From: Candidatus Hydrothermarchaeota archaeon | Lineage (GTDB): Archaea > CAYFZR01 | Assembly: GCA_046760505.1 (NCBI GenBank) | Contig: JBHIEG010000001.1 | Coordinates: 1 to 64,000, forward strand | Length of the DNA stretch: 64,000 bases | Direction of reading: 5' to 3' | Part shown: in pieces, positions 1-64,000 of the stretch | How positions within the stretch are numbered: position 1 is the stretch's first letter | Layout of the letters: each line of letters starts with the position of its first letter | Notes under the pieces: generated by a model | Database searches by the model: none | Told to the model about the DNA's origin: nothing | What the model saw: only the letters and a program-made list of their open reading frames with translations | Made by a program: the position numbers and the translations under genes

Positions 1-52
1 GTTCGATATTTTAAAAAGCTCTTTTAGGCTAGTAAAGCTTTTAGATGCAAAG

Positions 53-136
53 TGCAGGGGAGGGGATTTGAACCCCCGAAGGCACTAAGCCAATGGGTCC
101 TAAGCCCATCTCCTTTGGCCGCTCGGACACCCCTGC
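53..136 (-). tRNA. tRNA-Leu (anticodon TAG)
   Basis: Reverse complement GCAGGGGTGTCCGAGCGGCCAAAGGAGATGGGCTTAGGACCCATTGGCTTAGTGCCTTCGGGGGTTCAAATCCCCTCCCCTGCA. Acceptor stem GCAGGGG/CCCCTGC, anticodon arm ATGGG-CTTAGGA-CCCAT, long variable arm, GTTCAAATC T-loop; CCA not encoded. Confidence 0.96.
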
Positions 137-177
137 ACTACATCTAGGAATATCTAAGTTCTTAAAAAATGTTCTGA

Positions 178-1005
178 TTATAAATAATCTGTACTCAGAT
201 AACCCTCTTTTAGGGTCCCTAACGCATCTGATCTGCATCGCCTGCAAGAATAAAATTGGGACAAGTATTTCTCGCATTCTTCCCTTATACGCACTATTTC
301 ATACATGGTTGGCTCCAAAAGATCATTAGAGACCAAGGGGATTATGTTCATTATGTCAGCGTATCTCGAGATTTTTTTTGCAAGTTTAGATATGGAGTTT
401 GAGTTGATTTCTGGAATTAATACCGTATTTATTTTTATCAACAACCCTTTTTCATGTACCAATTTTAACCCTTTCAGTTGTTTTTTAATCAGTAACTTAG
501 AACCTTCTCTTCCTTTGTAGATCTTGTTTTTATAGTTCACCCTTTTATAGATCCTAGATCCTTCTCTAGCGTTCAACGTGTTCATCGTGATTGTTATTAC
601 ATCAACGTACTCCTCTATGAACTCTAAATAGTCCTCTATTAACAATCCGTTGGTACAAATACACCTTATTAGGGAGGGAAAACTTTTTTTTATTTGAGAA
701 AGAGTTTCGAATGTCTCAAGATTTGCTAAAGGATCTCCTGGTCCAGATATCCCCGCCACTTTAACGTATTCGTGTCTCTTCACCGCCCTCTCTACTATAC
801 TCAAAGCCTCTTCCGGTGTTATAACCTTGGATGCTGTCCCTGGATAATTGCTGTTTGTTTTTCCTGAGAAACAATAGATACATTTAATATTACATTTTTT
901 AGCCACGGGTAGATGGATTCTCCCTTTACAACGAGCCTTGCTTCCCAAACAAGGGTGATTTCCCAGAATATACCTTTTTTTCTCTAAATTCAACAACCGC
1001 ACCAC
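178..1005 (-). CDS. Stand-alone NifB-like radical SAM protein
   Basis: HPC, RIHLPVAKKCNIKCIYC (CxxxCxxC), SGPGDPLAN, CICTNG, TITMN, KINTVLIP and C-terminal CRRCRSDALG; ExRP motif absent. Confidence 0.85.
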   Translation of the reverse strand: MVRLLNLEKKRYILGNHPCLGSKARCKGRIHLPVAKKCNIKCIYCFSGKTNSNYPGTASKVITPEEALSIVERAVKRHEYVKVAGISGPGDPLANLETFETLSQIKKSFPSLIRCICTNGLLIEDYLEFIEEYVDVITITMNTLNAREGSRIYKRVNYKNKIYKGREGSKLLIKKQLKGLKLVHEKGLLIKINTVLIPEINSNSISKLAKKISRYADIMNIIPLVSNDLLEPTMYEIVRIREECEKYLSQFYSCRRCRSDALGTLKEGYLSTDYL

Positions 1006-1018
1006 ATTTTTGAGATAA

Positions 1019-2212
1019 CTACTCTATATGCTCTCTCATAAGATCTGTGTCTTCTCCCAAGAATTCTAGAAATTCTCTTGCAGATTTCTTTATGTCTTTA
1101 GACTGGGTAATGTATCTTCCAACTATGATTATGTCTGCACCACTCTCTAAGGCCTCTTTCGTGGTTTCAGGCCTCATTCCCCCGGCAACCGCAACTAAGA
1201 TTTTCTTATTTACCTTCTTTGCCTCCTTTTTAATCTCATTTATTAGTTCTAACTGGCCTTCTTCCTCACCTAAGGTTATTTCCCTGTCTATGGAGCGATG
1301 TAAGATTGCCACATCAGGCATTTCCTCCAGAGAATTGAGGAGTTTCACTGGATCTTTGACGTTCATCATGTCCACAATAGCATATATTCCAAGCCTGTGG
1401 GCCTCATAGATTACATTATCTATGGTTTCTTTAGATGCAAGACCGGATGCAACTACGGCGTCTGCTGTTTCCTCAAAAGCGAGATCAACTTCTACCTTTC
1501 CAACATCTAATGTCTTAAGATCTGCGATGATAAAGGCATCTTTCCAGATCTCTCTTATGTTCCTTATCACTCCAACTCCGTATCTCTTTATTAAGGGAGT
1601 GCCGGCTTCTAGCAAAATCATGTCTCGCTTTGGCAATTCTTCTACTATTCTCTTCGTTTCTGCAAGATTAGGTATATCTAAGGCTATTTGAAGGTACGGA
1701 GGTCTCCAAAGCCTTGGTCTTTTTATACCATACACCGGATGAACCGCCCTATCTTTTTCATACATTATTTTATCTAAGGGTGGGTAGTTAGTCATTGCTC
1801 TTTTTATCGCCAACTTTGTGGCTCCATAGTTGTAGTGGTATATCTTCTCGAGGTCTTTTGCGCTAGGATGCAAGAATACACTGCATATAATCACGAGATC
1901 TTCAACTTGATCCTCAGGAATAATGCCCTCTTCAACAGAATCTGCCACTGCCTTGGCTACCGCGACCTGAGCAGGTCCAAATATTTTGCTTGCCTGATCC
2001 AGATCCTTTATAGTAACCTTTGGCACGATAAGGGTAGCGGGCTTAGGTATAAGGTTAGGTCTTATTACCGCTAGTAATGGAGTGTGACCGGCTGATAAAT
2101 TTGCAAGACTATTTGTAAAGGCAATACCCACGGGGCCCTCTTTATCCCCTATGATCAAATCTATATGGGCTATCTCAGGTTCTTTACCAACAAGCGCCTC
2201 TCCGATTAGCAT
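1019..2212 (-). CDS. fae-hps: Bifunctional formaldehyde-activating enzyme / 3-hexulose-6-phosphate synthase
   Basis: N-terminal IGEALVG..EIAHIDLIIG..GPVG..GHTPLLAVIRPNL (Fae); C-terminal YLQIALD, LEAGTPLIK, ADLKTLDVG, VAGG, IIVGR (HPS barrel). Start may be 2212-2224. Confidence 0.93.
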   Translation of the reverse strand: MLIGEALVGKEPEIAHIDLIIGDKEGPVGIAFTNSLANLSAGHTPLLAVIRPNLIPKPATLIVPKVTIKDLDQASKIFGPAQVAVAKAVADSVEEGIIPEDQVEDLVIICSVFLHPSAKDLEKIYHYNYGATKLAIKRAMTNYPPLDKIMYEKDRAVHPVYGIKRPRLWRPPYLQIALDIPNLAETKRIVEELPKRDMILLEAGTPLIKRYGVGVIRNIREIWKDAFIIADLKTLDVGKVEVDLAFEETADAVVASGLASKETIDNVIYEAHRLGIYAIVDMMNVKDPVKLLNSLEEMPDVAILHRSIDREITLGEEEGQLELINEIKKEAKKVNKKILVAVAGGMRPETTKEALESGADIIIVGRYITQSKDIKKSAREFLEFLGEDTDLMREHIE

Positions 2213-2459
2213 CAACAGTATCACCCTATCGTTTAACCTAGTTTTTTAGGGTCAATCAAATTCTTAACTTCTTTATATATTACGCTTTGGCAGACAACAT
2301 TCTCGAGATCATATCCTTGTTTCATCGCAATAGTTTTAGTTTAAGAGATATGTTAGATCTAGGCTATCGAGGATAAATACAATATAGTGGCATGGATGTC
2401 GGAAGTTTTCCACATCGATAACCAAAAGAATTAAAAAGATAGGAGATTAAACCTGATTT

Positions 2460-3539
2460 ATGGTTAGGGTAGTCGGGATAGATCCAGGAACAAAAACCTT
2501 TGATTTTTTCGGATTAGAAGGCGATAGAATCATTCTCGACGAATCTATTTCCACTGATGATATATCTAAAAAACCCGAACTTGTTTCCAGTATAATAAAA
2601 TCCGTGAATCCTGATCTTGTCGTTGGCCCTTCTGGATACGGAATTCCAGTAACTAAGATAGAGGATATAGATGAAAGGGATCTTTTTCTGATGACCCTAA
2701 TTAAGAAGGAAGAAAAGAGAAGCATATTCGGAATGAGAAAATCCATAGAACAATTGAAAAAAGATGGATTGCCTGTTTATTTTATCCCGGGCGTTATACA
2801 TCTACCGACGGTTCCCGCATATCGAAAGATTAATAAAATCGATATGGGTACCGCGGATAAGCTCTGCGTTACTGCTTTAGCTATATGGGAACAGGCAAGG
2901 AAAAAACAAATCGCTTATGAAGAGACTTCATTCATTTTATTGGAGATGGGGTCCGGGTTTAAAGCAACCATAGGGGTTCAAGACGGGGAAATAGTAGACG
3001 GAATAGGTGGAACAGTAGGAGGTATTGGATTCCTTTCATTAGGAGGAATGGACAGCGAGTTGGCTTATCTTATCTCAGGTTTCAACAAAGAAACTCTTTT
3101 TCATGGAGGAATTAAGTACATGTTGAGCGAAGATATAACTCCCGAGCAGTTGAGCAGGTTGGTGGATAGAGATAGAAAATATGAAGATGCATGGAAGGCA
3201 CTTATGGAGAGCGCTATTAAGGATGCATTAAAGCTTACTGCATCAGTAAAACCAAAAGAAATTCTTCTTTCAGGAAGATTATCTAAAATAAAAAGAATTA
3301 AAGAAGATTTAACCAAACAACTTAAAAGTATAGCTCCAGTCAGAAATTTGGATGGATTTCCAAATGTGAAAAAAGTGAAGGAAGGAGCCCAAGGAGCAGC
3401 ATTAATTGCAAATGGCCTAGCCGGAGGCAAATATAAAGATTTAATTGATACTATGAAAATAAAAGAGGCTAAAGGAACGGTTTTGGATTATATAAAATTG
3501 GAAGCAATTGACGAATTAAAAAGAGAATATGGAATCTGA
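2460..3539 (+). CDS. DUF1464 family ASKHA/butyrate-kinase-like protein
   Basis: GIDPGTKTFD, GPSGYGIP, NKIDMGTADK, IVDGIGGT, LGGMDSE motifs. Confidence 0.85.
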   Translation: MVRVVGIDPGTKTFDFFGLEGDRIILDESISTDDISKKPELVSSIIKSVNPDLVVGPSGYGIPVTKIEDIDERDLFLMTLIKKEEKRSIFGMRKSIEQLKKDGLPVYFIPGVIHLPTVPAYRKINKIDMGTADKLCVTALAIWEQARKKQIAYEETSFILLEMGSGFKATIGVQDGEIVDGIGGTVGGIGFLSLGGMDSELAYLISGFNKETLFHGGIKYMLSEDITPEQLSRLVDRDRKYEDAWKALMESAIKDALKLTASVKPKEILLSGRLSKIKRIKEDLTKQLKSIAPVRNLDGFPNVKKVKEGAQGAALIANGLAGGKYKDLIDTMKIKEAKGTVLDYIKLEAIDELKREYGI

Positions 3540-3544
3540 ACAAA

Positions 3545-3976
3545 ATGAAAAATTCAATTAAAATTTCAATCCAAGATGAAAGAATAAAAGACCTTTTCAT
3601 AAGAACTTTGAATCGAATTCCTCGTCAATCCTTAAAAGAGATAAAGGAATTATTGAAAGGAATTAGAATTGAAGAAGAAGAGAATATCAAAGCAACAGGA
3701 CTGACTCTCTATACTTACGGAGCAGGTATTGAAAGGTCCTGCGAAATAATTTTTTACAGGGGCTTTCTCTCCAGATTATCCGACAAAGCAGTAATGGGTG
3801 TGATTGCACACGAACTTGCTCATGTATCTTTCTTTTACCATCATGGTGATTCTTTAGAGAATGCTAAAATGAGCGATAAGGAAAAAGAAAAAATGGTAAA
3901 TGAAACCGCGAGAGATTTTTGGGGTTTTATCGAAGAGATAGATAAGATGAAAGAAGAGTTACATCTAATCCATTAG
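3545..3976 (+). CDS. Small zincin-like (HExxH) protein
   Basis: VMGVIAHELAH motif; 143 aa; directly downstream of the DUF1464 gene. Confidence 0.6.
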   Translation: MKNSIKISIQDERIKDLFIRTLNRIPRQSLKEIKELLKGIRIEEEENIKATGLTLYTYGAGIERSCEIIFYRGFLSRLSDKAVMGVIAHELAHVSFFYHHGDSLENAKMSDKEKEKMVNETARDFWGFIEEIDKMKEELHLIH

Positions 3977-4085
3977 AAATGCCAAGATTAATTTGTAAGA
4001 GAAAGATTACCAAAACTTACTTATAACTGATTGAGCAAGATTTTTTGTCACCCATAAACAATAAAATTAAAGGAGGTGGAAGAAA

Positions 4086-4556
4086 ATTAAAAAATACGCC
4101 ATTATTCTAGGATTTACAATTATTGCTGCTCTAATCACAGGAGGATGTCAGGTTAAGACTTCTACTTCCGTTGGATTATCTATCGAAGATGCTTACCTTG
4201 CAAAAAATGTGGGCGGAGAACTTGTACGTAACGAAGATGCTGTTTTCGAAAGAGGAGAAGAAGTTACTTTAGTACTGGTAAATGTGGGCCCGTTTAAGAA
4301 AGGAGATGATGGATTAAACTGGGTTGAAATGGACATGGAAGTTAGCGATCCAAATGGAAATATTATCTTCTCAGAGAAAGGAATGCTGGGTGAAAACGGT
4401 CATGTAAATCTACCAAACAATATAGCATCTGCTCCATATGGGACCTTCTACACAACCACTGATCTAGTACCTGGGAAATACAAATTTACGTTGAGTATCT
4501 ATGACAAAATAGGTGGTGGCAGGGCCACTCAAAGCGCAGTTTTCACGCTTGAATAG
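4086..4556 (+). CDS. Predicted lipoprotein (beta-rich); apparent ATT start
   Basis: Frame open upstream of GTG 4209 as IKKYAIILGFTIIAALITGGCQ (signal peptide and lipobox Cys); GGAGGTG at 4072-4078; in-frame TAA at 4068. Confidence 0.7.
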   Translation: MKKYAIILGFTIIAALITGGCQVKTSTSVGLSIEDAYLAKNVGGELVRNEDAVFERGEEVTLVLVNVGPFKKGDDGLNWVEMDMEVSDPNGNIIFSEKGMLGENGHVNLPNNIASAPYGTFYTTTDLVPGKYKFTLSIYDKIGGGRATQSAVFTLE

Positions 4557-4696
4557 GGAATAAACGCTGTAATAAATCAACTCTTTTTCTATCTTTTTTG
4601 AATTTTATTTCTTCTCAGTCGCGTTAACTACTTTTTTCCATAATCAAAAGTTCTAAATATACGTTCAAATAGACACCAAAAGGGGGGTAATAAATT

Positions 4697-5089
4697 ATGG
4701 GAGAAAGAGAGCTCTCTTTAGATGAAAGGTTGTCTGCTTTGCTGGACGAATCAAAAGCCACAATAGAAGAGGTAATGGATGAGGTCGTTCTTACCCAAAA
4801 ACTACAAGAATTATCGACGAGTATTGAATCGCGAATGAGCAAATTCAGATTCCTGTATACATCTCAGATGTTGATGGTTTACTCTGCGGTTCAGTCTATC
4901 GTTCTCCTATTTTTGATGCTGCTAATCGTCCTTCCGGGTGTGAATGCATTTGTCATACTGTTGTTAACAGGTATGTTGATAATATTCCAGATGGGATTTA
5001 CCGTGGTTACCTACAATAACAAACTCCGCAGTATTGAGAGGGAGGAAAAAGAGCTGAAAAAATCCTATGAGGATTTATTGAAAAAATAA
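4697..5089 (+). CDS. Hypothetical membrane protein (two TM segments flanked by coiled coils)
   Basis: 130 aa ORF with a central hydrophobic hairpin; G-rich RBS upstream. Confidence 0.7.
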   Translation: MGERELSLDERLSALLDESKATIEEVMDEVVLTQKLQELSTSIESRMSKFRFLYTSQMLMVYSAVQSIVLLFLMLLIVLPGVNAFVILLLTGMLIIFQMGFTVVTYNNKLRSIEREEKELKKSYEDLLKK

Positions 5090-5277
5090 TTGACCCTCCT
5101 TATTTATTTCTTGCTTTTTAAAAGCCAAGTCCTAACAATTGTGTTTATAAAAATTGCTGATATGAGTAATTTTGACATAATTACAGAAAAAATTGCAGCA
5201 ATTGGAAGTAAATTTAAGTCATAAAGGGTAGAAAAGATTTTAAAATCATTCGATGATAGTAGATTGAGGTATCATCC

Positions 5278-6873
5278 ATGAAGAAGAAAACTTATGCTAC
5301 TTTCCTATTGATTGCTATACTTCTCAGTGGATGCTTGGCTCAGCCCAAAGAAGCAGAGGCGCCAACTAAGTACGGAGGAACCCTTGTATGGGGTTCTATA
5401 GGAGATGCAAAGATATTAAATGAAATCCTTGCCAGTGATAGTGCTTCAGTGGATATCTGCGGGTTAGTATACGACAGACTTATAGGTATTGATCCAAAGA
5501 CTCTAGAACCTTACCCAAGAATGGCAGAGAGTTGGAACATATCTGAGGATGGTCTAACCTACACATTCCACCTTAAAAAAGGAATAAAATTCCATGATGG
5601 TCATGAATTTACAGCCGAAGACGTCAAATTTACATACGATACCTTTAAAGACCCTAATACAAATGCTCCGAATCAGGCTGATGTCGCCAACTTAGAATCG
5701 GTTGAAATTATAGACAATTATACAGTTGCATTTCATCTCAAAAAACCTGATTGCGCATTTCTTATTGCTACAGGTTATGGAATTTTGCCAGCTCATTTGC
5801 TTAAAGGAGTAGATATCAATACTGCGGAATTCAATACCAGACCTATAGGGACAGGGCCCTTCAAGTTCAAAGAATGGATTCCAGATGATCATATAACGGT
5901 GGTAGCATTTGATGACTACTATGATGGGAGACCTTATTTAGACCAAATCATATACAAGGTCGTGCCAGACGCAATAGTTCTCCAAGAACAACTCTACACT
6001 GGAGAGGTCGATGTTACCACGATAGAGCCTGATCAGGTCCCGAGATTTTTGGAGAATCCCAACATAGATGTATACGTTTACGATACATTAGCCTATGGAT
6101 ACATAGGATTTAATCTAAAAAATGAATTTTTCAAGGATATTAGGGTAAGAGAGGCTATTGCACATGCTATTGATAAGAAAACTATCGTACAAGAGGTCTT
6201 TTTTGGTTACGGAGAAGAATGTAACGTTCCAATGGCAAAAATCTCTTGGGCTTTTAATCCAAATGTTAAGGCGCCAGAATATAATGTCGAACTGGCAAAA
6301 AAACTCTTAAAAGAAGCAGGCTTTGAAGATATAGATGGCGACGGAATATTAGAAAAGGATGGAAAGAAATTTAAATTCACTTTAATAACAAACAAGGGAA
6401 ACAAGCAGAGAGAAAAAATAGCCGTAATAGTACAGGATCAATTGAAAGACCTTGGAATTAAAGTGGAAGTCCAGTATCTAGAGTGGCCAACCTTTATCGA
6501 TAAAATTACAGGCAAAGACTTCGATGCATGTGTTTTAGGTTGGGGCCTAGGGATAGATCCAGATGCTTCGAGCATTTGGCATTCAGAAAAGGCTGGAACA
6601 TTTAACTTCATTTCTTATCACAACGAAAAAGTGAATAAAATTCTCGATGAAGCCATTTCCGTACCTGGATGTGATAAAGAAGAGAGAAAAGAATTATACT
6701 GGAGATTTCAGGAAGAAATAGCAAAAGATTATCCTTACATATTTCTCTATTACAGAAAAGCAGTAGTTGGAGTTAACAAGAAGTTCGACTCTGATACAGG
6801 GATATTCGGCACACCGATAGGAATTCTCTGGAACGTAGAAAAGTGGTACATAAAGCCGGAGTACCGGGACTGA
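5278..6873 (+). CDS. oppA: Peptide/nickel ABC transporter substrate-binding lipoprotein (SBP family 5)
   Basis: Lipobox LSGC; MAESW..SEDGLTYTFHLKKGIKFHDG..FTAEDVKFT; PIGTGPFKF. Confidence 0.93.
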   Translation: MKKKTYATFLLIAILLSGCLAQPKEAEAPTKYGGTLVWGSIGDAKILNEILASDSASVDICGLVYDRLIGIDPKTLEPYPRMAESWNISEDGLTYTFHLKKGIKFHDGHEFTAEDVKFTYDTFKDPNTNAPNQADVANLESVEIIDNYTVAFHLKKPDCAFLIATGYGILPAHLLKGVDINTAEFNTRPIGTGPFKFKEWIPDDHITVVAFDDYYDGRPYLDQIIYKVVPDAIVLQEQLYTGEVDVTTIEPDQVPRFLENPNIDVYVYDTLAYGYIGFNLKNEFFKDIRVREAIAHAIDKKTIVQEVFFGYGEECNVPMAKISWAFNPNVKAPEYNVELAKKLLKEAGFEDIDGDGILEKDGKKFKFTLITNKGNKQREKIAVIVQDQLKDLGIKVEVQYLEWPTFIDKITGKDFDACVLGWGLGIDPDASSIWHSEKAGTFNFISYHNEKVNKILDEAISVPGCDKEERKELYWRFQEEIAKDYPYIFLYYRKAVVGVNKKFDSDTGIFGTPIGILWNVEKWYIKPEYRD

Positions 6874-6930
6874 TAAAGATTTCCTCTGGATTAAATCCAA
6901 GTGTTTATATACATATTCATCCATAGTGGT

Positions 6931-7176
6931 ATGGGAGTAAGAATGGTATACAAATCCAAAATTACTGAGAAATTTCAGATCACCATACCAAAAGAGCTTA
7001 GAGAAGTTTACCATCTAAAGTCTGGCATGACGCTATCTCTTATACCCAAAGAAGATGGAATAGAGATAAAAGTCCCAAAGAAGATCGAAAACATAGCTGA
7101 GAAATTGTATGGGATCGCTAAATTTGAAAAAGACGCAGTAGAGGCAATCCACGAAGTGAGAGCCCGGTTAGAATGA
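6931..7176 (+). CDS. AbrB/MazE-type antitoxin (VapB)
   Basis: SKITEKFQITIPKELRE..LKSG swapped-hairpin motif; overlaps the PIN gene; TATA-like TTTATATA at 6904-6911. Confidence 0.85.
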   Translation: MGVRMVYKSKITEKFQITIPKELREVYHLKSGMTLSLIPKEDGIEIKVPKKIENIAEKLYGIAKFEKDAVEAIHEVRARLE

Positions 7177-7580
7177 GGGCATTCATTGATTCCAATATAT
7201 TTGTATATGCTGCACAGGCACATCCAGAATTCGGCCAAAAATGCAGGAAAATCATAGAGGACGTTGAAAAGGATAAGTTGCTAGGCGTTACAACATCACT
7301 AAATATTTCAGAAGTCGTAGAAGCTATAGACAGAGTTGCCGGAAGGAATAAATCTTTCGCAACCTTAGAATTACTCTTAGCTCTACCAATCCATATTGAG
7401 CCAGTTTACAAGGAGCATCTCATCATGGCTAAGGAATACTTCAATCAATATAAAATCAATTATTTCGACTGTGTTTATTTAGCGGTTATGGAAGAGAAAT
7501 TCATCAAAACCATAATTACTAACGACGCCCACTTCCAAGAAGTTGATAAAATTAACGTTATCAAACCGTTAGAATATTAA
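7173..7580 (+). CDS. vapC: PIN-domain toxin (VapC)
   Basis: FIDSNIFVYA, SEV, YFDCVYLA, ITNDAHF acidic PIN residues. Confidence 0.9.
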   Translation: MRAFIDSNIFVYAAQAHPEFGQKCRKIIEDVEKDKLLGVTTSLNISEVVEAIDRVAGRNKSFATLELLLALPIHIEPVYKEHLIMAKEYFNQYKINYFDCVYLAVMEEKFIKTIITNDAHFQEVDKINVIKPLEY

Positions 7581-7634
7581 TATCTCTTACTCACAACTTT
7601 TTTATCTGTTGTATCCTTATTTTTTTGGGTGTAT

Positions 7635-8603
7635 ATGTCTCTGGCAAGTTATATCATAAGACGCATCTTGGTAATGATTCCCCTACTTCTTGGAATCTCG
7701 ATTATCTCGTTCTCAATTATTCATCTCGCCCCTGGTTCTCCAGCCAGCGTCTTGCTGGGCGAAAAAGCCTTTGATCCAGTTGCATTGAAAAGAGTAAATG
7801 AAAACCTTGGATTAGACAAGCCGCTTTATGTTCAATATCCGAAATGGCTATGGAGAATAATTCAAGGAGATTTGGGTATATCGATAGGAATAATTCCAGG
7901 AATGCCTGTTAGCGAACTGATAAAGTTGAGAATAATACCAACGCTGGAACTTACCATTAGCGCAATGATCTTAGCTATAGTAGTGGCGATTCCTGTTGGA
8001 GTTCTCTCAGCAACGAGACAGTATTCTCTTTTCGATCACCTAGCCACGGTAGGAGCATTTATGGGTATTTCTCTACCAAATTTCTGGCTTGCACTTATGC
8101 TGATTTTGATTTTTTCGGTAAAATTAGGCTGGCTTCCATCCTCAGGAATGATCGATCCCCGAATCACTAATCCAACAATATTCGATTACTTGAAGCATCT
8201 TATAATTCCCGCGTTTGTATTGGGTACGGCAGGAATGGCTGGACTTGCCAGATATACAAGAGGGAGCATGTTAGATGTATTAAGAGAGGGGTACATAACA
8301 ACTGCAAGAGCCAAAGGTCTGAGCGAAAGGACTGTTATCTATAAACATGCTCTGAAAAATGCTCTATTGCCCTTAATAACCATATTTGGCATGTCGCTTC
8401 CTGGTCTTTTCAGCGGAGCAGTACTGGTAGAGACGGTTTGCGGCTGGCCTGGAATGGGAAGACTAGCGGTAAATGCGGTTTTCAGCAGAGATTACCCGGT
8501 AATGATGGCTCTTGTCCTAGTATTCGGCGTTTTGGTAGTTATCGGAAATTTAATAGCCGATGTAGTTTATGCGTGGGTGGATCCAAGAATAAGATATGAC
8601 TAG
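7635..8603 (+). CDS. oppB: Peptide ABC transporter permease
   Basis: LAPGSP, LGLDKPLYVQY, YITTARAKGL..VIYKHALKN, VDPRI. Confidence 0.93.
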   Translation: MSLASYIIRRILVMIPLLLGISIISFSIIHLAPGSPASVLLGEKAFDPVALKRVNENLGLDKPLYVQYPKWLWRIIQGDLGISIGIIPGMPVSELIKLRIIPTLELTISAMILAIVVAIPVGVLSATRQYSLFDHLATVGAFMGISLPNFWLALMLILIFSVKLGWLPSSGMIDPRITNPTIFDYLKHLIIPAFVLGTAGMAGLARYTRGSMLDVLREGYITTARAKGLSERTVIYKHALKNALLPLITIFGMSLPGLFSGAVLVETVCGWPGMGRLAVNAVFSRDYPVMMALVLVFGVLVVIGNLIADVVYAWVDPRIRYD

Positions 8604-8611
8604 GTGAAATC

Positions 8612-9757
8612 ATGGCGAGCAATGTAACTTTGAAGAAAGCGACCAAGGATATCGTATGGAGAAGATTTAAAAGAAATAAACTGGCTCTATTCGGCATTAC
8701 CGTGCTGTCTGTTTTTTACCTCCTAGCAGCATTTACCTTCGTGAATACTTGGATGGACTACAGATGGCTTCCGGATCCTACGGATGCAAGAGTAGGAGAA
8801 AAACTCTACAAGGTCCAGACAGTACACTCCTCTGAAAAGGCTGCTTCTTTAGATTCCTTAGAAAAATTTCCCCAATTAAAAAAGGCATTTTTAAACCTTG
8901 GGAAGAGCATGCTGATCGAAGATAAGAGTGAAATCGTAGAACTAGAAAATTTCCTGATAAAAAAAGGAATAAAAGATATTTACCCACTAAATCCGTATAA
9001 GAAGGCTTATTATGTTGAATATAAAGGAAAAGTATACAGAATCTCCATAATAAACATGGAAAACCAGCCTCCAAGTTTAGAGCATCCTTTGGGAACCGAT
9101 GATTATGGAAGAGATGTACTAAGCAGGGTACTTTACGCTTCCAGAATATCTTTGAGTGTTGGATTTGTGGCTATTTCAATAGCAATGTCCATTGGAGTGA
9201 TCTTAGGAGCTATATCAGGTTACTATGGCGGATTTATAGACCAGTTAATCATGAGAATAGTTGATATATGGCTTTCCATTCCAGGATTGATCCTTTTGAT
9301 TGCGATGGTTGCGGTTTTCGGTCCTGGTCTTTACAAGGCCATGATACTGATTGGAATTCTTAGCTGGGCTGGTATTGCGAGGATAGTAAGGGGACAGTTT
9401 TTGTCCTTAAGGGAACAGTTATTTACCGAGGCAGCCAAGGCAACTGGTTCAAGAGATAGAAAAATAATATTCAAACATCTCTTACCCAATGCAATGGCTC
9501 CAATAATCGTTTACGCTACCCTGTTCTTAGCAGATGCTATCTTGCTAGAGGCTGGACTGAGTTTCCTAGGATTGGGAGCACAACCTCCAACACCTTCTTG
9601 GGGGAACATGCTCACGGACGGACAAAAATATTTGACTACTGCACCATGGATTGCCGTGTTTCCAGGTATGGCAATCTTTCTCACCGTACTATCTTTTAAT
9701 TTTGTAGGAGATGGTCTCAGAGATGCGTTAGATCCAAGATTGAAGGGAATAAGGTGA
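8612..9757 (+). CDS. oppC: Peptide ABC transporter permease with an enlarged extracytoplasmic loop
   Basis: HPLGTDDYGRDVLSR, FTEAAKATG, KHLLPN, LSFLGLG..PPTPSWG, GDGLRDALDP. Confidence 0.92.
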   Translation: MASNVTLKKATKDIVWRRFKRNKLALFGITVLSVFYLLAAFTFVNTWMDYRWLPDPTDARVGEKLYKVQTVHSSEKAASLDSLEKFPQLKKAFLNLGKSMLIEDKSEIVELENFLIKKGIKDIYPLNPYKKAYYVEYKGKVYRISIINMENQPPSLEHPLGTDDYGRDVLSRVLYASRISLSVGFVAISIAMSIGVILGAISGYYGGFIDQLIMRIVDIWLSIPGLILLIAMVAVFGPGLYKAMILIGILSWAGIARIVRGQFLSLREQLFTEAAKATGSRDRKIIFKHLLPNAMAPIIVYATLFLADAILLEAGLSFLGLGAQPPTPSWGNMLTDGQKYLTTAPWIAVFPGMAIFLTVLSFNFVGDGLRDALDPRLKGIR

Positions 9758-9761
9758 TATT

Positions 9762-10721
9762 TTGGCGTTATTAGAAGTAAAGGATCTTAAAACCTATTTC
9801 TATACAGAAGAAGGAATTGTAAGGGCAGTGGATGGAGTTAGTTTTACATTAGAAAAAGGAGAGGTTTTTGGCCTAGTCGGAGAGACAGGGTGCGGAAAAA
9901 CCGTTACTGCCCTATCAATAATGAGGTTGGTTCCTGAACCCGGTAGGATCGTGGGAGGAAACGTGATTTTCAAAGGAGAAGACCTACTAAAAAAGAAAGA
10001 GGAGGATATGAGGAGGATCAGAGGGAAAGATATAGCCATGATATTTCAAGATCCCCTCTCTTCATTGAATCCTGTGTGTACAATAGGAAATCAAATTTCT
10101 GAGGTTTTTAAAATCCATCAGGGTCTTAATAAAAAAGATTCTTTAAAAAAGACAATAGAAATGCTGAAAAGAGTAAACATACCCTTTCCAGAGAAGGTCG
10201 TTAATCAGTATCCTCATGAACTGAGCGGCGGAATGAGACAGAGATGTATGATTGCGATGGCTCTATCATGTAATCCTGAGTTACTAATCGCTGATGAGCC
10301 CACAACCGCTTTAGACGTCACAATTCAAGCACAGATTATAGAACTGTTGAAAAAACTCATTAAAGATTTTCACTCCTCTGTTCTTCTAATATCACACAAT
10401 CTCGGTCTGATCTCTGAGATCTGCGATAAAGTCGCGGTAATGTATGCTGGAACCATAGTAGAGTTCTCAAGCATCGAGACAATATTTCAAAATGCCAAGC
10501 ATCCGTATACAATGGCGTTGATTGAGGCTATTCCAAAAATGGATAAAAGGACTAAATGGCTAAAGGCGATTGACGGTGCTGTTCCGGATATGTTAAATCC
10601 TCCTGATGGATGTAAATTCCATCCGAGGTGCCCAAAGGCATTTTCTGTATGTTCGAAAGAAGTTCCTGAAGAAATTGAAGTAGAGAATGGACACAAAGTA
10701 ACATGTCATCTTTATATTTAA
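9762..10721 (+). CDS. oppD: Peptide ABC transporter ATP-binding protein
   Basis: GETGCGKT, YPHELSGGMRQR, IADEPTTALD, C-terminal GCKFHPRC...C...CH. Confidence 0.93.
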   Translation: MALLEVKDLKTYFYTEEGIVRAVDGVSFTLEKGEVFGLVGETGCGKTVTALSIMRLVPEPGRIVGGNVIFKGEDLLKKKEEDMRRIRGKDIAMIFQDPLSSLNPVCTIGNQISEVFKIHQGLNKKDSLKKTIEMLKRVNIPFPEKVVNQYPHELSGGMRQRCMIAMALSCNPELLIADEPTTALDVTIQAQIIELLKKLIKDFHSSVLLISHNLGLISEICDKVAVMYAGTIVEFSSIETIFQNAKHPYTMALIEAIPKMDKRTKWLKAIDGAVPDMLNPPDGCKFHPRCPKAFSVCSKEVPEEIEVENGHKVTCHLYI

Positions 10722-10722
10722 T

Positions 10723-11055
10723 TTAATCTCCGCCTACTTTATGCCATTCTCCTTCTTTGTCTAACCAGTAACCTAATTCCTCCTTCAAAATATCGTTCAA
10801 TTTCTCGACAAATGGCGGCGAAAATCTGGTCTGCATGTCGGAAAGAATATCCTTTATTTCTTCGTCATTCAATTCATTTAAATGATTTATTACGTTTTCT
10901 ATAGAATCTGGCTTTTTTACACCTATGTAGTCTCGTTCCCACCTTTTTCCGGTGACTTTTTCGTAAGATTTTCCGAATAGTATTAGAGCATTTGTTGTGA
11001 ATACCAGAAATTGGCTCAATCTTGCTTTAAAGGATCTGTCAAATTCTATTTCCAT
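10723..11055 (-). CDS. Hypothetical protein
   Basis: 110 aa ORF with GGAGGAGG RBS and a TATA-like element upstream; fills the oppD-oppF gap. Confidence 0.65.
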   Translation of the reverse strand: MEIEFDRSFKARLSQFLVFTTNALILFGKSYEKVTGKRWERDYIGVKKPDSIENVINHLNELNDEEIKDILSDMQTRFSPPFVEKLNDILKEELGYWLDKEGEWHKVGGD

Positions 11056-11150
11056 ATTGAGAACCTCCTCCTGAGATTGATATTGAACATTTCGTTTATA
11101 TATATTCTACCGCTACGCGAACACTATAAATCTCAACAACTTAATTTTAC

Positions 11151-12131
11151 ATGGATAATATGAAACTTATAATTGTAAAAGATCTAAAGAAGTATTTCCC
11201 AATCAGATCTGGATTACTCTTAAAGATAACTGGATTTGCGAAGGCAGTGGATGGAGTATCGTTCCACATAGATAAGGGCGAAACTCTGGGCATAGTAGGC
11301 GAATCTGGATGTGGAAAAACAACATTGGGTAGAGTGGTTATAGGGCTAATTAAGCCAACTTCTGGAGAGGTTTGGTTTGAAGGAAAGAATATCTTTGAGT
11401 TGAATAAAAATGAGGAGAGAGAAATCAGAAGATATATGCAAATCGTTTTTCAAGATCCTTTTTCCTCCTTAAACCCAAGGATGACGGTTTTAGATATCGT
11501 TTCTGAGCCTCTCCTAAATTTTGATTTAATCGAAGAAGATGAAAAGGAAGAGGTAGTTTTCGAACTTTTAAGGAATGTTGGATTAAAAAGAGAAGATATG
11601 GGAAAGTATCCACATGAGTTCAGTGGAGGACAAATGCAAAGAGTGGGTATTGCAAGAGCATTAGCCTTAAATCCCAAGTTCATTGTACTGGACGAACCTA
11701 CATCTGCCTTGGATGTCTCTGTTCAGGCACAAATATTAAATTTGATAAGGAGGTTGCAGGAAGACTATAACTTAACGTATCTTTTTATTTCCCACGATCT
11801 CCTAACGATAGATCATATTTCGGATCGTGTAGCAGTTATGTATCTTGGAAAAATAGTAGAGGCAGGCGAAAAAGAAGAGATATTCAACTTTCCCCTCCAT
11901 CCTTACACAAAGGCTCTACTCTCATCAATACCGGTTCCTAGTATCGAAAAAAAGATGCAGAAAATCGTTCTCACGGGAGATGTTCCCTCTCCACTCAATC
12001 CTCCCTCCGGCTGTAGATTTCATACAAGGTGTCCTCATGCGAAAGATAAATGCAAGAAAGAAGAGCCTATCTTAACTCAAGATAGTAAGCACCATACTGT
12101 AGCATGTCATTTTTACAAAGAACTTACATAG
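11151..12131 (+). CDS. oppF: Peptide ABC transporter ATP-binding protein
   Basis: GESGCGKT, YPHEFSGGQMQR, LDEPTSALDVSVQAQ, GCRFHTRC. Confidence 0.93.
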   Translation: MDNMKLIIVKDLKKYFPIRSGLLLKITGFAKAVDGVSFHIDKGETLGIVGESGCGKTTLGRVVIGLIKPTSGEVWFEGKNIFELNKNEEREIRRYMQIVFQDPFSSLNPRMTVLDIVSEPLLNFDLIEEDEKEEVVFELLRNVGLKREDMGKYPHEFSGGQMQRVGIARALALNPKFIVLDEPTSALDVSVQAQILNLIRRLQEDYNLTYLFISHDLLTIDHISDRVAVMYLGKIVEAGEKEEIFNFPLHPYTKALLSSIPVPSIEKKMQKIVLTGDVPSPLNPPSGCRFHTRCPHAKDKCKKEEPILTQDSKHHTVACHFYKELT

Positions 12132-12491
12132 CAACGAACTTTTAGGAAAAGTTCGATCAAAAGAAAATTATTTTATGGTGATGGAATCCAATCCTAGATA
12201 TAATCTCGAAACATGCCTAATTCAACCCAATATTACAGGTATTTTGGAAAAAGAAGGCTATTTCATTGAAATAATATGATGAATATGAATTGTTAAAGTA
12301 CCCAAAATAGAAGAAAAGGTCTGAACCTAGGGGGTTAATGAGAGTAAATCATAACCTTAAAATTTGGAGCAATCTAAAGGATTTAAACTCGTCAAAAATC
12401 TCTTAAAATGTCTTAATTTTCAGGTTGATGGACATGTAACCATTTCTCTTCGCATTTTTAATCGATCTACTCCAAGAACAGAAAAAGTCTC

Positions 12492-12665
12492 TTAGTCTTG
12501 CTTTATCTCCTTAAATTTCTTGCTGAGATACTCCATTAAAGCATTCTCAACTATCTCTGACTTTGTAGGCGTGATCCCGATCTTATCTTTGATTATTTTT
12601 ATATACTCTTCTATTGAGTTCAGTATCTCTTCATCTATCGTTACTGTTAGTGACTTTTTTACCAC
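12492..12665 (-). CDS. Ribbon-helix-helix (CopG/MetJ/Arc-like) DNA-binding protein, 57 aa; not in the ORF track
   Basis: Hand translation MVKKSLTVTIDEEILNSIEEYIKIIKDKIGITPTKSEIVENALMEYLSKKFKEIKQD: beta strand with TID, helix, then KSEIVENAL. Confidence 0.75.
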   Translation of the reverse strand: MVKKSLTVTIDEEILNSIEEYIKIIKDKIGITPTKSEIVENALMEYLSKKFKEIKQD

Positions 12666-13062
12666 CTTCCCAGCCCTCGTTTCTCGTCTTGTCTTCCCCT
12701 ATATATATCACCTCGCATAATTCGACTTGTAAATAAGAGAAATAAGATAAATTTTATATATAAGAACGATCTTATACAAATATAGATCGAGAGTACAAAC
12801 TGAGAAGAGTGATTAAAATATCACCCATAGAGTCGATATATGCTAACAATACCGCCAGCGGGGTCTTCAACTCAGGAGATGCTTTTAGGGCTGGTTTTTT
12901 GTTTCCTACTAATTTCTTTAACCTTCTTTTTTGTATTCTTTATCTTTTTTCTTGATCACAATATCTAATGCTCATCACAAGACGTGTAATCATAAAGTAA
13001 CCGTGCAGTTAGCAACCTTTTAAGATAGATAATTCCATAAAGTTAGAATTACGGTCACTTTC

Positions 13063-13638
13063 CTATTTGTCCCCACTGCTATTTCTCAACTCCAGTGTTC
13101 GGAGCCATACGTTTAAGTAATCACTCGGATCGAAACGACACATCCTTATAACTCTTATATCTCCTGGAAGATTGATTTTTAATTCTGAGTCAACAAAGAT
13201 TGCACCGGTTTCACCATCTTTCAACGTTTGATCTATTATCCTTGCGATATGCTCGCTACGCTCGCGCATACTTTCCTCGTAGAGTTCTAGAAGGAGTGGA
13301 TTGCTCTTAGATTGCTCGAACCATTCCTTGGTTTCTGCTATCAGCAAGCGATCCTCCGTTGTTTGAAGCTCTGCTCCGCTTTCAATCAACTTCTTAACAA
13401 TCGAATAATTTCTTTTGTCGAAGGAACTGAGAGTTTTTAGTCCTTCATCTCCGCTCTCGCACAACGACTCGTGATACACCTTATGAATGCGTCGAAGCTT
13501 CATTAATGGCCCAAGTTTTTCTTCTACATAGTCCCAGTACTCGTTCGATCTCTCCTCAAAATCCTCAGGTACTTTTGAGGCAAGCCTTTCGAACTCATTT
13601 CTGCTATACATCCTTGGAATGTATATCAAGGTTCTCAT
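13063..13638 (-). CDS. Hypothetical protein
   Basis: 191 aa ORF immediately downstream of the dehydrogenase gene. Confidence 0.7.
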   Translation of the reverse strand: MRTLIYIPRMYSRNEFERLASKVPEDFEERSNEYWDYVEEKLGPLMKLRRIHKVYHESLCESGDEGLKTLSSFDKRNYSIVKKLIESGAELQTTEDRLLIAETKEWFEQSKSNPLLLELYEESMRERSEHIARIIDQTLKDGETGAIFVDSELKINLPGDIRVIRMCRFDPSDYLNVWLRTLELRNSSGDK

Positions 13639-13670
13639 ATGAGTACCTGAAAACTGGTTAAATCATAAAA

Positions 13671-14633
13671 CTAAACAAACTTTATCCACTGACCAATGTT
13701 TCTCTTTACAGCCTCTTTATAGATAAAGTACCCTGTTGAGACGTCTTGAATTGCTAGGCCAGTAGAGTCAAAAAGTGTTATCTCATCATCGTTTACTCTT
13801 CCTTCTTTAATGCCTGCGCATATCTCCCCTAAAGTTCCATAAATATCTTCTTTTTTCAATATACCTTTGGAGAGGGGAACGTTGATCTCACCGGAATGAC
13901 AAGCCTGTTCCCAGTCATCTATGACTATTTTTGCTCTTTTTATGATATCTGGATTTATCTCCTGCTTACCTGGAGCATCCGCGCCGATAGCATTTATATG
14001 AGTTCCCGGTGAAACTGAATTAACAATAGGTCTTCTGACAGGAGTTGCAGTAATCAACACATCACAGTTTTCGGTGACTTCACTTATTCCACTACAAACT
14101 CTGGTATTCAATCCTAGTTCCTGAGCGAACTTCTGAAATTCCAATGAAGCCTCCTTTCTTATATCATAGACAAAAACATTCTCCATTTCTCTAATCTTCA
14201 GTGCAGCTAGCAGTTGTGTTCTTGCTTGAACTCCGGCTCCAACCAAACCAATAGTCTTAGAATCGTCCCTTGAGAGATATTTAATCGCGATTCCTCCTGC
14301 TGCACCAGTTCTATATGCAGTTATTCGAGTTGCATCCATTATTGCAAGGGGAAAGCCAGTATTTGGATCGATTAATTCCAATATAGCCATTACAGTAGGC
14401 AAATCTACATTTCCCGTGTGAACGTTTACTATTTTAACCCCAGATGTCTCATTATATTTCAAATAGGCGGGCATCGTTCTGAGATCGCCCTTGGGATAAT
14501 ATATGTATGATTTCGGAGGCATTTCAGCCTCATTTTTTGCATAGGCTGAGAATGCTTCTTCTACAACCTCCATAACTCTTTCAATATCCAACAATCTCTC
14601 TACTTCCTCTCCGCTCAAGATTAAAGTCTCCAT
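13671..14633 (-). CDS. ala: Alanine dehydrogenase / ornithine cyclodeaminase (mu-crystallin) family
   Basis: MPPKSY, GDLRTMPAY, GVKIVNVH, RTGAAGG, GAGVQA, NAIGADAPGKQE, FDSTGLAIQD. Confidence 0.88.
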   Translation of the reverse strand: METLILSGEEVERLLDIERVMEVVEEAFSAYAKNEAEMPPKSYIYYPKGDLRTMPAYLKYNETSGVKIVNVHTGNVDLPTVMAILELIDPNTGFPLAIMDATRITAYRTGAAGGIAIKYLSRDDSKTIGLVGAGVQARTQLLAALKIREMENVFVYDIRKEASLEFQKFAQELGLNTRVCSGISEVTENCDVLITATPVRRPIVNSVSPGTHINAIGADAPGKQEINPDIIKRAKIVIDDWEQACHSGEINVPLSKGILKKEDIYGTLGEICAGIKEGRVNDDEITLFDSTGLAIQDVSTGYFIYKEAVKRNIGQWIKFV

Positions 14634-14667
14634 AATGATCACTCGACCTTGATTTTGTAATATATAC

Positions 14668-15087
14668 TTAATGTTTTCTTGGTATGTAAACTATGGGCTC
14701 TAAACGCAAGTAACGATATAATTCCTCCATATAAATGATAGAATCGATTTTATTTTTATCTAAGCGGTAGAGATGACTTTTGCATTTACAATCACTTGAT
14801 CCAAATCCTTTTATGGCAACTGCATCTTTTTCTATAACTCTAGATAACTTACATTCCATTTTATTTTTTGTATAGGCGTAAACAACTGCATATGGGATTT
14901 TTTTAGTTGTAATATGATCTATGTGCCAAAAAACTTTTTTTGGGTGGAATAAATGTCTCCTGATTCTTGAGTTCAAGAGGCCCTCTCTTAAAGCAGACCC
15001 AATATATGTATATACTCCCTTGTCAATCCTCCATCTATAAACTGAAACTTGGGGCAAATCAAATATTAGGGAATATATGCCTCTCAT
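14668..15087 (-). CDS. GIY-YIG (Uri superfamily, DUF123-like) nuclease
   Basis: RGIY...YTYIGSA, RIRRH, WHIDH, GFGSSDCKCKSHL; start moved to ATG 15087. Confidence 0.85.
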   Translation of the reverse strand: MRGIYSLIFDLPQVSVYRWRIDKGVYTYIGSALREGLLNSRIRRHLFHPKKVFWHIDHITTKKIPYAVVYAYTKNKMECKLSRVIEKDAVAIKGFGSSDCKCKSHLYRLDKNKIDSIIYMEELYRYLRLEPIVYIPRKH

Positions 15088-15097
15088 ATGATTCACG

Positions 15098-16402
15098 GTG
15101 GTGTCTGTGAGAAGTCTAATAGAATCTTTTCGTAAAGATGGGGAAGTTTTGGATGTAAAGAAAGAGGTATCCGTCACATATGAAATACCTTACTATCTAA
15201 AGAAGAACGAGGAAAAGATCGTGTTTTTTGAGAATGTAAAGAGTTATGGAATAAAGGTAGTAGGGAATATATGCTCTACAAGAGAGAGAATCACCAAAGC
15301 GTTAAATATAGAGAAAAATAGTTTGGTAGAGCATCTTTTAAATGCTTTTGACTCTCCAAAAAAGGTTAAAATCGTTAAAAAAGGGCCTATAAAAGATATA
15401 GTTAAAGAAGAAGTTGATATAGAAAATTTACCGATTTTAAGGCACTATGAAAAAGATGGTGGTCACTTCATCACCGCTGGTATCGTAGTTGCAAAGGATC
15501 CTGATACAGGCGTGAGAAATGCATCCATCCATAGGTTGATGAGGCTAGGTAAAGATAAGTTAGGTATTCGAATTGTCCCGAGGCATCTTTACAAAATATT
15601 CAACGAAAACAAGAAAGATGGCAGGTCTACTGAGATTGCGATAATCATAGGGGCTCATCCGGCTCTGCTTCTCGCTGCATCTTCATCCATACCTTATGAA
15701 ATAGATGAACTGGAAGTTGCTAATAGATTGCATGAGTTTAAATGTATTAAATGCAATACAGTTGACTTAGAGGTACCTGATCAGGCTGAAATTGTCTTAG
15801 AAGGAAGAATTTTAAATGACAAGAAACATGCAGAGGGCCCCTTGGTGGATATCACCGGTACATACGATATTGTAAGGGACGAGCCTGTTGTAGAATTAAC
15901 CTGTTTGATGCACAGAAAAGAACCTATTTATCAGGCAATCCTGCCTGGAGGCAGAGAACACCAACTATTGATGGGTCTACCTCAAGAACCCAGAATTTTA
16001 AAGGCAGTGCGGAATATTACCCCTAACGTTAAAGGGATCAGATTAACCGAGGGAGGTTGTCACTGGTTCCATGCAGTTATTTCAATTGAGAAGCAGAGCG
16101 AGGGCGACGGAAAAAACGTTATTCTAGCTGCTCTCTCTGCGCATCCAAGTCTAAAACATGTCGTTGTGGTGGATGAGGATATTGACATCTTTGACGATAA
16201 GATGATAGAATATGCGATGGCAACGAGGGTAAAGGGGGACGAAGACATATACATATTTCCGAAAATAAGAGGGTCGAGCCTCGATCCAACAGGAGATCAA
16301 GTGACCTCACTAGTAACTAAGGTTGGCATAGATGCCACGAAGAGTTTTTCAATTCCACCAGAGAGGTTTGAAATCGCTAGAATACCTTGGAGTGAAGATT
16401 GA
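15098..16402 (+). CDS. UbiD-family decarboxylase, probably anhydromevalonate phosphate decarboxylase
   Basis: DGGHFITAG, NASIHR, PRHL, EIVLEG, EGPLVDITGTYD, KHVVVVDEDID, GSSLDP; adjacent to the aconitase X pair. Confidence 0.88.
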   Translation: MVSVRSLIESFRKDGEVLDVKKEVSVTYEIPYYLKKNEEKIVFFENVKSYGIKVVGNICSTRERITKALNIEKNSLVEHLLNAFDSPKKVKIVKKGPIKDIVKEEVDIENLPILRHYEKDGGHFITAGIVVAKDPDTGVRNASIHRLMRLGKDKLGIRIVPRHLYKIFNENKKDGRSTEIAIIIGAHPALLLAASSSIPYEIDELEVANRLHEFKCIKCNTVDLEVPDQAEIVLEGRILNDKKHAEGPLVDITGTYDIVRDEPVVELTCLMHRKEPIYQAILPGGREHQLLMGLPQEPRILKAVRNITPNVKGIRLTEGGCHWFHAVISIEKQSEGDGKNVILAALSAHPSLKHVVVVDEDIDIFDDKMIEYAMATRVKGDEDIYIFPKIRGSSLDPTGDQVTSLVTKVGIDATKSFSIPPERFEIARIPWSED

Positions 16403-17580
16403 TGTACCTAACCAAAGAAGAAGAAAAGATACTAGAAGGGGAAGAAGGCTTTGCAAGACAAAAGGCAATGGAGATCCTCGTCGCCTTAGGAGACATATAT
16501 GGAGCGAGCAATCTAATAGATATAGAAGGTGCCCAGGTATCCGGTGTATCCTACAAAACTATAGGAGATGCTGGACTCGATTTCCTTGATGAATTCTCTA
16601 AGGATGCTAAAGTAAAAGTTCCTACGACTTTAAATCCAGCTGGAATGGATTTAGAGGAATGGAAAAGCATGAATGTGAATCCAGAATTTGCCTCAAAACA
16701 ATTGGAGATACTTAAATGTTTCGATAGAATGGGACTGCAGCTCACCTGTACGTGTACGCCCTACCTTATAGGAAACATACCTTCGTATAATTCTCATGTC
16801 TCTTGGGGTGAATCATCCGCCATAGTCTTTGCGAACTCTATACTGGGAGCAAGAACAAATAGAGAAGGAGGTATGAGTTCTCTGGCAAGCGCATTGATTG
16901 GAAAAACCCCAAACTACGGTCTTCACCTTGATGAATCTAGGGGTGCTGATTTTTTGATTCAGGTAGAAGAAGATCTGAACACGTATATGTACGGTGTACT
17001 AGGCTACCATGTGGGAAAAATAACGATGCAACCAGCTTTTATTTTTTCAAAGAGACCGTCTCTAGAGGGATTAAAGTTATTGTGTGCTTCATTGGGGGCA
17101 TCTGGCTCTGTAGCCCTTTTCCACGCGAAGGATATAACGCCAGAATGGAGGGGAGAGTTCGAAAAACTGGAAAAAATAGAAGTTACAAGAAAGGAGTTAG
17201 AAGAAGAGCAAACCAATTTCAGAAACGCTGACAAAATAGATTTAATTACATTTGGATGTCCTCACTGTACGATTAATGAAATAATCAATATAAAAAATTT
17301 ATTGGAAAAGGAAAAAGAAAAGCCAAATTGCGAAGTTTGGATATTTACAAACTATCAGACAAAGAAACTGGCAGAAAGAATGGGCCTGAAAGAATCGCTG
17401 AAAAAGAAGAATGCAAAAATAATATCAGATACATGCATGATTGTTTCTCCCATAGAAGAAATGGGAATAAAGTCCATAGCAACGAATTCAACGAAAGCAT
17501 GTTTATATGCGCCCACTATGTGTGGTTTTAATGTATACCTAGGAGATGAGAGGGAGTGCATAAGGCTGGGAATGAAATAG
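16399..17580 (+). CDS. Aconitase X large subunit (phosphomevalonate dehydratase large subunit)
   Basis: MYLTKEEE, QVSGVSYKTIG, TTLNPAG, TCTCTPY, WGESSA, GARTNREGG, GCPH, DTCMIVSP. Confidence 0.9.
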   Translation: MMYLTKEEEKILEGEEGFARQKAMEILVALGDIYGASNLIDIEGAQVSGVSYKTIGDAGLDFLDEFSKDAKVKVPTTLNPAGMDLEEWKSMNVNPEFASKQLEILKCFDRMGLQLTCTCTPYLIGNIPSYNSHVSWGESSAIVFANSILGARTNREGGMSSLASALIGKTPNYGLHLDESRGADFLIQVEEDLNTYMYGVLGYHVGKITMQPAFIFSKRPSLEGLKLLCASLGASGSVALFHAKDITPEWRGEFEKLEKIEVTRKELEEEQTNFRNADKIDLITFGCPHCTINEIINIKNLLEKEKEKPNCEVWIFTNYQTKKLAERMGLKESLKKKNAKIISDTCMIVSPIEEMGIKSIATNSTKACLYAPTMCGFNVYLGDERECIRLGMK

Positions 17581-17990
17581 TAAGGGGGCGAATAATTAGC
17601 AGAGGCACAGCAGAAGGGGATGTTTTATATTCAAGTACTCCCATATCATTCTTGGGAGACATCGATCCCAAGACCGGAAACATAATTAACAAAAATCATG
17701 AATTGTTTGGTACCAACATTTCGGGAAAAATACTCGTGTTTCCTCACGGAATAGGATCTACTGTGGGTTCATACGTAATGTATCAACTTAAAAAGAATGG
17801 ATTAGCCCCTTTGGGCATAATAAATCAATACGCCGAACCAATTGTGGCAGTAGGGGCTATAATATCACAAATTCCAATGCTAGATAAGTTAAATAAAGAA
17901 TTATCATATATTAAAGGAAAAAGAATAAAAATAGACGCCAATAAAGGCATTATTAAAATCGTGGGTGTAGCACGTGAAGACATTAGTTGA
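17556..17990 (+). CDS. Aconitase X swivel-domain small subunit (phosphomevalonate dehydratase small subunit)
   Basis: GTAEG, ISFLGDIDPKTG, GKILVFP..IGSTVGSY, EPIVAVGAII. Confidence 0.9.
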   Translation: MHKAGNEIVRGRIISRGTAEGDVLYSSTPISFLGDIDPKTGNIINKNHELFGTNISGKILVFPHGIGSTVGSYVMYQLKKNGLAPLGIINQYAEPIVAVGAIISQIPMLDKLNKELSYIKGKRIKIDANKGIIKIVGVAREDIS

Positions 17991-19215
17991 AATTCAATGT
18001 TTGTGCGGAAATGCCTTCATCCGTGAATTTAAACCCGGAGACTATATAGGAAAACCTGAAAAATGCTCTGAATGCAAAAAAGAAGAGGGTAGAGTATCAA
18101 AAATATACGAGGAAGATGTCGAAGAGGTATTGGATCCTGAAGATTTCAAAAAAATTCTTCAAATAGTAAAAAGTGAATTCAACGTTGAAGAATATTTCTT
18201 CAGATCAAATGGAGTAGTTTTTACCCTTAAAGAAGACAGAAATACGGAAAACCGTTTTCTAAATGTATACAAAAAACTTAGATTTTTGAACTATGTCCCA
18301 TGGCTGAAGGGTCAAAGTGATAGAGGTATTACGCTATCCGTTTTTCCCCACGAGATGAAATCGAATGGAAAAGGAATCATATGGAATATTGGCTTACTCA
18401 TTCTAACATTTGGAACGTGTACTCTTGCTGGATACCTCTGGTTTTCAAACGGGAAAATAGAAAACGCCATATTGTTTGCTGTCTCTTTACTCGCGGTCAT
18501 CGGCGCCCACGAGATGGCTCATGCATACATGTCTTGGAGGCATGGTGTTGCATCTAGCCTTCCTTACTTTATACCTGCACCTCCATTCATGCCTCTAGGG
18601 ACGTTTGGGGCCATCATAAGCACAAGATCTCCCATACCAAACAAGAAGGCTTTATTTGACATTGGAATAAGTGGGCCCTTGGCTGGTTTTCTAATTTCTC
18701 TTTTAGTCCTAGCCTTGGGATTGGCTCATTCAGAGATAACAACAAAATCTAACTTAGAAAATGCACTGATGTTTGAGTTACCTCCAGTTGAGTTTCCTCA
18801 ACTGGGTTCTGTCTCTTTACCCTTGGCATTGAATATTCTCGAGAAACTCATATTAGGAAAGCTTCCAGAAGATGCCATCATCCAAGCACACCCACTGTTT
18901 TGGTCTGGTTTATTCGGTCTCCTAATCACCATGCTCAACCTTGTTCCTGCCGGACAACTTGACGGCGGACACATATGGACTTCTATCCTCAACAAAAAAG
19001 AGGTCCAGTTATTCACCTTCCTCTTCGCCTTGATCATGCTTGCTATGGGCTGGTGGCTTTGGGTTCTCATAATTATCGTTATGAATCACGTCGGGCATCC
19101 TGGTCCTTTAGACGAGGTAAGCGACGTTGGTGGGTTTCGTAAGGTAGCCTCTATCCTAGTTTTCATCATGTTGCTACTCTCTATTTCTTCAATACCAATC
19201 ATGCATGCTGCATAA
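17974..19215 (+). CDS. Site-2 protease (M50) with an N-terminal Zn-ribbon-like segment
   Basis: HEMAH, LPYFIP, GTFGA, DIGISGPLAG, NLVPAGQLDGGH; N-terminal CLC...REFKPGDY...CSEC. Confidence 0.9.
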   Translation: MKTLVEIQCLCGNAFIREFKPGDYIGKPEKCSECKKEEGRVSKIYEEDVEEVLDPEDFKKILQIVKSEFNVEEYFFRSNGVVFTLKEDRNTENRFLNVYKKLRFLNYVPWLKGQSDRGITLSVFPHEMKSNGKGIIWNIGLLILTFGTCTLAGYLWFSNGKIENAILFAVSLLAVIGAHEMAHAYMSWRHGVASSLPYFIPAPPFMPLGTFGAIISTRSPIPNKKALFDIGISGPLAGFLISLLVLALGLAHSEITTKSNLENALMFELPPVEFPQLGSVSLPLALNILEKLILGKLPEDAIIQAHPLFWSGLFGLLITMLNLVPAGQLDGGHIWTSILNKKEVQLFTFLFALIMLAMGWWLWVLIIIVMNHVGHPGPLDEVSDVGGFRKVASILVFIMLLLSISSIPIMHAA

Positions 19216-19265
19216 AAGAAAAATATATAAAAAACTGTTCTCTAGCAAGATACGGATGTGTAACT

Positions 19266-19739
19266 ATGGATACCGACAGAATTGAGGAATTGATGAACAG
19301 GCTCGAAAAAAGGTTCGCAAGCGAACTGTACAAAAAAGAATACCGGAGAATCATGCAACTTAATGGCAGAGAAACCACCCTACAAAACAAGTATTTAGAA
19401 CTCAGAAAAGAACGTTATAATTTCCATAGAGAAGGAGGTAGAAATCTTTTCGCCCTCGGTAAAGCATCCACAAACGTTCTATCAGGCTTAAGTAATCTAA
19501 AAAGGAATAAATATAAAGATGCGATCCTAGACTTTGAGAGAGCCTGTCCATATTTGAAAAGTGCTAAGGAAGATATGATTAAGGCATTAGAATTGGATAA
19601 TGATGTCATCGATATTTTAGAGCAACTTTTACTCATAAATAAAGGAATAAAGCACAACAGAGAGGATGTTTTATGGTTGATTGATAAAATAGTTTCATTG
19701 ATGGAAGAAGTAATGAAAGAAATTAAAACTGCTGAATAA
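19266..19739 (+). CDS. Hypothetical helical protein
   Basis: 157 aa ORF in operon context. Confidence 0.65.
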   Translation: MDTDRIEELMNRLEKRFASELYKKEYRRIMQLNGRETTLQNKYLELRKERYNFHREGGRNLFALGKASTNVLSGLSNLKRNKYKDAILDFERACPYLKSAKEDMIKALELDNDVIDILEQLLLINKGIKHNREDVLWLIDKIVSLMEEVMKEIKTAE

Positions 19740-19758
19740 ATCTGGAAAGGTGGTTTGA

Positions 19759-20487
19759 TTGAGTATTAAAGAAGGAGACTTCATCAGAATCAAGTATGTG
19801 GGTAGAATTAAAGACACTAACGAGATATTTGACCTGAATGATGAGGATGTCGCAAAAAAAGAGGGTATTTATGAAGAGAACAGGGTTTATAGACCCACTC
19901 CCATCATAGTAGGAGCAAAGCATGTAATTGAAGGGTTGGATGAATCATTAGTAGGAATGGAAGTCGATGAGGAAAAAAAGATAGAAATAGAACCTGAGAA
20001 AGGATTCGGAAGGAGAAGAGAAGATTTAGTTAAAATAATGCCTCTAAGTTTCTTTAGAAAGCAAAAACTTAGACCATATCCGGGAATGAAATTAACAATT
20101 GATGGAAAAATTGCAAGGGTTCAAACAGTAAGTGGAGGCAGAGTAAGAGTTGACTTTAATCCTGAAATGGCAGGTAAAAGTCTAATATACGAAGTAAAAA
20201 TAACCGAGAAAATAGAAGACCCTGAAGAGAAGATAAAAGCAGTTTTAGAGCTGCATTTAGGTGATATAGAGGGTATATCTGATGTAAAAATAGAGAATGG
20301 AATCGCACACGTAGAGCTCACAGATAAAGTTAAATTACATCCAAGGGCTCTTCAGATAAAGTTGGCAACGGCAAGAGATGCATTTAACTATATAGATGGG
20401 CTAGATGGAATCAAATATATAGAGAGTTTTGAGAAAGATGAAGTAGAAAAATTAGAATCCAGATCTGAAAGCCTTACTCACGAATAG
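19759..20487 (+). CDS. FKBP-type peptidyl-prolyl isomerase (long archaeal SlyD-like)
   Basis: GDFIRIKYVGR, IFD, VIEGLDE, IEPEKGFG, RVDFNPEMAGK. Confidence 0.9.
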   Translation: MSIKEGDFIRIKYVGRIKDTNEIFDLNDEDVAKKEGIYEENRVYRPTPIIVGAKHVIEGLDESLVGMEVDEEKKIEIEPEKGFGRRREDLVKIMPLSFFRKQKLRPYPGMKLTIDGKIARVQTVSGGRVRVDFNPEMAGKSLIYEVKITEKIEDPEEKIKAVLELHLGDIEGISDVKIENGIAHVELTDKVKLHPRALQIKLATARDAFNYIDGLDGIKYIESFEKDEVEKLESRSESLTHE

Positions 20488-20536
20488 TTTTTTCTTTTCA
20501 CTTTGATAAAAATAAAGAAATAAAGAAGTAAAAATG

Positions 20537-21253
20537 TCACCCTCCCTGTTGATACTTTCTGATCATTTCTTCCATGGTCATTGGCTGAGCAGGGGGAAGG
20601 AAAGCACTATCTGCTGGTGGAGTTAGATCTACAGATATGGCTACTATTCTGAATCCTTCTGATTCCATGAGAAGCGGTAAGAGTACATTAGGATGATAGC
20701 AAATTCTAGATGTTTCGCCTCCATACTCGTACCTGTAGCAATACGCGTCTAAGCCTGCAATTCTTTGGATTCCATCGAAGAATACGCTCTCCTTTGCCTC
20801 TTCAACTTCTCCTATCTTCGATTGCCACTGAGGTTCTTCTATCTCAGCGCTAAAGCACATCCATGGCTGTCCCGGCTCACTCGAACACATGTAAAATGCA
20901 CTTTCCGTTCTAATAAATCTCATTTCAGCATTTGTTTTAGGATCTCTATAGTCAAATCTTAGTTTTTTCCCTTTAACATAATGGGTTTGTGTTAGTGTTT
21001 CGCCCTCGCTTGTGATTCGGTATGTTACTTTGTATCCTGCTGGCCTAGTGAGTTTTGCAAATAGATCTGCCAGTGTCTTTTTCTCAGCAGGTTTCTCGGT
21101 TTCCTTTGGCTTTGGGACTTCGGCTTTTTCAGTAGGTACCTCTGCTTTTTCTACCACCTTAGGTTCCTCTTCCTTTGCTCCCATGCACCCAGACAAGAAG
21201 ACCAATCCAACCAAAGTAATGAACAAGGTAAGACTGACTGTTTTTCTGTTCAT
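20537..21253 (-). CDS. Lipoprotein with a Pro/Glu/Lys-rich linker and a LolA/DUF4412-like beta domain
   Basis: MNRK..LVFLSGC lipobox after GGAGG RBS; linker EKAEVPTEKAEVP; C-terminal PADSAFLPP. Confidence 0.7.
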   Translation of the reverse strand: MNRKTVSLTLFITLVGLVFLSGCMGAKEEEPKVVEKAEVPTEKAEVPKPKETEKPAEKKTLADLFAKLTRPAGYKVTYRITSEGETLTQTHYVKGKKLRFDYRDPKTNAEMRFIRTESAFYMCSSEPGQPWMCFSAEIEEPQWQSKIGEVEEAKESVFFDGIQRIAGLDAYCYRYEYGGETSRICYHPNVLLPLLMESEGFRIVAISVDLTPPADSAFLPPAQPMTMEEMIRKYQQGG

Positions 21254-21513
21254 CAAAAAACCTCCTTCAGATTGGTGTCGAATATTTTCGACCCATCCAA
21301 TATAAGAATTTCGTCTATATCTTCTCGGGACGGATAAACTTTTCAGTAGATCAACCTTTACCCCAAATGAATTAGAAAAATAGCTTCTCATAAAAATTTA
21401 TAAAGAAAAATAAAATGAAATAAACGATAAAAAAAATAAATTTACGCCAAAAAGCTTTTTTATGCCAAAAACAAAAATCTTACCAAAGAAAATTAAAAAA
21501 GGGGTGAGAAAAA

Positions 21514-22485
21514 ATGAGATGGAAAGTCTTCATTGTGCTAACGATATATATCGTAGGAATGATGCCAGCAGTTCTCGCGGAAGAGCAACCTCCGAGCATA
21601 TTGAATGTCAGGTACCTCATGCTAAAGGTAGGCATTGAGAAGAGGCTAATTGCAATGGATACCACTATTAATTTCGCTCTGGACAAGGGAATCGATACAA
21701 AAAAATTGGAAAAGCAGAGAGATAATTTTCTAGAAGAGTATGAGAAACTAGGAGATGCAGCTAAAGAAGGAGACAGCAAAGAATTTCAAAAAGCTCTTGA
21801 AAGAATGAAAGATGCAGATAAAAAGTTCATAGAAGAAGTGAAAAGTAACGGGGAGTTAATGAGTCATGTTAATGAGTTGAGGAACGAGATTGAGAGAGCA
21901 CTGGAAGAAAATAGAGAGTACTTTGAAGAACTAAAGAAAGAAGCTTTCGAGGCCTTAGAGGACCTTTTAATGGAAAAAATTGACAAAATGATATCAAAAG
22001 CTCAAGATTTCATAGATAAAGCAAAAGAACAAGGATTAAATACCGAAGAACTGGAAAAAATCGTCAGTGAGGTGGATGAAAAGAAGAGTGAATTGAAAGA
22101 TGCAATAGATGAAAGGGACTTAAAAAAGATAAGAGTAATCTCTAATGAGGTCAATGAACTATTTAAAGAATTTAGAGACAAAGCAAAGGATCTTAGAAAG
22201 AATATGCTTGAAGAAAGACTGGGAAAAATCATTAACAGATCAAAGAAAATAATAGAGAGGGCAGAAGATGTCCTTGACAGACTTGATGAGAGCGGGACCA
22301 ATGTTCAGGATCTGAGGAAAAGTTTAGACAAGGTAAAGGACCATGTAGATTCTGCGGAGAACTACTATGAGCAAGGTAACTATGAAGATACAGTAAAAGA
22401 ACTTAAAGATGCAAGGGAAGATTTTAAAAAATTTATAGAAAAACTCAGAAACGTTTTAATTAAACGCGGAGGGGCAGGAAGATGA
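21514..22485 (+). CDS. Secreted all-helical coiled-coil protein
   Basis: Signal peptide MRWK...AVLA followed by repeated amphipathic helices; GGGGTGA RBS. Confidence 0.75.
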   Translation: MRWKVFIVLTIYIVGMMPAVLAEEQPPSILNVRYLMLKVGIEKRLIAMDTTINFALDKGIDTKKLEKQRDNFLEEYEKLGDAAKEGDSKEFQKALERMKDADKKFIEEVKSNGELMSHVNELRNEIERALEENREYFEELKKEAFEALEDLLMEKIDKMISKAQDFIDKAKEQGLNTEELEKIVSEVDEKKSELKDAIDERDLKKIRVISNEVNELFKEFRDKAKDLRKNMLEERLGKIINRSKKIIERAEDVLDRLDESGTNVQDLRKSLDKVKDHVDSAENYYEQGNYEDTVKELKDAREDFKKFIEKLRNVLIKRGGAGR

Positions 22486-22703
22486 GATCTTTGAGAATAG
22501 GAGAAATAGCAATCACATTAATGGTTATAACAGCGCTATTCTCGGGTTGCGTAAAATCAGCCAGAGAAAAAAGTTTCTCTGAAGAAGGAATTCAAGAAGA
22601 CTTTGAGGATCTGGAGAAGGACTTAGATTTGTTAGAGGAATTTGATTCTGCACTTAAAGATCTCGAATCTCTTGAGGTTCCAGAAGTAGAAGGAACCTAT
22701 TAA
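22482..22703 (+). CDS. Small acidic lipoprotein
   Basis: LFSGC lipobox; D/E-rich tail; ATGA overlap with the upstream gene. Confidence 0.7.
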   Translation: MRSLRIGEIAITLMVITALFSGCVKSAREKSFSEEGIQEDFEDLEKDLDLLEEFDSALKDLESLEVPEVEGTY

Positions 22704-22741
22704 TTTTTTATTTTTAAATTCTTCGTATCAATTACATTTTT

Positions 22742-23065
22742 CTACAAGTATATATTCTCCCTGCAGGAAAATTCGCTCTCATAGGGGGTGTATATCTCCT
22801 TTAATGCTATGTCTCTATATTTTTTTGCTTCTTCAAATTCTGGATCTATTTCTAACGCTTTTCGAAAATAGATCAGCGCATCCCTATATTTTTCTAATTT
22901 TAGAAGTGTCTTCCCCTTTGATACTAATGCAAGGATGTGATTCGGATCTATCTCCAATACTTTCTCGAAAAAACCCATTGCATCCAAGAATTTTTCAGAA
23001 TTGTACATAATGGTTCCTTTATCTAAAAGATCTTTCACCATATTACTCCTTTCTTCTTCATTCAT
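22742..23065 (-). CDS. Small TPR protein (paralog of 38117..38506)
   Basis: Two TPRs (KG...A...F..vLEIDP); C-terminal ALKEIY..Y....SCR. Confidence 0.8.
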   Translation of the reverse strand: MNEEERSNMVKDLLDKGTIMYNSEKFLDAMGFFEKVLEIDPNHILALVSKGKTLLKLEKYRDALIYFRKALEIDPEFEEAKKYRDIALKEIYTPYESEFSCRENIYL

Positions 23066-23338
23066 TTTAAATGCCCCGAATTTTCAAATTATCTACTATT
23101 TTATAATTTTCTACTATTTTATACCTGTTACTATCTTTTGTTATCATCTTTTATACTTTCCTCGATTATCCTCTTTACGTGAATATTGCACATTTCCTAT
23201 TTCAATGATATTGGACTATGACATTAGACTATTAAACTATACCACCATGATAAATTCCACTTAGATTGGCTTAGAGAACTATAAAGGGGTTATAAGGGGT
23301 AATAAAAAGATATAAAGCAAAATTAAGTATGTTTAGTT

Positions 23339-24442
23339 TTACCTAAACTTCATGTTTTCGAATCTTCTTTTAAATTCCTCAATTTTCATGGCTTCTTCAT
23401 GTCTGCCAAGCTTTGACAATACCAAACCCTTTCCGAAAGCAGCTTCCCTGAAGTCCGGGTTGATCTTCAAAGCCTCATCAAAGCAATTTAAGGCCTCTTC
23501 AAATTTCCCAAGGCGCATTAGAGCCATTCCTTTGCCATGAAAGGCAGCCTCATCTTCTCTAATCTCTAAAATTTTGTCGAAGCATTCTATTGCCTCTTCG
23601 TTTCTTCCAATGTCTGTGAGGCATGATCCCTTCAATCCTAGAGCCTCTTGGCTTCTCGGATCTTCTTCCAGTGCTTTGTCTAGGCAATAAATAGCCTCCT
23701 CGAACAATCCTGAATCCGCTAGCGCAATTCCAGCATCTATCCATCTTCCGCCCTTTGGTATCTGGGATCTTAAAGCTCCTTCGTAAGTGCTCTCGATAAT
23801 TTCGCCACCTTCACCGAATGAGGGCATAAAATGACCCGGTAAGAGGTTTCTTACTTCCATTTTCAACAAATTTCTTATAGAGAAGAAATAACTTCTTAAA
23901 TCTCCGCCTAGGAGAGAATCCGGTTCTGGGAGATATATGGGTAATACTGTGTCTCCGGAAAAAAGGGTTTGAGTTTTTTCGTGATAGAGACAGATACAAT
24001 CTACCGTATGTCCAGGGGTATAGATCACCTTGAAATCATGTCCTCCTAGGTTAACCTCTTCTCCACCTCTTACTCCAATTACACTGCCTCTTCCCTCTGT
24101 AAACTTCTCAACTGCCTTGCTTAGCATTGTAGTTGATATATCATGAACTACTACCTCGATGTCTCTAAACCCTCCATATCTCATGAGAAGTTCTTTGAGG
24201 CCTAAAGTATGATCATTATGAGCATGAGTTAAAAAAATCTTTTTTATATCCTCTACCTTGAAACCCAATTCAAACAACTCAAAGAAAGCAGTTATGTCGT
24301 TCCCTGTGTCGACGAAAGCTAAATAATCGCCCTCTATAACGTATATGTTTGATGATTCTCCGTATCCCTCTAAAAACCAGATCGATGAGAGAAAGGGATC
24401 TTCAAAACCCGGGAAGATATCAATCAATTTAATCCAAGTCAT
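23339..24442 (-). CDS. Metallo-beta-lactamase-fold hydrolase fused to C-terminal TPRs
   Basis: VDTG, THAHNDH, TPGHT, LFSGDT, LLPGH; followed by about three TPRs. Confidence 0.88.
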   Translation of the reverse strand: MTWIKLIDIFPGFEDPFLSSIWFLEGYGESSNIYVIEGDYLAFVDTGNDITAFFELFELGFKVEDIKKIFLTHAHNDHTLGLKELLMRYGGFRDIEVVVHDISTTMLSKAVEKFTEGRGSVIGVRGGEEVNLGGHDFKVIYTPGHTVDCICLYHEKTQTLFSGDTVLPIYLPEPDSLLGGDLRSYFFSIRNLLKMEVRNLLPGHFMPSFGEGGEIIESTYEGALRSQIPKGGRWIDAGIALADSGLFEEAIYCLDKALEEDPRSQEALGLKGSCLTDIGRNEEAIECFDKILEIREDEAAFHGKGMALMRLGKFEEALNCFDEALKINPDFREAAFGKGLVLSKLGRHEEAMKIEEFKRRFENMKFR

Positions 24443-24754
24443 TTTGTATCAAACAGTTGATTTTCATCCCTCCATATAAACTTGTGCCATTCTTATGCAA
24501 TTTATATGGCACTCATTAAACCAACTATTGTAGTCCTAAGTTGGACATAAAACATTCGAGATTAAACCTTCTTTTAGAATTTAAAAACATATTATTCTTT
24601 TAAAAAATATATTTTTGAGAAATACTTTTTTTAAACTGATTTAATGCTTAAGGAATTTTAAATTTTTATGCTTTTACTATATAATATATATATTCAAAAA
24701 AAATAAGACTATTATAGTAGTGCTTCTAGTACAAGTATTCTTAATCATCGATCA

Positions 24755-24768
24755 TAAAGGTTTTATAT
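24755..24768 (+). promoter_or_regulatory. Archaeal BRE/TATA promoter of the CoA-transferase operon
   Basis: TAAAGG-TTTTATAT about 95 nt upstream of ATG 24862. Confidence 0.6.
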
Positions 24769-24788
24769 TAGAAGTGCTCAACATTAAG

Positions 24789-24861
24789 ATACCCCGAGGG
24801 AGTATACATGTATTCAAGATCACCTCCACAAGGGGTATAGGTATTTTTCGGAGGTGAATGG
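24789..24861 (+). promoter_or_regulatory. Structured 5' leader with an anti-SD element (candidate translational switch)
   Basis: ATACCCC(24789-95)/GGGGTAT(24832-38), GAGG/CCTC, hairpin GAGTAT-ACAT-GTATTC; TCACCTCC(24820-27) is complementary to the RBS GGAGGTGA(24850-57). Confidence 0.5.
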
Positions 24862-26334
24862 ATGGCGGAAAGAAAAATAGAGAAGTTTGAAGACACCCTT
24901 AGACCGAGACCATGGCCTATCAGGAAAATGCCGACTTTTGAAGAGTTATACGGAAAAGAAACAGGACCAGACAGGGCATACTCCGAATTCATGGAAGAAA
25001 ACCTACATGTGAGACATGCATACCGCAAGCCCTATCAATTGGGAGACATCAGGGTTCTAGACTGCTCAATATGGCGTAAAGCCCCGGCTGCATGTAGCTC
25101 TATGCTAGCAGAGCTGGGAGCCGAAGTCATCAAGATAGAACCTCCGGGCGGCGATCCATGGAGAAGGTTAACACCTTTCGGAAGAGAAGAGTACATGGTG
25201 GAGGACCAGTATACAGGCGAGAAAGTAGGTCTGGACTTCCTAAATGAGTGCAGAAACAAGTACTGTGTCACCTTAAACCTCGAGATGGAAGAGGGAAGAG
25301 AGATTCTTAAGAAAATGGTCAAGCAATCAGATGTATTGATAGAGAACTATCCTCCGGGTCAATTTGATGAGTGGGGCATTGGCTATAGACAGTTGTCCAA
25401 GATAAATCCAAGGCTTGTATATTGTTACATTGGACAACTCGGTCAATGGGGTCCAAGTAAAGATAGGGTAAGCAAATACGGACAGTGGATGCTAGATCCA
25501 TTCGCAGCGGCTGCATGTGAATTCATACACAGCACGGGATTCCCACCAGATCAGTTGCCAAGAGAGAGAGGAGGAAATCCCACTCGCTCAGGAGAATGGA
25601 ACAGCGAATGGCCTGGTGCAGAGCATGCATTCGTAGCGATTATGATGGCTCTATACGTAAGAGACGGTGTGGCAGGAACTCACATTGGTAAGGGACAATT
25701 CGTAGAGGTCGCAAGCGCTGAAGCATACCTAGAACTAAATGACTTTAACATTTGCTGGTACGGCTTTGACGGAAGTATAAAGGCAAGAACAGGAGGATGG
25801 GATCCAAATCTAAATCAGTATGCATGGAATCCGTGCGCGGATGGCTTCATGATGATTGGAGGACAGTCAGATAGGCTGTGGTACAGAATTGTACAGTGTA
25901 TAGAAAGGGACTACCCAGATTATGGACGTTTAGTAGGAGAAGATCCCATATTGAAGGAAATGGGAGCAAGAAATCAACTGGAGATGTTATGTAAGACCTA
26001 TACATTAACATCTTACTGGCTCGCGAGAAATCCAAGGGCAATGGCTGAGAAGAAACTCCTAGAATATGGTATTGCCGCGGGTCCATTGTTATACATAGAT
26101 GAGGTAGCAGAGTATCCGGACTTCATATACAGAGGTCACGTGCAAATGGTTGAGGACGAGCACTACGGCAATATCCTCGTTGCGAGACCACCTCTGGGAC
26201 ACCAGCACAGAGCTCCTGCGAGAATAAGATGGCTTGGAAGACCAGTAGGCTGGGATAACAACGAAATATACGCCAAACTCCTTGGAGTCGGTCCAGAAAC
26301 AATAAAAGAATGGAAGGAGAAGGGAATCATCTAA
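24862..26334 (+). CDS. Class III (CaiB/BaiF/Frc) CoA-transferase subunit A
   Basis: RVLD...[51 protein letters not shown]; Glu at the expected catalytic Asp position. Confidence 0.9.
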
Positions 26335-26337
26335 GGG

Positions 26338-27741
26338 GTGAAAGAAATGGAGGAAGAACTCGAAAAAATTCCGTTTGAGGAATATTGTAGAAAGGTATTC
26401 GATCCAAAGAAGGATTGGGAAAAACCTGAGGCACTAAAAGGCTGGAGACATCTTAGCCAAACGATGTACATCTTATCACCCCACGTAGGCGCTACACTAG
26501 GAGAATGGGGAGCAGAGGTCATAAAGATCGAGATGCCTAGGCTGGCAGACCCCATGAGGCATACATCTCCATTCAACGAAGCATATCTTTATCCTCTAAC
26601 CGATGAACGACCTATGACCGGAACAGGCTATGGATTCCTTCACGCCAACAGGAACAAGATAATGATGACCTTGGATTACCACCATCCCGAGGCGAAGGAA
26701 ATAATGCGGGACCTCTGGAGAATGTCGGACAGTCTAGCGGAGTGTTACCGTCCGGGTACATTTAACAGATGGGGCATAGGCTATCCTCAAGTATTAGAAG
26801 TTAATCCAGCCCTGATATACTGCTGGTTAGGAGGATTCGGAAGCCTCGGTCCCGGCAGAAGAAAAGGTTCATACGATATCCTAGGACAGAGTATAGGAGG
26901 ATTAGCAAGCATAACCGGACAGCACGAAGACGTTGTTAAGGTCGAAGACGAGTACCAGATCAAGTATGCGGGTGGCGGTTTCCCAGCAAAGCACACAAAC
27001 TGGATTATCGACTGGGTAGCAGGATTGATGTGCGCTTGCGGATTGGTAGCAGCAGGCTATTGGAGAAGAAAGACCGGCCTAGGAACTATGATCGACTTCT
27101 CTCAGGTTTCGGTATCGAACAGGTTTACGGGATATGGATTACCGCTCTATGGAAGATTTGGAGTTGTAAGACAGAGATGGGGTAACTGGGAGCCCCAGCT
27201 ATGTGTACATGGAATAATCATAGCGGGTAAATCTGATTTTCCAGACAGTGACAATCCTCAGGAAGCAGACGAAGCAAGATACCTGCTTGTAAGTGCCTTC
27301 CAAGACGAGGACTTCAAAGAACTCTGCGATTTAATAGGAAGAAAAGACCTGGCAGAAAAGTATGGAGAGGAGAAAGAAAGACTAAAGCCTCTGGCACAGA
27401 TGGAGATTTACGGGGCAGTGGAAAAATGGGCAAAAGATAAATCAAGAGCTGAGTGTGTAGAGGCTATTCAGGACAAAGGCCTGCTTGCATTTCCGGTAAT
27501 GAGTGCCGGAGATATATACAGATGGCCTCACATGTGGGAGAGAGGTAAGTTAAGATTCCTCGACGATCCAATATACGGTGACGTGTTGCAATCATGGGCC
27601 CCCGCATTGATGTCGGAGACCCCTCCAAGGGTCAAATGGGAATGCAGACCTCTGGGAGCAGATAATATAAAGATCTTGCATGACTTGCTCGGCATGCCCA
27701 TGGAAAAGATCAAAGAACTCTACGAGAAGGCGGTGATATAA
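26338..27741 (+). CDS. Class III CoA-transferase subunit B
   Basis: [48 protein letters not shown] (catalytic Asp retained). Confidence 0.9.
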   Translation: MKEMEEELEKIPFEEYCRKVFDPKKDWEKPEALKGWRHLSQTMYILSPHVGATLGEWGAEVIKIEMPRLADPMRHTSPFNEAYLYPLTDERPMTGTGYGFLHANRNKIMMTLDYHHPEAKEIMRDLWRMSDSLAECYRPGTFNRWGIGYPQVLEVNPALIYCWLGGFGSLGPGRRKGSYDILGQSIGGLASITGQHEDVVKVEDEYQIKYAGGGFPAKHTNWIIDWVAGLMCACGLVAAGYWRRKTGLGTMIDFSQVSVSNRFTGYGLPLYGRFGVVRQRWGNWEPQLCVHGIIIAGKSDFPDSDNPQEADEARYLLVSAFQDEDFKELCDLIGRKDLAEKYGEEKERLKPLAQMEIYGAVEKWAKDKSRAECVEAIQDKGLLAFPVMSAGDIYRWPHMWERGKLRFLDDPIYGDVLQSWAPALMSETPPRVKWECRPLGADNIKILHDLLGMPMEKIKELYEKAVI

Positions 27742-27742
27742 G

Positions 27743-28240
27743 ATGTGTGATATCATCGATTGTCCGAAGTGCAGAACTGTCAACTACATAGATCCCTACT
27801 GTTTCTGGAACTGGGGTCCGGGAGTAATTGCGTGCGCTGGCTGCGGCCAAGCCTACGAAGTCTACTATGTAAATGGCTTAATGCAAGAAGGATACCCAAA
27901 GGAAACGGATAAGGAACCTGACGAACTAGTACTGTATGCAGACAAGCCGCTGGAAGGCTACGAATTTATTCCTCCTGGTACGCCAGGAAAAACAAAGGCT
28001 TTCAGATGCTTGATGAGAAATCCAGAAACTTACACAGGAAAGGCAAGAAAGATAAGCCACAGCATAAGGGGAAAGCCCCTCAGGGGATGGGCTGGACAGA
28101 AACCCTCTGCTAAAGTAGCGGGATCTCACCACTACGATGACTCTGAGTACTGGAAACCAGAGGCAGGAGAACTCAAGTACTATCCGGAGTTACTAAAGAA
28201 CAAAGGACCACAAGAACCAGGTAAAGGGAGGGCTTGGTGA
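27743..28240 (+). CDS. Zn-ribbon-containing hypothetical protein
   Basis: CPKC...CAGC; starts 1 nt after the CoA-transferase B stop codon. Confidence 0.75.
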   Translation: MCDIIDCPKCRTVNYIDPYCFWNWGPGVIACAGCGQAYEVYYVNGLMQEGYPKETDKEPDELVLYADKPLEGYEFIPPGTPGKTKAFRCLMRNPETYTGKARKISHSIRGKPLRGWAGQKPSAKVAGSHHYDDSEYWKPEAGELKYYPELLKNKGPQEPGKGRAW

Positions 28241-28434
28241 TGGTTACTCAGGAAGAATTTGATGCAGCAAAGCATGTGTGTAAAACTTGCATGCACTTCA
28301 AGCCGATTATACCAGACACATTCCTGCCACCAGAGGACTTAATAGGCTACTGCAAAAAGATCCACTGGCCCTTCTTCTGGTGCATATCCAAGGATGACGT
28401 CATAACGGAGTGCTACGCGTACGAAAAGAAATAA
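28234..28434 (+). CDS. Small Cys-rich protein, candidate [4Fe-4S] subunit
   Basis: CKTCMHF.P...GYC...W...ECYAYEKK; coupled to the upstream gene; followed by a T-rich tract. Confidence 0.7.
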   Translation: MVMVTQEEFDAAKHVCKTCMHFKPIIPDTFLPPEDLIGYCKKIHWPFFWCISKDDVITECYAYEKK

Positions 28435-28591
28435 CTCTTTTCCTCCTAATTTTTTAAATATTAAAGCCTACTTTTAAGATAGTCGATAATCATGCCAAAA
28501 TTATTATATCAAAAACTAAATTACTATGCTAAACCTACATTTAGCCTAATTACACAAAAAACAATTGTATCAACAATTCGTGGTGAAGAAG

Positions 28592-29272
28592 ATGAATGAA
28601 GAAGAAAACGAGATAGAAATCGAGCGCAAAAAGGTAGCGAAAGAAGAAATTTCCGCGGTAAGAGAGATGGTAACCACTTGGAAGAAATGTTACATTGATA
28701 GATGGGAATTAGACGGTGAAGCAGTAGCAAACTTTGATTTTGAGATAGAGGAGTATATATACCCCTACGTAAGAAGATTATTTGATATGGGAATTTTAAC
28801 TCAATTCGAGGCTCAGGATCTATTAAATTATGCGGAAAGAGAACTAGCAGACTTAAGCAGAATAGTTGAGGCTAGAAAATCAATAGGCATTTCGAAGTTG
28901 GAATTCTACTATAATTCTAACGTAAAGCCAAGAGATGAGTACTACGTTGACATAGAAAATTGTCTAAGAATCATAAATGAGTTACGTGAATTAGGTATTG
29001 ATGCCAAAGGGATAGACACGGATTCAATAACTCCGAAAGAATTAGATGAAGTGTATAGATCAGTCATCTCGGCAACAAACGTAGATAAATCGATATTTAA
29101 CTCAGAAATAGATAAAGCATTCTTTGGTAACGAAGTGGCTGCAATTTTACTCTATGAGAAAAAAATGGATAAGAATCCCTGCGATGTGTTCCCCAAGAAG
29201 GATGAATCTGGAAAAACCATTGGATGTGAGGAGATCCTTAGACAAACCATAGAGCGATTGAAGAATTTATGA
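28592..29272 (+). CDS. Hypothetical protein
   Basis: Long ORF; ATG 28592 preceded by GGTGA. Confidence 0.7.
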   Translation: MNEEENEIEIERKKVAKEEISAVREMVTTWKKCYIDRWELDGEAVANFDFEIEEYIYPYVRRLFDMGILTQFEAQDLLNYAERELADLSRIVEARKSIGISKLEFYYNSNVKPRDEYYVDIENCLRIINELRELGIDAKGIDTDSITPKELDEVYRSVISATNVDKSIFNSEIDKAFFGNEVAAILLYEKKMDKNPCDVFPKKDESGKTIGCEEILRQTIERLKNL

Positions 29273-29387
29273 TTTTTTGTTGGAAGATTATTTCCCTCGA
29301 ATTTCTCTATAATTTTTTAAGTAAAATATGTCAACTTCACGAAACAGATAAATAAGATTGTTACAAGAGTTTGTAACGGTGGATTTG

Positions 29388-29660
29388 ATGCCAATACTAT
29401 CCCATCGAGAATACAGATTTTTAAGGGGCGAAGTATGGGATAACCGGAAAAAGAAGTGGATTCCAATTCATGAATCCAAAATGACAAAGAATTATCAAAG
29501 AGTAATGAAACACCGTATCAACAAGAAGGTAGCCTTAGCGATTAGTGATTTAATTATGTTGCTTCAGGATCCACTGATCGACATAGAAGAAATAAAGGTA
29601 GAGTTGGGAGAACTTATCTACGTAATAAACGAAATTTTACCATACATAAAAGGTTATTAA
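29388..29660 (+). CDS. Hypothetical small basic protein
   Basis: MPILSHREYRFLRG...NYQRVMKHRINKKV; GGTGG RBS. Confidence 0.6.
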   Translation: MPILSHREYRFLRGEVWDNRKKKWIPIHESKMTKNYQRVMKHRINKKVALAISDLIMLLQDPLIDIEEIKVELGELIYVINEILPYIKGY

Positions 29661-29732
29661 AATCTATTTTTAATTATCGATAATGCTATTAACCGAAAAC
29701 CTTATATAACCAAACTGTAATACTCAGGAGAG

Positions 29733-30164
29733 GTGATACGTATGCCACAAAAACTGCGTACTATTTGTTGCGGATATGACCCCATCCTGGTGAGGGGTTA
29801 TGTAAGAACTGGAGAGCAAGCTCTGTGGATTTACATGCCGAAGGAGCTCTACCAGGAGATGAACGTACCAACAAACACACCAGTTGAGCTGACCCTCCAT
29901 AAAGTCTATGATTACGAAGGTAATGTGGTAGCGGAGCCAGAAAAGAAGTATACATGGAATACCTCTAACAACAGTGGAATGAGTATCGTAATCCCTGGTG
30001 AAGTAATCACCGAGTTCAAGTTAACAGCCTGGCACTATCTAGAGCTAACCATTGAGAAAATAGGCGGAAAAGATGTATACCCCGGGGAGACAAAGGAACA
30101 GATGTGGCCAATGGAAAAAATCAAGAATCCCACCTGGCCTTACAGACTAACCTACGTAGAATAA
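29733..30164 (+). CDS. Hypothetical protein with two AbrB-like repeats
   Basis: ALWIYMPKELYQEMNV..VELTL and MSIVIPGEVITEFKL..LELTI; BRE/TATA CGAAAACCTTATATA and GAGGTGA upstream. Confidence 0.65.
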   Translation: MIRMPQKLRTICCGYDPILVRGYVRTGEQALWIYMPKELYQEMNVPTNTPVELTLHKVYDYEGNVVAEPEKKYTWNTSNNSGMSIVIPGEVITEFKLTAWHYLELTIEKIGGKDVYPGETKEQMWPMEKIKNPTWPYRLTYVE

Positions 30165-30181
30165 AAAACAGGTAGTATCAA

Positions 30182-31411
30182 GTGACAAGAAGGAGAGAGC
30201 CAGACAGGGGAGAAGGAATATTCTCCTGGATGAGGATGGACGAACCCCCAGAGGAAAAGTGGAAAAGAATAGAGGAAGAGATCGCGGAGGAAGAAGGTAA
30301 AACCTGGGTAAAATTAACAGATCTTGACGCCAACCTGGCGGACCCTTTTTTTTCTTATATTTGGTTCTTGGAGGGTTATGAAGAATCATCCAATATGTAT
30401 CTTATAGAGGGTGATTATCTAACTCTCGTTGACACAGGAAACGACATCTATGCTTTCTTTGAGTTGTTTGAACTGGGTTTTAAAGCAGAGGATATAAAAA
30501 AGATTTTTTTAACCCATGCTCACAACGATCATACCTTAGGCTTGATGGAACTCATGACCCGCTACGGCACATTTAAAGATTTCGAAGTAATTGTACACAA
30601 CTCGATGTCTACGGGTCTTCTTCCAAGAGCCATAGAACAAATGGCTAGAGGGGGAAAGGTAACTGGAGTAGATACTGGAGATACGGTAAATCTGAGCGGT
30701 CTTGATTTCAAAGTAATCTATACCCCCGGACATACCCAAGATTGCATTTGTCTTTATCACGAAAAAACTCAAACCCTTTTTTCTGGGGACACAGTGCTTT
30801 CGTTTGGTCTACCAACCCCTGATGAACGGATTGGGGGCAACTTACAAGACTATCTATTTTCCCTCAGGATCCTGTTGGAAGTGGACGTGAAACATCTTCT
30901 ACCGGGTCATGGCTTTCCTGAGTTCTTTACGGGAAAAAATGATGTTATGGGTACCTACCATGGCGTGATTCTTTCTCTCATACCGGAAGGGAGCACATGG
31001 ACCGAGGGGGCCATGGAACTAATGAAAAAAAACCTGCCTCATGAAGCAATCTTCTGCCTAAATAAAGCATTAGAAAAAGACGCTAATAATATACAAGCTC
31101 TGGGGTTGAAGGGATCATGCCTCACAGAGATTGGAAGAAACGAAGAGGCAATAGAATGCTTCGACAAAATTTTAGAGATTAGGAAAGATGAGGGAGCATT
31201 TTATAGTAAGGGAATGGCTCTAATAAAACTCAAGAGGCATGAGGAGGCTTTGGAATCTTTTGATGAGGCTTTGAAGATAAATCCAAGCTTTGAAGAGGCA
31301 AATGTGGGCAAAGGAATTGCCTTAATGGAACTTGGAAGGGAAGAGGAAGCGATGAAAATAGAGGCTTTCAAAAAGGCATTTGAATTATCTAAAGATTTTA
31401 CGAGTAAATAG
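30182..31411 (+). CDS. Metallo-beta-lactamase-fold hydrolase fused to TPRs (paralog of 23339..24442)
   Basis: THAHNDH, TPGHT, LFSGDT, LLPGH plus TPRs. Confidence 0.88.
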   Translation: MTRRREPDRGEGIFSWMRMDEPPEEKWKRIEEEIAEEEGKTWVKLTDLDANLADPFFSYIWFLEGYEESSNMYLIEGDYLTLVDTGNDIYAFFELFELGFKAEDIKKIFLTHAHNDHTLGLMELMTRYGTFKDFEVIVHNSMSTGLLPRAIEQMARGGKVTGVDTGDTVNLSGLDFKVIYTPGHTQDCICLYHEKTQTLFSGDTVLSFGLPTPDERIGGNLQDYLFSLRILLEVDVKHLLPGHGFPEFFTGKNDVMGTYHGVILSLIPEGSTWTEGAMELMKKNLPHEAIFCLNKALEKDANNIQALGLKGSCLTEIGRNEEAIECFDKILEIRKDEGAFYSKGMALIKLKRHEEALESFDEALKINPSFEEANVGKGIALMELGREEEAMKIEAFKKAFELSKDFTSK

Positions 31412-31433
31412 GTTTAGATAAGGTATTCAGCCA

Positions 31434-32462
31434 TCATTTCTTATGAAACCTTGAAACTCTAATCATTTCCGATATGCTCTCGACAGGAGTTTCTGCAGGA
31501 ACAACACAGCTCGAACTCAAGATGAAATTCCTGTCGGCTATTCCTATTAGCCTTTCCGACTCTTCTCTCACTTTCTCTTTTCCTTTCATCAAAACGTTTG
31601 TCACATCCAAGTTACCCCAGAAAACAATGTCTTCCCTAATATCTCTTGGAGATATTGAAGACTCTACGCTAAGACAATCAGCACCGATCTTTTCCACCAT
31701 TTCTAGTATATTTCTGGCATCTCCACATATGTGCAATATGGTGGGGACATCTATATCGGCGATCAACTTTTTCAGATAAGGAAGACAGAATTCTTTAAAA
31801 TGTGTCGGTGATATCAACGTTGAACTCGGCTCTTTAATTAAAATGCCATGTGCTCCCTTCTCTTCTTGTGCTTTTGAATAACTAAGAGAATACTGATAGG
31901 AAAAATCAAGGATTTCCTTTGCAAAATCTGGATTCAGAATCAGGTCCTCCAAGAAAAGCTCTAATCCACGAATCCATGTTCCTGCTAACGTAAAAGGTCC
32001 CAGTACATCTCCGCAGACAAAAACGTCTTTTTTCTCAAGCATTAAAGTTAGGGGTTCAGCCCTCTCTTCATTGTAAGGATCTGGAACATCCAGATCTCCA
32101 AGCATTTTATTTTCTAAAGCAGGTTTCTCGATTGAAATAGATCCTCTCTCTGGAACTCTTAGTATCGTGCCCAATTCAGTTTCTAGTAGCAGATAGTTAG
32201 GGAATTTTTTAATGGAATTCTTTTCTTTTTCTGTAATGCCCTGGATGGTCTGATGATTCCATATCCAGTCGTATCCGAGACTTTCTTGGCAATAGATCTG
32301 GGCTCGAGCGTACATCTCGTTATTAAGTACGTATTCAAATGTGGATATGCCTGAATACTTGGATGCAAAGGCTATGTTAATCATTGGGGCAACAGGAATG
32401 AAATCTGGCTCTTCTTTGTTTAAAACGCTCATCATCCTCTCATGGGAGTTCAACTCTTTCAC
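31434..32462 (-). CDS. MtaA/CmuA (URO-D family) corrinoid methyltransferase
   Basis: PDFIPVAP, GPFTLA, ISPTHFKEF..PY, ILHICG, WGNLD, ILSSSCVVP.ETP. Confidence 0.87.
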   Translation of the reverse strand: MKELNSHERMMSVLNKEEPDFIPVAPMINIAFASKYSGISTFEYVLNNEMYARAQIYCQESLGYDWIWNHQTIQGITEKEKNSIKKFPNYLLLETELGTILRVPERGSISIEKPALENKMLGDLDVPDPYNEERAEPLTLMLEKKDVFVCGDVLGPFTLAGTWIRGLELFLEDLILNPDFAKEILDFSYQYSLSYSKAQEEKGAHGILIKEPSSTLISPTHFKEFCLPYLKKLIADIDVPTILHICGDARNILEMVEKIGADCLSVESSISPRDIREDIVFWGNLDVTNVLMKGKEKVREESERLIGIADRNFILSSSCVVPAETPVESISEMIRVSRFHKK

Positions 32463-32508
32463 GATCTAAGTTTTAAATCTCAGGAGTTATATTAAGTTTG
32501 GGAATAAC

Positions 32509-33591
32509 ATGCGGAAAATCGGTATGAGAAAAGGCAAGCGTAGGGCAATAAACACGGTGGGTGAGATAAGTAAAGTTTTCGAAAAATCAGCTCATGAAAA
32601 ACGGTACGAAATAGAGATTAAAAAAATCCATGACAAAAATCCCCTTTGTAGATTAGTATGCGATCACGAAATAGGAGATAAAATGGAAAGAATTATTTAC
32701 CTGGTTCTTTTTCCATGGAGGGCAGAATTAGAGAGAGAAAATTTTGAGAAAGATGTTTACACATTGCTGAGATTAGAGAATGAGGAGTTAGAAGGGGCTC
32801 AAAGACACATGTACTTCCAATCCATCCAAGGTAAGTATCCTATTAGGAGCATGGAACTCTGGCTAGATAACAGAGGCCGGGCAAGACAAATTTCGAGAGA
32901 AGAAATATATTATTTCACCCTTATAGATAAGAAAAAGGAATTTTTCGAGAGATATGAAAGAGGAGCAATACCACCTAGGTTAAGTAAAGGTAAAAGAAGT
33001 GAGCCTGATATGGTGAGCGAGAAAAGAATCAGAAGTTTTATTGATATGTCTGAGAAATGGAGCGCAGACATAGTTTTAGACGTTGCAGCGGGTGTTAAAG
33101 ATTACATAAAAAAACTAATTGAAAGAAATTTTTTCGTAATTTGTGCTAACATTTCTTTTTCCTCACTAAAGAGCGTAAGAGACTCTTTTTCCGAAAAAAA
33201 TCTTGCCTTCTTAGTTTATGATGCCGATAAACGCTTGCCCTTCAAAGAGAACTCGTTTAACTACGTAATCTGCGATGCAGTCCTTGAGTATCTTCTCGAC
33301 CCAGTCTCATTCATCCGGCAAATTTCTGACTTACTACCATACGGCGGAGAGATGCTTCTCCTTGAGCCCATTAGATCAAAAGTAAAAGATGATTTCTATC
33401 CTCAGGATATGTGGGAGCTTGCCTTGTGGAGACCTTTGTACGATCCTCATTTCAACTTCGAAATTGTTCAGGAAAACCTTAAAAAATCTGGTTTTGAAGT
33501 AATAGAGAGAAGAGAGCTGGAATTTAGTTATTCTATATATGATGAGGAATTTTTCAGACAATCCATTTCCAGATGCCTTAAGATGGATTAA
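32509..33591 (+). CDS. Class I SAM-dependent methyltransferase-like protein with an extra N-terminal domain
   Basis: VLDVAAG, YDADKRLPFKENSFNYVIC..VLEY, LLPYGGE. Confidence 0.75.
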   Translation: MRKIGMRKGKRRAINTVGEISKVFEKSAHEKRYEIEIKKIHDKNPLCRLVCDHEIGDKMERIIYLVLFPWRAELERENFEKDVYTLLRLENEELEGAQRHMYFQSIQGKYPIRSMELWLDNRGRARQISREEIYYFTLIDKKKEFFERYERGAIPPRLSKGKRSEPDMVSEKRIRSFIDMSEKWSADIVLDVAAGVKDYIKKLIERNFFVICANISFSSLKSVRDSFSEKNLAFLVYDADKRLPFKENSFNYVICDAVLEYLLDPVSFIRQISDLLPYGGEMLLLEPIRSKVKDDFYPQDMWELALWRPLYDPHFNFEIVQENLKKSGFEVIERRELEFSYSIYDEEFFRQSISRCLKMD

Positions 33592-33675
33592 TTGGGTTAG
33601 CAACTAAATCATAGTTATATTTTAGAAATCATACCGTTAACATTATATTCTCAAAACAAAGAAAAGTTATCAAGC

Positions 33676-34857
33676 GTGATAACAATGCTTGGGGTCGTTG
33701 ATGTTTCTTATTATAGTGAGGTTAAAGAATTAGAGAGTATTCGTCTCTTATACCAATATAATGCCAGTTTATGGGACAGATGGGCCAAGCATGTTAGAAA
33801 AGGAGGAAAAGTTGTTGGAACCTTAGCATGTCCTCCAACAGAATTACTGAATGCTTATGATGTATTTACCATAGTCTACAAGAGGCGTGAAGACCTGAAT
33901 AGAGCGATCATAAAGGGAGACTACGAATTGAAGAAGTGGATCAGTCACTTTGGCGTGGGAGAATGTATCTGTCGCAACATAAGTGGGGGAGCAGGATCTC
34001 CAATTCTTGGCGCTTCTCCTGGTTATAATCTTGTAGTTACAGATTTCGTTGAAAAAGTACCGGAATGGTACTATTTTTTAAAAAAAATTGGCAACGAATG
34101 GAATTTTGAATTTTTAGAAATTGAAAGAGGTCTGAGCAGGAGAGAGAGGGAAGAGATTATCTACGATAGGTTGCTCTATTTGAATGATTTGTTAATTCAA
34201 TTAACAGGTGAGAAGGTCTCCGAAGACAGGATAGTCGAGAGTTGCGAAATGACAAACGAGATTAGTTTAGTATTCCAAGAAATCGATACGCTTATAAGAA
34301 AATCTCATCCTCTGAGGAGTTTTGATGTCTACAACCTCAAGGTCATATGCACGGATTATGTTGGCGGCGAAGTTGATGCAATCTTGGACTTGTGCTATCG
34401 TTTGATAGAGGAACTGAAAACCAAGTTAAAAGAGGCAGAAAGAAGAGAGGCAAAAAGACTTCTTCTTGTAGGGGGATTCAGAAACGAATTTTTGGAGCCA
34501 ATAGAGCGTAATGGCGGTATTGTTACAGCGGCATGGCCATATCAACGGTTTACATCTCATAGAACCCCAATTAAAATAAGATCTGACGTATTCAGGTCAC
34601 TCGCCAGATGGATATCCAATCACTCTGGAATAGGAACACCTAGAGAAGACGCTTTGGATATGAAGGATATGATAAAAACCTACGAAATCGATGGAGTTAT
34701 ATACCACAAGCAGTGTCCCTTCGGGATTAAAGCGGTATACGAATCCTACAAGGATATAAGGGATTCAATAAAAATTCCATTCCTCACCATAAACCCTGAA
34801 GAGTGCAACGTTGAGAACAAAATTCGAGAATTTCTGCTTGCTCTACATGAAACCTGA
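33676..34857 (+). CDS. 2-hydroxyacyl-CoA dehydratase (HgdA/B, BcrB/C) family subunit, divergent
   Basis: GGKVVGTLACPPTELL.A, CIC, LTGEKVSEDRI, RLLLVG, IERNGG.V, IDGVIYHKQC, IPFLTI. Confidence 0.75.
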   Translation: MITMLGVVDVSYYSEVKELESIRLLYQYNASLWDRWAKHVRKGGKVVGTLACPPTELLNAYDVFTIVYKRREDLNRAIIKGDYELKKWISHFGVGECICRNISGGAGSPILGASPGYNLVVTDFVEKVPEWYYFLKKIGNEWNFEFLEIERGLSRREREEIIYDRLLYLNDLLIQLTGEKVSEDRIVESCEMTNEISLVFQEIDTLIRKSHPLRSFDVYNLKVICTDYVGGEVDAILDLCYRLIEELKTKLKEAERREAKRLLLVGGFRNEFLEPIERNGGIVTAAWPYQRFTSHRTPIKIRSDVFRSLARWISNHSGIGTPREDALDMKDMIKTYEIDGVIYHKQCPFGIKAVYESYKDIRDSIKIPFLTINPEECNVENKIREFLLALHET

Positions 34858-34867
34858 AGGGCTCTTG

Positions 34868-36373
34868 ATGGAAAAAATCAAGGTCAAATTCATTGGAGAC
34901 TCCCTGAGAAATCCAGTATCTGTCAAGGTAAAACGAGGGACCTCAGTTCTAGATGCAGCAATCAAAGGAGGAGTAGAAATTGATGCTCCGTGTGGTGGAA
35001 AAAATAGGTGCGGAAAATGCATCGTTAAGGTAAACTCTCAGCGTGTTCTGGCTTGCTCCACCAAGATCTTTCATGATATCATTGTAGAAGTAGAGAGCCA
35101 AACTGCTAGAATTTTAAAAGATCTCGCTATATCGAATTTTGAGGTAAACCATTCTTTTCGCATTAAAAATTTGGATGGTTCATCTGTTTTGATGAGAGAT
35201 GGAGAGATATTGGGATATACCAACGATTTATACGGAGTTTCACTTGATATAGGAACTACAACTCTCTCGGGATATCTTGTAGACCTTAAAAATGGAGTTC
35301 TAATGGATAAAAAATCCATTACCAATCCTCAAGTATCCTTTGGTGCTGATGTGATATCAAGAATTTCCTACGCAATAAAAAACGGAAGGCATGAGCTCAC
35401 TAATTTTCTTCTAAAAGGTATCAATCAACTCATAAGAGAACTCTGCAAGAATGATGTTGACCCCAGTAGTATTTACTACTCTACCGTTGTGGGGAATTCA
35501 GTTATGCATCATTTTTTACTTGGTCTAGACACCAAGAATCTTGGTTTTTATCCGTACAAACCCCTCATTAAAAAAGGCACAGAAAAAAAAGCAAAGGACA
35601 TTGGAATAAGTATAAACCCCTCAGGATACGTATATTTCTTGCCCCTAGTCAACGGCCACGTGGGTAGCGATGCCCTGGGCATGATCATCGCTCTTGAGAT
35701 TCATAAATCAAATGAAACCTGTTTGGCGATAGATCTCGGAACCAATGGCGAGATCATTATAGGCAATAAGAAGAAAATACTCGCTTGTTCTTCCGCGGCA
35801 GGTCCTGCTTTCGAGGGCACCAATATTTCAAGCGGCATGAGGGCTACTGACGGTGCAATAGAACGTGTATGGAAAAATTTTGGATACAAAACCATAGGTA
35901 ATAAACCAGCAAGGGGAATATGCGGCTCTGGCTTAATAGATGCGATTGCTGAAATGCTAAAATCTGGCATAATAAATAGAAATGGAAAGTTGCTTAAGGA
36001 ATTCAGCATTGGAGGGATCAGAATAACCCAGAGAGATATAAGGGAATTCCAACTTGCAAAGGCAGCTATTAGAACAGGAATAGACATCCTTGTAAACATG
36101 CTTGAACCTCCAAAAAAAATTTACATTTCCGGGGCTTTTGGTAACTATATAGATAGAGAAAACGCAATTTACTTGGGCTTGCTCCCTCAATCCAAGCATA
36201 TATTCTATGCAGGAAATGCAGCTGGTCTTGGGGCGATTAAATCTATGTTGTCCGATTCGATAAAAAAAGAGGCTGAAGAAATTGCGGAAAAAATTGAATA
36301 CATAGAGTTATCTACTCAACCGGAGTTTGAATCGATATTCATGAAGAACATAAGGTTCGGAGAATATGCTTAG
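34868..36373 (+). CDS. ATP-dependent reductive activator of corrinoid proteins (RACE/RamA-like, DUF4445 ASKHA) with N-terminal [2Fe-2S] domain
   Basis: CGGKNRCGKC...LAC; DIGTTT; NPQ..FGADVISRI; DLGTNGE; AAGPAFEG; GICGSG; TQRDIREFQLAKAAI. Confidence 0.92.
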   Translation: MEKIKVKFIGDSLRNPVSVKVKRGTSVLDAAIKGGVEIDAPCGGKNRCGKCIVKVNSQRVLACSTKIFHDIIVEVESQTARILKDLAISNFEVNHSFRIKNLDGSSVLMRDGEILGYTNDLYGVSLDIGTTTLSGYLVDLKNGVLMDKKSITNPQVSFGADVISRISYAIKNGRHELTNFLLKGINQLIRELCKNDVDPSSIYYSTVVGNSVMHHFLLGLDTKNLGFYPYKPLIKKGTEKKAKDIGISINPSGYVYFLPLVNGHVGSDALGMIIALEIHKSNETCLAIDLGTNGEIIIGNKKKILACSSAAGPAFEGTNISSGMRATDGAIERVWKNFGYKTIGNKPARGICGSGLIDAIAEMLKSGIINRNGKLLKEFSIGGIRITQRDIREFQLAKAAIRTGIDILVNMLEPPKKIYISGAFGNYIDRENAIYLGLLPQSKHIFYAGNAAGLGAIKSMLSDSIKKEAEEIAEKIEYIELSTQPEFESIFMKNIRFGEYA

Positions 36374-36980
36374 GGAGGCAATTGTAGAAGGGAAAATCAA
36401 TGAGATAGAGGAAATAATAAGAGATCTTTTAAAAAGTGAGAATCCAAACTCAATACTAAAAGAAATGATCAAAGCGATGGAAATAGTAGGAGATTTGTTT
36501 GAAAAAAAAGAGTATTACGTTCCAGAAGTCCTTCTTTCTGCCCATACAATGCAGAAAGGTCTAAACATCTTAAAACCCCATTTAGTTGTAGAAGAAGTTA
36601 ATGTCCCGGGAAAGGTGCTCATAGGATCTGTCGAGGGAGACGTCCATGATATAGGAAAAAATCTTGTAGCGATGTTTTTAGAGGGATCAGGCTTTGAAGT
36701 CCATGATTTAGGTAGGGATGTGCCCATATCGAAGTTCATCGAGAAAACAAAGGAAATTGAGCCTGATATTTTGGCCCTTTCAGCCCTCATGACAACCACA
36801 ATGGAAAAGATGAGGGAGACAATAGAGAGACTCAGAAAAGAGGGATTGAGAGAAAAGGTTAAGGTAATAGTGGGTGGAGCATCTGTTACAGAAGAGTTCG
36901 CTAAAGAAATAGGGGCTGATGGATATGCTGAAGATGCAGTCAAGGCAGTTAGCCTTTGCGAGAAGTTAATGAAAGGTTGA
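36366..36980 (+). CDS. Methyltransferase cognate corrinoid protein (MtaC/MtbC-like)
   Basis: EGDVHDIGKNLV, DLGRDVP, SALMTTTM, VIVGGA, IGADGYAEDA. Confidence 0.95.
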   Translation: MLREAIVEGKINEIEEIIRDLLKSENPNSILKEMIKAMEIVGDLFEKKEYYVPEVLLSAHTMQKGLNILKPHLVVEEVNVPGKVLIGSVEGDVHDIGKNLVAMFLEGSGFEVHDLGRDVPISKFIEKTKEIEPDILALSALMTTTMEKMRETIERLRKEGLREKVKVIVGGASVTEEFAKEIGADGYAEDAVKAVSLCEKLMKG

Positions 36981-36991
36981 ATTTTTAAGTA

Positions 36992-37957
36992 TCACCCAGA
37001 AGAGTCAGCGAGCCTTCCAGCCTCTACGAAGATTTTGAGTCTTTCTGGAGGAGTATCCATCCTTATATGAGACCCTGTGCTCAGAATAAACCCTTTTTTA
37101 CCGATTTTGTGGACTAGATCCGATACCTCATTTACAATACCGTTTTTTTCCTGTCTAATTAATCTTTCAGGGCTATAATTTCCCATTATCGGTCTTTTTT
37201 TTATCTTTGAAATATCGGTATGCTCAGAAAAACTGGGTACTGACCTTAGAGATAAGAATTCTCTCATTATCGGGCTAGGGTCTCCACAAATGTGCAATAT
37301 CGCGTCTCCCTTAATTTTCTTTAGGATTTTTTTTTGAAAAGGATAGGAATACCTCTTATATACCTGAGAAGAGATGATATCGGGATTCGATGCTGAGTCT
37401 AAAATGAATATAGCGTCTGCGTAGTCTAATTGGACGTTAGCACAGTTTGATACAAATTCAGCAGATATTTTCAACCACTCTTTTACCATATCTGGCTCTG
37501 AGAGTATTTTTATCAAAAAATCCTCCAGTTCAAACATCCATGTCGCGCAGAATGTAAATGGTCCCAGTACTGTGCCGCATATAAACCCTGAGGTTCTTTT
37601 CCTTAAATCTTCTAGCACTTTGTTTCTTAAATCATAAAATTCAAAACTAGAGTTATGTTTAGAGACCCACGGATACCCTTTCTTTGGTACGGTTATTTGA
37701 ATTCCCAATTCAGTTTCAAATATCATATTGTCTCCAGCTATTTTTCCTTCAAAAGCAAACTCGTAGAACCAGTCTTTCCATAGCCAGTCGTAGCCGAAGT
37801 AATTTTTGGATTCGATCAAAATGTCCGCGTATACTTTAGGGTTGTTTAGGACTTTTCTTAGATCAATTCCCATTGCTGAAGCCAGATAACCAACATCCAC
37901 CAATGGCGCTACCGGTAACTTTTCGTTCCTGTTATTTATAGCATCCTTCAGACTCAT
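36992..37957 (-). CDS. Second URO-D/MtaA-family methyltransferase
   Basis: LPVAP, FGYDWLW, ETELG, GPFTF, ILHICG, ILSTGSHI..DTP; the upstream part of the track ORF is probably not coding. Confidence 0.82.
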   Translation of the reverse strand: MSLKDAINNRNEKLPVAPLVDVGYLASAMGIDLRKVLNNPKVYADILIESKNYFGYDWLWKDWFYEFAFEGKIAGDNMIFETELGIQITVPKKGYPWVSKHNSSFEFYDLRNKVLEDLRKRTSGFICGTVLGPFTFCATWMFELEDFLIKILSEPDMVKEWLKISAEFVSNCANVQLDYADAIFILDSASNPDIISSQVYKRYSYPFQKKILKKIKGDAILHICGDPSPIMREFLSLRSVPSFSEHTDISKIKKRPIMGNYSPERLIRQEKNGIVNEVSDLVHKIGKKGFILSTGSHIRMDTPPERLKIFVEAGRLADSSG

Positions 37958-38116
37958 GCTTTTCAATGATATGCCTCTTTTTATTTTTTGGTTTATTATA
38001 TTTACTGAAGGGAAGTTTTTTATAATCTTAGATGAAAACCCTTCGTGCCCCTTAAAAAAGAAAGATATGTGGAGCACGAAAAACAAAATAAGTAAAAACA
38101 CACAAGTATAAGTAGA

Positions 38117-38506
38117 ATGGAGAATAAGATAAAAAGCAATGAGACAAGAAGTAATAAAACAGACGAAAGCGATATGAAGAAGAATATGATAAATAAAGAT
38201 AGAATACAAGACCGAACAGCTATTGAATGGTATGAAATAGGATCTTCACTCTACAACTCCGGTAAATATGAGGAGGCGATAATCTGTTTTGATATTGCAC
38301 TTAAAATAAATCCTGAACACTATCCTTCTTTAAACGGTAAGGGAAAGGCCTTGGTTCAACTTGGAAAATTCAGAGAATCACTGGTTTTTTTCGGTAAAGC
38401 GCTTGAAATCTTTCCCGAACTCGAAGATGCAAAGCTATATAAAAAACTAGCCTTGAAAGAACTGTACAAAATCTACCAAAAAGGCTCTTGCAGGTCTGTA
38501 GAATGA
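38117..38506 (+). CDS. Small TPR protein (paralog of 22742..23065)
   Basis: WYEIG..LYNSGKYEEAI.CFD.AL.INP; C-terminal ALKELY..Y...SCR. Confidence 0.8.
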   Translation: MENKIKSNETRSNKTDESDMKKNMINKDRIQDRTAIEWYEIGSSLYNSGKYEEAIICFDIALKINPEHYPSLNGKGKALVQLGKFRESLVFFGKALEIFPELEDAKLYKKLALKELYKIYQKGSCRSVE

Positions 38507-38670
38507 GATGGATTGATTGGGAGAATTAATTTCTCCAATTAAAGAGTTATGTTGAGTAAAATGAGTTCTCACCACCCCTTACAGAATTAAGTTAGTTTAT
38601 CAAAACCGTTATATATTTACTTGCAAAAATATACAAATCTCAAAAAATAGCCTATGGGAGGGTTCACTGA

Positions 38671-39213
38671 TTGGACTATGTAATAGATAAAAGAACCGGT
38701 AAACCCATTGAAGTAAAGGTCAAATGGGCATCGTGGGAAGATAAGAGGTATTTAATCAACAGTGAGAGATGGAAAAAATCTGTTTTTGGCGGATGGCGAG
38801 GTATAGTGAATGACGGATACAACATTCGCGTATTAACTCACAAAGAGACCGGCGAAGTTCTAGGAGCTTACGCCTTTTCGATCCACAAGGAAAAAGGCTA
38901 TCTGTTCATAGACTACATCGAATCGATCGTTAAAGATGAAATAAAGTACATAGGTACAACACTGATGAAAGACGCCGTAAAACAAGCATTTCAATGCGGT
39001 TTTAAAGGTCGTGTGAGACTTATATCAAGGTGGACGAAAGAAGAGACTCAGGCTCCAGAGAAGTTTTTCCTGAAGATCGGAATGGAAAAAGAAGTGGGAA
39101 ATATACACTGCCTTGATGCAAACATACATTACTGGAACTTTTCTTTTGATGAAGAAAGTGCAAAAAAGTTTTTAGAAAAATGCGATGAGCTTCTATCGAA
39201 TAAAAATAATTAG
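38671..39213 (+). CDS. GNAT-like acetyltransferase
   Basis: LFIDYIES...KYIGTTLMKDAV...GFKGRVRL...APEKFFLKIGM resembles GNAT motifs A and B. Confidence 0.6.
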   Translation: MDYVIDKRTGKPIEVKVKWASWEDKRYLINSERWKKSVFGGWRGIVNDGYNIRVLTHKETGEVLGAYAFSIHKEKGYLFIDYIESIVKDEIKYIGTTLMKDAVKQAFQCGFKGRVRLISRWTKEETQAPEKFFLKIGMEKEVGNIHCLDANIHYWNFSFDEESAKKFLEKCDELLSNKNN

Positions 39214-39232
39214 CACATATACCCTTAAACCA

Positions 39233-40192
39233 TCATCTTTTTAATTTCTGAAAAATCTTTTGAACTCTTTCTATCAAATCCTCTCTTATTTCTTTTTTCT
39301 CAATTTTTCCAGGATCTTCTTCTTGTTTGTACTCAATTTCTGCTAGTTCACAAATAACACCATAGATTGCTTGCTCCGCAACCTTAATAACCGATCCACC
39401 ACTCAGAATATAAAGTAATTTACCGTTACATACACTTTTAGCGTTTAATTTCAAGATCCTTGTGAATTTAGGATAAAATTCCCAACTCAACTTAAATGAG
39501 CCGTAATCGAGGTAATGGGAATCGTGTCCGAAAATAACCATTATCATCTCAGGATTAAACTTTTTTGTGAGTACAGGCACGATGGAATCTACCACGTAAA
39601 GGAATTCATTGTCCACTATATCTCGAGGTAGGGGAAAATCTATATTTTTGTTATGTAAATCAACCCTTTCCTCTGTTCCTCCATGAAAATTCAGGTGAAA
39701 AACCTCTTTATCCTGTTCAAAAAAATCCCTAGTTCCGTCACCAAAATGGGGATCGATGTCAACTATGAAGAATTTATTAACTCCATAATTTTTTCTTAGA
39801 TATTCAACCAATATTGCTACGTCATTGAAAAAACAAAAGCCCCAGGCACTCTCTTTACTTGCATGGTGTCCTGCTGTGCCGACGTATGCGAAGGCATTTT
39901 CAAATTCTCCTCTAATCAGAGATTCTCCACACACCAAGACGCTACCAGCGGATAGCAAGGCGATGTCGAAGTAATCTGTAGCCATTACGCTTGAGATGTG
40001 CTTTCCACTATGAACTTTCTTCAAGAGATCAAGAGAGACAGGTGAGGGTTTTCTAACATGAATATTATTTTTATCAGTAAGTGATTTAGCCTTTAAGTAA
40101 TCAAACGAGGGATTCACTCTATATTTGGTTGTCCAGTATCCGTGTTTTCCAAAATCTTCATGGTACGATATCAAGGTCTTTTTAATCGCCAT
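39233..40192 (-). CDS. Histone deacetylase / acetoin-utilisation (AcuC/AphA) family
   Basis: VHS, AGHHA, GFCFFNDVA, DIDPHFGDGT, GHDSH, SGG. Confidence 0.9.
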   Translation of the reverse strand: MAIKKTLISYHEDFGKHGYWTTKYRVNPSFDYLKAKSLTDKNNIHVRKPSPVSLDLLKKVHSGKHISSVMATDYFDIALLSAGSVLVCGESLIRGEFENAFAYVGTAGHHASKESAWGFCFFNDVAILVEYLRKNYGVNKFFIVDIDPHFGDGTRDFFEQDKEVFHLNFHGGTEERVDLHNKNIDFPLPRDIVDNEFLYVVDSIVPVLTKKFNPEMIMVIFGHDSHYLDYGSFKLSWEFYPKFTRILKLNAKSVCNGKLLYILSGGSVIKVAEQAIYGVICELAEIEYKQEEDPGKIEKKEIREDLIERVQKIFQKLKR

Positions 40193-40275
40193 ATAAACGG
40201 GCCTTGATAGTTTTCTAAAAGAAATGTGAGTAGTTTTAATCTTGCCCTCCTCTCCAAGCTTAGTTATTTAAAATT

Positions 40276-41157
40276 TCATGTTCTGAAAGGTATCATGTCA
40301 AACCTAACCGGTATGCCTATTTTTTGCTCGATCAACCTGCCTTTGTGGTATATTTTTCCTCCCTTTCTTCTTTCAGTTACGGAAGTATATTCTCCATCTA
40401 AGTGGATTTCTCCTCCGATCATAAAAAGTCCAACGTGTTCTCCTGCCCTGCCCTTTATTCTGATTGAGCCTTTTGTCATCCAGTTCCCCACCATGTCTTG
40501 AGTATCTCCATGGATGATGATTTCCCCTCCAAGCATATTGTATCCAAGCATGTATCCTGTGTTTCCTTTTATCTCCATTTTACCGCCCCACATGTAGTGA
40601 CCTGCCTTATGACCTGCATCTCCATGAATTATTATCTCTCCCCCGTACATGTCTGATCCGGCTTTCTCTCCTGCATTTCCCTTAATCTCTATCCGTCCTG
40701 ACCTCATCATGTGCCCGAGACGATCTCCAACATTTCCTTCAATTATTATTCTTCCTCCTTGGAGAAATACGCCAACATAATCGAGGGGATCTCTTAGCTT
40801 CCTTAAATCAAGGCACATATCTTCTTCTCTCCTGACATTAATTAAGGCGGAGAGAAAAACCCCTGCTTTGGATTTAAAATCCTCTATATCTGTGTAAAGA
40901 TCTTGAAGTTTCCACAAGTCCTTGGAGAATTCCTCTACTGTCTTTATGCTATAATTTAAGTTTTTTAGGCTATTGTATGCGATTTTATAATCGTTCTGGA
41001 TGATTGTTGATTTCTTTTCCATGAAGGAACCAAATAACTCCCTAATGGTTTCCATTTCAAGAACTTTCTCGCTCTTCTCTACCTTACTTTCTTTCTTGAT
41101 TTCAACTTCGCTTGAGATTTCTGAATATGTCTTCCCGAATAATCTCTTCCTTAACAT
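40276..41157 (-). CDS. FwdC/GltB-type GXGXG beta-helix protein with an N-terminal helical domain
   Basis: Repeats G.I.I.GnaG..aG..M.GG about six times; GVFLSALIN. Confidence 0.8.
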   Translation of the reverse strand: MLRKRLFGKTYSEISSEVEIKKESKVEKSEKVLEMETIRELFGSFMEKKSTIIQNDYKIAYNSLKNLNYSIKTVEEFSKDLWKLQDLYTDIEDFKSKAGVFLSALINVRREEDMCLDLRKLRDPLDYVGVFLQGGRIIIEGNVGDRLGHMMRSGRIEIKGNAGEKAGSDMYGGEIIIHGDAGHKAGHYMWGGKMEIKGNTGYMLGYNMLGGEIIIHGDTQDMVGNWMTKGSIRIKGRAGEHVGLFMIGGEIHLDGEYTSVTERRKGGKIYHKGRLIEQKIGIPVRFDMIPFRT

Positions 41158-41158
41158 A

Positions 41159-42949
41159 CTAGAATTTCCTAATTCCTTGTTTTGTCAGGTCAATCATCAA
41201 CTTCAGTAGATCCTTCCTGTTTCTTACATGATTGACATCGAAACCTGCTTCTTTAAGATCATATCCAGTTTTACTTTCCGTTTCCACCTCTATAAATGAT
41301 AGATAGTTCTTTTTTGCAACATCGATGAATTCGCTTTTTATTTTCTGCCAGTTATGGATCTGTCCGTCTGAGAGCATGATGATAATATTCCCGCCTCCAC
41401 CAAGTTCGGTTTTAACGATATCAATATCGATAATGGTATTTCCAAACTGAGGAGTTAATGCTAGCTTTTTTATCTCAGATATCCTCGAATACGTTTTCCA
41501 CCCGGTTTTCAGTGTTTTATCTGAGAAGTTTATAAGGTTGTATCTCACGTAAGGGGCTATTCCATAAGACTGAATGTACTTAATTATTCCATAAAGACCC
41601 AGAAGCGCATGATGGTACTTGCTATCATCACCCCACTCAACGATACTTTCCCTCTTAAGGATAAGCTCTTGGTATTTGCTTTCATCTCCAACTTGAACTA
41701 TGCTTACGCCTTCAACATCCTCTTGCATGCTCCCAGATGTGTCTATTATGAAACAAAAGTCAGGCATCCTCCCAAAGCCAGACTTTGCAGGTATCGTTAG
41801 GGAATAATCAAATCTTGGAACCTGAAAGTTTATGGGTCTTTTTATCATTTGCCTGAACGGGCTATCTGGATCAGGTACAAGCCTTCTAAAAACAATCCTT
41901 TCTGGATCGTCTTTATCCTTTTCAAATTTCTTGAAGCAATACTTCATTACCGGATATCCAAATCCTTCCCCTGTTCCTTCTGCCTTTATGAATATTCTGG
42001 AGGAAAGAGCATCGTATAACAAGTCTAAAAACTCAAATTTATCCATGTGTTCCGGAATTTCTCTTACATCATCAGATGGTTTTTTTGATCTCATGTATAC
42101 CTTCAATACTAGATCCTTCTTTACCCTTGGAATATCCATCATCTTCTCGAAACTGCTCTCAGGACCCATCGTAATTTGTTCAAATTTTTCATCTATCAAA
42201 GTTGCCATGTGGTAGGCGAAGGTATAACTCTTGTATGGCCAGTCCTTCTTATAGGAAAGGGCGCGTGCATTATCCTCTATGCTTTCAGTAATTCCCAATT
42301 CTCTGGTAATTTTATCTATAACATCGTCTATTATTTTATCATTGGAGAAGAATTCTTTTAATAGAAGACGGTCCCGCTCCACACCCCAAGATCTAATATT
42401 TAACTTAACTAGAGCCTCAGAGAATGGATCAAAACCTTTGTTAATCAATGCCCTGTCGTAGTAGAATATAACCTGCCCAGCATATGGGGGATATAGAAGC
42501 TTCGCAAGTGTATTTGCCACGAGATCTTCAAAGGCACTTGCGATGTAACCCTGAGCCCCCTCCATTCCTCTCAGCTTAAGGGCCTTGGTAACCGATCCGA
42601 GGATATCACTGTGGTAGATTATGTCTGTTGGACAGCCATTTAATTTTCTTCCGTTGTATTCTAAGTTGTATTTCCAATGAAAGCTCTCGTGTATTAGTAG
42701 ATCTCGGGATACGATAAAGAATATGTCACCGGGATCTAGTCCCTGAGTTAAGAGATATTCTTTTACTGCGGGGTTAATCCTCCACTCTGGATTTATATCT
42801 ATTTTGATGTTCCATCTATAGTCGATGTCTGAATTTATGTTTCCCCTTTCTGTGTTGAGGTAATTTACTCTTACTCCGCCACCTATCATTCCCAATTCTT
42901 TATTCTTAAAGTCCCTCAATCTTTGTATTAGATCCATTTGTCTCTCCAT
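41159..42949 (-). CDS. vWA-domain protein with an N-terminal HExxH region
   Basis: LIHESFH...FEDLVAN; MIDAS DTSGS, INFS, GNT, LSDG. Confidence 0.8.
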   Translation of the reverse strand: MERQMDLIQRLRDFKNKELGMIGGGVRVNYLNTERGNINSDIDYRWNIKIDINPEWRINPAVKEYLLTQGLDPGDIFFIVSRDLLIHESFHWKYNLEYNGRKLNGCPTDIIYHSDILGSVTKALKLRGMEGAQGYIASAFEDLVANTLAKLLYPPYAGQVIFYYDRALINKGFDPFSEALVKLNIRSWGVERDRLLLKEFFSNDKIIDDVIDKITRELGITESIEDNARALSYKKDWPYKSYTFAYHMATLIDEKFEQITMGPESSFEKMMDIPRVKKDLVLKVYMRSKKPSDDVREIPEHMDKFEFLDLLYDALSSRIFIKAEGTGEGFGYPVMKYCFKKFEKDKDDPERIVFRRLVPDPDSPFRQMIKRPINFQVPRFDYSLTIPAKSGFGRMPDFCFIIDTSGSMQEDVEGVSIVQVGDESKYQELILKRESIVEWGDDSKYHHALLGLYGIIKYIQSYGIAPYVRYNLINFSDKTLKTGWKTYSRISEIKKLALTPQFGNTIIDIDIVKTELGGGGNIIIMLSDGQIHNWQKIKSEFIDVAKKNYLSFIEVETESKTGYDLKEAGFDVNHVRNRKDLLKLMIDLTKQGIRKF

Positions 42950-44274
42950 TACTCAACAAATACTTTCAGTATGGGATATCTTTTGACGAGTGTTTTATAC
43001 TCTTCCTCTGATTTCTTGCTGAGATCTCCTTGTTCTTGAGCAATATTGTTTATTTCTCGAAAGATCTCTCCGCAAAATTCCCATTCATGATTAAGTTTAT
43101 CCAGGGTGCTCGTACCTAACTTTCCCTTAACAGAGTCTAAAAAAGCCTCTTCTATCAGTTCTCTTTTTTCATCAAAGCCTTCTTGGAATCTTCTAGTAAG
43201 GTCTAATATGGCTAAACTCGGGTTGGAGCAGTACTCCCTCCTGACCCAGTAATCGTCTATTATATTCGAGTACGGTGCCATTATTTTGAATGCCTCAAAT
43301 ACATCTCTATAAGAGACGATCTCGTCTGTATTGCCCTTTGCTCCTGCAACAACTTTTATTCCGCAAACGAATTTCTTCAGTGCTTTTTCTCCTCTTACAG
43401 ATAGTGGTCTAATGTAGCCGCAGCCATCCCCCAGCCTTGAGCAGCCCTCGCATATCTCAGGGATTGCATTTGGTATCATCCTTTTGCTCTTAGTGCCATA
43501 TGATTTTTCAGGAAGGCAATAATCCAGACCATCTCTGAGAAAACTTAAGGCTAAATAAGCAGAGATGTCCATTTCAACATTGTTTAGAAGATTTTTTACA
43601 TATATGATGTCCTCAATATGGTCTTCTCTTTTGGAATCCAATATTATTGGATCTGTATCCGAGAGAATTATCTCTAAATTGTCCTTTGTATCAGGGGGAT
43701 GGTTATCCATATCTAGCACGATATGAAATCTGTCTGTCAGACCCGGATCGACATCAAAAGTTCCGTAGTACCTTCCATCTCCTATGTTGGCAGAGGCTAT
43801 CACAACATGATAACCCTTGTATCCCAGAGGGATCCTAGTACCCTTTCCGGTCTCTATGTAGCCATCAAACATGTTGAAAAACTGGTTCTGCGTAATGCTT
43901 GGAGCCCTATTGATTTCATCTATCAAAACTAAAGGGATCTTGATCGCTGGGGTCAACTCTTTTTCAAGCTTATCGATGTTGAATTTTTCATAGATTTCCT
44001 TCGGATCAGAGTCTGGCCTTGCTCTTAGATATACTGAATTTCCTCCGAACCAATTGTTGGCAACATCATTCATTAATTGGGTCTTTCCCTCTCCTCGCTC
44101 GCTGCAGAGTAAGAGATTTAGCCTGCTTATCATGGCTGCTTTCACTATGTCTTCGATTATTAGAGGAAAACCGTCTATTTCCGCTACTGTATTATTGTTT
44201 CTGTAGACTTGAAGTCTTGGGAGCCTCTTCACTCTTTCGACCATATCCCAATAAACATTATTCTCCATTTCCAC
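42949..44274 (-). CDS. MoxR-family AAA+ ATPase
   Basis: NLLLCSERGEGKT (variant Walker A), LIDEINRAPSITQN, ASAN, GTFDVDPGLTDRF, LSVRG. Confidence 0.85.
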   Translation of the reverse strand: MEMENNVYWDMVERVKRLPRLQVYRNNNTVAEIDGFPLIIEDIVKAAMISRLNLLLCSERGEGKTQLMNDVANNWFGGNSVYLRARPDSDPKEIYEKFNIDKLEKELTPAIKIPLVLIDEINRAPSITQNQFFNMFDGYIETGKGTRIPLGYKGYHVVIASANIGDGRYYGTFDVDPGLTDRFHIVLDMDNHPPDTKDNLEIILSDTDPIILDSKREDHIEDIIYVKNLLNNVEMDISAYLALSFLRDGLDYCLPEKSYGTKSKRMIPNAIPEICEGCSRLGDGCGYIRPLSVRGEKALKKFVCGIKVVAGAKGNTDEIVSYRDVFEAFKIMAPYSNIIDDYWVRREYCSNPSLAILDLTRRFQEGFDEKRELIEEAFLDSVKGKLGTSTLDKLNHEWEFCGEIFREINNIAQEQGDLSKKSEEEYKTLVKRYPILKVFVE

Positions 44275-44431
44275 ACCAGTTACATGGTATTAATATTATT
44301 TAACCCAATGATTTAAAAAAGCTGACGGATCTTATTCAACACCTACATTAATTGAGTGATCAATTTTTTAATTAAGAAATGTGGAGAAAATCACCCCAAG
44401 ATTTTTTTACCATTAATATCGAAATAGAGCC

Positions 44432-44590
44432 ATGACGTACTGGATCTGTATTGAATGCAGACACACATACAAGGCTGAGACTCGAGTGGAAAAGTGTCCT
44501 GAATGCGGTGCATCAAAGGATATGCAGGGAAAACTACCTGAAACAACGCTGTTCGAGATGATAGCAGAATGGAAAATGGATGAACATTAA
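44432..44590 (+). CDS. Rubredoxin-like small protein, 52 aa; not in the ORF track
   Basis: Hand translation MTYWICIECRHTYKAETRVEKCPECGASKDMQGKLPETTLFEMIAEWKMDEH. Confidence 0.7.
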   Translation: MTYWICIECRHTYKAETRVEKCPECGASKDMQGKLPETTLFEMIAEWKMDEH

Positions 44591-44640
44591 AAAAATATTG
44601 AAAATAACAATGCTCACTTTTATTAAGGACTCACAGGTTA

Positions 44641-44907
44641 TTATGCTTGGGGTTCTTCCTCGCAGTTCGGGCAATAGTAGGCTGGAACTCTGTATCCCGG
44701 TCTAACTGGATGCGGCAGGCTTTTTTCCACGATTTCTGCACCGCATTCAGGACACTTATACTTGGCTTCGCCAGATTCTTTTATGTAACATGACATGCCC
44801 TTTCTCAGATACATTTTTCCGCATTTTTTACATTTTGCTTCGTATAGATCTGAAATAATAGTCTCCCACCATAACCTTTCCTCACAACAAGTAGTTGGTG
44901 CTTCCAT
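44641..44907 (-). CDS. Small double zinc-ribbon protein
   Basis: CC, CKKC, CPEC, YYCPNC. Confidence 0.7.
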   Translation of the reverse strand: MEAPTTCCEERLWWETIISDLYEAKCKKCGKMYLRKGMSCYIKESGEAKYKCPECGAEIVEKSLPHPVRPGYRVPAYYCPNCEEEPQA

Positions 44908-44986
44908 AATATTCCTCCTGTTTTCCTGACAATTTGGAATCTTATACTACTATAAAAGTTTTTTTAGACATCGATTTCGGATGAGG

Positions 44987-46726
44987 CTAGATGCCGTTCA
45001 TGAGACCGAGAGACTGATGATATAAATCCTCGAGGGATTTATTGTAGCCGAAAGGATCTGATTTGGTTACCTTGAATCTCTCAGGATTCAAATATTCCTC
45101 AAAAGTTTCTTTTAAGACCATTAATCGCTTATTCCTTTCTTCTAAATTGCTTAAATTCATTATTGCTTCAACTTCCCTCCCTATCCAGTGCCAAGCCTTG
45201 ATTTTAAATAGTTCAAAACTTAACATTGCGGTATCAGATGGATTTTCGCATAGAAAGCGATATCTCGCCTCTAAATCTACCATTATCTCTAGAGATTTTG
45301 TTATTAAATCTGTTAAAGTTCTTCTATCCAGAAATCGTGGTTCGTAGCTCAGCCATAGGTTCCAAGATGGCATCATCATACCGTTGTAGTAATCTTCGAA
45401 ATTCTTGAAAATCAATCTGTAACCATATTTTTCTGGAAAATCAAAGGCCAGAGATCCTGGATCTAAAAGAAGCATGAAACCAAACTCAGGTTTGACGATG
45501 GATGCCTTCTCGCCATTTTTAATGTATCCCTCAAGGTTTAATGAGTAGAGCCTTTCCCATAGGTTCCATGTTTCCCTTATCGTGTGGATTGTTTCTTCGC
45601 CTAGACTCAGCATGAAAAAGACTCCAATGTCTAAACTGTATTTCTGGCAAAGTTTAGCTGTTTTAATGAGATCGTCCGTAGAGTAATTCCTTCCGTGAGC
45701 TCTGCGAACGCTTTCGGAGCCGGATTCTGGTGAGATTGTAAGAGCTATGGGAACGCCGATCTTTGCTATGGCCTTCAAATACTCTTCATTTGCCGGAACG
45801 AAAAGCTCCATATCCAAGCCATTTACATCGACCTTTTCTTTGCTGAGAAGTGAAAAAAGATTTTCCCAGTACTTTCTACCCCCTATACGAGGGTCCTGAA
45901 ATAGAGAAACTTGATCTATGCCTTGTTCCCTTAGCCTATTTATGTCTTCTATGATTTTTTGGGGACTTCTCAGTGCAGGTGCATCCCTGTTAAACATTTT
46001 CCGGTAAGCATAAGAGGAGGCTCCACAGCATACACAATCGTATATGCAGCCCCTCGCAATAGGTATACACCACCACCTAAGAACTGATCCATCTGTAATC
46101 CTTTCTAGAAGTAGCTTTTTTGGCTCTACCAAGTCCAATCTTGTAAAGTCATAGTTGTCTAGAGTATCAACAGGCTTCATGGTAGGATTTATACTGATTC
46201 TACCGTTTTTGTTGATGTATGTAAGGTTTGGAACATTTTCTACATTTTTTTGTCTTTCAAGCCTTTCGGTTAGCATCAAAAAAGGTATTTCCGCTTCTCC
46301 CCTCACGATAAAATCTATAAATTTGAATTTCTGAACTATTTCTCTGTGAAAGCACGTTGCAGTAAGTCCACCAAGAACTAGGGAAGAAGATGGTCTTATT
46401 TTTTTGCATATTCTTGCAATCTCTATGGCGCCATGAGAATGGACGCACCAGTGTAAATCTATCGCGTAGATATTTGCCTTGGTTCTTTTGATGAATTCAT
46501 CCACTTCAAAGTTTCTATCTGCTATCATAAACTCTCCTAAGTTGAATATCTTAGCCGAATATCCATTTCTCTCAAGATATTCAGCCATGCTTAAAAGACC
46601 CACAGGTATCGTTATAAACTGTGAGGAACTGAAGGGTACGGTTCTCGCAATTGCGCCCGGAAAAAATACCCTTTTTCTGAAGTCATGAATAGCTGGAGGG
46701 TGCAAAAAAACGACATCATACTTCAT
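44987..46726 (-). CDS. Cobalamin-binding radical SAM protein
   Basis: N-terminal B12-binding domain (PVGLLSMAEYL, IDLHW, LGGLTAT, RGEAE); RGCIYDCVCC; ISPESG. Confidence 0.88.
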   Translation of the reverse strand: MKYDVVFLHPPAIHDFRKRVFFPGAIARTVPFSSSQFITIPVGLLSMAEYLERNGYSAKIFNLGEFMIADRNFEVDEFIKRTKANIYAIDLHWCVHSHGAIEIARICKKIRPSSSLVLGGLTATCFHREIVQKFKFIDFIVRGEAEIPFLMLTERLERQKNVENVPNLTYINKNGRISINPTMKPVDTLDNYDFTRLDLVEPKKLLLERITDGSVLRWWCIPIARGCIYDCVCCGASSYAYRKMFNRDAPALRSPQKIIEDINRLREQGIDQVSLFQDPRIGGRKYWENLFSLLSKEKVDVNGLDMELFVPANEEYLKAIAKIGVPIALTISPESGSESVRRAHGRNYSTDDLIKTAKLCQKYSLDIGVFFMLSLGEETIHTIRETWNLWERLYSLNLEGYIKNGEKASIVKPEFGFMLLLDPGSLAFDFPEKYGYRLIFKNFEDYYNGMMMPSWNLWLSYEPRFLDRRTLTDLITKSLEIMVDLEARYRFLCENPSDTAMLSFELFKIKAWHWIGREVEAIMNLSNLEERNKRLMVLKETFEEYLNPERFKVTKSDPFGYNKSLEDLYHQSLGLMNGI

Positions 46727-46776
46727 GAGAAAAGATATTTAATGCTGATTATTTAAGTTTGGTGCAAGGTTTAGAA

Positions 46777-47376
46777 ATGAGTGAAAAAATCCAAAATTTC
46801 ATTAAAAACGAAAAAGGAAATCTTTTGGTAAACTTAGCAAAAGAAGCATTCATATACTACCTAAAAGAGCAAAAAAGAATTGATAAAATATACATTTATG
46901 ATGAATTGAAGGAGAAAAGAGGTGTTTTTATTACTCTAAAGAAAATTGAAAGAGATAGAGAAAAGAGTATCGTTTCAATGGGTTATCCATTGCCTGAAAA
47001 GCCTCTTTTTCATTCAGTCATCGACTCGGCTATTGCTTGTGCAAATAAAGCAAGAATTTTAAATCTTTTGGGCGAAATTGAAAGTATAATTCTAGAGGTT
47101 AGCGTTTTGGGCAATATAGAAGAAATTCAAACAGAAAGGCGTGTTGATTATCCCAAGCAAATTAAACTTGGGCAGGATGGAATTATGATAGAAAGAGGTT
47201 TTCAAAGAGCGCTTATTCTTCCACAAGTGCCGCTGGAAAATGAATGGAATGAGATAGATCTTCTCAGCGAATGCTGTCTGAAAGCAGGACTTTCCCCTGA
47301 CGCTTGGCTTGATGAAGATACGAGAATATATAAGTTTAAAACCAGAGTCTTCAGATGTATCTTCAGATGTAAATAG
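46777..47376 (+). CDS. AMMECR1-domain protein
   Basis: RGVFITL, GYPLP, EVSVL, GQDGIMI, LILPQVP.E..W, CLKAGL.PDAW. Confidence 0.88.
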   Translation: MSEKIQNFIKNEKGNLLVNLAKEAFIYYLKEQKRIDKIYIYDELKEKRGVFITLKKIERDREKSIVSMGYPLPEKPLFHSVIDSAIACANKARILNLLGEIESIILEVSVLGNIEEIQTERRVDYPKQIKLGQDGIMIERGFQRALILPQVPLENEWNEIDLLSECCLKAGLSPDAWLDEDTRIYKFKTRVFRCIFRCK

Positions 47377-47398
47377 GATTTTAGGCTGATAAATTGAA

Positions 47399-47722
47399 TT
47401 AAGGTCTGGATTTTTTACCCTCAAAAACTATTTCTCCAAACTTTAAACCGATTATATATCCGATTACTAGAACTAATAGCAAGATAATCGTAAGTATGAT
47501 CAAAAAACCGGTAATTCGTGTCGATAAATCTATCGATGAAGCATTAACAAAAAAGAAAAGGATGAGAAGCCAAAATAGGTAAAGCGGACTCATAGCCATA
47601 ATTGCCCCGATTATATCATTTTTCATGATTTTATCTTTTATCACTCTTGTAATCGAGAATATTATCAAAAATGAGATGGCAAAAAACATAAAGAGTAGAA
47701 ATAATTTTGGATTTTCCAACAT
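47399..47722 (-). CDS. Small membrane protein (three TM)
   Basis: Three hydrophobic stretches. Confidence 0.6.
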   Translation of the reverse strand: MLENPKLFLLFMFFAISFLIIFSITRVIKDKIMKNDIIGAIMAMSPLYLFWLLILFFFVNASSIDLSTRITGFLIILTIILLLVLVIGYIIGLKFGEIVFEGKKSRP

Positions 47723-47809
47723 AAAGGATATTTACCTTTATTTCTATATATCCTCTTCTTCTTAAGCTACCTATGGAGAAATACATTTGGAAAATGATTT
47801 TAAGGGAAA

Positions 47810-48757
47810 CTAATTTAGATTTAACTCGCGTATTATGCAAATATCATGGGCCAGACAACCGCATTTACAGATATTTATGTGTTTACAGCCATAACACTTC
47901 TTTATTTTTATTTTTCTGATTTTCTCTGATATTTCCATTGTTCTGGTTATAATGGTGTCTATGTCGTCTTTGGTTATGTTCCCTGCCTTTATTGGGATGT
48001 AAGGACATGGGTTGACATTGCCTAATGGATCTATAGACAATCTAAATCTTCCAGCAGGACAGTATCCGAATTTTTTGAATCTTTTTTTTCTTTTTTCAAA
48101 TCTTTCCTTATTTTTGAGGAAGAAATAGAAATCTCTCACAACAATTTTTGAGTAAAAATTGCTCTTTTCCAGTGCGTATTCGTAGACTTCCTTTAGCATT
48201 TTTGCATCCGGTACCCTATCAGATATAGAGGCACCGTGTCCTAGGGGTACAAATATAAATCCAGCAAACCCCCATTCATTTTCGCAGACCATATCAATAA
48301 TTCTCTTCAAATCTTCTACATTGTCGTTGAATACCGTGGATCTTACCCAAGGATTCTTGAGATAATTCAAAGCCTGTATAGCCTTTTCAAATGTTTTTTC
48401 TTTGCCTCTAAGGTTATCGTGTTTTTTACCGAGATAATCTAAACTGACAAAAACTAAAGCCTCTTCTAAGTTATTCGCTACTTCTCTTGTGATGGTTGTG
48501 CCGTTTGTCTGTAAATATATTCGGAAATCTTTTTTTATCGCATAGTCAAAGATCTTGGGCCAATCATTTCTCAGTAAAAATTCTCCTCCTGAGAAATTTA
48601 GTTTTTCTATCCCATTATCCCAGAGAACATCAATCAACTCAATGGCTTTATCGGTTTTGAGTTCATCCCCTTTGGCGTTTGAGAAACAGTGTTTGCATTT
48701 AAGATTGCATCTCCACGTTAAATGGAGTATAGCGAGTTTTATCATCGCTCTCTCCAA
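47810..48757 (-). CDS. Radical SAM protein with SPASM/twitch domain
   Basis: CNLKCKHC, FSGGE, TNG, VSLD; CPAG..IDPLGNVNPC...CYGC...CKCGC. Confidence 0.88.
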   Translation of the reverse strand: MERAMIKLAILHLTWRCNLKCKHCFSNAKGDELKTDKAIELIDVLWDNGIEKLNFSGGEFLLRNDWPKIFDYAIKKDFRIYLQTNGTTITREVANNLEEALVFVSLDYLGKKHDNLRGKEKTFEKAIQALNYLKNPWVRSTVFNDNVEDLKRIIDMVCENEWGFAGFIFVPLGHGASISDRVPDAKMLKEVYEYALEKSNFYSKIVVRDFYFFLKNKERFEKRKKRFKKFGYCPAGRFRLSIDPLGNVNPCPYIPIKAGNITKDDIDTIITRTMEISEKIRKIKIKKCYGCKHINICKCGCLAHDICIIRELNLN

Positions 48758-48761
48758 GATC

Positions 48762-49370
48762 TCATAATTTACTTCTCTCTATCTTTTCTGCAAGATCGAC
48801 GCAGAAGTTGAGGGTATCTGTTATCCATCCCTGATCAAAATTCCATGCCTTTGTTTCAAGACTTATTTCCGAGGACGATACTTCTAACTTTACCAAATCT
48901 AATTCCAAGAGTTTTTGAATAGTTGATGAATCTAAGATTCTCTTTATTTCTTCCTTTAAGAAGGACTCCCTATCTAAGGAAATAAATCGAACAGTAAAGT
49001 TTTCATCGAAATATGGGTCTCCGATCTCGAATGAGCCCTTCAATCTCAAAAAATATCTTTTTTTGTTTATGGTGAATCCATTTGATATATTCCTGCTTAA
49101 CTTTACTGTGAAATTATTGTATTGCTCTACTATTCCTCTAAAACTGTACTGCGCATAACTTAATCTTACATCATGGTTCCTGTAATTTCCCCAAAGCCTT
49201 GGTTTTCCTCTAAGGATGCCGCTCTTGTAATTTAAATTCAATTTTGATGCTAAATCCATCAATATTTTTTCATATTTTTCTCCGAACTTATATACTGCGA
49301 GAAAAATCAACGAGAGAGTTATTCCACTTACTAAAATTATCTCCTTTGCTGTAGGTGCTCCTAACATCAA
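48762..49370 (-). CDS. Membrane-anchored hypothetical protein
   Basis: N-terminal TM segment; GDPYFDENF motif. Confidence 0.65.
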   Translation of the reverse strand: MMLGAPTAKEIILVSGITLSLIFLAVYKFGEKYEKILMDLASKLNLNYKSGILRGKPRLWGNYRNHDVRLSYAQYSFRGIVEQYNNFTVKLSRNISNGFTINKKRYFLRLKGSFEIGDPYFDENFTVRFISLDRESFLKEEIKRILDSSTIQKLLELDLVKLEVSSSEISLETKAWNFDQGWITDTLNFCVDLAEKIERSKL

Positions 49371-49519
49371 ACATCCCTACTCATATTATTTACTCATGTT
49401 ATATTACTCTGTAAACCATAACTCTCCTGAAGATATTATATCATTCTGTGAATATTGTATCATTTCATAGAGATTGGAAAATTAGAAAGAAATGGTTATC
49501 CCTATGATCTGCGAAAAAT

Positions 49520-50563
49520 TCACTGGTAATACAGTTTCCAGTAATCGTCGTTTCCAACTCTTTCTTCAATATTTACGTCGTAGAAATTTTCCAATGGCTC
49601 TAGAATTTCAGGATTTTTTTCTAAAACAGTTTTTACCGCATTTCTGACTATTTCCACGCCTTTTTTGGTCATTTTACCCAGCGGTCTTCTACAAACACCT
49701 GAGTCAATTCCCAGTCCAGCCATTAGAGTCTTGCATGGTAGAGGATTTCTAAATTTTTGAGGTACCTTCTCTCTTTTCCCTCTAACTGTAAATGTTTCTT
49801 CCGTTTTCACGGTAACTACGCCAAACAGAGGAGTTAGAGCCTCCTTTAATGATCTGGCTTTATCAAGATCTCCCTCAAGGATCGCTTCGCACATTTCCTG
49901 CATTGCTCTTGGCGCCACATTTGACATCACGCTAATTACTCCTGCTCCCTTGATCTCAGGATCTGTCATTATGGTATACGTTATATCATCGTCACCTGAC
50001 AGTATAGCAAAATCTTCCGGGACAAGGGTTCTGGTCCTTTTCATCCTATCTATATTTAAAGTTGCTTCCTTTACAGCGTTAACATTGTCGTATTCATCTG
50101 CCAAGATTGCAAGATCCTCGGGTAACAATTCGCATCCGGTGCGTCCAGGAATCACGTACGGAATGACCTCTAGGTCTGGAAACTTTTCCGCTACCAGTCC
50201 ATGATATTCTTTTCTCAATTCCATTGAGGATGGTCCATTGTAATAACAATCTACCAATAAGACAGCATCTGAGCCGACGTGTTGCGCATGTTTAGTACCT
50301 TCTAACGTTTCATTTGTATTATTACTCCCTGTTCCTGAAATATTCGTTGTTCTCTCCTTTGAAAATTCTATTGCCTTTTCAATCACCTCATTATGTTCAT
50401 CCCAGCTCATCGTGGGACTTTCTCCGGTCGTTCCCATAGCCAATATTCCAGATACATTATTTTCAATCTGGTATTCTATATTTTGTTGGAATCTTTCCCA
50501 ATCTATCGAAAAATCTGTTTTCAGGGGCGTTATAAGCGCCGTATAACATCCAGAAAACCCCAT
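49520..50563 (-). CDS. dapA: 4-hydroxy-tetrahydrodipicolinate synthase
   Basis: TALITP, GTTGESPT, GTGSNNT, YYN, Y.IPGRTG, VKEA, LSGDD, GVISVMSN. Confidence 0.88.
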   Translation of the reverse strand: MGFSGCYTALITPLKTDFSIDWERFQQNIEYQIENNVSGILAMGTTGESPTMSWDEHNEVIEKAIEFSKERTTNISGTGSNNTNETLEGTKHAQHVGSDAVLLVDCYYNGPSSMELRKEYHGLVAEKFPDLEVIPYVIPGRTGCELLPEDLAILADEYDNVNAVKEATLNIDRMKRTRTLVPEDFAILSGDDDITYTIMTDPEIKGAGVISVMSNVAPRAMQEMCEAILEGDLDKARSLKEALTPLFGVVTVKTEETFTVRGKREKVPQKFRNPLPCKTLMAGLGIDSGVCRRPLGKMTKKGVEIVRNAVKTVLEKNPEILEPLENFYDVNIEERVGNDDYWKLYYQ

Positions 50564-50658
50564 AAAACCACCTCGGATTTTAATCCAGCATTCTTTATTA
50601 TTAAACTTTTTGAGGGATTGGATGGTTTTTTAAAGGGAACAAGGTATCTCGGATAATC

Positions 50659-51621
50659 TTAAGCACCGATCAATTTCATTATCTCAGCGGCAATTCTCTT
50701 CGAATCATGCCTTATCAAGATTTTTTTGCTCATAACATCCGCTTCTACAACTTCTTTTATTCCTAGATCATGTATTTCTTGGACATTGTATTTTACCGGG
50801 TAGGCTTTTTCCTTGGCGTATTCTTTTAATACTTCATCTGGGGCTTTTCCTGAGTTGACTATGACTGAATCAATTACTCCTTTTCCTAAATATCTTTCAA
50901 TCGTTTTTATATGATCTGTAGCTGTATAATCGTTTGTTTCTCCGTATTTTGTCATGAGATTGCATACATAAATTTTCTTTGCCTTAGAAAGTCTTATTGC
51001 ATCTGAAACGCCTTCTACCAAAAGGTTTGGGACAATGCTTGTGTATAAATCTCCAGGTCCTATAACAATGGAATCCGCATTTTTTATGGCTTCCAAGGTG
51101 TCTTTGTATGCTCTTGCTTTAGGATCCAAGTAAACTTCTACGATTTTTAAATCTGGATTGTGTTTCGGTATATCTATATTTGCTTCGCCCCTGATTATAC
51201 TTCCATCTTCCAGTACGGCGCATAAATCAACTTTATCTAGGGTAACAGGAAGTACTCTCCCTCTAATCTTTAAGATTTTGCTTGTTTCTTTAATGGATTG
51301 TTCATCGCTCCCCGTGATATCGGTCAATGCTGTTAAGAATAAGTTGCCAAAGCTTCGACCTTCCAAAGACCCCTTCGAAAATCTGTACTGGAATAGCTTT
51401 TTCATAAGTTCTGTTTCCTCTGACAATGCCACCAAGCATCTTCTCAAATCTCCTGGAGGCAAAACTCCATATTCATCCCTTAATCTTCCTGTATCTCCTC
51501 CACTATCCATTGTCGTTACAACAGCGGTAATGCTACATAAACCCTCTTTTGCATACTCTTTTAATCCTTTTAGCACCGTATAACTTCCTGTTCCACCACC
51601 AATCACTACTATGTTTTTCAT
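50659..51621 (-). CDS. YvcK/GlmR (CofD-like, UPF0052) family protein
   Basis: IGGGTG, DSGGDTGRLR, PPGDLRRCL, GNL, GPGDLYTSIVPNL, NLMT..GET, RHD. Confidence 0.9.
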   Translation of the reverse strand: MKNIVVIGGGTGSYTVLKGLKEYAKEGLCSITAVVTTMDSGGDTGRLRDEYGVLPPGDLRRCLVALSEETELMKKLFQYRFSKGSLEGRSFGNLFLTALTDITGSDEQSIKETSKILKIRGRVLPVTLDKVDLCAVLEDGSIIRGEANIDIPKHNPDLKIVEVYLDPKARAYKDTLEAIKNADSIVIGPGDLYTSIVPNLLVEGVSDAIRLSKAKKIYVCNLMTKYGETNDYTATDHIKTIERYLGKGVIDSVIVNSGKAPDEVLKEYAKEKAYPVKYNVQEIHDLGIKEVVEADVMSKKILIRHDSKRIAAEIMKLIGA

Positions 51622-51752
51622 TTTTCCTCTATTCACTATTCATTTTCAGATTAATCAGATTTACGGTGAAAAATTCGTGTCCAAAAAATAGATATGTCAT
51701 TCACCACATTCAACTTGCGGGTGAACAATATCTAAAGATTGGGGGGTCAAAA

Positions 51753-53090
51753 ATGATCAAGCTCGCTGTTTTTTCAGATTCACATCTCGGAGCAGGTCTG
51801 ACTGACTTTAGTGAAAGAAGAAATGATATAGTAAAGGGTTTCAGAGTTTTTTCAGAAAAAATAGGAGAATCAAACCCAGATGGATTAATATTCACAGGTG
51901 ATCTATTCCATGAGGTTTATCCGAGAAAACCTTCTCACTTCAACTTCGCAATTCGGGAGTTTACATGGCTGGGGGAAAAACTCTCAGATAAATGCACGGT
52001 AACATCTGTACATGAGAATAAAAAAGTTCCCCCTCTTTTCATGATTCATGGAAATCACGATGGAACAAGAGATCCAGATAGCCCGGCAAAATACTCAAGT
52101 ATTCTCGAACTATTTGAGATTTTTCAAATTGCTAACTACACAGATCTTTATGTAACAGAAGAAATTACCGAACCCAAGATTTTTTTGATGGAAGATAAGG
52201 ATGTAAAATTAGGCATTCAGGGATTTGGATACAGACATCCCAATGTGGCCAGGAATCTGTTGAAAGAATTTACTCCAATGGATGATGTGGACTATAATTT
52301 ACTTCTGATGCATCAAACCATAGAGGGATTGCAAACACCTACAACGCCTATTCAAGGACTACTTCAAGAAGAAATCGTCGAACTAGGATTTGACGTAATA
52401 ATAGATGGACACATCCATAGGCCACTAGATCCTGTTCCTAAGATTCGAGATACCTTAATAATCCTCCCAGGTAGCACGGAAAGAATTGATTCAGGAGAAA
52501 TAGGTGAGAAGAAGGGTTATTTCATTTTAGAATTTGGTAAAAATGGAATAAACACGATATTCAAAGAAATAGATCTAGACTCTGAAGTTCGAAGACTACA
52601 TAGGATAAGGGTGAATATAGCAGATTTTGTTGGTAGAGAGATACTTGATGAAGCCATAAAAGAGGTCAAATCAAAGTTAAAAGATCCATTAAATGCGTAT
52701 GTAGTGATAGATTTACTGGGAAAAGTGAGAGAATCTGTTTCTCCAGAAATAAGATCCAGCATTGCTAATGCAGTAGAAAAGATGGGTGTTGCTCATGTGG
52801 TAATACGGGATAAGACTAAGGCGAAAACTTTGCCTTTGCTTAGTGTTGGGGAGTCTAAAACAATAGAGATAGGGGAAGACTTATTCAAAAAACTATTAGA
52901 AGAAAAACCACTTAAAACCAAGGATAAAAAGCCAATAAGAGATGAAGAAATCATAAAAAAACTAGCAGGCTTAACTTACAAAGTCTTTGAAGCCTCCAAA
53001 AGCGATAATGAGGAAGAAACGAAGAAACTCTTTACTGAAGATCTCAGAAAAATCGTGAAGGACCTAAAAGAAAGGGAGGAGCATTCATGA
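51753..53090 (+). CDS. mre11: Mre11/SbcD-family nuclease
   Basis: SDSHLG, TGDLFH, HGNHD, MHQ, DGHIH, PGSTER, KGY; start moved to ATG 51753. Confidence 0.88.
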   Translation: MIKLAVFSDSHLGAGLTDFSERRNDIVKGFRVFSEKIGESNPDGLIFTGDLFHEVYPRKPSHFNFAIREFTWLGEKLSDKCTVTSVHENKKVPPLFMIHGNHDGTRDPDSPAKYSSILELFEIFQIANYTDLYVTEEITEPKIFLMEDKDVKLGIQGFGYRHPNVARNLLKEFTPMDDVDYNLLLMHQTIEGLQTPTTPIQGLLQEEIVELGFDVIIDGHIHRPLDPVPKIRDTLIILPGSTERIDSGEIGEKKGYFILEFGKNGINTIFKEIDLDSEVRRLHRIRVNIADFVGREILDEAIKEVKSKLKDPLNAYVVIDLLGKVRESVSPEIRSSIANAVEKMGVAHVVIRDKTKAKTLPLLSVGESKTIEIGEDLFKKLLEEKPLKTKDKKPIRDEEIIKKLAGLTYKVFEASKSDNEEETKKLFTEDLRKIVKDLKEREEHS

Positions 53091-55321
53091 TCATCAAGGA
53101 GGTAAACGCAATAAATATAAAGACTCATACTGCAAACACTCCTCCTATAAAATTTCAAAGAGGGTTAAACGTTCTTTTAGGAAGAGTTGGCTCTGGGAAG
53201 AGTACCATCCTCGATTCCATCATGTTTGGATTGTACGGATGGAGGGGGATTAAATTTAAGAATCTAATTACGAAGGGTAAGTCTGATTTTAGAATAGAAA
53301 TAATATTTGAGCATGAGGGAAAAGATTACAGGGTTGTTAGAGGGGAAGAAGACTATCTCGAGCTTTTGGATAACGGTTATCGGATTGCAAGCGGACACAG
53401 GAAAGTTACCGAGGAAATAGAGAGAATCGTTGGTATTTCCAGAGATCAGTTCCAAAATCTTTTTTACGCGACTCAGGGGGAGATAGCAAGACTGATAACA
53501 GGCTCTCCTGAAGAGAGACAGAAGATAATAGACCGTTTGTTGGGATTGGAGTCTTTGAGAGAAGCATATGATTGGTTAAAAGAGCCAGCGAAAGCCAATC
53601 AGGATGATTTAAATAAATTAAAGGAGGAAATTGCCAGACTTGATGGAAGGCTCCAAGGTAGATCGCTTGAACAACTAGAAGAGGAGAAAAGAGAAAAAGA
53701 GAAATTGGTAGAAGATTTTGCCTCCCAAATCGAGGAACTGGAGGATAAAATAAAGAAAATAGAAGAATCTTTATCGAGTATCAAAGAGAAGGTAAAAGAA
53801 TGCGAAGAGTTTAAAGAGGAAATAGAAAAACTAAACAAGAAAATAGAGCAAATAAACATAGAAATTAACGTTTTAAGAGAAGAACTATCAAGATTGGATC
53901 CTGCTAGCATTAAGAAAGAAATTGAACACCTAAAAAATGATTTGGAAAAACTAGAAGGTAAGATAGAAAGGTTAAGCGATGAGGAAAAATTTTTGATCCG
54001 TGAGAGAGATCACAGTATAGTGGTTCTTGAGGGTTCTTTTTCCCAAATAAAAGAAGAACTAGATACCGAAATTAAAAATATTCGGGAAGAATATGAATAT
54101 ATGAAGGGTCAAATGGATGAAAAGAGAGGTGAGGCAAAAAAAATAGTAAAGCAGAAAAAAGAGCTAGAAAAATTAGAGGCTGGTCCAGATGCTCTTTGTC
54201 CTTTGTGCAGAAGGCCCCTCACCGAAGAACACAAGAAAAAAGTCATAGAAGAACTAGAACTAGAATTGGACAAACTAAAAGCAAAGATCAATGTTTTTGA
54301 GGAAGAAGTTAAGGAAAAAAGCAATATTTTAAAAGAAAAAGAGAATACAAAGAAAGAAAGGGAAGAATCGATTAGGAAAGAGATTAAGGAGAAATACGAT
54401 GAATATGAAGCTAAACTAAATTCTGTGAGAGAGGATTTGAGAAAACTCAGAGATCTGTATTCCAGCAAAAAGACGAGAAAAGATGAGCTAGAAAAAAAGT
54501 TAGAAGAGACTACAGCACGCAAACAAGAATATGTTAGTAAAATAAAGGAATATGAACTTGAAAAAAATCATATCTCACTAGAACTTAATGGAGTGATAAG
54601 AGATTCAATAAGTAGACTTGGAATTGAAGGACTCAGTCCCATCGAAGAGTTGACTCAACTAAAACAGAATTTTGAAGAGGAAAGATCTAAACTAACCTCC
54701 GATAAAGAAAACTTGAGTGTACTCAAAACAAAAATAGAAAGCGATCTCAAGGTATTGAACAGGGAGATCGAAGAACTAAAGAGTTTAATCGAGGATGCAA
54801 AGGCAAAAGAAGAGAAGAAAAAAGATTTAGATGTAGTTGAAGAAGCCAACCATTTAGCAGGGGATATAAGAGAAAAATTTAAGGAAGCAAGAGAACTCAT
54901 CCGTGTAGAAAGCCTTAAAGTCCTTCAAGCACAACTTGAAGACCTTTTCTTGGGAGACAACAGACTATACGTTCATGGAGATTTTCATAAGGTAAATCTC
55001 AAAGAAAACTATGAAATAACTGTAGAGAATCCCTACGGGGAGATTTCCATAGATACTTTATCAGGAGGTCAAAAAGCCATTGTCAGTCTAGCATTTAGAT
55101 TTGCGGTCGCGAAAGCTCTTGCAAAAAACTTCGAGACTTGGCTGGTGGACGAGCCTACAGAAAGTCTGGGAGACGAAGACGTAGACCAATTGGCTAACGT
55201 TTTGGCTTATATACAAGAGATTCCTCAGATCATAGTGGCTACACATCATCCTGAACTGGCAAGAAACGCTCACGCAATAAGAGTTTATATCGAAAATGGC
55301 GAGACTAAGATCGAGTATTGA
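53087..55321 (+). CDS. rad50: Rad50/SbcC SMC-like ATPase
   Basis: GRVGSGKST, Q-loop TQGE, coiled coils with a central CPLC hook, LSGGQ, VDEPT, ATH; ATGA overlap with mre11. Confidence 0.9.
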   Translation: MIIKEVNAINIKTHTANTPPIKFQRGLNVLLGRVGSGKSTILDSIMFGLYGWRGIKFKNLITKGKSDFRIEIIFEHEGKDYRVVRGEEDYLELLDNGYRIASGHRKVTEEIERIVGISRDQFQNLFYATQGEIARLITGSPEERQKIIDRLLGLESLREAYDWLKEPAKANQDDLNKLKEEIARLDGRLQGRSLEQLEEEKREKEKLVEDFASQIEELEDKIKKIEESLSSIKEKVKECEEFKEEIEKLNKKIEQINIEINVLREELSRLDPASIKKEIEHLKNDLEKLEGKIERLSDEEKFLIRERDHSIVVLEGSFSQIKEELDTEIKNIREEYEYMKGQMDEKRGEAKKIVKQKKELEKLEAGPDALCPLCRRPLTEEHKKKVIEELELELDKLKAKINVFEEEVKEKSNILKEKENTKKEREESIRKEIKEKYDEYEAKLNSVREDLRKLRDLYSSKKTRKDELEKKLEETTARKQEYVSKIKEYELEKNHISLELNGVIRDSISRLGIEGLSPIEELTQLKQNFEEERSKLTSDKENLSVLKTKIESDLKVLNREIEELKSLIEDAKAKEEKKKDLDVVEEANHLAGDIREKFKEARELIRVESLKVLQAQLEDLFLGDNRLYVHGDFHKVNLKENYEITVENPYGEISIDTLSGGQKAIVSLAFRFAVAKALAKNFETWLVDEPTESLGDEDVDQLANVLAYIQEIPQIIVATHHPELARNAHAIRVYIENGETKIEY

Positions 55322-58300
55322 ATTTGATTTTTTTAGATACGTCTCTAGGTTTAATAACTTCCCCCCTTTGCTTCGATACTGTTTTCACACTTATGTAGGT
55401 CCCCAGTCTCTTAGCCTCATTTATGTATCCCAAAAGCGCGTTTTTGGCGCCTATTTGATCTCCTACTTTTTCCAGGGTAGTGGAGTCCCCTATAACAATT
55501 AATTTCTTCTTGCACCTAGACATTGCCACATTCAATCTTCTTAAATCTCCTAAGAAACCTATTTCACCCTCGTCGTTACTACGAACAAGAGAGAGAAGCA
55601 CTATATCGTGTTCTCTTCCTTGGTAAGAATCTATGGTTCCTGATCTTATTTCCCTCTTTAAGTAGGTTTTTATCCAGTTATTCTGCCTTTGATACGGTGT
55701 TAAGAGCAATATATCATCGGTTGCATGTCTTAATAAATCTATGATAGAGGCTGCGATTACAGCCTCTAGAGGGTTGGATTTGCTATAATCACCTGATTCT
55801 CGACAAGAACCTAAAGTATCGATGAAAATTAAGGTATTTTTAGGATCAGAACATAATTTCAAGATTTTTGGTGTTATTTCAGCCTTTAAATCCATTTCTT
55901 TCAGGATTTCGTTGTACTTGCTTGCTATTCCTTCAAGATCTATGTTCAAAATCTCTTTGTGATGGTGGTTTTCTTTTGGTCCTGGATCGTTTTTTAACTT
56001 CGAATCGTAAAAATATTTTGAGAGATATTCTCCAACTTCATGGGGACATCTGTACTGAACGTCTAACATTCTGTAGGGGTGGTATGATTTTTTCTTTTCC
56101 AAGTGTTCAATTACCTGATCAAACCAAGATCTCATAAGCCTCTTAGCATCTTTATCCTCCAAAACAGGCTCCAATTGTTTATGATCTCCAATTAAAATCC
56201 ACTTTTTAGCAAAAATTCCAGGTATTATGGCTGTTGGTAAAATACATTGGGTGGCTTCATCTAAGAAGAGAACATCAAAAGGTTGTTGAGAGAAGTGAGG
56301 ATAATCTTTTTCATGAGGGAACTCTGCAAAGGCAGAGTAAAATGCGTCGCTGAAGGCTGATACAATTGTGACTCCCACAAGATCTGCTTCTTTCAGTTTT
56401 TTTATTTCTTCCAGATTTTCTTCTAAGGTGTCTATTATTTCTACTCCTTTTAGGTGTCTTACTGCTTCCGGTTTTCCAACCCTGACTATTCTAGCACTGA
56501 TTTTTTTCTCATTCATCAGTTCAACTATCTTCTCTAGCGCATTATCAACCGCATTGTTGGTAAAAGAGGCAATTAAGACTTTTTTACCTTTTTTTAAAAG
56601 TTCTAGTGAGGCATAGGCGATTACAGTTGTTTTTCCTGAGCCAAAAGGACCATGAACGACTCCGTACTCTGATTCCATCATAAATCCCACTGCCTGCTCT
56701 TGACTTGGATTTAAACCAATTTTTGTATCTTTTTTTATGGAAATAGCCTTTGAAGGGTTTTTCAATAACTCTTTAAACCTCAAAAAGTGATTTCTTGTTT
56801 CTTCGTTGATCGAAAACAATTCTGGTGCCTCGAGGATGGAGAGCGCAAACTTAGATCTCCTTGAAAGATCTATGAATGAGCCATCGATTCTAAGATTTTT
56901 CCTGTTGGTAATAACAGGAGATGGCTTTTCTAGGAAGCGAACTCTAATCGAATAGGGTTTTATATCCTCGATTAGAGCACTGCACCAACCATGACGTGGA
57001 TTGAATCCTGAAATACGAATGTAAGCTCCATTGAAGAAATAAGGTGTTCTTTTCGTGGGTTTGTCTGATTTTAAAATACCTAGATCATGATGTACTGACT
57101 CTAAATATAAATTCGAGAGGGTAGTACCCTGAAATTCTAGCTCAGCTAAGGGTAATTCGCCCAGATTAATCAACCTTTTGAGCTGAGTCTCTTGTTCGAA
57201 ATCGATTCCGTTGCGCATTTTAGAAAATTCTTTTTCAAGAGTAAGACGGTTCATGTTGGAGCAAATAACCTCTTTCTGACATTCTTCGCATTTTTTGCTC
57301 TCTGGTTCATAAACGTTTATCGGAGGATTGTTAGCGGTTGACCAGTAAATGTATTCATCCCTGTTCCACAATAATTTCTTTAAGAAAATCTCTTTTTCTT
57401 CTTCTTTTACGGTATATTTCTCTATAAGGCTTCCATCTCTCAAATCAAATGCAAACAAATGAGCTTGGGACTCAGTTAAACCTATAGCATCTTCCATCAA
57501 AACTCTGTAGGCGTTCGCCTGTGTACTTCCCCTGAATACAGCTGGGCTTAGAAAATCCTTGTAATTTTCAACATTTTCCGTAAACTTCTGTTCTACGACT
57601 CTCCCTGTTTTTTTCTTACCTTTGTACTTTACGGCTATTGCATCCGCCCTTCCTATGAACCCAAATCTTGGGCTCATCAACGAATACTCTGACCAGGTAT
57701 AGGATTCCGGATCTCCTTCTGATATCCAGCAAAAAAGATCGTATGCTGTATCTGCATAACTATTTAATCGTGTTAGTGCATTTTTTATTAATTCTTTCGT
57801 TTTGATCCTTTGAGAATGCCTTTCTATCTCTGCATTGGCTTTCTTTAATCCTACATCTATGGCTTCTTCGATATTTTTTCCAGATTTAAATTCTTCCCAT
57901 GTAGCATTCCAGAATTCTTGAAAAATCATGTGGTTAATTCTACCAAGAATCTGCTTTTCTGTAGGCTTAAATTGGATTCCAAATCTTTGGGTTAAAAATA
58001 TTTCCATTGGACAAAAAAACAGAGCAGAATCAACGTTAACCAATCTGTCTAGGGCAATGGTAATCGGAGGACCGTTTCTCCAGAATCCATATCTGTCTTT
58101 GCGAGGTATTTGCCATTTGAACCATTCGTTAGGCTCTGGGGTCCTATGAAACAATAATCTCGTTCCGATGCGTAGTATCTTTCGATCATAGAATTCAATG
58201 AGACTCGGATAGGTTCCATCATAATCATCTGGTTGTGAAAAAAATACGGGAATTTTATCCTTGTTCTCAAGTTCAAGAAGAACTCTGATGTAAGGGTTTC

Positions 58301-58358
58301 CGTTTCTATCTACTTCTCTAACGGCTTGTAGGATAGTTCCTATGATGCCAAAAACCAT
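55305..58358 (-). CDS. Dna2-like Fe-S nuclease / SF1 (UPF1-like) helicase
   Basis: FCP, GRINH..FQ, SEYSLMSPRFGFIGRAD, EQK, QANAY, CEECQKEVIC; helicase GPFGSGKTT, SFTNNAVDN, DEATQ, GDHKQL, QYR, TIDSYQGRE, RRLNVAMSR. Confidence 0.88.
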   Translation of the reverse strand: MVFGIIGTILQAVREVDRNGNPYIRVLLELENKDKIPVFFSQPDDYDGTYPSLIEFYDRKILRIGTRLLFHRTPEPNEWFKWQIPRKDRYGFWRNGPPITIALDRLVNVDSALFFCPMEIFLTQRFGIQFKPTEKQILGRINHMIFQEFWNATWEEFKSGKNIEEAIDVGLKKANAEIERHSQRIKTKELIKNALTRLNSYADTAYDLFCWISEGDPESYTWSEYSLMSPRFGFIGRADAIAVKYKGKKKTGRVVEQKFTENVENYKDFLSPAVFRGSTQANAYRVLMEDAIGLTESQAHLFAFDLRDGSLIEKYTVKEEEKEIFLKKLLWNRDEYIYWSTANNPPINVYEPESKKCEECQKEVICSNMNRLTLEKEFSKMRNGIDFEQETQLKRLINLGELPLAELEFQGTTLSNLYLESVHHDLGILKSDKPTKRTPYFFNGAYIRISGFNPRHGWCSALIEDIKPYSIRVRFLEKPSPVITNRKNLRIDGSFIDLSRRSKFALSILEAPELFSINEETRNHFLRFKELLKNPSKAISIKKDTKIGLNPSQEQAVGFMMESEYGVVHGPFGSGKTTVIAYASLELLKKGKKVLIASFTNNAVDNALEKIVELMNEKKISARIVRVGKPEAVRHLKGVEIIDTLEENLEEIKKLKEADLVGVTIVSAFSDAFYSAFAEFPHEKDYPHFSQQPFDVLFLDEATQCILPTAIIPGIFAKKWILIGDHKQLEPVLEDKDAKRLMRSWFDQVIEHLEKKKSYHPYRMLDVQYRCPHEVGEYLSKYFYDSKLKNDPGPKENHHHKEILNIDLEGIASKYNEILKEMDLKAEITPKILKLCSDPKNTLIFIDTLGSCRESGDYSKSNPLEAVIAASIIDLLRHATDDILLLTPYQRQNNWIKTYLKREIRSGTIDSYQGREHDIVLLSLVRSNDEGEIGFLGDLRRLNVAMSRCKKKLIVIGDSTTLEKVGDQIGAKNALLGYINEAKRLGTYISVKTVSKQRGEVIKPRDVSKKIKFNTRS

Positions 58359-58475
58359 GAAAAGCCCCTAACCTTTTTTAGAAAAATGCCTTATTAATGT
58401 TGGGATCGTATCTTTCAATACCTACCTTATACCAATATTATACAATATTTGTGCTATAAAATGCCCATCTTGACT

Positions 58476-58736
58476 TTATTTTATAATTTTTCCGGTTCTC
58501 GGATCGATCCAGAAATAATGATATTTAATTGGTTCTCTTGGCGGTGGTAGGTCGGAATTCCATTTATCAGATTTTGCCTTGAAAACGCGATCTAGGGTGA
58601 AAAATTCGTGTTCCCATATTCTTAACTTACTTCGCTCCTCCTCGCTTAAACAAAAGACCCTTATTTTCTTACCCTTGGGTAACCTTGATAAGTCGATATC
58701 GTGTTTATACCCGCACTCAGGGCATTCTATAATCAT
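58476..58736 (-). CDS. Small Zn-ribbon-like hypothetical protein
   Basis: MIIECPECG; AGGTGA RBS. Confidence 0.65.
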   Translation of the reverse strand: MIIECPECGYKHDIDLSRLPKGKKIRVFCLSEEERSKLRIWEHEFFTLDRVFKAKSDKWNSDLPPPREPIKYHYFWIDPRTGKIIK

Positions 58737-58768
58737 GGTATCACCTTCTCTTAGATTTTAAAAACGCT

Positions 58769-59041
58769 TTAGTAAATCAGAGCGTATTTGTGAGTTAAAA
58801 ACGTCGAAATTATCGTTATCATGGTGGTTAGGGCAAAGGATACATGAATCCTTCTGATTATCCTTTCATTTGATATCAGGAGAGAAAAACCTGAAATCGA
58901 AAGCACGGAAAATCCAACCAGACTAAGATAGGCAAAGAGATGATGCCAGTCTACTGGCCTAGGCTTTTGATAGTAGAGTGCCCAGATGAAGAGAATACTT
59001 ATTAAATAAGTTAGAACAGTAATTGCAAGGGTTTTCTTCAT
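58769..59041 (-). CDS. Small membrane protein
   Basis: Three TM segments with His residues (WHH, RIH). Confidence 0.65.
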   Translation of the reverse strand: MKKTLAITVLTYLISILFIWALYYQKPRPVDWHHLFAYLSLVGFSVLSISGFSLLISNERIIRRIHVSFALTTMITIISTFLTHKYALIY

Positions 59042-59045
59042 ATCA

Positions 59046-59723
59046 TCACCTCTTATGCCCTACAGGCATTATATAGATGGGTTTATGATCTGATGGAAGT
59101 TTGAGGACTTCTTGGACTTCATCATCGTAAAAAGCTCCAACTACCGTTGTTCCTAAGTTTAAAGAAACGCATTGAAGGTATATATTCTGGGCAACATGTC
59201 CTGCTTCCATGTAAACATATCTTTCTCCTCTCTCACCATATTTCCTCTTCGTCCTTTCGAATACAGCTGTGATTATAATGTCGACGGGGGCCTCTCTAAC
59301 CCATTCCTGATCTAAAGCTGCTTTTGAAAGGTTTTTTCTAACATCTCCAGCGTATTTTTGCTCCAACGAATGAGTCCAAGGATCGTAGTGATATATTCCT
59401 TCTTTCGTTACTACGTATATTTCCATAGGGTAAAGAGCTCCAGCCGAGGGTGCAGTTCTGAATCCTTTTGGTCTGTACGTTATTCCTTGAGCCGCCCAGA
59501 GAATCTGTGAAATTTCCTCTAAACTGAGATTCTTCTCACTGTATTCTCTTATGGATCTTCTCTCAAGGATTGCTTCCTCTACAGATTTATTGCTTGTATA
59601 ACGAGGCTCAGGAAGCATGATTATCTTGTCTACTTCTTTTAATTCTCTCTTTTCAGTTATGCAGAGGCTTGTGGGCAGAATTAAGATGATTGAAAGGCAT
59701 ATTGCATTTATATTTCGATACAT
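59046..59723 (-). CDS. SagB/ThcOx-type nitroreductase-family protein with a signal-like N-terminus
   Basis: RRSIREY, ILWAAQG, RTAPSAGALYP, MEAGHVAQN, VGAF.DD. Confidence 0.88.
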   Translation of the reverse strand: MYRNINAICLSIILILPTSLCITEKRELKEVDKIIMLPEPRYTSNKSVEEAILERRSIREYSEKNLSLEEISQILWAAQGITYRPKGFRTAPSAGALYPMEIYVVTKEGIYHYDPWTHSLEQKYAGDVRKNLSKAALDQEWVREAPVDIIITAVFERTKRKYGERGERYVYMEAGHVAQNIYLQCVSLNLGTTVVGAFYDDEVQEVLKLPSDHKPIYIMPVGHKR

Positions 59724-59795
59724 TTTCCAATCTAATGAAGTTATTCGGTTTATCGATAAAAGTGTTTCTTTGTTAGGAAATTTGAATCTTTAAGA

Positions 59796-59985
59796 TCACT
59801 CCTTGGAAAAGATCTCTACTGCTTTTTCAACGGAAGACACTCTCTCAGTACATTCGTATCATGAACCCTCTCGAAGTATTCTTTCAGCCCTTCAGGCGTC
59901 TTCAGGTTCAGGCCAGTAAGTTGCCTACAGTTCACGTAACCAAACCTATCCTTGAATGCAGTTAAAAATTCATCGACCATATCGG
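59796..59985 (-). pseudogene. Frameshifted 3' remnant of a C-GCAxxG-C-C family redox protein gene
   Basis: DMVDEFLTAFKDRFGYVNCRQLTGLNLKTPEGLKEYFERVH, then in a shifted frame YECTERVSSVEKAVEIFSKE*; no 5' half visible. Confidence 0.55.
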
Positions 59986-60113
59986 TTGAGGATCTTCTTC
60001 TATGCTTGTTCTCCCACTCCTACTTTTGCACTAAACACACAACCAGAAATCTAAACGGTCTTTGCTTTAATTTGTTCACAGGACCGATCTAGAGAAAAAG
60101 TATATTGAGAGAT

Positions 60114-60347
60114 CTATTTTACTTTCTTGGAGAATATTGTTCTCGTCTCAACGATTCCTTTGATTTGTAAGATCTTATCTGTTACTAGGTCTATAACCTT
60201 CTCGGGATCATCGATACCTATCTTCGCAAGAACGTCATATTGGCCTGTGATAAGATAAACTTCCAAAATCTGATCAATTTCTGCCATTTCTTCGGCAATG
60301 GTCTTTTCTTTTCCGGCCTCGGCTCTAACAACTATAAAAGCACTCAT
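60114..60347 (-). CDS. Stand-alone Lrp/AsnC ligand-binding (RAM) domain protein
   Basis: AFIVV...G, EVYLITGQYDVLAKI, I.GIVETRT. Confidence 0.85.
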   Translation of the reverse strand: MSAFIVVRAEAGKEKTIAEEMAEIDQILEVYLITGQYDVLAKIGIDDPEKVIDLVTDKILQIKGIVETRTIFSKKVK

Positions 60348-60489
60348 CCTTTCACCCTATTATAATTGGAGAAGAAATTACTTAAGATTTATTCATGTAT
60401 CCCATCAATCGTGTATATTATCTCGTAGGTGTGTATCAAATAATGAGTAACCCAAAGTTAGAAATGGTAGTATTACTTAAGATAAAACC

Positions 60490-61212
60490 ATGTCCGAAAA
60501 AATGGAAACTTCTCGGAAGAATAAGTTTGCCAGATTTGACAAGGATTTTCTCAGGCAAATAGGGATGTTTAGCAAGCCGAGAAAATATAAGGCTCCAATC
60601 TCCAATGAAGAGTTAATGGAAGATTTAGAGAGATACAGAGAATTTGCTTTTAAGCTTGGATGTGAGGATGCGAAAATAATTCCAGGCTCGATGGTTAATG
60701 TGGATGAGAGGCTGAGATTAAAGTGCAGAATTTCCGCATGCCATCACTACAATAACTGCATAAACTGTCCGCCCTATTCCCCAACAGCCGAGGAGATGGC
60801 GAGAATCATTCCAAAATACAAGTATGCTTTGTTCATAAAAAGGGACGTTGATCCCAAAGAAGATTTCATAGATCCAAAGGAAGAAGATGACATAGCAAGA
60901 CATTACAGAAAAAATATGGAGATAGTAGGTCTCCTAGAGGCTCAAGCATTTAGTGATGGTTACTACTTCGCAATGGGCTTTGCAGGAGGTTCCTGCCAGC
61001 ATGCACTCTGCATGATGCAGCCCTGCAATGTTTTAAAGGGGGAAAGATGCAGGTTTATATTAAAAGCCCGACCTGCAATGGAGGCAGTGGGAATAGATGT
61101 CATAGACATTGCAATAAAGGTTGGATGGGAACTCTATCCGGTTCGAGCCAGACCAATTCCACCAGAAGAATTTCCATGTGCTAAAACTTTCGGTATTATC
61201 TTCGTTCACTGA
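60490..61212 (+). CDS. DUF2284 family metal-binding protein
   Basis: RLKC...C..Y...NCPPYSP, GFAGGSC..C...C...C, ARPAMEAVGIDV. Confidence 0.82.
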   Translation: MSEKMETSRKNKFARFDKDFLRQIGMFSKPRKYKAPISNEELMEDLERYREFAFKLGCEDAKIIPGSMVNVDERLRLKCRISACHHYNNCINCPPYSPTAEEMARIIPKYKYALFIKRDVDPKEDFIDPKEEDDIARHYRKNMEIVGLLEAQAFSDGYYFAMGFAGGSCQHALCMMQPCNVLKGERCRFILKARPAMEAVGIDVIDIAIKVGWELYPVRARPIPPEEFPCAKTFGIIFVH

Positions 61213-61295
61213 GACTTCTAAGCATTCCTTTTTATTTTTTTATACCTGATAGATGCCGCTAAGGTTTAAATCATTTGATAACTTTTATAGCTCCT

Positions 61296-62540
61296 ATGAG
61301 AGTGTACGTTGAGAGCTACGGCTGTACCATGAACAAGGGAGATGCGGATTTAATCAGAGGTATTCTATCAATGAATGGTTTCTCCTTGGTAGATTCCCTG
61401 AGCGAGGCAGATCTTGTTGTAATAAATACATGTACGGTAAAAGGACCCACAGAAAGAAAGATGATAAAAAGAATTAAAGAAATCAAAGAAACGAACAAAA
61501 AACTTGTTGTAAGCGGTTGCATGAGCATGGCTCAGCCCGAACTTGTAAAGAGGATTCATCCCAAGGCTATTCTTTTAGGACCTAAAAGCGTGGACAAGAT
61601 CATACCTGCAATAGAAAGGGATTCCGACTTTTTGGATGAAAAAACTCCAAACAAAACCGATTTACCAACAGCAGAGAATTCCAAAATAATACAGATCTCA
61701 GAGGGTTGCTTGGGGAACTGCTCATATTGTATAGTCAAAATGGCGAGAGGTCAATTAAAAAGCTTTCCTTTGAGGAACATAATTAAGAGGCTAAGAGAAT
61801 TCGTTGAAAAGGGAAGAAAGGAGATACTTCTAACCGCTTTGGACACCGCTGCCTACGGTCAGGACTTGGGTCTGAATTTGGCAGATCTTTTGTACGAGAT
61901 AGATAAAATTGATGGTGAATTTTGGGTTAGAGTAGGAATGATGAATCCATCTCATGCCTTAGATTTTACAGACGAATTAGTAAACGCTTTTAAATCAGAA
62001 AAAATTTATAAATTCCTGCATTTACCGGTTCAGAGCGGGGACGATGATATCTTGGAGAAGATGAACAGGAATTATACCGTCGATGATTTTAAGTATATCG
62101 TAAATAGATTTAGGAAGGAGATACCCTATTTAACTCTTTCAACAGATGTGATTGTGGGATTTCCTACTGAAACAGAAGAGCAATTTCAAAATACATATAA
62201 ACTAATTGAGAAAATAGAGCCGGACGTGCTTAACATAACAAGATTTTCCCCTAGACCTTTTACTGAGGCAAGCAGGATGAAACAAATACCTGACTGGATA
62301 AAAAAGAACAGATCTAGGAAAATAAATGAGTTGAGATCCCGAATCTCATTAGAGAAGAATAAAAGATGGATAGGAAAAAGATTAAAGGTTCTTATATCCG
62401 AAAAAGGTAAAAAAGATGATTTTATCGCTAGAACCTTCTCATACAAGCCTGTTATTGTCTCGAAGGATGGGAAGATGCTCAACGAGTTCATAGAGGTAGA
62501 TATCACCGGTGCCAAGGAAAATTACCTGTTAGGCTCTTAA
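61296..62540 (+). CDS. tRNA t6A37 methylthiotransferase, archaeal MiaB-like (e-MtaB/CDKAL1 type)
   Basis: ESYGCTMN, INTCTVK, GCLGNCSYC, RVGMMNP, HLPVQSG, DVIVGFPTETEE, C-terminal TRAM domain. Confidence 0.92.
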   Translation: MRVYVESYGCTMNKGDADLIRGILSMNGFSLVDSLSEADLVVINTCTVKGPTERKMIKRIKEIKETNKKLVVSGCMSMAQPELVKRIHPKAILLGPKSVDKIIPAIERDSDFLDEKTPNKTDLPTAENSKIIQISEGCLGNCSYCIVKMARGQLKSFPLRNIIKRLREFVEKGRKEILLTALDTAAYGQDLGLNLADLLYEIDKIDGEFWVRVGMMNPSHALDFTDELVNAFKSEKIYKFLHLPVQSGDDDILEKMNRNYTVDDFKYIVNRFRKEIPYLTLSTDVIVGFPTETEEQFQNTYKLIEKIEPDVLNITRFSPRPFTEASRMKQIPDWIKKNRSRKINELRSRISLEKNKRWIGKRLKVLISEKGKKDDFIARTFSYKPVIVSKDGKMLNEFIEVDITGAKENYLLGS

Positions 62541-62555
62541 ATAAATCAAATTAAA

Positions 62556-62873
62556 TCAACATCCCGTGGGCTCTATAGCCTGCTCTTCAGACCAGAGCAT
62601 TATCAGATTTTTGTTTTCTAGCCTCTTCAGCACTCCATATAACAACTCGGGATCTAAATCTGTTCTTATCGAAAGTTCCAGAAGGGATATCGCTTCTTCG
62701 TTAGAACTGGGGATATGGGTGAATACCATACCTTCAAGCCCATCTAATTTAACCTTCTTCTTAATAAATGAAGCAATCTTTAACTTTCTGGGTATTAATA
62801 CGACTTTAACAGGATCGCCTTCCCTTTCTGTCCCTTCAAACTTTTCAACACAGTATATTTTTCCTATGTCCAT
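62556..62873 (-). CDS. Hypothetical protein with a possible C-terminal winged helix
   Basis: ISLLELSIRTDL..ELLYGVLKRLENKNLI; overlaps the upstream gene. Confidence 0.6.
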   Translation of the reverse strand: MDIGKIYCVEKFEGTEREGDPVKVVLIPRKLKIASFIKKKVKLDGLEGMVFTHIPSSNEEAISLLELSIRTDLDPELLYGVLKRLENKNLIMLWSEEQAIEPTGC

Positions 62874-63406
62874 TCAATATCACTTGAATCTAAAATTTTT
62901 CCGTTCAAGACTTCTTCTATTTGTTTAAGAGCCCACTCATGGTCTTCTTCGTTCAACCCTGCTACGCAATCTCTCGGTACTGTTATCCTGTAACCTAGAT
63001 TGACTGCATCACTCGAAGTATAGAGCACGCATATATTCGTAACGATTCCGGTGATTATTAATTCCTCCACCTTAAATTCTCTGAGAATTGAATCTAAATC
63101 AGTGCCAAAAAATCCACTATACTTCCTTTTACGAACGATATAATCATTTTTTTCAGGTTTTAGTTCATCTATAACTTCTGATCCTTCTGTGCCGCTCACA
63201 CAGTGTCTGGGCCATATATCGAATTCAGGATCATCTTCTCTATGACTATCACATATATATATTACCATAGTTTTTGTTTTTCTAGCCTTTTCAATCAAAT
63301 TTTTTATTGGATTAATGATATTTCTAGATTCTGGAACTTCCAGTGGTGCATTTTCTTTAACAAAATCTTTTAACATGTCTATGATTAGCAATGCCTTCAT
63401 AACCAT
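62864..63406 (-). CDS. Isochorismatase/nicotinamidase family cysteine hydrolase
   Basis: LLIIDMLKDF, DSH, WPRHC, KRKYSGF, TGIVTNICV. Confidence 0.9.
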   Translation of the reverse strand: MVMKALLIIDMLKDFVKENAPLEVPESRNIINPIKNLIEKARKTKTMVIYICDSHREDDPEFDIWPRHCVSGTEGSEVIDELKPEKNDYIVRKRKYSGFFGTDLDSILREFKVEELIITGIVTNICVLYTSSDAVNLGYRITVPRDCVAGLNEEDHEWALKQIEEVLNGKILDSSDIEWT

Positions 63407-63454
63407 CCCAAATTTAATTAAACAAATGTGCTTAAGTATTTGTCGCGCCCAGAA

Positions 63455-63754
63455 TTAGGTGAATTTAAAGAGCAAAAATTCTAGTAGTAGAGCAGAGAGT
63501 AAAATGATCCAGAATACAGGGTGGGTGAATATGAGGTTAAATCTCATCTTCCATGTAACGTGAGGAGTTAGATACTTGTTTAGTTCGAGTTCAACCTCTC
63601 TTATGAGATCGAGATTATCGAATTGAGGGTTGTTCTTGATGAGTTCTAGGTTTCTGCTAATTTCCATTCTTCTTCGAACTGGAATATTTCTCTGAACTTT
63701 CCTGAACTTATTCTCCAGATCCGTCACTACGTCAATACCAGCTTCCATAGCCAT
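63455..63754 (-). CDS. Hypothetical tail-anchored membrane protein
   Basis: 99 aa with a single C-terminal TM segment. Confidence 0.6.
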   Translation of the reverse strand: MAMEAGIDVVTDLENKFRKVQRNIPVRRRMEISRNLELIKNNPQFDNLDLIREVELELNKYLTPHVTWKMRFNLIFTHPVFWIILLSALLLEFLLFKFT

Positions 63755-63884
63755 CTTCTCTAATCTAAATCGTTGTGATTTAGATGATAAACAACTTTTT
63801 AATTTGTAAAACCTATTTAATATACTTTTTCGTTTTGAAATTTTGGATATGATTTTTGTATAAGTTTTTAGTAACTAAAAAATA

Positions 63885-64000
63885 ATGGAAGTTCATTTGT
63901 TGCGGATCGGTGAAGTTGAGGATAAAATATTGAGCGAGATAAAGAATGATGTAGAAGAGGCTTTCAAGGGAATTGTTACGATAAAACTATCGGATACTTT
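63885..64000 (+). CDS. Partial CDS running off the window; N-terminus resembles archaemetzincin
   Basis: MEVHLLRIGEVEDKILSEIKNDVEEAFKG...; the zinc-binding motif would lie beyond the window. Confidence 0.45.
   Translation, partial: MEVHLLRIGEVEDKILSEIKNDVEEAFKGIVTIKLSDT

Follow-up and report, generated by a model that had tools for sequence, protein, structure and literature searches.

A candidate SD-masking leader ahead of a CoA-transferase operon in one archaeal genus

The window, by which we mean the whole 64,000-nt stretch of DNA that was analysed, contains a two-gene operon of family III CoA-transferases preceded by a putative leader of about 73 nt at positions 24789-24861 (Table 1). 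The genome of the window is called G000 and the congeneric genome with which it was compared G001; loci from the metagenome and genome-collection scans carry L-numbers. The protein of the first gene is 86% identical in G001 and 29% identical to that of the second gene, its paralog. Formyl-CoA transferases were the best solved relatives of the transferases (E 5.6e-25 for the first protein), and the two-subunit benzylsuccinate CoA-transferase was also among these relatives.

Table 1. Genes and sequence elements of the CoA-transferase operon and its upstream region
Feature	Position	Strand	Remarks
Conserved block with direct repeat ATCAT-N2-ATCAT	24730..24759	+	Nearly invariant between G000 and G001; candidate transcription-factor site
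Putative archaeal BRE/TATA (AAAGG and TTTTATAT)	24755..24768 (TTTTATAT at 24761-24768)	+	Identical in G001
P1 5' arm AUACCCC	24789..24795	+	Inverted repeat; at or adjoining the predicted transcript start (24789-24791)
Purine-rich decoy GAGGGAG (anti-anti-SD)	24796..24802	+	Predicted to pair with CCUC/CUCC of the anti-SD (P2)
Variable apical hairpin	24800..24815	+	GAGUAU (24800-24805), loop ACAU, GUAUUC (24810-24815)
Anti-SD UCACCUCC	24820..24827	+	Inverted repeat; exact complement of the operon's SD
P1 3' arm GGGGUAU	24832..24838	+	Inverted repeat with the P1 5' arm
U-run block UAUUUUUC	24842..24849	+	Just 5' of the SD; invariant in G001
SD GGAGGUGA	24850..24857	+	4 nt before the ATG at 24862; invariant in G001
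First gene, family III CoA-transferase subunit, 490 aa	24862..26334	+	Pfam CoA_transf_3, E 9.3e-71
Second gene, paralogous family III CoA-transferase subunit, 467 aa	26338..27741	+	Pfam CoA_transf_3, E 5.9e-71

The CoA-transferase cluster is flanked by genes for two paralogous proteins that combine a metallo-beta-lactamase domain with TPRs (23339-24442 on the minus strand and 30182-31411 on the plus strand). Further downstream lies a methyl-transfer set (31434-36980) with URO-D/MtaA-like, methyltransferase, HGD-D-like, RACo-type corrinoid activase and B12-binding proteins. Synteny between G000 and contig C64 of G001 is broken in the region 23290-47367, where 23290-31393 is inverted relative to 32995-47367 and the stretch between them, 31393-32995, has no counterpart on that contig.

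As sampled, the phylum of G000 consists of 2 genomes of one genus. The G000 genome has 2.17 Mb and 38% G+C, and its partial 16S rRNA gene has 59% G+C. A growth optimum near 74 C was estimated from proteome composition with a linear formula, and the host, an uncultured archaeon, is probably thermophilic. The 16S gene is cut at model position 825 in G000, and none was found in G001. Because the 3' tail of the 16S rRNA is absent from the assembly, the use of SD sequences in this organism rests on the GGAGG motifs found before genes.

A putative promoter, whose BRE/TATA function is suggested by its position and the archaeal consensus, lies upstream of the leader. By the position of its TATA box alone, the transcript would start near 24789, the TATA-to-start distance in archaea being about 26 nt. 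Across 308 genes of the genome, TATA-like hexamers peak at -40 to -36 from the start codons, with 42 against about 20 per 5-nt bin in AT-rich upstream regions and with crude gene calls. By this peak, leaders may be very short or missing in many first genes, and a 73-nt leader would then be unusual.

The layout of the leader is defined by two inverted repeats, both of which were recovered independently as perfect, of 7 nt and 8 nt, by a repeat finder. The arms of the shorter one, P1, are 100% complementary and 36 nt apart in both genomes. The longer one consists of the anti-SD and, 22 nt away within the same putative leader, the SD, which are 100% complementary over 8 nt. Between the arms of P1, a second helix, P2, can be drawn by pairing GAGG of the decoy (24796-24799) with CCUC of the anti-SD (24823-24826), and the register that pairs GGAG (24799-24802) with CUCC (24824-24827) is equally good. 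The apical hairpin has 6 pairs, of which 2 are G-U. Every element named in a preliminary description of this DNA was found where it had been placed, both by reading the sequence and by the independent recovery of the repeats. The same description remarked that the GC-rich stems stand out in an AT-rich intergenic region, and the G+C content is indeed 44% in 24785-24854 as against 11-20% in the upstream spacer (24540-24749).

The repeat finder reported a third inverted repeat, between the U-run block at 24842-24849 and GAAAAAUA at 24872-24879 inside the first gene. The helix would consist of A-U pairs throughout and would enclose the SD and the ATG; its downstream strand corresponds to codons 4-6. 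In G001, a synonymous AGA-to-AGG change in this strand turns one U-A pair into U-G, as judged by eye.

The combination of these elements is rare in the genome. The motif GGAGGTGA occurs 72 times in G000, both strands counted, and in the 2.17 Mb there are 2 places where GGAGGTGA comes within 8-100 nt after TCACCTCC, namely in the leader and on contig C90. On this 2.9-kb contig the two motifs are 28 nt apart (approximately 1110-1160) and lie between ORFs on opposite strands. For comparison, we inspected the 60-70 nt upstream of 336 GGAGG-led ORFs of at least 100 codons for complements of the SD. Three of the 336 have upstream a stretch of 8 nt or more that is perfectly complementary to the SD window, compared with 0.2 per shuffled set, and in seven the SD is preceded by a perfect, GC-rich repeat of 7 nt or more that resembles P1. 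If the two features are assumed to be independent, both would be expected together in one leader in about 0.06 genes of the 336. In the other two genes with an SD complement of at least 8 nt, the complement lies, by eye, upstream of a TATA-like box in one and at the apparent end of the preceding gene in the other; the former is therefore probably outside the transcript. A DNA search of the leader against its own genome matched the leader itself alone, so it is single-copy.

The only other genome in which the leader was found is G001; a metagenome contig (L009) has the G001 leader without a single difference. In blastn alignments of G000 with G001, identity was 85% in the leader, 85% in the promoter block, 70% in the spacer further upstream and 82% in the coding sequence. 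The four-fold degenerate sites of the gene were identical at 101 of 161 positions (63%).

Differences within the leader are unevenly placed. Of the 63 leader columns that precede the SD, 18 are changed between the two genomes, and the P1 core and the anti-SD, which together take up 20 columns, contain none of these 18. The hypergeometric probability of changes avoiding the helices in this way was 0.0002, or 0.0055 with hand-placed gaps and 0.016 when the variable hairpin block was left out. The anti-SD is invariant and lies within an 11-nt invariant block, so that its complementarity to the SD is kept in the orthologous leader of G001, the one available for comparison, with no compensatory change involved. 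The GGGAG of the decoy is also kept. Six of the seven P1 pairs are unchanged; GGGGUA is invariant and the final U is replaced by A, with the loss of the terminal A-U pair. The apical hairpin differs more: by eye, it has a shorter GAGU/ACUC stem with another loop in G001, and its third pair changes from G-U to G-C. No compensatory double change was seen in any helix between G000 and G001. Since the main helices are invariant, this speaks neither for nor against them. From this comparison of two sequences, we conclude that the helix-forming stretches of the leader are under constraint. Conservation of DNA cannot separate RNA helices from protein-binding sites.

For two other spacers in the gene cluster, 28241-28564 and 29661-29732, identity to G001 reaches 82% and 88%, the level of coding sequence, so the level of identity alone does not make the leader unique. 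A 66-aa ORF at 28234-28434 may explain the conservation of the first of these spacers.

These figures bear on the simplest alternative, in which the complementarity arose by chance and the leader is conserved through the closeness of the genomes or through causes unrelated to helices, with no regulatory structure at all. Several results agree with it. Folding of the whole leader was ordinary, with a z score of -1.20 and 22 of 200 shuffled sequences folding at least as well. The predicted probability that the SD pairs with upstream bases was equally ordinary, ranking 88th of the 336 genes at 37 C, 157th at 55 C and 85th at 70 C. In addition, the 85% identity of the leader resembles that of the coding sequence and of the two spacers, the comparison involves a single genome, and the other two long SD complements lie upstream of a TATA-like box and at the apparent end of a preceding gene. 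The alternative is harder to reconcile with the expectation of about 0.06 genes for the joint occurrence of the two repeats, with the avoidance of the helices by the changed columns, and with an identity of 63% at neutral four-fold sites. We regard it as unlikely.

The same conservation could be explained at the level of DNA. The blocks GATACCCC, GGGAGTA, ATCACCTCCAC and AGGGGTA would then be transcription-factor operators downstream of the transcript start, acting together with the conserved block at 24730-24759. In the whole spacer, the strongest conservation is indeed promoter-proximal, at 24730-24768; in 20-nt bins, identity to G001 was 0.80-0.95 in 24720-24759 as against 0.60-0.70 further upstream. 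An 18-nt direct repeat in G000 links the two parts, with 14 of 18 nucleotides identical between 24730-24747 and 24805-24822 in the leader hairpin, and invariant blocks that lack compensatory changes resemble protein sites. However, the second copy of this repeat is lost in G001 (approximately 8 of 18 matches by eye), and one block is exactly complementary to the SD. The arms of the inverted repeat are also unusually distant for a dimer site, since such sites do not usually have arms 36 nt apart. Operator sites within the leader are not favoured, and we consider control by them distinctly unlikely as the explanation of the leader.

Another possibility is that the anti-SD is the complement of a ribosome-binding site that serves a micro-ORF on the minus strand. 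In both genomes a start codon, ATG in G000 and GTG in G001, lies 10 nt after the minus-strand GGAGGTGA, and the encoded peptides have P-x-G-Y-L in common. This common part is forced by the conserved P1 arm, however, and the residues before it differ between peptides of 13 and 8 aa. The start codon is also farther from the GGAGG core than it is in the CoA-transferase gene, and no minus-strand promoter was evident by eye. The minus-strand peptide that the preliminary description had named as a competing explanation proved not to be conserved, with 13 aa from an ATG in G000 as against 8 aa from a GTG or 12 aa from a TTG in G001. A real gene at this site is unlikely, and we consider it very improbable that such a gene accounts for the anti-SD.

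For the RNA, we compared two folds in nested-structure prediction. Fold A consists of P1 and P2 and leaves the SD free. In fold B the P1 5' arm and the decoy form a local hairpin, and the anti-SD is paired with the SD. The predicted energies of folds A and B in G000 were -17.0 and -21.8 kcal/mol at 37 C, -9.86 and -10.54 at 55 C, and -5.25 and -4.57 at 70 C. In G001 they were -15.1 and -19.3, -9.11 and -9.95, and -5.14 and -4.46, respectively. The two folds are thus nearly isoenergetic in both genomes, with differences that at high temperature do not exceed the error of the energy model. In both, the masked fold leads at 55 C, by 0.7-0.8 kcal/mol, and at 70 C the open fold leads by 0.7 kcal/mol; these values are within model error and are to be set against a growth temperature that is itself an estimate. 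The apical hairpin is energetically weak and is absent from the MFE structure of G001.

Predictions for the growing chain gave P1 and P2 as the MFE structure of its first 50-66 nt. Completion of the SD turns the predicted structure into fold B at 37 C, whereas fold A is the MFE structure at every length from 50 to 92 nt at 70 C. The barrier of the direct path between the folds falls from approximately 21 kcal/mol at 37 C to approximately 11 kcal/mol at 70 C.

The preliminary description had proposed two competing folds, and this has to be divided. P2 and the SD do compete for CCUCC. P1 and the anti-SD:SD helix cross, and therefore are not mutually exclusive in space. The two helices could coexist as an H-type pseudoknot, for which loops of 24, 4 and 11 nt present no steric difficulty by rules of thumb.

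The predicted stability of P1 and P2 raises the question of whether they form a static stem-loop at the 5' terminus, for example against decay that depends on the 5' end, with the anti-SD locked and the SD constitutively free. Stems at the 5' end may have a protective role in archaea. P1 begins at the predicted first nucleotides of the transcript, and P1 with P2 is the MFE structure at 70 C, near the estimated growth temperature, at all lengths examined. In L014 and L015, two loci of another lineage, the predicted 5' end likewise bears a GC-rich hairpin, after which come a U-run and an SD; neither locus has an anti-SD. A static stem leaves unexplained, however, why its loop should hold an exact and invariant 8-nt complement of the SD inside an 11-nt invariant block. 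Moreover, its advantage over the masked fold at 70 C is just 0.7 kcal/mol and is reversed at 55 C. We think this alternative somewhat unlikely.

We tentatively prefer a genus-specific leader that masks the SD and thereby tunes or switches translation of the first transferase subunit, a reading that we consider plausible. The structured 5' leader of approximately 73 nt would act in cis on translation initiation of the CoA-transferase mRNA. Base pairing of the 8-nt anti-SD with the 8-nt SD would hide the SD from the small ribosomal subunit. In the other state, the GGGAG decoy and the GC clamp of P1 (UACCCC/GGGGUA) would hold the anti-SD instead and leave the SD free. The clamp-and-decoy fold is predicted to form first in transcription, and the SD might then invade via the unpaired UCA of the anti-SD. 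The balance between masked and open states would set the amount of the first subunit. Candidate triggers are temperature, a protein or a metabolite; alternatively, the leader may provide a fixed damping of translation that has no trigger. The masking effect is suggested by complementarity, by rarity and by conservation in one congener. Two genomes of one genus carry the leader, and we regard it as a candidate and a reasonable lead. Cis-acting translational control through mRNA structure is familiar from bacteria and has little documentation in archaea. If the masking reading is true, the leader would be a compact archaeal case of SD masking at high temperature, built from an anti-SD, a decoy and a clamp, with a possible use as a gene-control part for thermophilic archaea.

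The preliminary description went further and suggested an ON/OFF translational switch. The two near-isoenergetic predicted folds, one with the SD masked and one with the SD free in each genome, are in keeping with this suggestion. A metabolite-sensing riboswitch, one form of which would be an H-type pseudoknot whose P1-hairpin loop captures the SD on binding of a CoA thioester, an organic acid or another ligand, would fit the crossing of P1 with the anti-SD:SD helix, a layout of several known translational riboswitches. It would also fit the constant spacing of the P1 arms and the metabolic context of the genes. On the other hand, the junctions and loops that would form the pocket are the variable parts of the leader. 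There was no match to Rfam, and the leader occurs in one copy per genome, in 2 of 401 archaeal genomes searched with a loose pattern. The conserved aptamer and the covariation across many taxa or several genes that characterize riboswitches were not found in this single-copy leader with its invariant helices. We judge a metabolite-sensing riboswitch to be quite improbable. A shade less probable still is a new archaeal class of translational riboswitch or thermosensor from a thermophilic phylum of which very little has been sampled, in which the clamped hairpin loop would mimic the ribosomal anti-SD and capture the SD in a pseudoknot, and in which a CoA-ester metabolite or temperature would shift the balance against the decoy.

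The remark of the preliminary description that validated archaeal riboswitches are very rare agrees with a passage of PMC8241225, according to which the fluoride riboswitch of Thermococcus kodakarensis is the sole natural archaeal riboswitch determined by experiment.

We compared the leader with known systems of SD control. A likeness to the SAM-III riboswitch (SMK box, RF01767), which the preliminary description had put forward, exists insofar as SAM-III is a translational element regulated through a helix between the SD and an anti-SD upstream of it, and such a helix is predicted here. It did not extend to the family, since the leader gave no match to the RF01767 model at E up to 10 and has no conserved junction nucleotides. 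The SAM-III family precedes SAM synthetase (metK) genes of Lactobacillales, in contrast to the archaeal CoA_transf_3 pair found here. The likeness is one of principle, that of an anti-SD in the leader. The riboswitches that form H-type pseudoknots (SAM-II, preQ1 and fluoride) likewise have a 5' hairpin loop complementary to a 3' tail that bears the SD. The leader differs from them in having no covariance-model match, much longer loops (24, 4 and 11 nt), variable pocket parts and a nested alternative, P2, that competes.

RNA thermometers such as ROSE and FourU mask the SD by pairing that weakens with temperature, and for G000 and G001 alike the masked fold of the leader has the lower predicted energy at 37 and 55 C, with the open fold ahead at 70 C, a shift no larger than the uncertainty of the energy model. 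The known thermometers are single hairpins whose imperfect pairing melts easily, whereas the leader has a perfect GC-rich helix of 8 bp set against a second fold, in a host that is probably a thermophile. The leader also resembles translational attenuators of the erm and cat type in having four segments, namely the P1 5' arm, the decoy, the anti-SD with the P1 3' arm, and the SD. Classical attenuator leaders alternate between 1:2 with 3:4 pairing and 2:3 pairing; here 1:2 plus 3:4 would be the masked state, and pairing of 1 and 2 with 3 the open state. Unlike the leader, erm and cat attenuators need a translated leader peptide. A leader-peptide mechanism was considered and rejected, because G001 lacks a start codon for the 10-codon plus-strand ORF of G000 (ATG at 24808, 5 nt after GGGAG).

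Scans against Rfam used stretches of 601 nt (24400-25000) and 101 nt (24780-24880) of the window and a 301-nt stretch containing the G001 leader. With 4227 families, among them SAM-III, the pseudoknot riboswitches and the thermometers, and E up to 10, none of the three gave a relevant match, and at the gathering thresholds the leaders of G000 and G001 likewise matched no family. When consensus sequences were compared by eye, neither a K-turn (the site of L7Ae) nor a TGM-type operator fitted the leader.

A covariance model (R1) built from the two sequences with 9 pairs, run on 4 genomes, returned two self-matches and one 23-bit match that covered the ribosome-binding block alone. Of 401 archaeal genomes, 13 matched a loose structural pattern. 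Two of these are G000 and G001, and the other 11 are at about the rate of the reversed control, which gave 19 matches. The best-looking match outside the two genomes (L026) lies inside a coding region.

The metagenome scan yielded 2 loci, the second of which (L010, 61% identity) begins at residue 16 of the gene and so carries no leader sequence. Seven loci came from the genome-collection scan: L011, which is the G001 contig, L012-L015 with different leaders, and the distant L016 and L017 (36%). Orthologous or paralogous operons with 66-75% protein identity, in two metagenome-assembled genomes of another lineage, have different leaders in which no anti-SD was found. The comparison of orthologous leaders that the preliminary description had called for thus gave a divided result, with the stems kept within the genus and absent from the more distant orthologous operons.

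The leaders of this other group show features of their own. The GC-rich hairpins of L014 and L015, each with its U-run and SD, lie at 2925-2990 in both loci, and an A-U pair is replaced by G-U between them. Tandem SD motifs precede a TTG start in these two regions, as well as in L012 (2030-2065) and L013 (260-290).
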